A DNA stretch of 60,415 bases, filler included, from Sphacelaria rigidula (Eukaryota), in assembly GCA_964200075.2 (NCBI GenBank). It is 6 parts of 6 records of this genome, joined end to end, with 100 filler letters (N's around TTAATTAATTAA, not from the genome) between each part and the next. Parts side by side here need not be neighbours in the genome. Positions count along the whole stretch, not along the records: positions 20,176 to 30,161 come from CAXNAA020007363.1; 5 more parts are not named here. The stretch is one strand, 5' to 3'. Position numbers and translations under genes: made by a program. The notes beneath the pieces were generated by a model. That model had not been told where the DNA came from. It was given only the letters and a program-made list of their open reading frames with translations, and did not search any database. The stretch's first letter is position 1, and every line of letters begins with the position of its first letter. Shown in pieces: positions 1-60,415 of the stretch.

Positions 1-1159
1 GTTGCTGCTTTCAACGACGATCTGACTCGACATTTCGAGCAAAAAATGGCCCAAAATACCCCCCCCTATCGTAGGATGACTCTTTTATAACAATATTGAC
101 AACGAGAACCAACCGCCACCCGTGCAACATGACGCTGTGCACCTAGGCAGACGAGTTGGAACTGATGACGGGGCTGCTGCGCCGGTACCTCTGGGCGCTT
201 TCACCTCGCAAAACATGTAGGGATGGGAGCGTGGGGGTGATTCGCGGTTCACATGTCTGCACGGAATGTTGTAGTATGAGTACGTGGAACGATCAGATTA
301 GCGAAAGGAACGGGGATAATGCCGGGTAAACACGTTGAAGGCTAGAAATGTTAGTCGGCGCAGAGAGTCAGTTACTACGCGGCAGTGATACAGCTGTGGG
401 TATCGTGTGTTGTGTGCTGTTGTGTTATTATCCCATCTTCAGGGGGTAGAAGGCGACAAATAGCCAGGGCAATTGATCCTCAGAACAGGTGTGGCCTGCA
501 TGCTGCCGCTAAACTTCGTCAGGTGAGGTTTCCAAGCCGCGTATTATTCAACCTGGGCCTGCCATACAACAGAGGCTGCGCCGCCAAAACGTGCAGTCTT
601 GTGAAACATTTTGTGTTCACTCACCAATCTTGACTTGCAGCAAAATCCCATCGCCAGGTAGGAGGACAGGCTCAGGAAACGGTTGCCAGTTCGTCCTGAG
701 GGATATCATTTCGCGCGGGGGAACAGTGTTCCAAGTATAAAAAAAATCACGTTGATGAACCGTCGACTTCTCCCATGAGCCAAGCTGTGGATTCGGCACC
801 CTCCGACGCGGCAAGATGCCTAGGAAGTCCTGTAGCTCTTTTCAGTACTCCTATATCTGCTCTTTATTCGTTGTTACCGGAGGAACGTGCCCTGGTCATT
901 TAATGAGCTCAAGGCTCATGGTTAATCGTCGTGAAGACCGGATGCTCCACCAGAGCACCTGCTAAACGACACTATGAGCAGCTCTGCACCACAAGACGGA
1001 AAAAATAGGTTGGTCTACCTACATGCCCCACAAACGACGGGAAATGCATCGAGTGGTACACCAACGTGATGAACCAGGCGAGCGATGTTCTCCGTAATAC
1101 CGGTGTGTCAGTGCTTAATCGTCCGTTGCACTGAGGCGTGCCTGTTGTCTCAAGGGAGT

Positions 1160-1290
1160 GACTGTGTTGTGTGTGTTGTCGTCCCATCTATTCTGGGCGC
1201 CAGTCTACACCTCGCGGTATATGTGGGTGCACCAGCCGGGGTCACACAGGAGGGAGGTCAACACAGGAGTTTTTCATTTGAGTGACAAGT
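1160..1290 (-). mobile_element. SINE 3' fragment
   Basis: cgtcccatctattctgggcgccag...ccagccggggtcacacagga matches 4988-5085 and 45960-46065; GT-rich tail on the left. Confidence 0.65.
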
Positions 1291-1568
1291 TCTTGTGTTC
1301 TTGACCAACTCAAACGTTCTCTGGGGAGTGCTACCTTTGCTTTTCTTCTTCTATGAAAAGACGGGATTCACCAACCAAATGTCGCTCGCAAGCGGATAGT
1401 GCACCTTCCGTTGCATCATGGAGCACGTGGGGGAGGGTGGGGGGGCATCACGTTTCACACAACTAGCTAGAACGCTACAGACGGCATCGACTTCCGGGTA
1501 CAATGAGTCCACATATTTGTTTATCATTTCCTCCTTCTCGCCCTCCTCAAATTAATGTTGTTGAGATT

Positions 1569-1792
1569 TGTGACGCCAGCCAGAAGAAGGACTGGTGGAT
1601 CACTGCTGTTGAGGGACTCCTCAGTCTTAGTGGCCTCAGTTTCAGTTGCCAGCCTTTACAACATTCTCATTATTCAGGAGTGCCCTTGTAGGCACAGCGT
1701 CCTAGACACGCCAGGGTATCAATCTGGTGCCCCTGGTAATTATTATCCAGATCATCACTACCATCTCCAGGTAACCGCGTAATTTCGTCCCA
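1569..1792. mobile_element. solo LTR of a gypsy family related to the 14010-14268 LTR
   Basis: TGTGACG...CGTCCCA termini, 4-bp TSD GATT on both sides, colinear similarity to 14010-14268. Confidence 0.8.
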
Positions 1793-3189
1793 GATTATGT
1801 TGTTCTAGAAGGTATCCCGCTCGATGCCGTGTGAGAAAGCAACCCACTACTACCCCCGGGTTCGATTCGCGGCATGTCGGGTCAGGGTAGCCTGAGGTAC
1901 TGCGCTCACCTCTATCATGAGATGCAAGCTCGATGACATTTCCCTCCATCGATGTGGCCGTTCTTCTCTCCGTGGCTTCGTCGAGCCCGCTCACGATAAA
2001 AGGGCAAGAATCAGGCATGAAAAAATTGCCTCCTGCGAGAAAACCCGACGATTGTGTCGAAACCGCACGCCCTATCGAACCAAGGCAAAGCGAACATGTG
2101 AAACGAAGTCAGATAAGAGAGCGATCGTCACAAAACAACAGGAGGAGTTGTGATACTACTGTGGCGCCCTGAGTTCATTATCCTCTGGTATTGTGCATGG
2201 AAACTATTGAGCAGATCTGACAAAGTGGGAGTGAGAATAATTGCCAAAGTGGTTGGATACATTATTTGGATCGTGCAGGATACGGAGAATAATTGAATGT
2301 GTGCATGGTCAATATTAATCCTTCATCACTATTTACGAGTCCGATTACCATGTGGGCGTTAACACTAACCGTCATTGTGATTGATGGTGCTCCAGACTGA
2401 CGTACCATGTCTTGATTCATGGTCGTGATCATTGTTGGACTTTGTTGCTCGAGGGCGATCCTTCAGGGTGCATTTTCAGCGAGTTTCTTGCAGTTACCAG
2501 GAATACCGGATCGTGGATGGATAATTTTGTCGGTCGAAGTGTGTGTGATCTGGGACCAGCTGACGAGACATTTCATGAGTTAAGGTGCTGTTGTCTTCGC
2601 ATGAAAAACCGTTACGATATCCGCGCAGTACCTTGTAACTTCTGTACTGGGCATCTGATGCGGGCGCCTTCCGTGTCACAGGGTAACCACCCAAAACAAG
2701 GCACTGAAAAATGAAATAAAAACACAACACTCGTAGTTGCGATATAATGCAATACGAAACAATAACAACCCCAGAGGATCCCAGAGGATCCGGTACCGCA
2801 GACGATCATTGGGACTGATGGAGCAAGAAGCGAACCAAACCAAGAACCGAAGATCACCAGTCAGAAAAAAGATCTTTTGATTTATCTTTGTACTCCTGCT
2901 TGGCTGGGGTGTAGCTATGAAGTGCAAATGATGGAGGCTCGTTTATCCATCCGTAATATTTGATGCCTTTTGTCAGGGCCAGGCTCTGAAATTTGGCACG
3001 CATATACAGCGGATCAACGCAAATCTTTCGAAGATTCCCGTCTTTTGATTGTTCGCTTCTCAACGGGTTAACGGGGGTCCAGCAGTACACACGATCTTCC
3101 AGAACCCTAGGACCTCCCACTACCTGCGAAAAACGAAAAATCGAAAGAAACTTACCCTTGAAAGTTTGTCAGGGGGCCGCTTTGTATTA

Positions 3190-3600
3190 TGGTAAAAATA
3201 TGAAAATCAGAGAAATTGTCATATCGAAGCTTACGAGTCGCTTTACAATCTAAGAAGGGAGATATTTAATAGGAGGATGTTCACACATTGGAGTGCCATG
3301 CTTTAGCCGTTGAGACGGTTTTAGAACCCCTGTACCTTTCCGGTGGCCGCAATTTTTTTCTTGGCCAAATTTTCATTTTTGTTCGAGACTGCCCATTTTT
3401 CTCGGAGACCGGTGAACTCCACACAAATACTGCGGCCACCGGAAAAACACACAGGGGTCCTGAAGCCGTCTCAACGAGTAAAGCAAAGCATTTCAAAGTG
3501 TCAATATCCTTCTTTTCAAAATCCACCTAGCGTCCTTTTAGGACGTAACGCGACGCAGAAGTTCCAAAAAGACAATTTTCCTCATTCAATTTTGTCATTG
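3190..3600. repeat. diverged foldback (long inverted repeat), probable MITE
   Basis: 3283-3355 pairs with 3425-3500 (ccgttgagacgg...ccggtggccgca / tgcggccaccgg...ccgtctcaacg); weaker pairing continues outward. Confidence 0.7.
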
Positions 3601-4980
3601 CCACGAGAAGCGGCCTGAGCCACGTGTTTACGTGCAAAGTGTTCGAGTCTAACCCCAAAAAACGGCGAGAGAGGGTTTTCGCTCGTGTCCGACGAAGCGA
3701 GCATCAAAGTCCTTGATTTTGGTAACAAAACTGACTTTTCGGGTACGTTTAACCCTCAGACAGCGACCTCCCTGGACGTTGACTAACACGGACTGTGACA
3801 TATTTGGGGTTCAAACGAGCTCCTATCTTGCTGCGTACAACACGCCCCCTTTCATGAACATGTGGATGTTGGGCATCTGTGCAGAAAATAATCCCGGAGA
3901 ACCCATTCACGGTAGACCCTGCAGTCTATTGCGTGCAGAACTGGTATGAATGTTGTATGCATATCTTCACTAGACAGAACGGCGATAAACGGTCAGCGTA
4001 CCATCGCTTTCCACTGAACACAGTCTGCTGCATGCTACTGATTTCTCTGCTCATAGTATTCCACAACAGTACAACAGCGTGAACCTATGCTAGCAACAAG
4101 TGAGGGGTTAGGTAGGCGGCATAGACCGTAACCAGAGTACAAGGCACGTTATTGGGCGCATGTCGTGTATGGTTGAACTGCCATATGACCAAAACTGCAA
4201 AGTAGTCCGTCTGTAATGCGCCTGCAGGGGAACAGGTTTACCATTTTGATAGCGGTGAATGGTCAGAATGGTCATTCCGCCCCTCTCGGGCCTCGCTCTT
4301 CGCTTATAAGTTTCCATGGGAAACCTCCAAACACGCATGGTTGACTCGGTGAGCGTTTCGGCTGTCCCGCGAACAGGCCCCCACCCCCTGTCAGAAACCA
4401 CCACCTCGCGCCCTGGAAACCCTCGGATGTCCCTAGACCGTCAGCCTGTGAAAATGTTCCGAGACGACGCTCGCTGTCTTAGGGTTAACGTGAAAACCCC
4501 TCATTGCATCCCTCCTTCCAGTTCCGCAATGAAGATTTCTACGAATATTCCACGGATTACCCCAGGACTCATAAACAGTTCAATTTTTGTGTTTGAGGCA
4601 CTATAAACCGGCTTCCGGGGGTCTTCACTTCGGTACCCTCGGAAGCCCGTGAACAGCGAAGGAACTTAAAAACTTCCGACCCGTTTTGCCATTTTGAGCA
4701 CCAACACTTACGGAGGTGTGATGTATGAGGGCAGCCGGACCTTCCCTTGAAGAGATAGAATGGAAACCGTCTGGAGAATTTCTGGACCTTAAGTGCACAT
4801 CAATGGAAATCTAACGACGTCACAACCCCACATTGCCGAAATATCACACGGATTTCCGCATAATTCGATCGCATGACACCCTTTTTTTCAATCATGTTTT
4901 TTCCCGTCGGATTCCTGAGCTGGAAGCGGTTACTGCGACTTTGAGACAAAATATATATTGAGTAGAAATTGGGTCCTTCG

Positions 4981-5325
4981 GTGTTGTCGTCCCATCTAGT
5001 CTGGACGCCGGTCCACACCTCTCGGTACATGTAGGCGCACCAGCCGGGGTCACACAGGAAGAAGGCCCACGCAGGAGTTTTCTTCTCATTTTTTAGCTGG
5101 TTTTGGGAATCCATTTTAATTACTTCTGAGATGCTTACCGTATTATTTTTTTCCCGGAGAGGGGTTCAGCGATCTCTTTGCCTCGTCGACCGCGAACTAC
5201 TATTACCCACGATATAGTTACCCCTCACTGTTGGGCATGGAGTTGGCAAAAGTCCCGGGCCTTGTGACCTCACCGAGATTCAAACCCATCACCCAACCGT
5301 CAGAAGGTTTCGAGGGAATTCGTAC
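4981..5325 (-). mobile_element. tRNA-derived SINE
   Basis: minus-strand B-box-like GGTTTGAATC near 5285; body shared with 45960-46290 and 1180-1283. Confidence 0.65.
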
Positions 5326-6557
5326 TTTTAAAGTCAGAACTATTTGACGGGCGCTGATTCCCCGAGATACGTTTTTGCCTTCAGCGCCACCGATCTCACC
5401 TTGACACAAACCCACGACCATGTCACCCTCATCACCGTCGACCGTACCGTACTGCTAGTTGTTGCATGCACCACGCCATCAGTTGATCGAATGCCATTCA
5501 TTACTTGGTGCCCGAGGACGACTCTGATGGTTGCACGTGTTTTCTCTCCCTCGTTCTGATTGGTCAAGGGCTAATACTCTCTTCCCATCAGCCGCAAAAC
5601 TATTCTCGCGAAAACTAATCCGGTTAATAATGTTTTCCTCGCGAGAACGGAGGAACAATCCTCCAATGAGAATGCGAAACGGGACGTAAAAGGGTTGCCG
5701 CGCGTGGGCTGCGGGGCTCATCATGGGGTGCACAGCTGGCTTTCCTATCAGCAGATGCCGCAAGTGGACCACACACCCAAGCTGCACAGCTCTCAAAGAG
5801 AGATACGCATGGCTACTTCTCCGAGCATTTTGCCAAGTGAGAAAGCATGGCCCTACCGGTGGGTAGTACGGGCAGGGATTCCCAGCCGGGTGGCAGCCAC
5901 TCGCGAGGCGCATCGACAATGTCGCACGGTCGAAGCACAGATGGTCAGCAGTGTCGGCACCGGCTGACTCAGCCTTACTCCCAACCGTACACAGCTACTG
6001 GTGGTAAAACCTGCTCGAGGATGATGATGGATCTTACACCCCTGTCTCATCAAACTATTCTTCGACCGTGAAATTACGGTTCAACACAGCAAAATTGATC
6101 CGATTAGTCGTCATTTCAACATGATCGAATGACGTGGCATAAAAGGCGACCGATCCTGATCAATCAGATAAAAAAATCATGTCGATAAGACGCGCCCCTG
6201 GACCGTGTCTTGGAGCGTGCCTTAGCGCATTATGTTTTCTATCGAAAACGTGCGTTTTTTTTTCTTTCCGATCTGATGGGTTCACCGCATGTCTGTTTCA
6301 TGTTGATGAGTCGCCGCAACCACAGACTCGCCCGACGATCAATCAGCATGATGCTGTGGACGCTTGTTCCTCTCCATGCTTATTTTCTTTGTATGTATGA
6401 TGATACACGGCCCTACCATGCACTTTGCCTGTGCTACGAAAGGTGGGCGATGTCGTGATCATGAGGTTGTGAGCCGTCACATTATCATCACTGCCACACT
6501 TCCATTTTCATCTTCTTGTCTCGGCAGAATGGGGCCTAATGTTTTTTTTTTTTGTAT

Positions 6558-6690
6558 CGAAAACGTCCGCTGGAATCGAATTCGCCCGTACCTGATACGT
6601 CCACATCACTTACTTTCTCAGATGGTCGAGAGCATATATACCGTAGACGTTTCGGGTACGAGCGAATTCGATTCCACCGCACATTTCTTG
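6558..6690. repeat. inverted repeat/hairpin, about 47-bp arms
   Basis: tggaatcgaattcgcccgtacc pairs with gggtacgagcgaattcgattcca. Confidence 0.75.
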
Positions 6691-7029
6691 AACTTTTTTC
6701 CGCATGCGCTTTTTCGGTCATTTTGGGCTTTATTCCCATCCATAACGGTAATGGGGTTCAATTTGGGGAAGTTTCGGGCACTACATTCCGGGAAAATGTG
6801 CATCGAAACCTGTCCAAAGAAGAAAAGAAGCCTAAATCAGCCAATCAGCATCGATCACAAGTACACGCGTTCCCTCGGAATAACGACCTGGCCCATATGA
6901 AATGTACCACGAGTATATACATTCGTATAACAACCTGCACATCTGCACACAGCGTTAAAACATGAGGATGGAAGCGGCTACTCGTGTTGTGCCCCCGTTG
7001 TTGCACATGTGCCAATCTCTCATCGCGGA

Positions 7030-7380
7030 TTTCTCAGCAGCAAAGCAGAGGATTGGACTGCAGTTTCTTGCGCACGCTTGCCACTCACCCACACTAGAGA
7101 ACCAGGCATTTTTTTTCCTTGACGCGTTACGCAAACGCCGAACCAAGCCAAAATGTACTCAAATGGGGTGTTACCCCCCCCCGGTTTTGGGGGCTTTTTG
7201 GGTCCGCTGTGGCGAATTGAGCAAAATCCCTCCTTGAATCCCTAGCTTTTGTGTGCGTGCGGGGGGGTGTAAAGTGCCGCGGGCCGGCTTGCTTCGTGTG
7301 TTGAGAGAAATGCGATGAAAGTGCTACAGCTATCGCATACTAAACCAAGTTTATTAGGAATAAAGCGTGTGCCCTTCTCG
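7030..7380 (+). repeat. dispersed repeat, homologous to 32220-32560
   Basis: shared ggattggactgc.gtttcttgcg and gccggcttgcttc...gtgctacagct...catactaaaccaagtt blocks. Confidence 0.7.
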
Positions 7381-8022
7381 GAACAGCTGATGACGTTTAG
7401 GGCCCTTCTCGTCGAAGGGGGGGATCTTCTCCTTTATCAAAATCCCCTCCTTTTGACAAGGGATTAGGCCCATAACGACCAATTTTGAGTCCTATCGAGA
7501 AGCAGTTTTAGGCTGGCTTTTGTTTCTTTTGCATTTTCTTTCAACATATGTTTTTCGAGATTTTAGAGTGTCAGAGGCATCAAAGCCAAGTTTTACATAA
7601 ACATAAATGTGTAATACAGTAGTTCACATCAGACGGCGGCTCTCGCCACTACACGGACGCGAAAAAGGCGTATGAGTCGCGCATATTCCACCAAAATACG
7701 GATAAAGCAGCGCATAATTTTCTCTTTAGATGTGAGTCCCCCTTGTGAGAAGAGTCAGGGGGGGTGTCATGTGGTGAGAATTTTCAATCTCGGATGTGAG
7801 TACGTGAGAGTGCTTCTACCATGAGAGGCACATGTTAGATGATATAGATATTGCAGTGCTGGCTTGTCTCTGGTATGACCAACGGGTACGAGCAGTGTAT
7901 GTCTTGGGCGAATGAACGAGCGCCCACATGAGCTGTATCGTTTCAGAGACGCGAGTGCGTGATGGTCGCTATCTTGTTGTGACGTGGAATCATACGAGCG
8001 TGGAACGATACATGTATATGTA

Positions 8023-8490
8023 TTCACACCCTGGACAAAAGACATGGTAATGATCTATTGCTGCACAAATAGATACGGTGGTGATCATACTGATATCCAT
8101 TGCGGAAAACAATGATCCCAACATATATTTGGTAATATCCATCGATTGCTGGAAACAATGTACTGGGTGATGTTCTCATCGATACATATCTTCGCTGGCA
8201 AATGATGTGTGAAATATTACACCGATGGGCACTGGTCGGTAACGATAAATTTTGGTTCATGCCACCGATACACATCGTGCATGGAAATGGACACCGAAAA
8301 GTTCATGTCAATACACATGGTCGTTCGCCATAGATTCCGCAAAATTCCATCGATATACATGGTCAGTAACAATGAATTTTCGAAACGTTCCATCGATACA
8401 TGGCCAACGGCAATAGATTTTTGCGGTGTCCACCGATAGACATGGCTGGTAGCGATAGATTTTGGACTTTTCCATCGCTGTGCATGGTTC
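8023..8490 (+). mobile_element. TIR element end with a 42-43 bp periodic CGATANACATGG-like motif array
   Basis: terminus TTCACACCCTGGACAA identical to 47571-47586; motif starts at 8180, 8223, 8266, 8309, 8351, 8394, 8434, 8476. Confidence 0.65.
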
Positions 8491-8836
8491 ATGCCAAAAT
8501 ATTTCACGGGGTTCCGTTATTGTACACTGCGGTAGACGAATACATTGAAAATCCTCTAGAGGATTACGAATACCCAAGATCCTCGAGGGGGGATTTCAAA
8601 ACGGACGGAACCGAGGATGGCGATTGGAAATTCCTCTACAAGATAGCCGAATGGCCGCGTGTGTTTGGATCGAAAACATGCGGTCGAAAGGCACGAAGCG
8701 GCACTTGACTCTTTTCTTACAGACCCCAACGCCAAATAACACCTGTTCACAGGACCATGCAAACTCCATCCAACCCATTCTCAGCTGCCACCGCAACCCT
8801 GCAGCATATAGCACGAAATGAGCACAGGGATAGATA

Positions 8837-9671
8837 CACTGCAGTAGCTGGGTATACTTTGTTTATTTTCTGTTGTGGACAACCGAGTTGCGTGCACGCT
8901 CATGGGCAGTGCAGGCAGTAAGTACAAAGGTGCACGTTGCCGAAGTCCTTTTCACGTCGCATTGTAAGCAGAGAGAACTGATAGCCCTGGGCTGTTTGCA
9001 CCGCAGGTTTCCCGCTTCTCCTTTATATCCTCCTGCACGAAACACGCATACACGCACTCAAGACATCCTGCTTGCAAGCAGTGCGGACAGTATACCATAG
9101 ACTGTACTGTACACGAGTGACCGTGTGCCGTTTCACGATTTTCACTGTCTATTTTTGATCGAAAGCTAGAAAATCCATCTGGACCCAACGGTATCAATGC
9201 GAGAAAATTTCGCTCAGATCGATTCCACCGCCCCATTTTTCGACCAAAACAAAAGTACCAAGACAGGCCATCAGGTGGAGTTTCAAGCTTTCGATCGAAA
9301 AAATGCAGTAAAATTCGTGAAACGCCACATGGTCACTCGTGTACAGTACAGACAGTCGATACTGTCTGCACTGCTCGCGAGCAGGGTGTCTTGAGTGCGT
9401 GTGTGCGTGTTTCGTACAGGAGGATATAAAAGAGAAACGGGCAACGCGCAGTGCAGACAGCTCAGGACTATCAGTCCTCTGCTTACAGCGCGACGTACGT
9501 GAAGAAGACGTCAGCAACGTGCAGCTTTGTGCTACCTTCACGGTCCATGAGCGTGTACGCATCTCGATTGCCCACCGTACCACGCAGTTCCCTCGCTGAT
9601 TTCTACCATGAGAGAAGATGCGCAAGTTTCGCCAACAAAAAATAAACAAAGCACACCCGAGAACCGCAGTG
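8837..9671. mobile_element. foldback MITE with about 340-bp inverted arms
   Basis: 8837-9185 is the reverse complement of about 9270-9671 (cactgc...gcagtg ends); the mirror ORFs 8863-9057(-) and 9339-9599(+) reflect this; related arm at about 15990-16320. Confidence 0.85.
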
Positions 9672-9988
9672 TTGGATATCATATCGAAAGTTTCGACACA
9701 ATATCGTATTGAAATATCGTTATCGTTATCGCATGGAAAACATTTCGATAAAACGTGCGGTGTGATTATTGGGCTTTGTCGAGTCTGGGCAGGTGTGCTC
9801 CTTGGCTGCTGTGGGAGATCTTGATTAGGTAAATTTCGATGGGAAATAGGGCCATATATCCCAACTTTCTTGCCCCCGTCGGCGCCTCCCGCTGGACTCC
9901 CTCACGAGCCGGGGGGGGGGGGGGGGGGGGGTTGGGGCCCCCCCAGGGGGGGGCGCCGCCGCGCTCCCCCCCCGTTTTTGCTTTCCCG

Positions 9989-10088
9989 NNNNNNNNNNNN
10001 NNNNNNNNNNNNNNNNNNNNNNNNNNNNNNNNTTAATTAATTAANNNNNNNNNNNNNNNNNNNNNNNNNNNNNNNNNNNNNNNNNNNN
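9989..10088. other. artificial contig linker
   Basis: N44-TTAATTAATTAA-N44, stop codons in all six frames. Confidence 0.98.
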
Positions 10089-10181
10089 CCACGGACCAGT
10101 CCACGTCGCCATCAATTTTGGCGTAACTCTCGGGCGACGCACATGTGCATACAACACATAATCGCCTACCCCGAAATTCGG

Positions 10182-11198
10182 CTATTCCAGCCCCGACGAA
10201 GACCCCTCACATCTACCCGCACGCTCAGCGGCAGCACGCTCCTGCACTTGAACGTGGAAACTTTCCTGCAACTCCAAACCTCCTTGCAACGCACGCTTCA
10301 GTTGCGCATCGTCCAAGACATCACAGTGCCACTCCCCCGCCGATGAGGACGCCAACACCGAGAAAGACGTCCGAGGTGCACGACCAAACATCACGTGATA
10401 CGGTGTACTATCGTACCGACGGCGATATGCTGTATTTAGCGCCCATTGCACAGCGGGCAGCACGTCCACCCACTCGGTCACCTCTCGACGCTACTCGAGA
10501 AGAATATATCGAAGAGCACGAAATACTTCCTTGACCATGCGTTCGCACGTGCCGTTAGACCACGGAGAATATGCTACCGCAAAGTGGTGATCAACGTGTG
10601 ATACCTCTCGCAAGCGGGTCAAGATCGTGTTCTTGAAATGCGTGGCGGTATCACTCACCCACACACGTGACACCCCCAAAGGTTTGCACCAATTCAGCAA
10701 AGATGCAGCGGTCGAGTCAGCAGTACACACTGCTACTGGTTCCAGAGCCGCAAAGTTGCTCAAATCATCCATGATTGCCAAAATTTATCGAAACCCAGCA
10801 TCCTCCGACAAACCTTGGGAAGCTAGCGGGTCACTTTCGCCCACGTACAAGAAGTCAAAATAAACGACTTCATTCGGTGTGGTCCCATGGACCGTTTCGC
10901 CGAGCGGGCGGGGAACAACATCGCCTGCCCTCGAGTCAGCACAGTGAAGACACTGGCGGACAAATTCGCGTACATGGGTTTCTATCCCCTGCCAAGCACA
11001 AAACGCTTGCAAGCGCCTGAGCGTCGCAGCCACACCACGATGCCCGGCGTCGCGCATGTACGCGCAAATCATCAGACGTGCCTGCAATTGCTTGTCAGAC
11101 CTCGGGATCCACAAAACGTTTCGGCCACGCACATGCACACGAAACAGACCTTCATTGTACAAGATAGCAGTACCAACGTCCGACTCGGAAGATTGCAC
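10182..11198 (-). pseudogene. gypsy integrase (frameshifted)
   Basis: degenerate HHCC finger and DDE motifs across ORFs 10785-11198, 10491-10781, 10182-10481. Confidence 0.9.
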
Positions 11199-11875
11199 AT
11201 CCGCATCTTCGGCCCCATGTTGCGCTTGGCGGCAACAGATTTGGACGGCATCCAGTCATCAGGTTCACACGGACCATACACAGCCACAGCGTGCACAGGC
11301 ATTTGAATGTCAACTGTAGGCATCTGCATTACCGAACCACCCCAATGGCACTCAGATGCATACGGAAACATTGACACCTGACAATCAGGACGAGAATGGA
11401 ACAGCGTCACGGCATGAACCACCAGATCCTTCGCTGCTGCCCACGCCGGCAGCCTGCCGCCCATCCACGATGCAGCCTTCTTCGGAAACGCCATATTATC
11501 TGGGCTGGACCATCCCGCCTGCAAATTCCGTACTACCAACCCGAGCGCCAAAAGAGCCGCCGTGCACAACGCCAACCAACTCGACTTCACTGGATCGTAC
11601 CACCGCGGCGGACGCCCCAGATTTTGGATGAACACGCATGGGCTCCACGCGCGCAGGAAGATCACCCCGCAGCGCACGATGAAACACGTTGACGCGGCAA
11701 TGCAATATGCCTCGTAGGCGCTCCGCTTTTGAGACGCTGAGGCCTTTCACCACAGCATCCGCACGCTCTCCTCCAGCGCAACCTTCCGAGCAGACTCCTC
11801 TTCTGCCCGGTCCATGAACACATCCGGGCCACGCTATACTAAGCGTTCTACCGCCGCATCCCGCTCCTCGGTCAC

Positions 11876-12478
11876 CTACCTCCCAGTCTCCTGGAGAGCA
11901 TCAACCGACAAGCTCACGCGACGACTGCCCAAAAAAGCAGGCGTCTCGACACTCGAACCGGGCGACGACATTTGCGTTTTTAGGGACTCTAACAGCCGAT
12001 CATACGGATCGACTCCGAGTTGCCGAAGCGTCGGTAAGCCCAACAGAACGACACCACCCGTCCCCGGCATGACCGCGAACGATATCGGGGGTAATTTCGC
12101 TGGCCCCCAGGTAGTCCTGTACGCCAACTGTAGGGGAGTCGTACGCTCCCTGACATTTATACGTTGCCCCGATGCGGTGATGGCCTGCCGCGCCCCGAGC
12201 GAGAACGGAATGCGGATTTGCTCACCAGGAAGTAGACGCTCCAGGATCTCCACGATAAGCATCGACACGCTCGTGAAATGGGCGCCTGGATCCAACACAG
12301 CATTGACCGATACGGCTCCCCGCGCCCGTTGATTTGGGGAAAATATCTCTGCAGGGATATGTTTTTCTTGATCCTCGACCGGCACCTGCTCCGTCGACTG
12401 ATTGGTTGTGATACTCACTCGGCGCCACGGCTGCGCGTGCGGCGCAAGCATAGACGCCCCCGCTGGGGTAACCGGCAC
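11876..12478 (-). pseudogene. gypsy aspartic protease region
   Basis: VNAVLDPGA...VVLLGLPTLRQLG. Confidence 0.8.
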
Positions 12479-12595
12479 CGCCGGCGGGTACGAAGCCCCG
12501 CCCGCAGAACCAAATTACAGCGGTACTCCGGCCGACGCAGCAGCGTATCCAAATTTCAGCTGAAATCCGGCCGGCTCAGCAGCAGGCGTCTCGCC

Positions 12596-12747
12596 TTACT
12601 CTGCTGCCAGCGGCGCCGGCACCGAGCCCGACACTTGAGTGGCCGGTCCCATCTGCACCGCCCGTTGCGGAGCAGCAGCCCCTGCGGCTGAGCCGGGCCC
12701 AGAACCGGACCCCTGCTGACCCCGCTGCCCCTGCTGCCCCTGCTGCC

Positions 12748-12779
<32 letters not shown>

Positions 12780-13711
12780 GAACTCGACTGCACACCTCCA
12801 CCGCTGGAGGATCCGCCTCCGCCACCACCCCGATTACCGTTTCCTCCTTTGTGACTGCGAGGGCGCGCGGCACTTGTCTGCCCAGACTCCCCCTCGGAAG
12901 GCGTTGGGCACTTGCGTGCGGAGTGGCCTACCTGGCCACACTGAAAGCAAGTGATATTGGCGGCGGCACTGCTTGCGAATTTTGATCCGCGGTTACACGA
13001 GCTCGAAGACTGCGGCGACAAAGTGGGTGATTTCCCGAATACTTCAATTTTCCGCCATGCCTGAGCCTCAGCCACCACGGTATCCATAACTAAACATGGG
13101 TCTGACTTCCAATTGGTTTCGTGCTGTTATTTCACAAGCACGGCCTGTTTGAATTCCGCCGGTGCCAGACCCTCCACCATCGCTTTCGAGATCAGCGCAG
13201 TGGGCCCTGGACGGAATTTCCCATCGGAGGAACGATAAACCATCTCGACATTGGTATTTTCCGAAAAAGATGTCTCCAACTTTCCCATGATTGGCTCCAC
13301 TCTCTCACGCATGGTCTCCCCCTTGTGGTTCAGGGCGACAGCCTTCGCCACGGGCGCGGACGCCTGGGTTAGTTCCACCTCCGCGCCCGCCGCATGCCCT
13401 GCGTGCTTCTTGATCGCTGCAGCCAATTGCAGTGGTGTTATTGTGTTCTTCTCGTGGAATCTTCTGGCAAAAACGCGTTGGAGGGGGGTAGGCACGAGTT
13501 GCGCCACTGATACCACCTGATGCCTTACCGCACCCCTCCCTTTCGCATGCTCCACCCGCTTCTTATATTCCACATATTTCGTATAAAACGAACGAGAAGC
13601 ACAATCAGAATACAAATTCTCGTAACTGGGAGACTGCAACTCTTCTCTCAAAACAACTGGGGCTACGGTCGCCTCCGCTGGCTCTTCGGTCGGTACCTTC
13701 GTTGTCGACAC
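12596..13711 (-). pseudogene. gypsy gag with CCHC zinc knuckle (split)
   Basis: ORFs 13127-13711 and 12596-13087, CX2CX4HX4C motif. Confidence 0.85.
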
Positions 13712-14009
13712 TTCCGAGCGGACCTAATCGAAGGCTTCTGAACCTTCTTGAACTCCACAGTTCACACCTGCCTTCGTCGCCGCACCACACAGCCGTGGGG
13801 TCCTATAAACTCCCGCTGCACGCAGCTCCAGCAAGTCTCCAGTCTGGATCAATCATGGGCCAGCCGCCTTTGCAGCTACCTCAGCTTGAACCCTCCTCAC
13901 GCGTACGAAAAGCAATATGTCCGAAGCTGTCCAGACTCCTCTATACTGAAAACCTTCCAGCAGTCACTAACGATAGCACTACTAGCACGACTAGCACTAA
14001 TATCAATAT

Positions 14010-14268
14010 TGTGACGCCAGCAGGTTGCTAGGACTGCAGCGTCTAATGCTGTTGAGGGTCTCCCCAGTTCCGCTGGCCTCAGGTTTCAGTTGTTGGCCTT
14101 CACAACACATTTCATTATCCTGGAGTGCCACCCAGGCACCATCGCTTCGTAAACCACATCAGGGTATCACCCCTGTGTCCATGTCATTATCCATATCATC
14201 ACTACATATCCCAAGTCATCATCCATACCATCACTATATACTCGACGTGACGGCGTGATTTCGTCACA
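14010..14268 (-). repeat. 5' LTR
   Basis: TGTGAC...GTCACA termini upstream of gag; degenerate Met-type PBS (tgatattag) follows on the minus strand. Confidence 0.8.
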
Positions 14269-15289
14269 GATGACACTATGATGTTGTGTAATTTTTGAGA
14301 GGAATCTTCCTTCGTCTTGCCCGGTGTCAATGAAAAGTAGTATTATTCCTATGGCTAAGAATCTTTTCGCAGAATGCGAGGATGGTACCGAAGAATCCCC
14401 GGGTTTGAAAATGGCTCGGATGGAGCTGAAAAATTCCGTCTAGGATGATATTTGGGTGGGGATCACGAATCCGGTGTCGAATCTTCATAACTTTCATAAT
14501 ATGGTGCACGGTTATAGCGATACATGCCGCTTGTCGTTATATCGCCGCCGCAAAAACAAATCCCCAACAATAAATCATTTTACAAACGCCTGTTGGCATA
14601 CATGTATGTACACTAATCCTCTGACAAACAGATGGAGTTTCTATATGTGGTGCACCGTGTGTTGGTTCGAACCAGCGTACATGATTCAAAGGCACTCGCC
14701 GCCTCCCGTAACAACTGGGCCTTGCGGCCCAGCCTGAGACCGACTCATTCCAACGCACTTCCCAACGTGGGTTTTCGTCTGATCAACAGTCTGAGTGGCT
14801 CTACTCCCCCTAAATCGGCCAAGCGGAATTGTTACAGAGGGGATATAATGGCCCCGTACAAAAGGTCATAGGGTAATACGATTGCGGGTCTCCCAAACCA
14901 CCTTCAGCCCAATGACGATTTATAAAAGAGAAAGAAGCTAATCTGCCTGCTTGGCGCGCACACGGTCAGAGAAAAGAACGATCGTAAACCATTGCTATCC
15001 GAGGGCAACATCGGTATATCGTCTCACGATAACTGAACTGCACTCCACCATTGCTGACCGCTGAATACGACACCACCCATCCTCCACCAAGGATGGACCC
15101 ACATGCTAAACGCAGTGCTCTTTGCGTGCATTCCTGCTGCCATTGGACTCGCCAAGCAAGATCAATCCGTGACGTGGGGTTATTGCATGTTACTGTAGCC
15201 GTGGTGAACTAGAATAGGGGGTTCTAGGATGTCTTGCGGAGAGGATGAATCCATCTAGTCCACACGAGGCCATTCGGCTCGTATTTGAA

Positions 15290-15485
15290 ACTCCTTTGTC
15301 GTGATTTTAATCCTCTTGAGGGTAGAGTGATCCTCCGGAGGATGAACATACCCTCTAGAGGGTATTGCATCCCTACTTCCGGTCATAAAACGAATTCTCT
15401 GGAAGGACAGAATTCCCTTGAGCACATAATTCTACTGAGGGTGCCTCTGCGGAAATTTGAGGAAACGATAATCTCCAGGGTATAA
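15290..15485. repeat. about 20-bp periodic CCTCNNGAGG palindrome array ending in a CCAGGGTATAA terminus
   Basis: cctcttgagg 15312, cctccggagg 15332, cctctagagg 15352; end motif also at 48511-48521. Confidence 0.5.
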
Positions 15486-16773
15486 ATTCACCTCCGGAGT
15501 TTGCCCTACATCAAAACTCTGGGCGACATTTGTGTCCTAAGTGCCTCCAGGGCACCTTTGAGACCCCAGCAATCTTGTAAAGTATAGACTATCACCCAAA
15601 AATATGTATAACCCATCGTTCACAGATCGAACCATGCAAACCCCAAAACACTTATTCCCAACTACCACCGACTAATGCCAAGATAGCCCCCCTACAAAAA
15701 GTGCACCGGAGACCGTCCGGCAACCCGGCTGCGATTCCACTATTGGGCTCGTTTACAGCAACTTCGCCCACATGAGAGGCGTGTAGCAGTGCGAAATCAG
15801 CTATGATGCCCAAATGAGTCGCGTCGGGCAGCAAGAAACCAGCTCTAACGGCATTTATGAGTATCGCCTCCGTGCACGTCTTTGGCCGGTTTGGGGGGGG
15901 GGCTATCTCGGCAGCAGTCCACCAGAACCCTGCAGCCAAGGGCATGAGTTGGGCACAGGGATATAGATACACACTGCCGTGGTTGGGCTTGTGGGTGGAA
16001 ACTTGCGCATCTTTTTTCATGGTCGCATCATTGCGTGGCGACAGAACCACGCGGAGTATAGGGTGGGAAATAACCGGCTTATTGCATGTACACTCATCAT
16101 GGAGAGTGCAAGCCGTACAAAGCTGCACGTTGTTCAAGTCCTTTTCACGTCGCACTGAAGGTGGAGAACATATAAGGCCTCCGGTGTCTGTACTGTACTT
16201 TTCCCGTTTACCTTTCACGCCCTACTTGCTGTGCTGCAGTTGTGCGCGTATGCTGCAAGAATGCGTGTGTAAACTGCAGTTTCTGACGGTATATAACACC
16301 CCCATATATCAAAGTAAGCTGCAGGCATCCACATTGTGTAGCCATACGTAGCGCACATACCGCGCTAACTCTGCAGTATATGGCACCGCACGTATTTGCA
16401 CGGTATAGCACTGCTCTGCATGGTATTGTACAGTCCAGTTGCAATGGGGTTACGGTGCTGTGTATGGCACGCACAAGCTCACTAGGCAAGGCAGGGGGCC
16501 AGTCAACAGACTGAACAGCCAAGCCAGACAACAAGACACCGCCTCACACAGATGTGTCCAGAAGATACCAGAATATAACGTGCAGGTACGATGCTATCAC
16601 TCCTTTGATTGCTTGGTCTCAATCTTACGATATTCGATCTCTTTAATCCAGTCTCTCAATCCAATCAGTCTCACCGTTGTTAGACTTCTTTGCTGGAAGA
16701 AGGGAGTAGATGACGGTGATGGTAGGGAGTGTGGCTTGGTTTGTCCAAAGGCAAACCAAACCGTCACCATTTC

Positions 16774-16915
16774 TGTCATATACAAATTCACACTCGTACC
16801 TGACCAACTCTGAACAGACCTGCAGTCTCAGAAACACCAGAAATGCAATATCAAGCCGGACTCATCAACGGGTCTGAGGCGTCACGACAATCAGGCTAAC
16901 ACGCTCCTCATGACA
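16774..16915 (-). repeat. 3' LTR
   Basis: TGTCAT...ATGACA termini, preceded on the minus strand by purine-rich gggtggg (PPT-like). Confidence 0.6.
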
Positions 16916-18074
16916 CTGACCCACCCAGACGATCCTTTATTACAGCCGCGAGGATTTTATCCTCAAAGCAGCGATTTTTTTTTCTTTACTCGTAAAGTCA
17001 TGAGCTGCTAATGAAACATACCTAAAGAAACATCCCCGTACACATATCCACACCTAAGATAAGGGAAGCGTATACTGCTTCGAGGAGCAGAAAAACTGCT
17101 TCGAAACGCGTAAACACAAAATGCTTCTGCGTGCTAGCAAAACGAAGGGGGGAAAACAGGGAGGTACAACAGGGAGCAGAGGTTCAACCTGAGAGGAATC
17201 GAAGAGAAAAAATGGCAAGATCAGTATGCAACCAACGCATGTTGGTCGGAAGCAAAATCTGAAAGTCGGTGATCCAGGGAGATCGAGCGCCAGCCGGAAG
17301 GGGATACTAGAGCTCCAGTAGTCGCAGGGGGTGGGTGGCTTCAGTAGTTCTTCGATCGTCGTCCGATGGAGGTAGTCACGTTGTGGATGTCGTAGAGTAG
17401 TGTCCTAGTGGAGGAGGGAGGGCAAACAAATACTAAAGAAGGGGGGAAAAGCTGCTGCGAAGGAGCGTGGTTTAAGGCCGTGCGTGGACGTCGTGGGTGT
17501 GATCGATGTTGAGCTGGAGACCGCGGCGAAGTCCTTCGGACTTGAGGGGTTGAAGGCACCAGGACCCGCGTGGTGCATATGGGCTGGTGGTGTATAGTGC
17601 TGGCCGGAGCTTAAGCTGTATGGGTCCAGGGCCATCGATGAAGCGCACGATGTATGTGTCGGCAGAAACCAGGTTAGCGGAGTGGGTCTGGCCCAGCCAC
17701 CAGAGGTTGTCGCTGCCTTTGAACCGAAGGTAGCTGACCTTAGGCAGTATTCGCTGGTTTGTCAAGAACTTTGTCGTACAAGCCTTGGTGGGTACAAGTT
17801 CGTAACCATCGGCGACGAAGCGTAGTCCCTGATCGCGGTGAAGTTCGCGGGCTGCTGCGCCACGACACATGTTGCGATATTTTTTGTTGTGAGCAACATG
17901 CTGATGTCGAGATTGCACCCATTACAGGAGGATTGCACGGCGGTGCAATTGAAGGTCGGATTCACGTTTCCAAGACGCTCTCCGGAGACCGTGCCAGTGT
18001 GTCTTATACGTGACAGCTATTTTGTTACCTCAACCACGAGTTATCTGGTGGTCGGAGATGGTGAACACGGTCAA

Positions 18075-19364
18075 TCAGAGGGACTGCTCCGTCACGTCGT
18101 CAGGGGTAACATGGTAGGACGGGGACTTGGTAGAGTGGCTGTTGAGACCGTACCGTGTGAGTCCGGCAGGCAGGTACTTGGGCATGTCGCTTGTATCGTG
18201 CGGGTTCGTGCAGGGTTTGCATCTGTGCACGGAGACGCGGGGTTCGGTGTCCTTGCCCTGGAAGTGGCGAGGCAGGTCGAGATAGAGCAGTTTGTCACCA
18301 ACGGGTTTATCATCTAGTGATGATGGCGATGGTACGACTATCAGAATCTTGAATGGTCCTGTCCAATTGAGGGACAATTTTGTTTTTATAATTCTTCTGT
18401 TGGCTGCCTTGCTGATGTCTTGGCGGATGGTCGACAACCTGTTGTAGATCCAAACCTAATCACCAACTTTCCAGTTGGGGCGTTTGTGCATGAGGTTGTA
18501 GAGAGCAGTGTTAGATCTCTCCAGGCGCGAGGCGTTGATTGCGTGTTGTTCGCGCACGAGGGTAAATGCTTTGCGTTGTCGTGAATGTGCCAGCTCGTGG
18601 TAGGATATCTGATCCTGATCCAATCCTTGGTGGCCATCGAACGCTTGTCGCTCAAACACGGTGATTGGCAGCCGAGGGTAACGTCCAAGATGGAGTTCGT
18701 TCGGGGAAAGGCCTGTGGCGGCGCTAACCGAGTTGTTGTAGAACAACATGGTGTGCGAGAGATGTAGGTCCCAGTCATTTTGGCGGTCATTGACAACCAT
18801 AGAGAGCATCTGGGCCATGATGTGATGAACTCCTTCGGTACCACCGTTACCGTTCGGGTGGTAGGCGCTCGTGACAATTTTGCGGATGCCCAGGAGCTTG
18901 TAAAGCTCATCAGAGAAATCTGAGCAAAATTGCTGACCATTGTCTGAAAGGAGGCGCTTCGGGCAACCGTAGTGCTTAATGTAGTCGTGGACCAATATGT
19001 CGGCCGTTCCGGCGGCAGTGAAATCTGCAGCGGTTACCGCGTACATGGACGCGTGGCGGCTGAAGCGGTCAGTGAAGAGTAAGATGTAGGTGTTGCCGCG
19101 ACCTGTGATCGGTAGAGGACCAAAGTAGTCAAAGGACACAAGGTGGCCTGGCGCGTTCGGGGGTCTCATATAGATGGCGGGCCAGCGTACTGTCTGTCGT
19201 GAAGTCTTTCGGGCTTGGCATTTGAAGCATCGCCGAATCCAGAAGCGGGTGGAAACTTCCATGCCAACCCACCGGTAGAAGCGTTCCAATAGCGCTAGGG
19301 TGCGGGTGATGCCAAGGTGACATGACAAGTCTGTGAGACAGCCTTTCATGACCCAGGTGCGCAT
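18075..19364 (-). pseudogene. gypsy integrase core and GPY/F region
   Basis: 302-aa ORF 18456-19364 with DDE motifs, continued after a stop by 18075-18437. Confidence 0.92.
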
Positions 19365-20075
19365 TAATCGTGGAACACATGTGCGCGTTGCTTCGCCATC
19401 TAGTAATCATGCTTGGCGTCCCGTGGTTGAGACCGAAATTGCGCCCGTCAAAGACGTGGGCCGACGCACGAGTAGTTGTACACCTTCATCCGTAGTAAGA
19501 AGGGTGTCTTCACGCACGAGTCCGTACACGTCAGAGATATCTGGTGGGGGCAGTGTGCCAACCGGGGTCAGAAGGGCGGATGGAAAAGGGCCTGGACAGT
19601 CAAGTTGTAAGTACCGGATGGCTGCGCGACTTACGGGTTCCGCGTTTTGTTCGCGAGCCCAATCACGGTGAGAGTAGCTGACGAGGAACTCGCGTAGCTG
19701 ATCTCCCGCTGGCGAACCGACCAAACATGGTCGGGTAGGCAGTGGGGAAATAGGCGACGGGGCAGAAATGCCGACGTCAATACCTGCCCCGGGAGCAGGA
19801 GCTAAGTCGTCAGCTCCATGCTCGCGAGCGGTAGATGTTGGTGGCGCCGTTTTGGGCGGCGGGGCTGTATCAGTGCGCGGCGAAGATTGTCCGCGGCGCG
19901 AGGTGCACGTTTCAGGAATTGTCGCGGAGCGTTGCGTGCTGAACCGTGGGGCCGGTGCTGCATCGCTCGTGGAATTTGCAGGTGGTATCGGTAGCGGCGG
20001 GGCACTCGGGGGGGTGGTGCGGGCGGCAGACTGAGAGCGCGTATTGTCGGAGATTAGGTGGGTGACCGAAGGGGT

Positions 20076-20175
20076 NNNNNNNNNNNNNNNNNNNNNNNNN
20101 NNNNNNNNNNNNNNNNNNNTTAATTAATTAANNNNNNNNNNNNNNNNNNNNNNNNNNNNNNNNNNNNNNNNNNNN
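20076..20175. other. artificial contig linker
   Basis: N44-TTAATTAATTAA-N44. Confidence 0.98.
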
Positions 20176-20238
20176 GAAAGGGATGCGTGGTCAATGGTCA
20201 AATGACTAAGGCAAGCAACAAATGAGTACGCCCCCCCC
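20176..20238 (+). mobile_element. 3' end of a C-tract-associated non-LTR element
   Basis: gaaagggatgcgtggtcaatggtcaaatgactaaggcaagcaacaaatgagtacg followed by a C run; also at 22814, 25137 and 35951(-). Confidence 0.8.
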
Positions 20239-20341
20239 TATCGTAGGATGACTCCTCTGTCAAGAAGTATCCAATATCATATCACTTCCCCAACAAAACT
20301 GGAACGTTGTTGGTCGTAGCTCACCCTGGTGCATACCGCAG

Positions 20342-22513
20342 TGGTGGTTTTAGAAGAGAAGGTGATGCGCTTGCACAACGTCGTGCCTCTTGTGCTGCGT
20401 CAGATGCTCAACCTGGAGCGCAAAAAACCAAAGGAGTGCGAGGGAACAGGAGTAGACCGACAAGACGACGACGATGACGAAGGCTTTGACGGTAGGATAC
20501 TACCGCAAAGTGTATAGCTCAACGCTGTCGCGTTTAAAGCATTACGGAATACAGCTCCACATTAGCTGGCCTTTTAGTTCCTACTGTGCTGCCAATGGGG
20601 TAGTGCTCGTGGAGGCATTTCATCACAATAATATAACTCCATCGCTTTCGACCACTTTCGCGCTTTTACTTGGCCCTCGAGCACTGCGATCGTGCGTTTA
20701 TCCGATCTCGATTTTGTCGTCATGCTGAAGCTTTGCTTTCATCTTTAGCGACACATTCTACTCTGGAAGAAACCACCTGCACCGGAGATATTGAAACTTG
20801 CTGCCGTTATGACCACATGCACGGGTACATACGATGCAGTATTGTCGATGGCACAGTTTAAGGCACATCGATTGGAGACACGGATCCAATTCCGGTCACA
20901 TTACCTCCTGCTTCGCGACCCAATCATCACATGGTAACACACACACACATTGCACACACCTGTCTTCCTTCACTACTGCGCCTTGAACGAAGCCATTCAC
21001 CATTCAACACCGTGGAATTCAAGCGTCCATACCCGTATGTGTTCCTCTTGTCGGTACCATCGGCACAGGGCGGGAACATCATCACTCCAACGCCATGTCG
21101 GACACTCCAAGCGCCGGCGACGCGAGTACTGTAGTTGGGGACACCGACGACCGAGAACACGCGTCCAAGACAAATCCTAGAAGACCTACCAGTGAGTGCA
21201 CAGAAAATCGGCTGGATTAGATCATCATGCGAAGAAGACCTAATTGATGCCTACAAGAGGCTGTCTGCAGAGGACGAAGCACCCGTTTCGCATCAACTTC
21301 AGTACACCACACCGCCGTTCTTCAGTTTCTCGTCATACTTTCAAGCCGCCCGCTTCCTCGGGACTAGTTTGTAGTCATGAGGGATCAAGCCGTACCTCTC
21401 TTCCCCGGTACATGCTTGCCATTTTCGTGTAGCAAGTTGAATCAGCACCCCCGCATCGCGTCGGCTTACGTCGAAATGTTTTTGCCCCTCACGTCCTCAT
21501 TTCCTCACGTTTTCAGAGATAGACACCAAAATCTGCTCGAAACCCCGCATCTATCGTGATGCGAACCGGCAACGTTCCACACCTGCAGGGCGCGGTGGCC
21601 ATTGTAACATGAATATATCGCTCCACTGTAGCACAACAGCAACTTCGAAAGTACGCTGTAGAGGTGGAAGCCCGTACGCAGAGAAACTGAAGAGTGTGAA
21701 CCAAGAGGATTCCTTACACATAGCCGACCCCAACTATTGCCCATTTCACGACCACATTCATGAAGAATTAAGTGCATGTTGCTTTAAGATAGTGTAGCCT
21801 TGTTCAGCCCCGACTGTTCAGCTCACCATTTGTTGTGGCGTCTAGGCGCCAGGCGAACGATCTTATAGCGGAACGCGGAGTCAACGGAAGGGGAGATGTC
21901 ACCATGCACCGGAGTATTTCGGATTTCCTCGTTAGTCAAGCTGCTCCACGCTGAGTACCCATGGTCATCTTTACAACTGCGACGGTTTTTGACTTCACAT
22001 CCCTTCCTCGCTCTTTCATTCTGCAGCGGGACGATCCACCGGAGCCAGCACGAGTCCGAGGGTTACCCGAAACCGCTCAGATGCTGAGTCGGAAGATTCT
22101 CGCCGAGCACACTTTCGGGTGGCTTTCCCCCCCAACATTAAGGCTGGAGGAAAGGTAGGCAAGTGCTTCGGTGTTTGAAGGGTTCCAAGCTTACCATCAA
22201 TCGTAGAGATGTGCGTAATTATTTCAAGTACACAGACTGGTTTCACGGAGAAGAATGGAAAAAGTGTCTTCGTAGCTTTCTCCGAGATATATGATCAGCA
22301 AACAAACACTTTAAGATGCCCGCTTGATGCTGCCAACAAGACGGACGCAACACCATGGCCGCACTCGGGCTGCGAGGTACTGGTTCATCAGAGAACGAAG
22401 AATACACAAACTCGACCAAACTCAGCCGTTTCTGGACGACATCCAGTCACTCTCTGTCCGTTTGTGGGGAAAACTGTAATTTTCCAATTCAGGAATTTGA
22501 GAACTTCAGCAGA
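20342..22513 (+). CDS. possible upstream exons of the TIR-like gene (about 20342-20491, 22027-22154, 22493-22513)
   Basis: CAG acceptors and GTAGG/GTAAG donors around open segments; reading frames ambiguous. Confidence 0.35.
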
Positions 22514-22813
22514 GTAAGCAGCAGCACGAGACGAAATCCATGACGGTGGCTCAATTTGGAGTCTCGAGTCTCAACTTGATATGTTTCGACATAAAGGGGC
22601 AAGAAACTGTAATAAAACATCGAATTTCCTAAAGTGCAATGACTTAAAAGACAACAACGAAGAGTAACAAATAGGCGATTGACATATTTGCAATTCATAT
22701 CTGAAGGTTTTCACAAGGTAAATCACAAGAACCGTGGAGATACAGGCGAAGCAGTCAAAGTTTTTTGCGACCGAACTGCTTTTTTCTTTCCCCCTCTTTT
22801 TTCCCTCCCCTAC

Positions 22814-22888
22814 TGCTCCGTCTCGAAAGGGATGCGTGGTCAATGGTCAAATGACTAAGGCAAGCAACAAATGAGTACGCCCCCCCCC
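22814..22888 (+). mobile_element. short 3' copy of the C-tract-associated non-LTR element
   Basis: identical core; flanked by duplicated CCCCTACT (22807-22814, 22885-22892). Confidence 0.85.
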
Positions 22889-23341
22889 TACTCTCCCTCG
22901 GGTTTTCGAGTTCAGATGTGAACCTTCACACGTGTCTGCGCATTTGACATGGAGAGGGAAAACATCTGCTTCGAAATAGCGAACTTTGCCGGTGTCTCGA
23001 TCGTACATGCGGAAAAGGACGATTACTTGTGGATATCTACAATTCATACGTGTGTGAAAAAATTCATATCATAATCCGTATACCCGCGGAGAAACAGTCA
23101 AATTAGTAATATATATATATATATATATTTCTGCTCTTCCATCCTGGGTCTTATGGGCTTCGACTGACATTTTCAAACGCGTGTGCCCCTGAGACTATAA
23201 CGAGCTCGTGGCTGCGATTTATTTTGAGTTTTCGAGTCTCGACCTATGGCATGTGGCGCTAGACTTTCCACAGTATTTCGAAATCCTAGTCGCGAAAATG
23301 TTGCCTGCTGTACGTGCCGTACACTCACCACCTCGCGTCAG

Positions 23342-23597
23342 CCTCGTCACAACCACCCCCCGCTACGTCCCCTCTTTCGACTCGAAAATGACACAGTGGC
23401 ACACAATCACTGCCTACCTGTACGAGCCAGCGGCGGCCAGGGCGGTGCGCCATGAGCACACAGCGCGATCAACAGTCTCTCATGACAGCAATGTGTCGGG
23501 CGCGCGTGGGTCCTTCTCAGTGGAAGATACCGTGGAGGATACGGACAGGGCCATCCCACCGGGAACGGAAGTCGTTATCCGTCCTCGGTTCCCGCGG
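23342..23597 (+). CDS. exon, N-terminal part of the beta-sandwich-like domain
   Basis: TTPRYV...QWHTITAYLYEP...IPPGTEVVIRPRFPR; tcag acceptor, gtgcgc donor. Confidence 0.7.
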
Positions 23598-26500
23598 GTG
23601 CGCTGAGCGTTTCCTTCCCGTTTTTTCTTTTCGTATCCCTCTCTTGTTTGTAGATGCATGCTGTGTCCAGTACAGCACGTGGGCGCAAATTTGACGTAGT
23701 ACTGGGGGCGTACAGTGCGCGAGAGGCTGCTACCAAAGTTAGGCTATGCTGGTATCCCAAGTACTTCCCTTTCAGTTGAGTTTAGATGAAATCAGATCTG
23801 TCGCTCAATCTACATATTCCCCAGAGTGCCAGTCATGTTACCCACCGGATATCATTGAATGCCTGTATCCAAGCACTCGTCGTATGTGCTGCGATGTACT
23901 GGAAGTTTCCCACTGAGAGCGGTTTGCAGATTAAACGACCCACCCTGCGACGGATATCGCACGACGGCTCTGTCCCCGCTCCTCCCCGTCCTTCGCCCCC
24001 CTTCTGACGATACGCGCGCCGATCCGTCGAAGACTTGCTGCGTAAACCCCGTCCACGCCTCGGTGAAATGGATGAGAGACGTTCACTCGCTGTCTTTCGA
24101 GGTGCGGCCGCCTGCCTCGGCCAGCAGCGGTACGGTCGCGGGCAGCGTGGACTTCTACGTCGGCCCCGTGTTAATAGGGCAAGCACACGTGGAGATGGCA
24201 GTGGTGACGTCTAATGAGAGAGCTGAAGAACAGGACGTGTTAGGACCCGCTGCGAAGGCAAGCCGCACAATTCGCTGTCGTAGATCAAAGGGGATACGCC
24301 TCCCCCTCCCCCCCTCCCCTCGCTGATTTTTTTCTTAGCCTCGACTTTTCCTCGATGACTACGGTGTTAGCGACGCCGATTTCGGTATCATTCGGAAGAT
24401 ATCATCTGAACCTGTCTATGCACAAGATATATCGGCAGTGTAAGTAGGATAGTTTCTGTCGAGAAATTGAGGATAGAAAAACCCATCACGAAGAGAGTCA
24501 TGTCCCCTATACTGTACTTACTCTAAGGCACATGCAGCGAAAGATAAGATGATGCTACCAAGAATCCTGTCGCTATGAGTGCCTGCGTGCGATATTCAGG
24601 CCGTGATGAGCACGATTCATTTCATCACAGTGCTGGTCTTGTTGCATGATGACTGTAGACTGCGCGGTAGCTCGCACCACGTTGCTTCTCCACATGCTAC
24701 AAGACCGGCAGCTTTTGACACGCGCAGACCCCTTTTTCTGTGCACTGTCTAGACTATGGTGTGACCTTGGAACTTTCCGTCGGCTTTACCATTGCCCGTC
24801 GGGAGAAATGAAAAAACGGCAAGTTCATGTTTCGCTCAACTCGCTGAATCCCACGCCCCATTTCACTTTGTTACACATGAAACAGCAACCGCAAGCGCCC
24901 ATTATCACGACCATCTCCAAGAAAAGAAATACAATGTCTCTTGTGGTACACCATAGCCTCGGTGTGAGCAAGGCAACATCTGAGCCGTGCTTGCGCCAAA
25001 AAAGTGCATGAAGCAAGTACAGGAGCTGATGTTTTGGCGGGGACATTTTCTGATTCAAAGACGGGAGCTGGCATGGCCTTGGAAATATAAGTGCAAGTTT
25101 CCGATCGAAGGAGCAATCTGACAACGCCCCACCCCATGCTACGTCTCGAAAGGGATACGTGGTAAATGGTCACGACTAAGGCAAACAACAAATGAGTACT
25201 CCCCCCCGCCCCCCCGGCGCGCCCCCTTCATAAATGGCGCGCTGTTCAACTAGAACAGCCCTTTATGCCCTCGAAGCACGAGCTTCTCTTGTTCCTTCCA
25301 CTATTATTTGGTTTTTATTTATTACGTTCCTTCTATGTTGAGGATAATGTAGCTGTGAGTTTACCGTTGATGTATCCCCGTCACAGATCCGCAGCGTAGC
25401 AGCAGGAAAACTGAACTCACCGTTCGGCAAACCGTGCTTGCGTGATACTCGAAGCATAAGAAGGATCTCACGCCTGACGAGCACACCTCTGATTAATATG
25501 CCTGAATAACACAAGTGCGTCGATCCCAAAGTTTTGTGCAGATGCCGTTGTAATGCATATCGTGGTTTATACTGGCTTGCATCGCCTGTGTGTAATCTGC
25601 TACGTCCATCAACCGATCATCAAGGTCTTCGACACGGCGTACGTGTGCTACGCGCCATCGGACGAGGCACTTCTACTTCCCTGCCTCAAAAACTTCAACA
25701 ACCTAGGCGTGGCCAACCTAACCTGGCGCCCCGAGAGCGGATCGGAGAAGGAAACGAAGGATCTCATTCGCGAGTCTTCCGTGTTTCAGATATGCTGGTC
25801 TGGCGCTGCGCAGGTGAGAGGAGCAATACTTTATGTGCAGGTATCGTATACTCTACTGGTTGGGTGGGATTTCGTGTCAACTAATTGATTTGATAAAGGC
25901 TGGTGATAGAATTTGTGTGCCTGGTTGAATGGTTTCACCCTCCAATGGCGTGCGCTGAGGCAGGAGAAACAGGAGGGCGCGCGGGAGGCGGGGTACGTGG
26001 ACGGGAGTCAATTCAGAACGCTGCCAGCGGGCTTATGGTCATGCTGCTAGACTAAAGCTGATATGGGCAGAAAGCCGAGTGCCGCCGCGACGATTGTCTC
26101 AATAACCGACGCAATGCTTCGCTTCGGCCAGGCAAAACACTGGAAAGCGTTCGCTAGAAAACGTTGGGTGCTTACCACACATGTGAAGTTGATAGAAACG
26201 ACTCACTACATTTGTTCGCTACACTCAACGCCCTTGCCACCATGAACACACTTCTCGAAAGTCAAGTAGCCGTGTCAAGAACGAGCTGAAGTACGCTGCT
26301 TCCCTGGCTAAGACCGGATCCATGGCCGTCCGCGGCATCTACTGGGACACGGCAATGACCGCTACCGCTGTGAGGACGGACCACGGTCTGGTATTTCCGG
26401 TTCGGCTGCACAACACCTTTCTGCTGGACGAGGCGTGCGGTGCCCTAGGTGTGTTGCACGGAAAACGACGAGTTGGCCGTAGTGGGTAGGACGGAAGCGT

Positions 26501-29332
26501 TCGGTCACGGCATAACTCCTTCGTGCAGCAGCAGGGTTTATCTCAGTTCGTATCCCCAAACCCACGGTTGAAATATGCTTGATTTGACTGCGAACACTGA
26601 TATTCGGATCTTTAGTGAAAGCTGACAGTCCCGAGCGCTCCTAGTGTGTGCAGAAGACGTTTTTGTTCAAAATTGGCGCCGCAGGCGCCGATTCGAGGTC
26701 TTGCGGCGCACACTGTGCCTAGGGTACCCTTCCCACCCCCCTTGCCCGAGGGTTGTCGTGTGCCTAGGGCTGAGGTTGGGGGCAGGGTTAGCGTCAGCAT
26801 TGGCGTTACTTTGAAAAAATGTCAACCATGGATAAAAAATACGAACGGGGGCAAGTCCACCTCCTGTGCAGGCTCCCCATCTTACGACGTCGATAAGAGT
26901 GACCTGTTGAGCTGCGGTTCGGTTCGGTTTGGGGTTCTCAGATAATGTTGATGAAAATACTTTTATTTTGCAAACAAGTGCATAAAAAGAGATTGCCGAC
27001 ATAAAATTATTCAAGGCGTCCCACCCCAGCATTCTTCCCCACCTTCCCTCTCCAGCTCCTCGAGACATCAATGGCCACTTGCCAACGTGTGTTCACCGGT
27101 CTGCCCACCGCTAATAGATCTTTAGCTGCCCCTTTTAACCTTGGCCGGTGTTCTCAACACTGTGGGCCGACCTCTGCCCAGAACCAAAGTTACATCTCAC
27201 ACCGCGGCCCACCAATTCCGCTGTCAAACCGTTGTTGCATATACTCTCTTCAATGAACTCGTAGCGCGAGTATCGACAGGGGCGGGGATGTCACCCCAAG
27301 AGAAGGTTAGCCAAGGCACGTCGTCTCCTCCACTGACCCCCAAACGGAACGCTAGCACTTTAACTTCCGATAGATCTTTCAGAGACGAGCATGTTAATGG
27401 GGGTGACGGCCGGAGTGGACCAGGAGAGGGTATGGGGAAGGTGGTGATGCCCAAACCAACGTGCACGCAAGCGGTGGAGCAGACGCGTGGCCATATTTCC
27501 AGGTTGCGCGAGATGGTGAGGCAGTGTTCCAGCAGAAAATATCGTAGCATGACGAACGTTTTGATGGGACTAGAATTCTAAGGAAGAAATGAAGGATTTC
27601 TGCGTGGGTTGCATGATACAGCACACCGGCTGGCTTTGGACATCAAGAACGTTACTCTAGAGATTCGCTAGTGTTGTTCCTGTGCGCTAGAACTCTCGCA
27701 TTGGCAGCACCATGCATGGTCGGCAGGATGCCGCGATGCCTCCCTAACCACGTTTTTCCAGACGTCAAGCAGTGCTGCAACTAGCCGTGTGAATGCGGGG
27801 CCCATGGCATCCCCGCAAAACGCATAACCTGGATTTTTTCTTCACATTATAGAGCACTTACGATGCGGTAGTATATACGTTCTGAAGGTTTGCCTTCGTT
27901 GTTCACGTAACCCCACGGGGTTGTGAAATACACGCATCTCGTAGAGAGCGATCATCGAGGTACGAGCGCGATTCCCCACCCTACCCAGCATCCGGCATCT
28001 TTACAGCGACACTCGTTATCCCTTGGAGGTGTAGATGGGAGATGCCAGTGCGGTAGACATTCCGCGTATCGTGTGGCTCTACCCCGCGGACGAAGGCAGC
28101 GGCACTAGCACAGGCCTGACGACCGACGCGTGGCTGAAGAAACCAGTTCGGCTCACGTTCTTGTGTCCTGTCTCCATGAAGCCGGCGAGGTGAGCTTAGA
28201 GCTTCAACAGTTCAACAGTCCAAAAACATCAAATTTGTACTTTTGAAACTACCGATTCACACTGACCACGCATCAGAGTCCATTTTTCACAATGTTGGGC
28301 AGGTGTGAGCATCCCATGCCACCCCTTCCCCAACCGTCCGCTCAAGGTGTACGGAGAAATTTCACGAGTGATTTAGAGGCAAATATCACGGGAGGATCTC
28401 TGGGAAGCGAGTGGTAAAGCATAGCGTCCCAGCGTCTTGCGTACTGGTATGTTTCCGGTAGACCTAAAGCTTTGGGTGAGAATCTATGATTGACAGGATG
28501 ACGGCTTGATTTTAGACTGGAGAAAGTTCTGAGAGCTTTTATGGTGTGGGGCAGGTGAGCAGTGGACCCCAGCTCGTCCAGAACGTGTTCTTGTCGAAAT
28601 GGGCGCCTGCGGCGTCGATTTGAGGTCTGCCAACGCACAGTTTGCCTAGGGGAACCTATGCACCCCCCTTGCCCGAGGGTCTCGAACGCCTTGGGTCGGG
28701 ATCAGGGTTGGGGTTAGTGTTATCATAGTGTTAGTGTTAGTTTGTTCGAAAAAATCAACCATAGATTTTCGCCCATAGCTTTAGGTCGTCTCTCTGTTTC
28801 CCCCCGATCGACCACAATCGTGGTATGGTTATCCCGCCGCCTCCGCCGACATTTCCTCCGAGCTATACCTAAGGGCAACAAACCTAGATGGGATACCGTA
28901 CGCTGAGCAGGGATGACATTCTAGACAATACAAAGCGCTCTGGTGCGGTTGGCGAGCGGACGCTCTGGGACTCAAAATATGGTACGAGTGGTGAACGAGG
29001 ACCGAGCACATATATACATATGCGTCCGAATGCACGAAACCGCTCAGCAGAATGCAGCTTGCCAACAAGCGGGACAAGTTCGCACTCATTTCCAACATGA
29101 ATCACACAAAACATACGCATCTTGGCTGTACCTGGTGGCCTATTGTGCTAGGTGCGGACAGGACGGGAAGGGGTACCTTATTACTCTGCCTCGCGGTTGG
29201 GGCAGCAAAATAGGCATGGCCCTGAAAATTGGCGTCATGATTGCCGCAGCCGCATCCGATACGGGAGAGCTAGCCGATTTACCCGTAGTGACTTGCAGCG
29301 GCGAAGAATCTTCGGCTGAGTGGCAAGGGCAG
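23342..29332 (+). CDS. multi-exon gene: beta-sandwich-like domain + TIR-like domain + ROCO-C-terminal-like module (partial)
   Basis: exons 23342-23597, 24033-24257 (GC donor), 25625-25813, 26262-26448, 27265-27515, 28035-28189, 29152-29332 join in frame with intron phases 0,0,0,1,0,2. Confidence 0.8.
24033..24257 (+). CDS. exon, beta-sandwich-like domain
   Basis: CCVNPVHASVKWMRDVHSLSFEV...GSVDFYVGPVLIGQAHVEMAV; AAG/GCAAGC donor. Confidence 0.7.
25137..25207 (+). mobile_element. short 3' copy of the C-tract-associated non-LTR element (intronic)
   Basis: diverged copy with the same 5' start as the 22814 copy; C-rich flanks. Confidence 0.8.
25625..25813 (+). CDS. exon, TIR-like domain N-half
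   Basis: VFDTAYVCYAPSD...LIRESSVFQICWSGAAQ; gtgaga donor. Confidence 0.8.
26262..26448 (+). CDS. exon, TIR-like domain C-half
   Basis: SSSRVKNELKYAASL...VRGIYWD; absent from the ORF track. Confidence 0.78.
26535..26860 (+). mobile_element. MITE, family B (MULE-like), intronic
   Basis: gttcgtat...ggttga / tcaaccatgg...atacgaac inverted ends; core cccccttgcccgaggg shared with 28457-28792 and 43858-44260. Confidence 0.7.
27265..27515 (+). CDS. exon, linker/helical region
   Basis: in-phase open segment ending ATG/GTGAGG. Confidence 0.65.
28035..28189 (+). CDS. exon, ROCO-C-terminal-like module
   Basis: IPRIVWLYP...WLKKPVRLTFLCPVSMKP; gtgagc donor. Confidence 0.75.
28457..28792 (+). mobile_element. 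MITE, family B (MULE-like), intronic
   Basis: 33-bp TIR gacctaaagct...tga; about 9-bp TSD tatgtttcc/tctgtttcc; internal gggtta/gtgtta tract. Confidence 0.8.
29152..29332 (+). CDS. exon, ROCO-C-terminal-like module
   Basis: CGQDGKGYLITLPRGWGSKIGMALKIGVMIAAAA; gtgcgt donor. Confidence 0.75.
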
Positions 29333-30055
29333 GTGCGTTTCTACTAATACGAAGTGGAACAATCCGGGTTATGTGCGATATTTTGTGAAAGTTGCTGCTT
29401 ACACTGCATTGGCGTCTACCCGATTTTACAGAGTACCACGCGGCTCACGTAGTAATTGCCCGCAACTCATCGAGCCTAAGCGCTCGTAGCGTTCGGCTTC
29501 GTAGCGCATGCAGAGTTGATACGAACAAGCTCTTTATTGAGGGATGTCAACTGGGACGTGAAGTATAATAGCGGATAGACAAGAAGACGCGTGATTACAT
29601 ATACAGCCTTCACAGGTCGTTTTGTATGAAGAACCTTCCGCAGATCGTGAAGATCGTCGCGAGAGGATCCCAGCGTCCTAAGTGACAAGTCGACGAATAC
29701 CTGTATCAGTCATCATAAAAAAAGCCCTTGATATAACGGTAGCTGTGATGACGGGCACAGTAGCCGTTTGTTTCCTGCAAGAATCACGGTCGAGCCCGCC
29801 CGCGACACAATGTTTCAAATACCAAAGCTGACACCATAAAGCTCTTATTATTCCAGGTTTACCAGGAACACACAAGATTACCACCAAAGGTTGAGCGCCG
29901 CAGTTTTTACTGACTTGTAACTTGTTCATAGCCTAGCACGGAACGGTGACGGTGACACTAGATAATATCATTCCCCACGTTCATGGCAATCCAGTTCAAC
30001 GTAGAAACGTAAGGATCATCGCAAAAATTGACGCTGCATGATACATGTACTTCCC

Positions 30056-30126
30056 GCGCCCCGGTGGTGGAATGATCCGACTATCGCCATTAGGATGGAG
30101 AGAACGGGGGTTCGATTCTCGATGCG
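30056..30126 (+). other. tRNA-like head (SINE 5' end or tRNA pseudogene)
   Basis: A-box-like tggtggaatga and B-box ggttcgattc at tRNA spacing; stems imperfect. Confidence 0.4.
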
Positions 30127-30161
30127 TTGGGTTTTTTCTTCGTAGTGTATGATTTCCACCG

Positions 30162-30261
30162 NNNNNNNNNNNNNNNNNNNNNNNNNNNNNNNNNNNNNNN
30201 NNNNNTTAATTAATTAANNNNNNNNNNNNNNNNNNNNNNNNNNNNNNNNNNNNNNNNNNNN
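30162..30261. other. artificial contig linker
   Basis: N44-TTAATTAATTAA-N44. Confidence 0.98.
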
Positions 30262-31189
30262 TGTGGGGTACTAAACACAAATAAAACATCTATACAAGCT
30301 CCTGTGTTGACCTTCCTCCTGTGTGACCCTGGCTGATGCGCCCACATATCCCGAAAGGGGTAGACTGGCGCCTAGAATAAATGGGACGACAGCACAACAC
30401 AACAAATCGTATGTGACACAGTTATGGGTAGGAATGGAAGCCGATTTTGGGTACTATATTCCTGCAAATTGCAAGCTGAACGCTGTATGCGACAGAAGTA
30501 GCCCGTAAGCCAACGAATCAGATCAATGGAAAATTCACGCGTTACCTACAAATAACGATCTGGCTACTATGAAATGAAGTACAAAGTATATTTGTAGTAC
30601 ATTTATTCAAGCCTGAGAGTGGTCGGTGTTGAGGTGACGTTGTTCCTCCGGAAAGTTGGCTCCACACCAGTAGATGGACAATATTGTTGCACTAGCTGGT
30701 GTCCTGCTTCTGTGTTCACCACTCGGGAAGTACATGCCCCCAAGCTGCCACCCCACGTTTACCGTCATTGCGAAGGTTACAAGACAAAAACACGAACAGC
30801 AGCTGTCGTGGCTGCCGCACACCAACGTAACTGCAGTGAAGGGCGTGCCTGACATGATGCTAGAACGAGGAAGTACGGAAATTTGGTGATCATGAGCAGC
30901 GGCGTCGCGCTTTCGGAATCCACTGAGAACGATGTTGATGCTGTTGACGATCAAGAGGTTCACGCTGTGCGGATTGGCTATGCGCTGCATGTCCCACCAA
31001 CAGCTGTGACTGCGGGATTGGAGAGTGAACTTTTCATTGGCCCCATGGAGTCGGGGTCGGGGTCATGGCGTGAGTGAAAGGAATTCCATCTTGTCAGTCG
31101 CTTGGGCACGGTCTGGTTCACTTTGTCCAGAACAACGCCTTCAACGTCAATTCCCCCCTATTTTCAGTTTTTACAGGCAGTCACTTGAA

Positions 31190-32130
31190 ACATCGTGGCT
31201 CTGCCGACCTGGGCATACATGGTGCGCAGTCTGAAATAAAAATCACCCTTCGCGCCTTGGCTTCTCCGCTGGAACCCTCAGACACAACAGCCGAAGTTCA
31301 TGTGTGACCTCGCCCTCTGCAACTCAATACATGGAGGGTACTCGCTGTTGAAATGCGAATTTGCCCTTTGTGCACAGCCGTACAGAATGAAGCAGCACCT
31401 ACTGGCATGCCACAAAGTGCAATGCCGTGACACACTGCTCGCCGCAATAAAAAAACGCGCAGCCCGAAACGAAGCTCGTCGAACGTTGCATAGTTTGCAT
31501 CTCATGTTCATATTAAACAACGTTTTCGTGAGATCGAGAGTAAAGCGCTGATTGAGAGTGATTTCGGTCACTCGCTTTCACTTGGCGATTTTTTTCATTC
31601 CGTGTGTGCTGTTCTTTGCCTCTATCGCTAGCGTGTGCTTACAGCTACACGTCGGTATCCTGCTCAGGGATATCAAGGGCCTCAGTGGCAAGCTACTACA
31701 GAAAGCATATCGGGGCTCGTGGAGGGGTATTTCGGAACTGAAACGATTTAGTCACGATTTGACCGCTCTTCACTCTCAATCGTATCCTCTACTCTCAATC
31801 TCACGAAAACATTGTTATTATTGTTAGTATATGAAAACAGTTACGAAATACATGGCTGCAGTCGCCAGCAGGTGTGAGGCAGTGCGCATACTAAAATCGC
31901 TCTGGACGCCTTGGCTCCTGCACTGAAGCCCTGACACGAAGCAGCCGCCAGCTTTGTGTTTCTTCTGTGAGGTCTCCCCCTGTAATTCGACACTTGGAAG
32001 GATACTCGCCGTTGAAAGGCGAAATTGGCCTTTGTGCACAGCCGCACAAAAAAAAAGCAGCACCTGGGGGCACGCAACCACACTGCATGCCGCCACAACT
32101 TGCTTGCGGCAGGGAAACAAAATATGCGCA
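31190..32130 (+). repeat. diverged direct repeat pair (about 31190-31460 and 31850-32130)
   Basis: shared ga.g.tactcgc.gttgaaa.gcgaa.tt..cctttgtgcacagccg block. Confidence 0.75.
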
Positions 32131-33159
32131 CCGATTTTTTTTAATTTGCCATCCTCGACCTCGAAAGACGCTACTGATCCTCAACCCAAAAGTTCCGATC
32201 GCGCAACGCTTATATCTCGGCAAAAAAGTGGGGGATTGGACTGCGGTTTCTTGCGTGCGCTTCTCACACACCCAAGCTATGTCGCCTAGTTTGTTTTTCG
32301 CATTTGCGCGTAATTCTGACTCGTAAATGAACCAAATATACTATAATGAGGTGTTTCCGCTCTGGGGAGGGGTTTCCGCACCGCTGACAAGACGCCAGCA
32401 AAATATCAAACTAGGTTTCCTAGATCTCGTGTGTATGCGGGGAGCTGTCAAGTGCCGTAAGCCGGCTTGCTTCCTCCGTCGAGAACCGAGCGATCTCCAG
32501 TGCTACAGCTTCCTCATACTAAACCAAGTTAATAAGTGATGGAGCGTGTGTTCTGTTCGTGAGGGCCTCGGCACAAGTCCGATCACCTGCTGACGTGTTC
32601 GTTATTCCTCCGCGTTATTTTTTAGTTGAAATTTTGTGTCGATTTTGTGTTGTAAGGGCCCCCATTCCTACCCATAACAGTATATTACCCGCACGCTACG
32701 TACCCTCCCCCCCCCCCCCCCCCCCCCACCAACACCCCCGACGAAGGGGAAAAATAAGAAGGAATAGGGGTAGATNNNNNNNNNNATTTTTTTGTTTCTT
32801 TTGTTTGTTGTGGCCCCCCCTCCTCCCCCCCACAATGATATTCCCCCCCCCCCTCTCCCCCCCCCCCCCCCCCCCCCCCCCGGTGATTGAAATCTTCGGA
32901 TGATGACTGAAAGTTGAAGGAACTTTTGGTATCGTGTCGGTATCCGCGGTAACCGTATCGGGGCACATGGTGAGAGAAACTGCGGTGAGAGGGGAGAGGC
33001 GGTTCAGGTCATTTTATTTGCACGGAAGAGTCAATACGGAGTGTCCATGAATTGTTTGACTGGTGAATTGATTGATTGATTGGTTGTCGCACATTAGCTG
33101 ATCACCTAGGAGTCATAATCCAGCCGTGGTCACAAGATGGACGTACATATCAGAGCCCT

Positions 33160-33440
33160 ATACGGTATACTTCACAAGGGTGTGACGGACACGTGTGACG
33201 TGAGGTTTGTTTTTCGAAGGCGTCACAAACGTGATGACGTGACGTGACGTGACGTACAGGTGAAGAAATGTGATGTGATGTGATGTGACGTGACGTATCA
33301 TTTTTCGAGACGTCTCAAATGTGACGTGACGTGAGTTTTTCACATACGTCACATCAACGTATTTTGAAACGCTAACTGTACCGTGTAACGTATTTCATAC
33401 GTTACACGGTACATTCCACGTTTGTGACGTCTGAATGAAC
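33160..33440. repeat. (GTGAC)n-rich repeat; related copy at 34790-34940
   Basis: gtgacgtgacgtgacgt runs and a shared acttcacaag motif. Confidence 0.7.
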
Positions 33441-35347
33441 ATCACAACTATCACACGCTTAGCTTGTACCACAATCAGAGTGAGATTAACATATATCGTA
33501 CTACTGGTAGCATGGTACGCATCAACAGTTCTGTGATCCTGTACTAGAGGCTAACGTTGTGATCGTACATGACGACTACAGCACTGTAGTGGTATAATAG
33601 TACATATGCATACATGCATGGACCGTACAGCACTTGTATACTCCAACCTTCACAAATAGATGGAGGCGGTACGGTACAGTACAGCACAGTAGTAGTCTGG
33701 ATTATCGATACGCGTACTATGACTGTACGTACCGAGACGTTTACGTAACTTTGTTCTTTGTTCCCTGGGTATATTTTTTTATGTTCACATCAACCCCGCG
33801 GTGCATACCCAAACCCGCGGTCAGAGATGGAGTATCCGAAGACAACACTCTCTGTATCAGTGTACACGGTTCATCTACAGCGTGACCAGAGCTGTTGGCG
33901 TGTATGTGCCTCTATGGACGTATCAAGTATCTATGTGTGTGTAATATTTTGACAATAAAAAGTATTGTCTAGGGTGTGAATGATTCAGATGACTGTTGTT
34001 CGTTTATTCGCGACGTGGGTGTTCTGTAATGAATTCGTTTTTTCGTACCTCGTCGACCTCAACAACACGCGGTAAGGTTCATGAAGAATAGTGTGAATAC
34101 ATGAATATGTAGCATAGTAAGATGTAAAAGATACCAGTATGTGAACACTGGTACGTACTCCTCCTTCGAATCCTACCTTACTACAACACCCACTCTTCCC
34201 CGTCGGTTTTTATTCGAGCGGTTTTGTGTAAGCTCTTGTCTCTCTTCTTGGCACAATGAGTCATCATGTGTTTTTACCTTCGTGACGTCCGCCCTGCTAA
34301 GGCAGCTGGGTTCGTACCGGATCATCAGTGTTTGTGTATTATATATCTAGCAGTACAGATCTGCATACCCGCTCTGCTGGGTGAGCAATTGATCATAACA
34401 ACGCAGAATCGAATTGCTATGTGTTGATGTCCCACGAAATGCCAACCGACTACCAGGTATCACCAACGTATGATCTGTACATACTTGCGTTTGTATGTGT
34501 ATGTCATGGCCTGCGCGCATCTTGCACGGTATCTCACTATCTTATTATCGTGCATCAAGAATGTACTCATGCATTTATTTGAAATTGCAACGTGTGAGTC
34601 AGGGACGCATAAGCGATACACTAACTGAAGCGCATTCTTACAGTGTCAGAAAAGCGATCAGAACGCGCTTCATGCTCGAACATGGTGGCCACCGTGAACC
34701 TCCCGAACCAAGTTACGCTACATGAAACGTTACAACGTCCTACATAGCATTCATCTGCCCTCAACACGGTCGGGGTGCTATGTTTCATCTTACGTTACGT
34801 TACACGTCACAAATGTAACGTATATTTTACGTTACACGTCATAATAAACGTTTCAAGATACGTTCCTGTGACGTGACGTGACGTGACGTACAACTTCACA
34901 AGACCCCACCAGTGTGACGTAACATGTAACGTGTAACTTGAAGAGCCCGGGTACATACCCAACGTAACCAAAACGGAAGTACTCGCTGAAAATGGAAAAG
35001 TGAGGCGAAAAAAACAAAAAAAATACAGCAGGGCAAACGAACGGAGCCAACGAAGTAAACTGAGGAACCATTTTTTTTTCAAAAACCAAAGCCAAGTACG
35101 AACAGGAACTAAAACAAAACCAAGTAAGAAAGGAAAGTACAGATCCTAGTAGAAAAGAATGGTCGGCGCCTGCCGCATGGCTCAAGATAAGAAGGTCGCA
35201 CAAGTTCAAACAAAGCCACAAAAAACGCCTCGGTGTATATACACACATGCACAAACATGTACACATGAATGAAATAGATCTTGGTCACGAGTACTGTGTT
35301 CCTCTGCGCCCCCCTCCTCACGAACTCGTGAAACACATCCACAACAG

Positions 35348-35502
35348 GTCAAGAGCCTGAGGGCGGAGAGAGCGGGGACACACAAGGGGAGAATAATCAC
35401 GGACAAGGCTGTCACTAAGGAAATGGTCGCCATTTCTCTGGGTGGCGTGGTCATCGTCATGACCTCGCCGATGATGAATGGCATGAAGGAGGGTATCAAC
35501 AG
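35348..35502 (+). CDS. isolated putative exon inside a repeat, product unknown
   Basis: cag acceptor, open frame VKSLRAERAG...GMKEGIN, gtaaag donor. Confidence 0.3.
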
Positions 35503-35950
35503 GTAAAGAAGAAACTCTGTATCCTCGGGGCGGGCGCCAGGCCTTTCGGAACAAAATTTACCCTAGTGGGCGCCAGACCTTTTTTTGGAACAAAAATACT
35601 CAGCGTTAGGCCTCATTTCAGAACAAAACACCCAGCTGGGCGTCAACCGCGGTGTAACCCCGGGACGGTATTGTAGCATAGCCGGGCAGCTCCTACTTTA
35701 TTATTTTTCAAGGGCAGGTAGAGTAGGGTATACTCCATTGCGGGGCAGTAAATACCCGGGTATTCACCCTACCCAACACACACCCTTGGAAGTATCTGGT
35801 TCGCAGCGTTAAGATCGGAAGGACGTGAGTAGACAAAAAAGTGTGACTTGAGTGTGGTTGATGGCAGTTCACACGGTGCGGGAGTGTTATAATAGTCATG
35901 ATCAAATCCATCCACAAGACTATCAATAGAGTGCAAGGTGTGTACTTACC

Positions 35951-36175
35951 GGGCGGGGGGGGAGGGGGCGTACTCATTTGTTGCTTGCCTTAGTCATTTG
36001 ACCATTGACCACGCATCCTTTCCCTGACGGAGCACCGTTGCTTCTCCTAGTAGAGTCACCTTCAATATTCCGGCGCTCATCACGTTTTTTGCATACATTG
36101 CACAAAAACCTTTTGCATATCTTATCCCCGTCCTGTTTCGCCGTCTCTGGCCACCATCTATCTCCTAGTATAGTA
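35951..36175 (-). mobile_element. longer 3' copy of the C-tract-associated non-LTR element
   Basis: encodes ILGDRWWPETAKQDGDKICKRFLCNVCKKR...KGCVVNGQMTKASNK*; C tracts on both sides (minus strand). Confidence 0.85.
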
Positions 36176-39100
36176 TAGGGTGGAGAGGGGGGGGGGCACC
36201 GAGCTCGGCGGTCGTTTTGACTGTACGACCCTACTGTACTGTCTGAGCTGACCTTGTCATAATGCAGCACAGGCTGAGGTGGAAATTTCGCCGCGATACC
36301 GACATGACGAAACCCGAGCACATGAGAAACCCGGAGCGCTTGCAACGATGAACTTGCGACGTCGGGACGGTGCCGGTGAGCTCGTGGGGTGCAGAGTCGA
36401 GGGAGGAGCACTGAGCTCGGTGTTGGCTCATCTAATGCTGTGCTGCTGTACTGTACACTACGGCTATGGTGTGGCGCGGTATGAGGTGGCAACCTCTATT
36501 TCCTTCACGTAGCCCGACGAAGATGCTTTTGGCAGGGTATGTTGTGTACAATCCACTCTCGACTTTGACGATTGAATCCTTCACTCGAAATCCCGAAACG
36601 AACGTAGGTCTTACTTTCCTTGGGATAGGTAGATATTGTGCCTTAACTCAACCTTCAGACCTAGCCTTAGCCAGTTTGAGTCTCATAAGGTTTAAATCCA
36701 TGCGATGGACCTCAAGTCTTCACCGTTTCGGCAGACCTTGAGTTAATTTCGAGGTGTTGTGTCTGTAGCATATTTTACTCCACTCCGACTTGACCGCACG
36801 TCGACGGTTCATCGCACCGACTCTGCCGCTGCAACGCCGACTCTGAACATGGAATAAATTATACCCCACCCCGAGGCTTCATCAGACAAGGTCACCGACG
36901 TGATGAGGAACGACTGGAGATAGACAAGTCTGACACGGGTCTAGGGAGTGCGACTAGTCGACACTGGGCTATGCATCGTAATTGCCGTGCTTCGTCTGCT
37001 GCTTGCAGTCAGATTCGAGCCCTCATCTCCATGTTTTGCGCATGCTCCAACGATATCGATGCCCAGACATGGTACACCACATGTCACTGCCACTCTGCAC
37101 AACTACCGCGCCCCCGGCCCGAGGCAATGCGTTGCCCTCTGCGTTTTGGCGACCGACCTGAACACTCAGGCAAAGTACGCATTCCATCGTGTCGGTAAAC
37201 GCACGAGCTTGGGGCAAAAAAACGAGTTTTGACAGGAAGGACTGATCGTGTGTGATGCAGCATGCACAGGCGTCAATGCAGCATGAACTCGTTTCGCAGT
37301 GTACCATCCAGAGCTTTCCCTCTCCGTTTCATCAACGCACTTTTCAATTCCTCCGTACTTTAGTGGGGGATGAGGAACATCGCGGTTGCCACGGGTGGAC
37401 GCCACAATTAATCCCCATTTTGTCCAGGCAAACTGTAGCACGCGGCGAGTGTAATCGACCGTGAAAAGGATCGCGGTAGTTTTTCGAATGAAGTCGTTGG
37501 AGTCGACTCCTAGTGTTCATCATTTTCACGTGTCTAACGCCGATGACTCTGACTCGCGGTGACCATAGTCGACATTTTGGAAGAAAACGAGGTAGGGCGG
37601 AGTTTGTCGCTGGTTTAGCGTCTACCCTCCCCGACATGGACCAGCCATATTTGCACTGCGAGGGACTGCTCCTCTCGGTTTACTACTTATTTTCGTCCCT
37701 AGGCAACGCTCATAGTTTTGCGACCATAAACGTTGGATTTCTCAAGGTTTGGCGGGATTACTGAAGAAAAATCGCCAAGCAAACACCGAGGGTTGGGTGT
37801 AATCACGCGTAAAAAAACGGCAATCGCTTTTGACTCGACTTTTTGCTCAGACTGTGACCAAGTGTCTACGTTTTGGTTGCCCCCGGGCTGACATTCAAGT
37901 GTGATCCCGTGCAGTAAGAGCGGCTCGAAAGTCGACTTTTTTTCAGACTGTGCCTAGGCGTCTACTTCCTGATTACCCTGAGCTGACGTTGAGTGCTGAA
38001 ATCTCTCGCGCTCCGAAGTCTAAGGAACAAGAAATATATGCGTGAAATCTACCGGTCATGACCAGCTCACTGGAAAAAGTTTGACGGAAGCACGCGACGC
38101 CGCAAAGAAAACGACGCAACAGAAGCTATAATAGGCAAGCTTACAAATCTCGGGCAGCCGATCGTGTTTGACTTAGCCTTAGCGCATATTCCGTACCCAA
38201 CACTAGCGATACAGTCTTGTGTTTTCAACAAGAAAGTACCGCCGATCGACGCACCAAGACTTCATCCCAGCTACACGGATCATGTGGTGACGGTCTTGCG
38301 ATGCACAGCAAAATTATCCGCCGTCGGTGTAGATCAAGACCCAGAGAGAGTTCGGATTCGCGAGCAAGAGCCATGTGCGGAGAAGCGTCGCAATCATTTC
38401 GTGTCAAGAGATATCCCTACAGACTACAGACACCTCATCACTCCAGTAGCTATGCGATTAGATAGTTCACGGAACTCATAGAAGCGACCATTCATCGATT
38501 CTTAGGAGGAGTGGTATGTAGGGCGACAACAGCCCCGGGCGGCTGAACACTGTGCCTTTCCGTTGCGAATACCGCTGACGCATTACACGAGATACCATGC
38601 AAACAATCATCTTCTTGTTCGCCACACCAAGTACCCAAGTACCCCAAATCTCATAGTTCTAGAGATGACTAGTCGCGGCCATGCCGACAAAACCTTAGGA
38701 CGGAAAATGGCTGATTTCAAGACTTTCAGCGGTGAAGAAGAGGAATCTGCCCACTCTGCAATGTACATACAGTACAATACAGACCGTTTGCTGTTCCTGA
38801 AATGTTACAACTTCGCAGGTGGATGCTTGGGCAAACCTCGCAATTGAATGCTTTCACGACACACAGTAACGACGCGCACCCGCAGCGAATAGTCTACTAC
38901 TCACAACATTCAAAGCCGTGCATCAACAGTCGCTCCCGTTTCTTAGTGATTTCGTGAAGCCCCTGTTGTGTCATGCACTCCTTTGATGTGAGGCATGATT
39001 CATTGCCACGTGTTACTGCAGGCGCGTGGTACGCGTACAGACTGCACAGTGCACAGCACTTTACCCTCAATTATACGTAGATTGACGGAGGGCTAGGATG

Positions 39101-39558
39101 AAAACGTGAGTGAAATATGGACATTCTTCATCCAAGAGCTATTGCTTCAACAGTGAAGCACAGACAGGGTTGATGATACCATCTGACTTTTGGGTACTCT
39201 GCTGTACCGTACATCGAACACATGTACCACTCGCACCAAACGTCTCGTGTAGACCGTAGTGTGAATCCCGACACTTTGCATCGATCCCGTACATCAAGCA
39301 TGTAGAAATCTCAAGGCGCTACGAACTGTTCATTCCATGTGTTGATGAACACGTGCGCATATCTCCTGGGGAGCGAATCAACACATGTACTTGGCCAAAA
39401 CACCTGGGCTCTGCCAGCTGTACAGCTGCTGTGCTGACTGTGCTGAAAGTCGAGCTCAACGGTGCGTAACTACTTTCATGCGTTACAGTGGCAACTAGAG
39501 ACAAAACGGCAATGGAGGTGCAATCCGCTTTCGGAAGTCCCTCGCCTTACTTGCTCAC

Positions 39559-39791
39559 CCGCGCTGAACGCCGTCCGGTTTCACCATGATATATGATCGC
39601 TCCATGGCCATGAACGGCGTGGCCGTAGCCTGCCGCTCCCCGGTCGCGGCCGCTATCCTCGAAACATGCGCTACACGTCCACCGCGTGCTGCAGCTGTGA
39701 AGGAGGTGGTGTGCACGGGAGCCACGAACGCGAACGCCGCTAGCGGCGTGATAGCTGCTACGAGCGCAAAGATGATAGCGTTTATCATCAT
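39559..39791 (-). CDS. NDK: nucleoside diphosphate kinase exon 1, bipartite plastid-targeting presequence
   Basis: MERSYIMVKPDGVQRG NDK N-terminus; signal peptide ending AAFA-FVAP, then an Arg/Ala/Thr-rich transit peptide; gtgagc donor. Confidence 0.92.
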
Positions 39792-40246
39792 TGTGATGTG
39801 CGAGTTATCCTGCGAGCGCTTTGCTGCGATGTAGGTTCTGGTAATCCTCGCGAAGGCTGTTATCTATGTCTAATGACCGAAGTCTAGACTTGATTTGAGG
39901 GCTACACATGACTATTCTGTTCCGAAATCTATCTACCGCATGATTTGTCTATAATCCCTGCGATGGAAAATGACAGTGTAGATAGTACATATGAACATAG
40001 GCAGCATCCAGAATCGAAGGGTATGGCTTATACAGTACAACAGTACTGTCATACCTTTTACTGTTCAGGATGCAGTACACTGGTCGTTGTAACGTCAGAC
40101 ATCGAGCTAGTGTGGCGTAACAGGAGCCCCACTACAGCAGCAATATCACATGAAACGAAGGAGGATCTGCAGACAATATAGCTACGAGCTGGGCCGGGCA
40201 AGAAGCCTACTATCAGTCAGTCGAGTCTAGCTCTGCCGCACTAGCG

Positions 40247-40346
40247 NNNNNNNNNNNNNNNNNNNNNNNNNNNNNNNNNNNNNNNNNNNNTTAATTAATT
40301 AANNNNNNNNNNNNNNNNNNNNNNNNNNNNNNNNNNNNNNNNNNNN
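40247..40346. other. artificial contig linker
   Basis: N44-TTAATTAATTAA-N44. Confidence 0.98.
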
Positions 40347-40530
40347 GGTATCAATTCCGTATCGCCCCGAAAACACCAACGCGAGCATTGCAGTTTGAGC
40401 CCGGCCTACGCTTTCTCCCTAAATCTACCGAGGCTAGCATTTTCAAGTAGTAGTGAAGGATGGTACTCCAGAAAGACTCAGAAAAAAGGACGACCACGAA
40501 TTCTGAAAACTTCTGACGCTGACTACTATA

Positions 40531-40571
40531 CGGCGCGGTCCTCCAAGCACGCAGTCCTCTCACGCATTACA
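40531..40571 (+). mobile_element. MITE family A, right TIR only
   Basis: cggcgcggtcctccaagcacgcagtcctctcacgcattaca. Confidence 0.75.
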
Positions 40572-41229
40572 AGTACTTTGCCCGCGTTTGGGCAGACAGC
40601 CGTGTTCATACAATGCGTATATCTACATATCGCAATTCATACTGAACTGCGACTCAAGAGAGGGAAACGTTGCGAAGAGGAATGCTATGGACGTGGTGTT
40701 GCGAAGAAGAGAACTCAACATCGAGGTGGCGGCAGTAATTAAATGTAATTAAGAACGTGATACGAATATTGTTATGTCCCCGCAAGGGCAGATCCATGCA
40801 AACTCCTGGGTGCCAGGCGTGCGCGGCCACTTTACGTTCACCCCTTGCAAGACTTATGGAACCCGCGGCACCTTTCCAGCGTCGGTACCCTGAGCGCTTT
40901 GATATTCACTCCCTGCTTCTGCGGACATGTTCTTCTCTACTTGCTTCGACTCACCTCGACCACCTGCCGTTTCGGTACACCCGGCGCACGCCGACGTTAC
41001 CAGCAAACACGTGCGGTACAGTACAGCAACTACTATCGCCATCATCCAGCGATCAGGGGGGTACCCGTCCCATGGAATCGGGTACCCCCCCGTCCAACCC
41101 CAGAATGAGGTTTTGGCTGCGAGGGGAGGGTGGTGCATGGATTTCCCGATATGAAACCCTTCGGGTTTCGTGTAGATTTTAGTGCGGACGCTATCTCCGT
41201 ACGGAATAGGAATCACTAGACATCGGGTT

Positions 41230-41446
41230 TGTAATGCGTGAGAGGACCGCGTGCTTAGAGACCCGCATCGGAATTTGAACATCCCTATGGTTAGGGTTAG
41301 GGTTAGGGTTAGGGTTAGTGCTAGGGTTGTGGTCAGGGGCATGGTACCTGCAGGGACTGGCCCGATTGGTTTCGAACACTGTCGATCCTGAGGTGTTTTG
41401 AACTACGGCGCGGTCCTTTAAGCACGCGGCCCTCTCACGCATTACA
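41230..41446 (+). mobile_element. MITE family A (TGT...ACA, 5-bp TSD) with (TTAGGG)4
   Basis: about 37-bp TIR; TSD GGGTT. Confidence 0.92.
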
Positions 41447-41922
41447 GGGTTAATCAACGAGAAAATATCGGCCCAGAATTTTGAGCAGATGGGCACCTTC
41501 CCCTTGATCAGACGATTAATACGATATGCGGATCACGGCCCAAGTCGTCTGCGTCGATGAGGTATTACTTTGAGAGCTTGAATGCGTTTTTGGACTGGCC
41601 CAGCTCGTAGTGGTGCAGTTGCTTTGCTTTGTTTGGCATGATTACCGGCCATAGATGACGCGGAGGGGTTACGGCCATAGATGACGCGAAGGGGTTACGG
41701 CCTCGCTGACGACCGAATGAGTCGATACAGCATGCGTGTGCATGTACGCTATATTTTGCGCAGTGATCCCCATGAGCACACCTCGCGCGCCACCTCAACA
41801 TCGACCCCATGCACATATTTGCGTCATCTTCTCTGCCGACGTGCAACACCGTTGTTTCCGCGAATGAGTGTGGGAGAAGGTATTTACGGTTACGAGCACA
41901 CCTGAATGCGGCGTAATTGCCG

Positions 41923-42140
41923 TGTAATGCGTGAGAGGACCGCGTGCTTAGAGGACCGCGCCGTAGTTCAAAATACCTCAGGATCGACGTTTTTCAAAAC
42001 CAATCGGGTCAGTCAGTAGTCCCTGCAGGGACCACGCCCCTGACCCTTACCCCAACACTAACCCTAATACTAACCCTAACTCTAGGGGTGTTGAAATTCC
42101 GATGCGGTCCTCTAAGCACGCGGTTCTCTCACGCATTACA
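41923..42140 (-). mobile_element. MITE family A
   Basis: same TIRs, internal ctaacc tract; TSD not clean. Confidence 0.9.
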
Positions 42141-42590
42141 ACCGTCCCCTCATTTTGGATACCAGCTTTGTATCTGATGCGCTTTTCCACCGCATCGCAT
42201 GTGTCCCAGCACCCCCCACACAGATGGCAATAATATCTCTGTGCACATATCAGTTGAAGAGAGAAATCAAGTTGATCTGTGTAGCTAAGATACATATCTA
42301 TCAGCCGTTTGCAGTGTGGCTGCACATACCCTTGCCGCAGATGAAGCTGTTCACGTATAGTGAGTTTCATATTTCCCAATTTCCGCACCATGCCGAGGAC
42401 TTATGGGTGCGAGTTTGATGTTACACGATGGCTGTAAGCAACGTTCACCTGACCCTTGGGTCTCAGTCTGCTGCCACTCGTGCAGCGCGAGGAATCTTCG
42501 ATCGCGTGTACGCCGGCCATAATGGAAAATGACTCTTTTGTATTCTACAGATTTCGTCACCTCCTTTTCAGGTTTTCCATCGATTGATCG

Positions 42591-42805
42591 TGGAATGCGT
42601 GAGAGGACCGCGTGCTTAGAGGACCGCACCAGAATTTGAACACCCCTAGGGTCAGGGTTAGGATTAGGGTTGGGGTTAGTGTTGGGGTTAGGGTCAGGGG
42701 CGTGGTACCTGCAGGGACTGGCCCGATTAGTTTTGAAAGACGTCGATCCTGAGGTGTTGAACTACGGCGCGGTCCTCTAAGCACGCGGTCCTCTCACGCA
42801 CTACA
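42591..42805 (+). mobile_element. MITE family A
   Basis: same TIRs; TSD GATCG/GATGG. Confidence 0.9.
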
Positions 42806-43857
42806 GATGGTGTGCTGTACTCGATGTATTGAACCGAACTTCGACGGAGGGGTAGGTTCGGGTGAGTGCTACAGTTGTGCATCACACTAGCACAGTCATT
42901 ATTTTGCCCTGCCACCTTATTTTTCTTCACCAAGTCGCGTTTTGGGGGGGTGGTGAAAAACGGGACACTAAACTGGGCGAAACACTGCACAGGCAACGCC
43001 GCTGGACACTGGATTCGGTGGAGCATGACTGCTTGAACTGGAGCTCCAAAGTCAGTAAGAAACAAGCCGCATATTGTCGAAAAGTATTATGCAGCAGCGC
43101 ACAGCAAGAAAGGTCCCTACCTGCATGGTGGGCGCGGCCGAGAAGTCCGACTTGGTGGAAGTGCCACCCAATGAATTGCTGTCTGCTTCCACTTGGAAAT
43201 GAAGTTCTTATCGACGTTGTTGGTGATGGCCATCGTCGTCTTCAACGGGGCTTCTGCGTGGTTCATTTTCGGTGTCTGGCAGGCGTGAGTATCCATGTCC
43301 CAGAACGTACGACAATAGTATACCCTTCCTCGCAGTCACAACTGAGGGTGATGAACAACACTTGACTTTCTGCACCCTTCAACTACATGCATGCGTGGAT
43401 GTCTACATTGATTCGAAGCCGGTTCTCATCCAAACAAGCGTGATGACTGGTCTTGCAGACACACTTCAAAGCTGATTTCCCCTTAACTGCAATAATATCT
43501 TGCAACGACACATGCTCTTATTTCAGCTGAGTCCTACTGTAGTCTTACAGATATCGTAAGTGTAGCCCGTGAACTTTCAGGGTCATCGGGTAGATTAGGC
43601 CAAAAAGTCTTGGTGTCGTCTTGTTCCTGCCGCACTACCACTGTACGAGGGAGTACCCCCTTCCACCCGATTGTCGCGCGGCAGCCATGGTGCCGGGTGG
43701 CAACGAAGCTTACTGGTCCACCTCGGAGGAATCAATGCGTGCGTGGTGTAAATCTGTAGGACATTGCGTGAAACCGGTCGATACTAGACATGCACTACAG
43801 TGAATATGTCTAATGCGTGGGAGGATCGTGTGTTTAGGGGACCACATCGGACTTTCA

Positions 43858-44260
43858 GTAGAGTTCACCACTCGGTAGTTGACAGATAGTTCTCGGAAAT
43901 TTCCGGTTGGTGGACAGGTGCGTATTGGATTTTAGTGTGATAACCGAAATCCGGATCCTTGGAGGGGGCTGTGCTCTTGGTGTGGTCCTAGCGTGCGCAG
44001 AACGCGTTTTTGTCTGAATCGATGCCTGGGGCGCCGATTTGAGGTCTACCAACGCACACTTCGCCTAGGAAACACGTTGCACCCCCCTTGCCCGAGGGTT
44101 CTCGGTATGTCTTCGTTGGGGTCGGGGTTAGGGTTAGCGTTTGGGTAAGCGTTGTTCGAAATGCATTAGCACCTGCACAAACCATAAATATCCGAGAACT
44201 ATCTGTCAACTACCGAATGGTAAACTCACCTGTGTCAACTACCGAGTAGTAAACTCACCT
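43858..44260 (+). mobile_element. MITE family B nested in A
   Basis: TIR ggtagttgacagatagttctcgga; right end tandemly duplicated; about 9-bp TSD cggactttc/cggagtttc. Confidence 0.82.
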
Positions 44261-44393
44261 CCGGAGTTTCGACACCCGTATGATTACGGTGAGAGTTTTA
44301 GTTAGGGTTAGGATCAGGGCGGTGGTCCCTGCAGCGGGTGGCCCGATTGGTTTTGAAAAACGTTGATCCTGGGATGTTTTGGACTACCGTGCG

Positions 44394-45688
44394 AACAGCC
44401 TGGATTCGTTTTTGAGGTTCAACATTTGGGTGAGGTTCAACTGACCATTGACATTTCATTTATTTCGTCCAAAAGGTTCGGGGTTCGCGAGCGGTTTCGA
44501 TCATGTAACCCGTAAGGGCTGAATCTCCTACTCAGCGCTGGGGTCTATTGTGGAAGAAAAGGTCGTGGGACCTCTGTTGTTGAAATGGTTTCCTTGTTGA
44601 TTAATGTATATTTTACTCTTCACCAAAACGTAAAAATCCAGAAAAGTGCACTACCTTTTCTTACACAAAAGACCCCAGCGCTGAGTAGGAGATTCAGCCC
44701 TTAACCCTAACCCAGAAGCTTCTGCATGGCAGCGCAAGCATGATGAAGAGCAGTCCAACAAAAAAACCGCCGTCGTTCATTGTAACGGGTATAAAGCGTT
44801 TAAGCGAGGAAAATTTGATAATGAACAGGGAAAGATGTATTACGATATCCCTGAATACCATCCTACATGTTTCATTCCGAGCGTTGTTCCCCAAATACCC
44901 CCACAGTTGTCATAAATCCTATCTGAGGGGGAGGGCGCCAGCGCTTTCCGTCGCTGGATCAGACTCCGTTTGGGACCGTCAGGAGGGATACTCAAACTAC
45001 CTCTGATGCGGGTTCTAAATTTGAAGAAACGGCTCGGATTTTGGAAGCGCGTTGCACTACAGTAGTATTGTTCGACAGTCCCACCGCGAAACCGGTTCTC
45101 AACACAGCCACGGCGGAAGTGGCCGTACAAGGCGTGATAGCTTGTTCAGACTGGATGGCGCGCCTCGCATGGGCACTACTGGCGAAACAACCTCAAGCGT
45201 GGGGCTAATAACCCTCACCCCCGTTGTGTGTGTGAGCAGCTTCATTGTGGAGCATCCATTTTATCCAACTAACGACTGTATGATGCTGCGTTTCAAAGAT
45301 CGCTGGCGTCTGTCGCCGCGTTGGATCGTTTCGCTGACAGCGGTCGTCGCCGACGCAACAGTGTGAAGTCTCTCTCAGATACTCAGCAAGTGGCGCTCGA
45401 AAACTCGATGACTAGTCCAGAGAAGTATGTTTTTAGCATGCTTTGTTACGTGTTCCGTGGCGCTTAGACGCAGGTCCCGCTAACAAGATGCCGCACAATC
45501 AATGACGGCGGTTTTTCTGTTGGGCTGCTCTTCATCATGCTTGCGCTACCGTGTAGAAGCTTCTGGGTTAGGGTTACATGATCGAAACCGCTTGCGAATC
45601 CCGCGCCTTTTGGACGAAATAAATGAAATTTCGATGGTCAGTTGAACCTCACCCAAATGTTGAACCTCAAAAACGAATCCAGGCTTTT
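44394..45688. mobile_element. element C with about 190-bp TIRs, nested in A
   Basis: agcctggattcgtttttgaggttcaac...; mirror at 45500-45688; TSD TGCG. Confidence 0.88.
44515..44701. mobile_element. MITE D (TA TSD, Tc1/mariner-like) nested in the left TIR of C
   Basis: perfect TIR agggctgaatctcctactcagcgctggggtct; absent from the right TIR of C. Confidence 0.9.
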
Positions 45689-45883
45689 TGCGGTCCATTA
45701 AGTACGCGATCCTCCCACGAATTACAATACGCACCTTTTGAAAAGAACGGCTCACGGAAACTCGGCAATATCCGAACGAAATCGTATTAATTTGTGGATA
45801 AGAAACACCAACCGTGCAGTCAGGGAATTGCAGCACATCCTCCACGTAATTGCGGTATTTCTTACAACTTATTCTAATGGTAT

Positions 45884-45886
<3 letters not shown>

Positions 45887-45927
<41 letters not shown>

Positions 45928-46290
45928 CGCGCGCGTGCGCGCATCTGCATGTGCGTGTAATCATCCCATGTGTTCGGGACACCCGTCAACATCTTCCGGT
46001 ACCTATACCTGCATGGATGTATCAGCCAGGGCCACCCTGGAAGGTCAACAGAGGAGTTTTCTCTCTCGTACTTGTGGTTTTAGTGCACCACCTTCGACCT
46101 GCGGCGCTTCCCTTACATAGTCCTTCTTGCGAAAAAGATTCGCAGCGGTCCCTTTCACCCGTCGACCGTGAAGCCGAACTTTGTGCATCCAAGACGTAGT
46201 CGCTCTCCACTTTTGGGCATGGTGTGATCAAATTTCAGATCGTGTCACTTCACGAGATTCGAACCTACGTCCCAACCGTAAGAAGTTGTA
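45887..46290 (-). mobile_element. tRNA-derived SINE with (CA)n tail
   Basis: B-box GGTTCGAATC on the minus strand near 46260; (GT)n at 45887-45925; homologous to 4981-5325. Confidence 0.72.
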
Positions 46291-46314
46291 CACGATGTCA
46301 ACCCTGTCTACATT

Positions 46315-47570
46315 CAGTTGATTGATTTGGTTTATTATCTCACATTATTAGCTGATTGCAACAATCCAGCTCGTGGTCAGGAGCAGCAAAAAAAACGGAA
46401 TATGAAAGAAATAAGAAAAGGAACAGAAAAAAACAGAAGCAACATCCACAGCAAGGAAAGAAGAAAGGAAGTAGCGACAACAACAACAACAACAACAGCC
46501 GTAACAGCAATAACAGCAATAACAACGAACAACAGCAAACAGCAGCGAACAAACACATAAAAGCACAAACACAAACAACGCAACAAGCTGATTATCTCGC
46601 AGCCTTGAGCTGATTGCAATACTCCAGCTCGTGATCAGAGAAAAAACAAATGGAGAAAAAGAATAAATAGAAACAATAGAAGAATCAAACCTAGAGAAAG
46701 GAACACAAGAGACAAGAAGACAGAGCTAGACTCGTTTCCGGTGGGGGGCACAGACACAACAAAAAACAGACAAGAAACCCCCAGGAACAAGAGATGACCA
46801 AATCAGAGCCAGGAACCACACACAATGATCTATGTATCTGGCGTAGGCTATGATGAGTTGGTGTTGGTACCATCGGTATCAGGTGCTTTCTGTTCATCTT
46901 GGCCTGCAGCTTTCGCGTGCCGTATCGCTGCCTCTGCGTCATCCTCTCGGCACCAGTCCGTCATCAACCTCTCTGCTCCCTGTTTAACACAGCTATGCCA
47001 CTCTACAGCATTCAAGGTCCATCCCTGCGATTCGATACCGAACGCCTTCATGTTTTCCGCTAGGCAGCGGATCCAGTCCTTGCGCCTGCCGTTAAACTCT
47101 CCTTGTTGCCCCTTTACGGCTGTCATTTGACCGAACATGATGTGTATCGGTATCCGTCCGGGTGACGTGCGTGTGACGAAACCGGCACAGTGGAGTCCCC
47201 TCTTCCTCACCGTCGTCTCGATGCGTTCGTACCCTGTCCTTGCGAGGGTTTCTCGGAATGACAGAGACGTGGTCTGTGCGATTGCACTTGTGTCACCCTA
47301 GTCACGGCCTGAGCAACGCATGGCGGGCCGTGCGCAGTAGATTGTAGAGGGCGTTGAGAGGGGTCCATGTGACGCGCTCGTAGGAGCGCCTTGACAGCCT
47401 CTGTTTTGATCATTTGGATTTTGAGGTGGACGGCCGCGTTTGGTCGATCATAGATTTGGACTTTGTACTGGTGGTGGTTCGACCATGCCCGTTGTTCACG
47501 CTTCTTTATCTCCACCGAGAGATCGACGCTATTCGTGATTGACCCCCCCAGGTACACAAAGGTGTATTTT
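46315..47570 (-). mobile_element. 5'-truncated RTE-like LINE (RT C-terminal region and 3' UTR)
   Basis: FVYLGGSIT...EIKKREQRAW...YDRP; RKRGLHCAGFVTR...RIP..IMFG; duplicated 3' terminal motif at about 46325 and 46592. Confidence 0.85.
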
Positions 47571-47572
47571 TT

Positions 47573-48520
47573 CACACCCTGGACAATACAATATGTAGTA
47601 TGTATCGCCCGCACAATATGTCGACGCGTCGGGTGGTCAATATATATTGGGCGAGCAATATGATTGCAAGAGAGAGGGTCAATATCTATTGTGCCATTAA
47701 TATGTCAAGGCCCGCGACATGCAATATATATCGACCGAAGAATATATCACGACAAGCGCCACCTCAATATATATTGGCCGAGTAAATTTTGGTGCGAGAA
47801 AGCACCAATATATATTTGTCGAGTAATATACTAGCTGCCACACGATGTCAACATATGTATTGACGCTTCAATATACTCAACACCCGAAGCGCCAATATAT
47901 ATTGCCGTCCCAATATGTCGTGCGTCAATGCGTCCAATACAATATTGGACGGACAATACACGAGGGAACCTACGGTCACAATACATATTGGTGTGGCAAT
48001 ATATTTTCATTTTCAACATGTAGATTGGAAAGTGTATTGAAATTAGTATGCTGGGCAGCTCTATGTTCACGGGCGCCATCGAAATATGTGTCAGCACATG
48101 CCGAAAACGCTCAATATATTCCTCCGCAAGCGTGTTCAATATACATGGGCTGCACAAAAGCTACGCGATGAACGTGCGCAATATATATTGGAAAAACGAT
48201 ACTCTTGCATGGTTTGCGTTCAATGTATATTATGGTAACAATATGCTACGCATCGCTTCGACTCAATACATATTGACACTTCAATACGTACACGGCTGGC
48301 ATGCACAATATATATTGACAGTTTTATTCCCGGAGCAAATGCATGTCCAATATATATTGTCATATTTTACTTCATGATCATGACAGGAGCAATATGTGTT
48401 GTTGATTCAATGTTTCCGAGGACATCTCAACACAATATAGATTGAAAGAACAAAGTTGGCGCTGGCTCCAATACAAAGTATTGGTATCATATTGGAACAT
48501 ATTGTATTGTCCAGGGTATA
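47573..48520. mobile_element. TIR element carrying a 42-bp-periodic CAATATATATTG/unique-spacer array
   Basis: TIR accctggacaatacaatatgt / acatattgtattgtccagggt; about 19 repeat units. Confidence 0.85.
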
Positions 48521-48941
48521 AGCAATACAGCCCCAGTGACCACAGGCGTACCAAAAGGCGCATATCGACCCGCGTTTTCTGTCATCGTGATGTTTAGCCA
48601 AGACATATTAATTTCATGCTGTGAAGGGGATGGGCGGTCTCTCACCGGTGGCCAGATAGGTATCAGAAGGCGTATATACCGGGTCGCCTCTTCTGTCACC
48701 ATACTTTCTGACCAGCATATATATATATTATATATGTCAGCGCATTCAACAACTCTCCGTAGTAATGCACGCGGACTTCTGCGGCTCCCTCTCAAGCTTT
48801 TCCTAATCTGCACGGGCTCCAGCATCCATCGCGTCTGGACCTTTCTTGAAGCGTACCGGTACACCATAACTATAATATCCAATATGTTTTGACCGGCCAA
48901 TACATTAGCACCCACGCAGACCCAATATATTTTGACCGGTC

Positions 48942-50331
48942 TGTTGGAAAATGAGGCTGCGGAGCCATGCTCTTCAACGCTTCGTATGGTATTGACTATA
49001 TGTATGTAGTGTTGGGATCGCAGGTGCCGGTCACGAAGGTTTGGTCTGATGTGAGGATATGATGTGGGATAGCAGTTGTGATGCATGAATCACTCTCCTC
49101 GGTTGACCGTTCAACACGGTGGGCTGTTTGGACTGTCTTGCCCGCAAGACGCACCTTGAACATCATCTTCTGTCTACACTCCAAAGCAGCTTGTCTGCTT
49201 GCTTGGCTTAAGTGCCATTGCGCCAACTCTAGCGATCACGTCAAAGGGTTCATCGCGACACTTTTCTAACAGGTTTTATGAGCCTCGTCGCTGGCGTTTA
49301 CGGAGTGAACTTTGGAAGAAGGAAGACAGCAGCAAAAAGGAAGGATCTTTGCTGGAAAACAACGTGAGTTGAGTCAACGTAAAGACGTCACTACATCTGT
49401 GTGGGTCTGGCACTGGCACTGCAACAGTGTGTCATGAAGTGAGGACGGCACTCTTCTGTGCGCACCTGGTGATATACGTAATTTTGAAAAAGCGGGACAA
49501 TTATAGAATACGGTAGGGTCGTAAGCCTGCAACAGTGACGGCACGCATCTGTTCCCGTCTGGCGCTACAGCAGGAGACCACAACCGGAACCGAGTAGTGT
49601 GTGTGATCTATGTTTAAAGGTGAACCGACAATAGCGCGCCTGACATCACGGCTGACCTGGGGAAACAGTCAGTAGTCGGATCCTTTTTGGGATAATTTGT
49701 AAGCTTGTACTTCTGAAGTGCACAGCCGCTGCACAACACAACATCCTGTTTCGGTATTCTGTCGGAAAGAGTCCAGGTGCCGCAGTTCAGCGCCGTGCAC
49801 GGAGGACGCTGAAGCGGTGGGGGACCGTTCCCGTCGCTTTTGATCTGCGTATATATTTCTTGCGCTACCGACAACTCAAGCGGCGGTGAGCAAGCCGATT
49901 GTGTGGTGGGGAACCTATACTTGAACACCCTTAATTTTTACTCGTGACGTTGGAGCACAGCAACGAACAGGATTCACACGGCGGACAATGAGGGTATTCG
50001 AGGGGTACTGAAATTCTGTCCAAAGTTTGATGGCAGAGACAAAGCGAGTTTCCGGGAATTCGAAGGTAAACTCCGGGTGATCCTGTCCCTTCACCACAGT
50101 GCGGCCGCAGAAACCCTTCAGGGGCGGCAAAGACCCAGGCCCACCGTAATCGATGATGACCAACCACCCTGTGATACGACAACTTCAGTGGCGTGGGACC
50201 GTGCAAACAATGATCTGTTTAGTATTCTGTTTTTTAGCACGGAAAAATCAGCAAACAATACCGTCAGACGTCACATGGGGAAAACCCCACAGGATGGGAT
50301 TGGGAACGGACAAGCAGCGTGGGCAGCGCTG
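48942..50331 (+). mobile_element. Ty1/copia 5' end (LTR, PBS, degenerate gag)
   Basis: LTR 48942-49271 (TGTTGGA...TCTAACA); PBS-like ggttttatgagcc; gag-like FREFEGKLRVIL...WDRANNDLFSILFFST...GQAAWAAL. Confidence 0.8.
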
Positions 50332-50431
50332 NNNNNNNNNNNNNNNNNNNNNNNNNNNNNNNNNNNNNNNNNNNNTTAATTAATTAANNNNNNNNNNNNN
50401 NNNNNNNNNNNNNNNNNNNNNNNNNNNNNNN
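50332..50431. other. artificial contig linker
   Basis: N44-TTAATTAATTAA-N44. Confidence 0.98.
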
Positions 50432-50559
50432 TTTCTGGCCATTTTTCGTACCTTTCCTAGGCAAAAAAACGAGAAGGTATACCTTTTCTAGGCCATCGCC
50501 CTTTATTTAGTACGACTGGGGATGAGTGTGATTCTGCGCCTTGTACGCTGAAGCCGTGT

Positions 50560-50790
50560 GGCAAAGACTGGCTTCTTGTTCATGTGCTCTCTTTTCCTTT
50601 CATTTTTCTCTCCTGTTTTTTTGTTGTTGGTATGTCTCAGCCTACCATGTCGTTCTGTTTTACCTTTTTGTTCTATATATATATTTTTTTTTCAGCGAGT
50701 GTGTCAGTTTTGGTATGTCTTGGGTACGTCCATCATGCGACCACGGCTGGATACCTGGGGGATTAGTCGAAGTGCGACAATCTAATGGAA
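50560..50790 (+). mobile_element. LINE-type 3' UTR fragment
   Basis: T-rich tract then gtacgtccatc..gcgaccacggctgga, shared with 33090-33148(-) and similar to the RTE 3' end. Confidence 0.5.
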
Positions 50791-53774
50791 AAAAAAAACT
50801 GGGGACCTAGCTTACGCGGTGGCGGTGTTTTTACGGCGTCATTGCCACCCGACGCCAACCCCATGAGGAGTTCATGCCAACATAGCCGGGATGGAGTACG
50901 CCGTGTTTTCACTGAACCAGGGTGGAAGGAGGGGGGGGGGGGGGAAGGGGACTTACAAGTCTATCTAGGCTGGACGGCGCTACAGCCCCTCAAATGTGGT
51001 CTGTTAATCTGCGCGACGTCCAAAATACGCGTTGTTGAGCGTACTTGGTCCAAACGCAAGACTCAGGGCCGACGAACGAATCGCCAGGCTGCCCTCAAGA
51101 GTTGGCGGGGACTGAAGGAGGTGGATACAGTAGGAGAGCCAAGGATGCGGTCGGGCGTTGCCTCGTGGGGTCTTCGGGATCGACACCGAAGGGTGTACTA
51201 CAGCACTCCAGGGAAGTAGGCTAAGGACAGCTCGGAGAATCGTTCACGTGTGCATTTTATGCGCATTGGGCCACGATATCATTGTCCTACATGCGTGTTA
51301 GACGCGTTGTACCGGCTCTACAGCGGGAATGGCGGAAACTAGATTATGACCACGCGGAACCAACATTCTTTTCCCCCCGGTCTTGTATGCAGTTTAGGGA
51401 AGCTATCCAGGACGCGAGATGGGTCTTGTTCGTTCGTCAGAAAAAAGTGTTCGTGAGCTCGTACTCTTGGCGCCTTCCCCGGCTTTCCCCTCGTCAACGC
51501 TGCCGACATTTCCTCATCTGACCAATGCGATCATTCGAAAATTGTTCTGCAGTATGATCTCTCTCGTGTCCTTCGTCCTGCTAGTACTGGGATGGAATAA
51601 GGTGTTCAGCCCTAAGCTGGTGCCCTCACCAGGTTGAGATGACCCCTTGTTCTTGCGAGGGAGCGCCGAGCTCCCTTGCTAGCAAAGCCTCAACCCTTGC
51701 GCTTTGCTCTGCTATCTTCCGGGTGGGCGAAATGGACAAAATCTCATTCCTTTTTGCACCCTTCTAGGGCTGTGCTTTCTTTCTACTTCTTTTTGACTGA
51801 TCAGATGTGCTTGTTGCGAGACTGGAAGTGTTCTCGGAACATTTGTTGTGTTCTTCCCCTCCCCCTGACACCGCCATTTTGTGTTGAAACCCAAAAAACC
51901 GGCAATCAGGGGATGTGAAAATACCGCAGTGTATTCTCTCTTCCGCTTTCTGTCCTATTGGTATTGGAATGAAATTAGGTCTCCAGCCCCGCCGGCGCCC
52001 TCACCCAGACTTCTTTGCCGGCGCTCGGCGGCTCACCCCTTCGGACTTGGCGTGTTCATGTCTGTGCCTTTTATTCGGGTTTTGGTGAGAGTAATCGATC
52101 TAAAGGTAACTGGCTGCATAGAGCATCCCAGCATGACCATTTACAGAATGTTTTCACGCGGGTCCCGTGTCAGCTGAGCCTCTGTAAGCCTCCTTATGCT
52201 GCGTTGAAGACAACTAATTTTGCGGGATCAAGGCTTTCTTTCTAGGAAGGTATTAGTATCGCTGTGAACCGCTTCGACGGCTTCCCGCGTCTTACTCCCC
52301 TGCTATTCTGGCTTGACTTCCATCCTATCCCCCAAACCCGCCCTCTGGGCATGCTACTGCAGTCTTGAGATAATGGGGAATTTCCCCGGAGAACCACGTA
52401 GTGTTATCAACTGGGGTTTTTACTATAGGATGGTGACCCAACAAAAAATCGGGGGGTGGAAGGTCGGGCCTACATGAAATGCAAGGGAAATATGAAAAAA
52501 TCGGGAATCCGAGCCCCGAGAACTTGGAGTTTCTTTTGCTTCGGATGCTTTCTTGTGGGCCAGGGACAGGGTACACCAACTTTGCAGGGACATCACTCCC
52601 GGCGACAGCCCCCCCCCCCCCCACTGGTCGTTTTGATGTGGTCGATAAATTTCGCCTTGCCCTGATTGGACAGGTCGCTCCCAGACCTTTTCATTATTTT
52701 TTCACCAACCCATGGTGAATATGGTATTAGTGAGCGACAGTCCCAAAAGGGTTAACTCACTCCTCGAACAGATTGAGATGTACGCGATACTCGTACAAAG
52801 TCATTGCCGCCAGCTTTTATTCCATACACCTCATCGAAGGTCAAGAGAGCAAAAAAAGGGAAACAGAGCGATGAGTTGTGTCGACATGGACGTGATTTCC
52901 GCCACCACCTCCACAACACAGACAGTGAAGTTCTCAAATCGACCTGGCGAGGAACCCACACGTACAGACAACAGTACCACGATAACTCAAGACCACGGGA
53001 TACGTGACTGAATGCAGGCTGCACACCCCTGGTGTACGTCTATCCATGTACTCCAGGAGTTTTGTTGCAAAACGACGAGTTTCGTGTTGCCTCTTGCAAA
53101 TTCGGTGCAAGGAACGATCCCAACAGTCAGTGGTGCGCAATGGTACACAGTGCAGTCGCACAGGCAGTGCAGCAGCAGGACGCCTTGGTAGCGTGACAAG
53201 CCGTACGAATGTGAGGAACGGTACGCTGTGTTCATTGTGCGGGCGGGTGTAGAATATGACTGCGGAACTCGTGATGATGAAGACTTGTTCATCATCGAAC
53301 CAATCGGAAAGAAGGCGCTGACCCCCATACTGGTCCTACTGAGCCTTTTAGTCTACACGGAGTGCATCAGGGCACGCAATTTGATGATGACTCTCCCGTC
53401 TTTCTTTTTCACCATGCTGAAGTGTGTACTGTCTGCACTGTACGGTTACATCGTACTGTACTATCATCTCATACGGTAGTGTAGGTGAGGCATACTTGTT
53501 CATGTATACTGATGTTTAGTAGCTGTGAAACTTCGCGCTTGTAGAACCGTACACCGCACTCCTCCGGACAGGACATGGAACTTGACCTACATCGCTCCGC
53601 GTAGCACCGAGGTAACAAGAGCGAGCGAGAGAAAATAGAGATACAACAGACGGCGTATGATTCAAGATGAACACCCTCCTTGAAGCTCTAGTCCTGTACC
53701 AAGCCATTGAGCTTTTAACATGCACCCGTCAAATGTTACTCCAGTATATATCTTACACAGGTTGGGTGCCGTAC

Positions 53775-53912
53775 CGTGTCAGTTCTTGGGGGGAAGAACT
53801 CGAGCGATTGGAAGATGTTCTTAGGAGCAGAAGTCTTCCCATCGCCTTCCAGGGCATCTTTCGCTACGCTGTTGATGAGATCGATGATCTTGGGGTCTTC
53901 ACTGAACGACAT
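53775..53912 (-). CDS. MTHFR: methylenetetrahydrofolate reductase exon 1
   Basis: M...KIIDLI...FQSLEFFPPRT, the MTHFR N-terminal motif; gtacgg donor. Confidence 0.82.
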
Positions 53913-54543
53913 GGCGATGAAGTGACGAGATGATGAAGTAAATGACTGGCGACACTGCCTAGATACCGGTTCCGGCCACACGGCGTGACGTTCGCGGCGA
54001 GTAGAAAGTGTAGCCCAGAGCCCTTGCCATATTCCAAAAACGAAATCGACATCTTCTATTTTCTCTTGTTTCTTCAGTTCTTTCGAGTCGATTCTTTGGT
54101 TTTTTGTAGAGTTGTATCGACGACCTAGCTTCAGTCAGCTGTCACATTTATTTGGATGGCCTCTCTACTTTCCATTTTTCACATCAAGGTTCTAGCCCTT
54201 TGCAGTACTGATGAGTATTTCCATGATTTGCGAATCGTGATTGCGAGAGAACAAACTAACTGCAAGTACTCTCGATCACGGGTCAGAAAAACGGATAGAA
54301 ATTGATATTTCCCCGCAAGGTCGAAACAGAGAACGAGGTCATGCGGTGTAAATCAACCAAAATGATCGTACGTGGCACTTGACGGTAGGACCAGTTGACC
54401 CCTATCTCTTGCATTTGTCCATCGCCCTCCCTCCCCACCGCGCATCAACGTTGGCTAGCTTTTTCTGGATACGGTATTATACCATACCCCGGCGTGGTCA
54501 TTGAGACAAGAGAAACACGCTATTCGAAACGCTGGCCATCTCT

Positions 54544-54704
54544 ATGCGTGGCACAGGCTTCACGGGAGGGGGCGGTGGTGGGATTGTACTGAGGAGCAGG
54601 AGCCGGCGAGGCCTCGTGCTGGTAACAATGCTGACGTCATGCGCCACGCGCACCAGAGGCTTTGTGCCGAGGATGATTCTTCCGGATTTACCAGCGGGTC
54701 AGTG
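54544..54704 (+). CDS. putative first exon of a divergent gene, possible targeting peptide
   Basis: ATG-open frame MRGTGF...LVLVTMLTSCATRTRGFVP, perfect gtaagt donor. Confidence 0.45.
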
Positions 54705-57517
54705 GTAAGTCCGTTGTACATGCACAGCTAGAGGTTTGAAAGAGGATGTTGTCGACAAGATTCTGTTGCTTCCATTTACTATTCTGAAATGTGGCCTCCT
54801 ATATCCTGTACATTATTCAGGATATTTTGATATTTTGGCTTGACTTTACTGTTCTGAAGTGAGGCCAACACATCGTTCAAGATATTGGGGGGGCGGATGT
54901 TCTCTGCATTTTGACCACAGCGTCGGCTAGCAATGCTCGCGCGCGAGAGGTTGGGGGGGGGGGGGAGTCACATGTTGAGTTCATGCTGATCTATCTGTCG
55001 CAAAAGCTCTCGTCAGTGATTGTACCTTCTACCTTGTGCTGATAAAACTTAATTTCACTCTACAGTCCTGCACAGTCAGTCAGCAGCCGCCGCGTTCTTT
55101 ACTGCAAGACCTCCTGTGCAAGTACAATCTGCGTAATACAGACAGACAGTCCGTACCGCAACTCTGTCTGTGACCACGTGTCGAACGCTCCAAGACCCCG
55201 CCTTGTGTCTCGAAAACGCACCGTCGTTTGTTCGTCAATCGGCCATTCCCCGTGTTCCCTTTGGTGTACAGTATTTCATACCAAATTACAACCTTCACCA
55301 AGACGCCGTTAGGTAGTCCCAGCTTTGCTTTGTGACGTTTCCTCTACTCTGCTGCATTTTGCTGTACTAGTTCAGAGATGCGAGACGACGGGAATTCTAC
55401 GCGTAGTGTGCTGCTTGTACCACCTGTACGACCTGAGCCAGCCTAAAAACGAACTTCAGCTGTCACAGTCATGTCTCATCGTCGCGGAGGAATTCTGCTG
55501 TGGTCCGTGCATGCTGTTAAAAGTCCTCGCAGGGGCAGATGCTCAGCTATCTAAGATCCGTACCAAATACTTCCTCGTTGATTGAATCCCGTGTCGAATA
55601 CATCATTTACTTTTGGCACAACGCCCATGTATAGGGGTAGATATCCGTGGTGAAATTTGCAATTCAACCAATCAGAGGCCCTCCAGTGAGGAATCGGCGG
55701 AATCCAGCGCCAATTAAAAGCGACCTTCGTAGTGAATCATGTAGGTGGAAAAGCTTGTGGTTGGCTCGCACACTTGAGTCAAACCTGTAGCGTACGCACT
55801 ACAGACAACAGTGCAGGAGTAAATAGTAGCGCCGAGACGGATAGAGCAGCAGTAGATAAATGAAGTTGCGAACACACAAGCAGACAGGGAGTGGTACATC
55901 GCCGCCGCGGTGGGTCATTGTGATGCTCGTGTATCGGTGTATTCCCATCTTAGAATGGCTGGTTGTGTCTTCCCGTGGCCGCCAGCACTGACGCCAATAC
56001 CAGCAGCAGCGGCCGCCATGCTGGCGGGTGCAACCAGTATCCTGGCGGTGCAGCATATCCGCACTATGTTGTGGGTTGGTCCTTTCATCGGAGCACGGGG
56101 TCTGGCCCAGCCGGTCGAGCGGGGTACACCAGCGCTCGTTATGTGTCTTTACCCATCCATGTTCGGTATCTCGCGAATGATGGGTGTGGGTAACATGAAG
56201 TTTTGAACAGTGCAGTGTGTAGACAGCACTGCGTCCCAACTGATACTATGTGCTGCAAAGAGACGAACACGACATGACAGCAGCCCAGGCAATCTCAGCG
56301 GAGAACAAACCGTCTTCGCAAGGTCAAAACACACCGCAGAACAGTGATGGCTACAGCACATGACAGCGGATGTGAGCGTGTTTGTGCTGCAGTTCAGTAA
56401 AACAGGACATGCCCCATGTTTTACTTGTTCGCCTGATTTTAAACGGGTCTTCAGTGGTTGCCGGGTGTCGATCTTGAACGCTCGGCCATTATCGCTCTTC
56501 GCGCAAATCATTCCATTCACTACAAAATCAGCCCCATGTATGGGTCCTGTGCCTTCTTTTTTCCTTCAAGGAAAGACTCACCCGACGGTCACCCCGCAGG
56601 CAAGTTCGCCGATTACCCGAAGGCTTGGCTAGACGCCTCGCGACAGTCGGGTACGGTAGGCGCCTCAAGGCGCCTCGAGAGTTCGGAAATTTTGGTCAAG
56701 GCAAGCGTGTGGGTCGAACCGACGAAAATCCCCTTCAACTTGGTGTGGTGCACGCGCCGCCCTGCTCTTATGAGCTTTGGCCCTCGGTCGAATACATCCT
56801 GTGGTGCACGGAGATATCCCGGTACTACAGTCTATACGAAACCCCAAAGCACGTCATCAACGGACGACGGTGACTTTTAGTGTGAACATTCATCGGGGCA
56901 CGGAGAAACGAGCGATGTCAGTGTCTTCGGGCCTGAGTGATCGCACAACTTGAGTTGGAGTTCACTGGGACAGGCACGGCCCACACAGTTCCTTCTGTGT
57001 AGCCACAGTCTCACGAGAGCAAGAGTTTGATGGATGTAGTACGGATTGAATGGTTTGATGATCGCAGCGAAGGGTAAAAGCACACACGCTACGATGGGGT
57101 GGGGTAGACCGCTGTGCTTGTGGAAACTCAACCATTATCTCCCTAGAACATACAACAGTCATCTCCCTGCAAGCGTTTCCGGAACGCCTCTAGATTGTAT
57201 CCAGAAACATTTCCGATTACTATCCTTCAAAACCGTTCCCAATTACGTTCCCAGCAGGTTCGGAACCAAGCACATGATATGGGAACCAAACATATTACTA
57301 TTATTTCCACACATTAGTTCGATCTCTCAAACTCGTTACGTAACATATTGTATTGTACGGTACATACTCCATCTGTCCTACAGCCTGAATGACCCAGTGG
57401 GCACCCTTCCTCATTTTGCACAGGTACAACACAATGCGCGTCAAATCTCAACGCATCCGAGATGACCAACACTGTTGGAAAAATAAAGTGGGCTTGCAAA
57501 AAAAAAAAATGTTGTTA

Positions 57518-57986
57518 GGGCTACTTCTTGTGTATCAAAAAATAAAACCTGTTGAAAAGTGCATTTTTGGCCCTTCTCCGTCATTTCCCCCCCCGAAAAG
57601 AGGGCAAGGCGGATGTTGACACCTTAGAATGAATTGCTCTACTCGCTGAGGCCGTTCCAGAGCACCTTTGCGTTTTTCGTAGGTCACGGTTTCGTTTGTG
57701 GCCAAACATGCATTTTCAATAACAAACGGTCAAGTTACCAAAAAAATATCGGTTTTCCCCCTGTTTTTTGATAAATTGGCCGTTTGTTATTAAAAATGAA
57801 AGCCTGGCCAAAAACGAAGCTGTGACGTACGGGAAACGCAAAGGTGCTCTGGAACCGTCTCAGGGAGTAGAGCAAGTCATTCCAAGGTGTCAACATCCGC
57901 TAGCCCTCTTTTCGGGGGAAAAACGACGGAGAAGGGCCAAAAATGCACTTTTCAACAAGTTTTATTTTTTCATACATAAGTAGCCT
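57518..57986. mobile_element. palindromic MITE, about 230-bp arms, TA-flanked
   Basis: 57518-57747 is the reverse complement of 57764-57986. Confidence 0.92.
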
Positions 57987-58289
57987 TATGCATGAAACGT
58001 CCAGGAAGATCGAATTGTAATCGAGACAGTCGTTGACCTTGGCTATGACAGGGTATCTCACGACAATGCAATGTACCTCCCAATGAAACCTCTAGGCTAC
58101 ACCTCGGGGCGACATGCCACTTGAGCGTTCATAGCACGGCGGGAAACAAGGTCCAATATCTGAAACAATTACACTTCAGGGAAATTACCGAAGTTTTTCT
58201 AATGTTCATCCAAGCGTTCCTGTGGGAACGGAAGCTTTCCACAGGGCAAAGGCTTGTTCAGCACGTCCGCATGCTGCTCAGCTGACGGT

Positions 58290-59850
58290 GCATACCGCTA
58301 CCTGTTCCCTCGAAAAATGATGTCGCACATATATATATGCTTACTGTTGTGTGTGAACTCTGACGATAGTTCGCAAGCTGTATTTTCCCCTGGTTGGATT
58401 CGTACACCGTTAACGGAATGCACGTCTCCTCCGCGTGCAGCTGCGTGAATTTCAACACCGCTTACAAACACCGCCTCGTTTACCACGTCTCCCATCGCCA
58501 CATACTCTGCCTGCATGGTAGACAAAGTCACATACTCGTGCGTCCGAGAAAAAAATCCTACGACAGCTCCGCAGTAAATTGCCGCCTCTCCCGACACCGA
58601 ACGCTGATAATCAAACTTAGCGTAGCCAGCATCCGCAAACGCCAACAGCTCCTTGCTCGAATCGCCGTCATACTTGATCCCTAAAGCTGCCGTACTCTCC
58701 TCCAGTCTTCAGGGGTGGTATCCTCGTTGTGACGGGATCCAACCCTGACTGCGTCGGCGGTACCGGGGCGTGTGTTGAGGGACAGCCACATCAACGAACT
58801 CACTGCTTCACAGTACCTTCCCTCCATGGCATCGCCCTTGTCCACCTTGACAGTTGGCGTAGCGTACGCGGGAGTTTTTGTTGTTGTCTTCACATTAAAA
58901 ACGGTTCCGATATCTGCGCGGTACATTCGTACTGGGCATCTGATGCGGACGCCTTCCGTGGTCACAGACTAGCAAAAAAGAAAAAAAGAACAGATGAAAA
59001 CTCACAAAATGTGATACAAGCAAAACAGGGATAGGGAGTCTGAGCGATTTAAGTGGTCGATATATATATATATATATATATATATGTAGAATACGTCGTG
59101 TGTACGCGGTTTGTGAAAGCTCAAGTACACCCTTCTTGACGCCATGCGAGTACCCACACCTGCATACAACACCACTTCACCGAGGTTCTTCGTCGGGAAG
59201 TGAGTATTGAGTGCCTCTGCCAGTTTTATGCTCTCTCCTTCATCACACATCACGAGCATATCATCGACGTGCGCAACCACCAAAACCTTGAGCTCCTCCC
59301 CGTCCATCAACTTACAGATACACGTGTCAGCCAATCTCCGCTCGTAACCTAGGACTTTTAGAGTACTCCCTAATTTCGCCAACCACTCCCTAGCGGCTTG
59401 TCGAAGCCCATATTTTGTTTTCTTGGGCGAACGGCGGTACCAAACCGTTCACCTAGACCCGCCGGAAATGTCATGCACGCTTCACCCTTCAGATCGAATT
59501 GAACAAAACCTTGCTGCACGTCGAAATGAAAAACGGGGTAACCCTCTGCACACGCAACAGCCGCGGCCAATCTGTCGAAGGTTACGGGAGGAGTAGGCGA
59601 GAACGTCATTGTATCCACCCATTTCCTGATATTCTCCGCTGGACAGCAAACGGGCCTTAGCGTTGACTACGTAAGCAAGCCTTTCAGTGTCCCACCGAAA
59701 CAACGACTTTGAGTCAACGGCCTCATCCTCCTCCGACGAATCCACAACCGACCACGTGGTATTGCGTTCCGAGCCAGCTACCTGACTGTCCGTCGCATGC
59801 AACCATACCTTCCTGAACTTCGTGTCGAAAACATATACTTCCTCTGTCCC
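58290..59850 (-). mobile_element. degenerate Ty1/copia RT-RNase H
   Basis: KARLL, HFDVQQGFV, AHVDDML, SLMWLSLNTRP, AFADAGYA, RSVSG, VTLSTMQAEYVAM, SKHI; several frameshifts. Confidence 0.92.
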
Positions 59851-60415
59851 ATAAGTCTGTATCGTGATGGACGTTTAATCGTTTGGGTATTTCAACGCTT
59901 AAGATCATCTTACAGTTTGGCTCGTTAGAGAGATAACGCGCAGACGAAGCTGACTAAAAAAAAAGAAGAAAAAAAAACTTGTTTTCAATACTAAAATCGT
60001 TTCAAAACATACCCCATTTTGGCCCTTTTTGGTCCACTTATACCCCGATGTTGACCGATTGTAGACGTTTTGACGTCGAGCACTCGCGATTACATGCTGA
60101 AAATTTGTTCGATGGGGCGTGCGCAGATTAACGTCACGGAGATATCCAAATCAGTGGTGGTTTTGCGGTTTTCACATTTTTTTTTCACATTTTTTCGCGA
60201 TTCCCGGGTCTCCTATATGCCTAAACGAGAAAAAGAGCGAAAAATGGCCAATTTTTGACCGACCTACCTTTTCTTGGCCGCGATGCTGCACGGGTCAAGC
60301 ACCCACGTTGTAGGAAGAGTGTTGTTTCTAGCTCAAAAAACGCCAACGTGTGGGAGATATCCTTTGCAGTGACATATCAGAGACTGAGGTCACACATGTA
60401 TACAGACCCAGTGCA

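Follow-up and report, generated by a model that had tools for sequence, protein, structure and literature searches.

In the genome of the brown alga Sphacelaria rigidula, the first-pass annotation read positions 23342-29332 of a 60,415-nucleotide window (the whole stretch of DNA analysed, about 60 kb in six joined parts) as a hidden spliced gene that fuses a bacterial-type TIR module to a ROCO-like C-terminal domain. This raises the questions of whether such a gene exists and is expressed, what its product might do, and how a TIR protein of this kind came to be in a brown alga.

Exon structure and architecture of the protein

The region 20404-29332 on the plus strand holds ten exons of an expressed, spliced gene (Table 1). 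Joined, they make 1728 bases, or 576 codons with no in-frame stop, and shuffling those 1728 letters 20,000 times never gave a sequence free of stops. Expression was judged from transcript-like contigs of the runs X1-X3, all from one study (we took the runs X1-X4 to be RNA), and stretches without contig cover were not counted as evidence. After shifting for letters common to both sides, the contig pieces placed junctions at 24257|25625, 25813|26262, 26448|27265 and 28189|29152, and the DNA run X5 is colinear over the same stretch. The splice sites at the contig junctions are canonical, with a GC donor (GC-AG) in the intron after 24257. No contig bridges the edge at 28035, which was placed by an AG acceptor, by phase and by homology; the X1 and X2 contigs stop 5-7 letters past 27515. 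The likeness to two relatives stops at exon borders; for exon 6, a relative with an 83 % identical frame loses its likeness at the exon end.

The junctions and the open frame bear out the multi-exon gene of the first-pass annotation, and its boundaries at 25625, 26262-26448, 28035-28189 and 29332 all hold. Its first exon is real but starts at 23397, after an AG at 23395-23396, and not at 23342 (X1 record 1). Its seven exons do form one open frame; three more exons lie upstream, and the contigs run past both ends.

Table 1. Exons of the Sphacelaria rigidula gene in view, in positions of the window
Feature	Position	Strand	Content	Evidence
Exon 1 in view	20404-20491	+	End of ankyrin region and acidic linker; ortholog residues ~128-155	tblastn and profile matches, AG acceptor, GT donor, phase
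Exon 2	21069-21191	+	Ser/Arg-rich linker	X3 record 10 (joins exon 3); splice sites, profile match
Exon 3	22027-22154	+	Linker end and first beta-sandwich strand	X3 record 10; donor at 22155; ortholog and bacterial-type profile matches
Exon 4	23397-23597	+	Beta-sandwich domain	X1 record 1, X2 record 5; 64.3 bits to family profile
Exon 5	24033-24257	+	Second half of beta-sandwich	X1 record 1, X2 record 6, X3 record 11; 111.4 bits; GC donor
Exon 6	25625-25813	+	First half of TIR: first three strands, ends in FQxxWS motif	Spliced contigs, TIR-only profile
Exon 7	26262-26448	+	Second half of TIR; conserved Glu codon 26283-26285	Spliced contigs
Exon 8	27265-27515	+	Low-complexity linker and helix into C-terminal domain	X1 record 2, X2 record 7, X3 record 11; profile match 27435-27521
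Exon 9	28035-28189	+	Start of C-terminal domain	3′ junction in X1 record 4, X2 record 8; 53.5 bits to C-domain profile
Exon 10	29152-29332	+	C-terminal domain to about its middle	X1 record 4, X2 record 8, X3 record 13; relatives P0002-P0006; 77.7 bits, positions 55-114 of 232 in C-domain profile

Orthologs of approximately 880 amino acids were found in Ectocarpus, in Scytosiphon and in a EukProt record, and are labelled in databases only as "unnamed protein product". The window protein is 52-53 % identical to two of them, P0005 and P0007, over residues 129-690 (52.6 % for P0005, from Ectocarpus). The orthologs consist of ankyrin repeats, an acidic and Ser-rich linker, a predicted Ig-like beta-sandwich, the TIR domain, a second linker and a C-terminal domain of about 235 residues. 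The ankyrin repeats (PF12796, PF00023) are present in P0005 and P0007-P0010; of this region the window holds only the last ~25 residues, in exon 1, and the transcripts run on upstream. The architecture, with which the first-pass annotation was not familiar, was thus already on deposit in full-length proteins that also carry N-terminal ankyrin repeats, albeit as unnamed ones. Taken together, we regard the gene, its architecture and the TIR homology described below as very nearly certain.

A bacterial sandwich-TIR module and its origin

Pfam did not recognise a TIR family in the seven single-exon translations or in full-length P0005 (E ≤ 10). The homology came to light in a search of P0005 residues 242-867 against 1.84 billion proteins, which gave 1320 matches at E ≤ 0.001, many of them spanning both sandwich and TIR with E-values of 1e-11 to 1e-19. 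Pfam TIR_2 (PF13676) was above its cut-off in nine of the ten matches scanned, where it covered the final ~105 residues of the aligned part, and in all nine long bacterial frames. Against a profile of 29 non-algal, bacterial-type members the spliced window protein scored 160.8 bits. Exons 6 and 7 by themselves reached 50.7 bits with a profile restricted to the TIR domain and built from 29 bacterial-type proteins. The language-model look-alikes of exon 6 were all TIR families (0.88-0.90). The motifs quoted in the first-pass annotation are those that the family conserves (alignment A2). Searches elsewhere were empty: the A2 profile had no match among PDB sequences at E ≤ 0.01, phmmer with the two TIR exons against the same sequences returned chance WD40-type rows or none, and tblastn of exon 6 against plasmids gave seven chance-level records (colicin, TonB receptor).

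The algal proteins are 21-27 % identical to the bacterial-type members and fall under the Pfam TIR_2 threshold (P0005 scanned). Among 45 columns conserved in at least 90 % of the bacterial-type proteins, the window protein keeps 26 and the algal proteins 24-26. Absent from the window protein are the loop Gly and Trp that follow the second strand, an aromatic residue four positions ahead of the Glu, and the Pro-rich end. Both the Glu and the FQxxWS motif occur in every one of the 30 rows of A2. By group, the Glu column, which lies in the helix after the third strand, holds Glu in 29/29 bacterial-type and 5/5 brown-alga rows, and Gln in Chrysoparadoxa.

We compared the fold using an AlphaFold model of part of the Ectocarpus ortholog P0005, with the identity to the window protein given above. 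The model had pLDDT 79 and pTM 0.74, with the last 30 residues below pLDDT 50, so that the final helix and strand are modelled with low confidence. The best matches of solved fold were AbTir (model residues 160-285, Z 12.8, 116 residues) and SPARTA TIR-APAZ (Z 12.7), with rmsd 2.7 over 115-116 residues. RPS4, RUN1 and SARM1 aligned as well, and TIR entries made up 46 of the 50 rows listed; Foldseek returned the RPS4 TIR at E 3e-5 and probability 1.0. The TIR region of the ortholog is therefore predicted to have the flavodoxin-like TIR fold. The profile and fold check suggested in the first-pass annotation thus failed against Pfam, for single exons and P0005 alike, but succeeded with the family profile and the ortholog model, and the bacterial type of the module is upheld indirectly, by its homology to TIR_2 proteins and its likeness to AbTir.

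The segment before the TIR domain, modelled together with it, matched MSP domains, pilus chaperones and complement MG domains in Foldseek (E 1e-4 to 3e-4, probability ~1.0, TM on target 0.35-0.54), which suggests an Ig-like sandwich of MSP or PapD-like appearance. In the bacterial members scanned, Pfam recognised no family on this segment. The sandwich and the TIR domain were confirmed together in 387 of 393 candidate bacterial genome stretches, from Chloroflexota, Acidobacteriota, Planctomycetota, Pseudomonadota, Cyanobacteriota and others, which agrees with the first-pass annotation, where the segment was likened to a beta-rich domain that precedes TIR in some bacterial proteins. The two domains are one module, in bacteria placed at the C-terminus behind very varied sensor-like N-termini, whose domains include TPR-CHAT, HEAT, Hsp70-like, Peptidase_C25, sigma-54 activator and kinase. 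The bacterial members are "hypothetical proteins" with no assigned function; for five of them PADLOC gave only weak TIR-like rows and NCBIfam none.

The algal proteins share this two-domain module with the bacterial ones in an end-to-end alignment, with invariant motifs in both domains, and one bacterial member (L007) resembles them also in having a repeat-type N-terminus, of HEAT repeats, before the module. They differ by their introns, their ankyrin repeats and an added eukaryotic C-terminal domain.

Regarding the origin, the eukaryote sequences form one clade with a support of 99 in both trees, with a branch as long as 1.3 changes per column, and the family outside this clade is bacterial or metagenomic. 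Because the trees are unrooted and the eukaryote branch is long, they give neither donor nor direction, and the direction of transfer is read from the distribution. A bacterial origin of the module is probable; most likely an ancestor shared by brown algae and Chrysoparadoxa received it from bacteria, and introns were gained later. The horizontal derivation and intron gain proposed in the first-pass annotation fit this distribution, with the eukaryotic members in one clade and the remainder bacterial or metagenomic. A precedent is described in a preprint on Dictyostelium TirBCD, a TIR family acquired from bacterial TIR-STING (PMC13142454): there a eukaryote took up a bacterial TIR, the NADase activity was kept and host-added parts regulate it. 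TirBCD differs from the algal TIR in TIR lineage and in host, and the main text of the preprint uses none of the terms brown alga, Ectocarpus, stramenopile, Phaeophy-, Ochrophyt- and ankyrin.

Putative function of the protein

NAD+ cleavage is common among bacterial TIR_2 proteins. Judged from the sequence, the chances that the algal protein cleaves NAD+ are slightly short of even. The protein would then act in the cytosol as an effector of stress or immunity, in the manner of SARM1 or the bacterial TIRs. Its ankyrin repeats may bind a partner or keep it inactive; upon activation, the TIR domains would gather and the conserved Glu (codon 26283-85), which we take to be the catalytic residue by analogy with other TIRs, would cleave NAD+, leading to NAD+ depletion or to a nucleotide signal. 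The C-terminal domain, which also occurs in ochrophyte kinases, might serve in assembly or targeting. As a whole, we consider an ankyrin-sandwich-TIR protein that acts as an NAD+-cleaving effector of bacterial derivation the best explanation, with about even chances of being right.

Among known systems, the animal NADase SARM1 (ARM-SAM-TIR) also has a repeat domain before a TIR of bacterial-like ancestry, a similar TIR fold (Z 10-11) and presumably a Glu at the aligned helix position. Unlike SARM1, the algal protein has no SAM domain, carries a predicted Ig-like sandwich before the TIR and a different C-terminal domain, and has no TIR sequence match in the PDB. AbTir and SPARTA, the closest in fold, are only 13-15 % identical to the algal TIR; they are bacterial effector or defence proteins, with no partner domain in AbTir and APAZ/Argonaute in SPARTA.

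The TIR domain may instead be a non-enzymatic scaffold, so that the protein would be an adaptor joining partners via TIR-TIR and ankyrin contacts and would not cleave NAD+. Animal MyD88-type TIRs act as adaptors, and such TIRs (MyD88, IL-1RAcP) come close to the enzymes in the fold comparison, with Z of 11-12.6. The change of 19 of the 45 strongly conserved bacterial-type columns, loop residues and the aromatic residue before the Glu included, points the same way, as do the loss of recognition by Pfam TIR_2 and the Gln that replaces Glu in the Chrysoparadoxa relative. This Gln also means that activity is not a fixed property of the eukaryote clade. On the other side, 5/5 brown-alga rows retain the Glu, FQxxWS and the Ser ahead of the helix, and the closest sequence relatives are bacterial TIR_2 proteins. 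On this balance we consider a scaffold possible, though rather unlikely.

Returning to the NAD+-cleaving effector, its most far-reaching version can be put forward only tentatively. In this version, a conserved, single-copy, Pfam-invisible TIR effector of brown algae would stem from an ancient transfer of a bacterial sandwich-TIR conflict module into the lineage of brown algae and Chrysoparadoxa. The protein would be an NAD+-cleaving switch for cell death or signalling, gated by its ankyrin repeats and coupled to a new ochrophyte output domain shared with kinases, and the bacterial module would represent a new and widespread family of defence effectors. Brown algae have been reported to be without plant- or animal-type immune receptors.

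Completeness of the gene copy and the C-terminal domain

Contig letters extend beyond the exons in view, at least 51 upstream of exon 1 and at least 456 downstream of exon 10, and further exons must therefore exist. Neither tblastn (word size 2) nor two profiles picked up ankyrin exons or the gene's 3′ half above noise in the 60 kb, and no exon was found for ortholog residues 1-127 or 691-878. The placing of the termini on neighbouring contigs by the first-pass annotation is right in that the transcripts pass both ends, but the matter is not so simple with these exons absent from 60 kb. In X3 record 10, 139 letters upstream of 21068 could not be placed in the window.

Two contigs depart from the coding structure. 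X1 record 1 goes from 23587 to 24032 across 8 letters that could not be placed, a junction that would disrupt the frame; the coding junction 23597|24033 is backed by the open frame and a continuous ortholog match. As a micro-exon for the 8 letters we considered four 8-base candidates flanked by AG/GT in the intron, none of which restores the frame. X3 record 11 reads on to 27582 with the intron kept, and in this retained form a stop lies at 27579-27581.

These two contigs and the missing exons, together with a gypsy-type retroelement just upstream (at ~10.8-20.1 kb), could mean that the window copy is a truncated or decaying gene, cut from its ankyrin exons and 3′ half by transposons and giving non-productive transcripts. 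We find this very unlikely, as the stop-free frame runs over ten exons with intact splice sites, the conservation fits purifying selection and the contig letters past both ends call for more exons.

The C-terminal domain is found again in ochrophyte proteins with kinase, LRR or ankyrin domains. Pfam recognised no family on it in P0005 or in ten scanned relatives. A model built from the relative P0159 reached only pLDDT 64, and for this reason novelty of the fold cannot be claimed. Foldseek found no fold match for the model (best E 0.28), the best Z of VIA-align against 48,161 chains was 3.1, and its Atlas look-alikes were uninformative (best 0.82, recognition 1553). A ROCO-type signalling protein (Roc GTPase/COR), or a C-terminal domain derived from that family, is hardly credible: the relatives of the domain do follow ankyrin, LRR and kinase domains, all of which also occur in LRRK-type ROCO proteins, and many LRR-ROCO genes are reported from brown algae (PMC8307928), but no Roc or COR domain was found in P0005 (E ≤ 10), in ten relatives of the C-terminal domain (E ≤ 0.01) or in the single exons of the window, and the fold searches gave no match. 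The ROCO-like label of the first-pass annotation was accordingly dropped. The candidate receptors of brown algae, LRR-ROCO and NB-ARC-TPR, come from the same organisms and also have a proposed immune role, but we found no domain that they have in common with this gene.

Our literature search turned up no publication about this family; a 2026 TIR atlas preprint, for which EukProt was searched, may already list it in its supplementary tables. The gene adds a TIR-domain protein, missed by domain libraries, that is conserved from the Ectocarpales to the more distant Sphacelaria rigidula and on to Chrysoparadoxa. The analysis also defines a two-domain bacterial module, found in the 387 genome stretches, and a C-terminal domain that ochrophyte kinases share. 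Brown algae reached complex multicellularity independently and include farmed kelps, and in them the protein is a testable candidate for a role in NAD+-based signalling or cell death.

Gene structure and transcript contigs

The first-pass annotation had proposed a hidden spliced gene of seven exons (23342-29332), and stop-to-stop frames over 23000-29700 contain its exon frames. Words sampled from the stretch were looked up in eight sequencing runs of one organism (X1-X8). Runs X5-X8 contain 34-98 % of these words, and X1-X4, which belong to one study and whose kind was guessed as RNA, contain 18-23 %, which is close to the exon share of the stretch. We placed contigs of X1-X3 and of the DNA run X5 on 20176-30161. 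Those of X5 are colinear with the genome, and those of X1-X3 match in separate pieces with the introns empty (see table). Junction placement allows for letters common to both flanks.

The X1-X3 pieces directly bear out five of the junction-defining coordinates of the first-pass annotation. Its first exon starts at 23397 and not at 23342. Junction 27515/28035 is implied only, because the contigs stop 5-7 letters past 27515. Intron 24258-25624 has the donor GCAAGC and is spliced out in contigs of both X2 and X3. Together with an added exon, 20404-20491, the model has ten exons with 1728 bases and 576 codons free of stops; 20,000 shuffles of these letters yielded no stop-free sequence. Every acceptor reads AG; of the donors, nine read GT and the remaining one GC. 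With these contig junctions and the open frame, the hidden gene stands, with small corrections of coordinates.

Two non-productive forms were seen. X3 record 11 reads on from exon 8 into the following intron (27516-27582 covered), where it meets a stop at 27579-81; this form, whose frequency is not readable from contigs, would yield a protein that stops behind the TIR and linker and lacks the C-terminal domain. In X1 record 1, exon 4 ends ten bases short (GT at 23588) and 23587 is joined to 24032; the 8 letters before 24032 match neither flank and give no reading in frame. Ankyrin exons and sequence matching ortholog residues 691-878 were not found within the 60-kb window and the contigs extend past both ends of the visible gene. 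Either the window therefore cuts the gene, or its introns are very long.

The window is eukaryotic in character, with GT-AG introns and retroelements. The gypsy-type element, with long frames carrying integrase-, reverse-transcriptase- and gag-like text, lies directly upstream of the first visible exon, possibly inside an intron of the gene. The 22-base core of a short repeat ending in a C run occurs four times (0 expected), three times in introns or flanks of the TIR gene, and in the DNA run the word depth of bins with this repeat rises to 1e4-1e6, compared with ~66 elsewhere. Two introns share look-alike segments of ~150 bases (noticed by eye) with DNA-run depths of 236 and 43,490 against ~66, which suggests a dispersed MITE-like element. 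The regular N pairs suggest masking and not gaps in the assembly, and the pair just upstream of exon 1 could hide a short exon.

Contig pieces, splice junctions and other features of the window
Feature	Position	Strand	Remark
Pieces of X3 record 11	24032-24254, 25622-25811, 26260-26445, 27262-27582		gap-free in record
Pieces of X1 record 4, X2 record 8	28050-28187, 29150-29333/5		
Pieces of X1 record 1	23395-23587, 24032-24254		
Pieces of X3 record 10	21068-21191, 22027-22152		
Junction	21191/22027		contig pieces
Junction	22154/23397		contig pieces
Junction	24257/25625		GC-AG; contig pieces
Junction	25813/26262		contig pieces
Junction	26448/27265		contig pieces
Junction	28189/29152		contig pieces
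Gypsy-type LTR retroelement	10785-20123	-	
Copia-type element	~58298-59874	-	
High-copy short repeat	20208-20229, 22857-22878, 25178-25199	+	
High-copy short repeat	35970-35991	-	
Look-alike intron segments	~26640-26800, ~28570-28720		
Paired 44-base N runs	9989-10088, 20076-20175, 30162-30261, 40247-40346, 50332-50431		~10-kb steps
N run	32776-85		10 N

Orthologs and the TIR domain

A search with exon 6 recovered one 162-aa frame on a Logan contig, 83 % identical, with the likeness stopping at the exon end. Exon 10 matched P0005, an 878-aa "unnamed protein product" of Ectocarpus sp. 12. Residues 236-790 of P0005 in turn found counterparts in Scytosiphon promiscuus, Hapterophycus canaliculatus (partial) and one unnamed EukProt record, giving with P0005 a set of four orthologs, alike at 66-69 % over this stretch and at 68-73 % in the full-length alignment. 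Over residues 129-690 of P0005 and of P0007, another full-length ortholog, the spliced window protein shows 52-53 % identity, and in trees it branches outside the four Ectocarpales rows; on both counts the gene seems to be their ortholog from a more distantly related brown alga.

In P0005, Pfam recognised only ankyrin repeats (residues ~6-140). No Pfam TIR family was found on single exons or on full-length P0005 at E<=10, and neither the TIR exons nor the family profile matched PDB sequences. A language-model look-up with exon 6 returned only TIR families as best matches (0.88-0.90), a lead only. With P0005 residues 242-867 as query, phmmer matched 1320 of 1.84 billion representative proteins at E<=0.001, 148 of them at <=1e-10, and many matches (250-1400 aa) span query positions 7-255 at 23-33 % identity. 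Nine of ten scanned matches carry Pfam TIR_2 above the cut-off of 28 bits (43.5-102.3 bits), each time within the final ~105 residues that had matched; the remaining one, a homolog from Chrysoparadoxa australica, showed only ankyrin in Pfam. When part of P0005 was aligned with 29 bacterial-type proteins, FQxxWS, one Ser, one Glu, one Ala and one Trp were invariant in the TIR half, as were several Pro and Gly positions upstream. The profile built from the 29 non-algal rows scored 160.8 bits over 280 residues of the spliced window protein, and one of their TIR columns scored 50.7 bits against the two TIR exons. We consider this transitive homology the decisive evidence for the predicted TIR.

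An AlphaFold2 model was built from the P0005 part and the family alignment (pLDDT 79, pTM 0.74) and thus represents the ortholog, not the window's protein. Using Foldseek, the first half matched Ig-like sandwiches (MSP domains, pilus chaperones, complement MG domains) and the second half the TIR of RPS4 (E 3e-5). VIA-align, run on Foldseek's best 985 chains, placed residues 160-285 on AbTir (Z 12.8, rmsd 2.7, 116 aligned), SPARTA TIR-APAZ (Z 12.7) and IL-1RAcPb (Z 12.6), followed by Roq1, RPS4, RUN1, SARM1 and MyD88. TIR entries make up 46 of the 50 matches listed, the other four being nucleoside deoxyribosyltransferase-type folds. The TIR proposed from the sequence alone is thus upheld by its TIR_2-bearing relatives, the two profile scores and the fold of the ortholog model; of the profile and fold checks suggested for it, the Pfam match failed and family-profile homology and the fold match succeeded.

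The bacterial sandwich-TIR family and the origin of the gene

We scanned one genome per prokaryote species with a pattern centred on FQxxWS and obtained 393 stretches, 387 of which were confirmed to carry the module of Ig-like sandwich and TIR. They come from Chloroflexota (mostly Anaerolineae), Acidobacteriota, Planctomycetota, Gemmatimonadota, Pseudomonadota, Nitrospirota, Cyanobacteriota, Bacillota and Zixiibacteriota. The first-pass annotation had likened the segment upstream to a beta-rich domain preceding some bacterial TIRs, correctly, because sandwich and TIR_2 recur together in bacteria. TIR_2 was above the cut-off in all nine long bacterial frames, and in six the module is C-terminal. 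The parts before it include TPR-CHAT, HEAT repeats, an Hsp70-like ATPase, Peptidase_C25, a response-regulator/sigma-54 activator, PASTA-CARDB and a kinase, the pattern of a putative shared effector behind varied sensors. Fused parts at the 80 bacterial loci collected (L001-L080) include CHAT-TPR, HEAT, Hsp70-like, caspase-like C25, sigma-54 activator and kinase, and also pentapeptide, HU-like and second-TIR parts. This widespread family, without a name in PADLOC or NCBIfam, resembles an effector of conflict systems.

Trees were built from rows covering most of the module (79 of the 80 loci, 81 of 162 stored proteins and the window); the metagenome proteins among them are nameless and some could be eukaryotic. 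FastTree (161 rows) separated the six eukaryote rows, i.e. the window, four Ectocarpales and Chrysoparadoxa, from all others by a branch with support 99, and a quick IQ-TREE tree of 58 of these rows (6 eukaryote, 36 loci, 16 random stored proteins) recovered the same grouping. The horizontal origin suggested earlier agrees with the single eukaryote clade and the wide bacterial range, but the trees are unrooted and the eukaryote branch is long, so they fix neither donor nor direction. Transfer from bacteria to the alga, followed by intron gain, is the simpler reading, as the bacterial range is wide and the eukaryote range narrow.

Conserved residues and the C-terminal domain

The 29 bacterial-type rows have 45 columns conserved at >=90 %, and 26 of these are kept in the window, among them every sandwich position but one. 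In the TIR it retains the Asp that follows the first strand, FQxWS, three residues of the next helix (Ser, Val and Glu) and, on the fourth strand, R-x-YW. It no longer has the first-strand Ser, a loop Asp (deleted), Gly and Trp in the loop behind the second strand, the Trp that follows the Glu, or the C-terminal motif rich in Pro. By SARM1, plant and bacterial TIRs, we take the conserved Glu position to be the catalytic one; in Chrysoparadoxa it is Gln. An aromatic residue one helix turn before the catalytic Glu often stacks on nicotinamide, and four residues before the Glu the alga has Arg versus Tyr in the bacterial consensus. On these grounds we give cleavage of NAD+ by the algal protein slightly less than an even chance, and a scaffold role for the TIR a lower one.

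The C-terminal domain was delimited to P0005 residues ~578-813 by local phmmer, and the window encodes its first half only (profile positions 15-114 of 232). It also ends kinases that are plain or joined to ankyrin, LRR-EF-hand-kinase proteins of the diatom Cylindrotheca closterium, SAM-containing proteins of Aureococcus anophagefferens and marine metagenome proteins. The earlier "ROCO-like" label was rejected: P0005 and the ten scanned relatives have no Roc or COR beside the domain and no Pfam family on it. A model of the relative P0159 (pLDDT 64) gave no fold match with Foldseek (best E 0.28) or with VIA-align against 48,161 chains (best Z 3.1). The domain is uncharacterised, and so weak a model is no proof of a new fold.

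In the literature searched, which took in the main text of a 2026 preprint (PMC13142454), we found no published work on this TIR family. This preprint describes a TIR atlas built from EukProt and a bacterial TIR domesticated in Dictyostelium, and the terms brown alga, Ectocarpus, stramenopile and ankyrin are absent from the main text. A 2021 review (PMC8307928) describes Ectocarpus as having no clear orthologues of plant or animal receptors, with LRR-ROCO and NB-ARC-TPR genes instead. Overall, the gene encodes a TIR protein that escapes Pfam, is conserved across brown algae and is probably horizontally derived, with ankyrin repeats in front and a novel ochrophyte domain as its tail.
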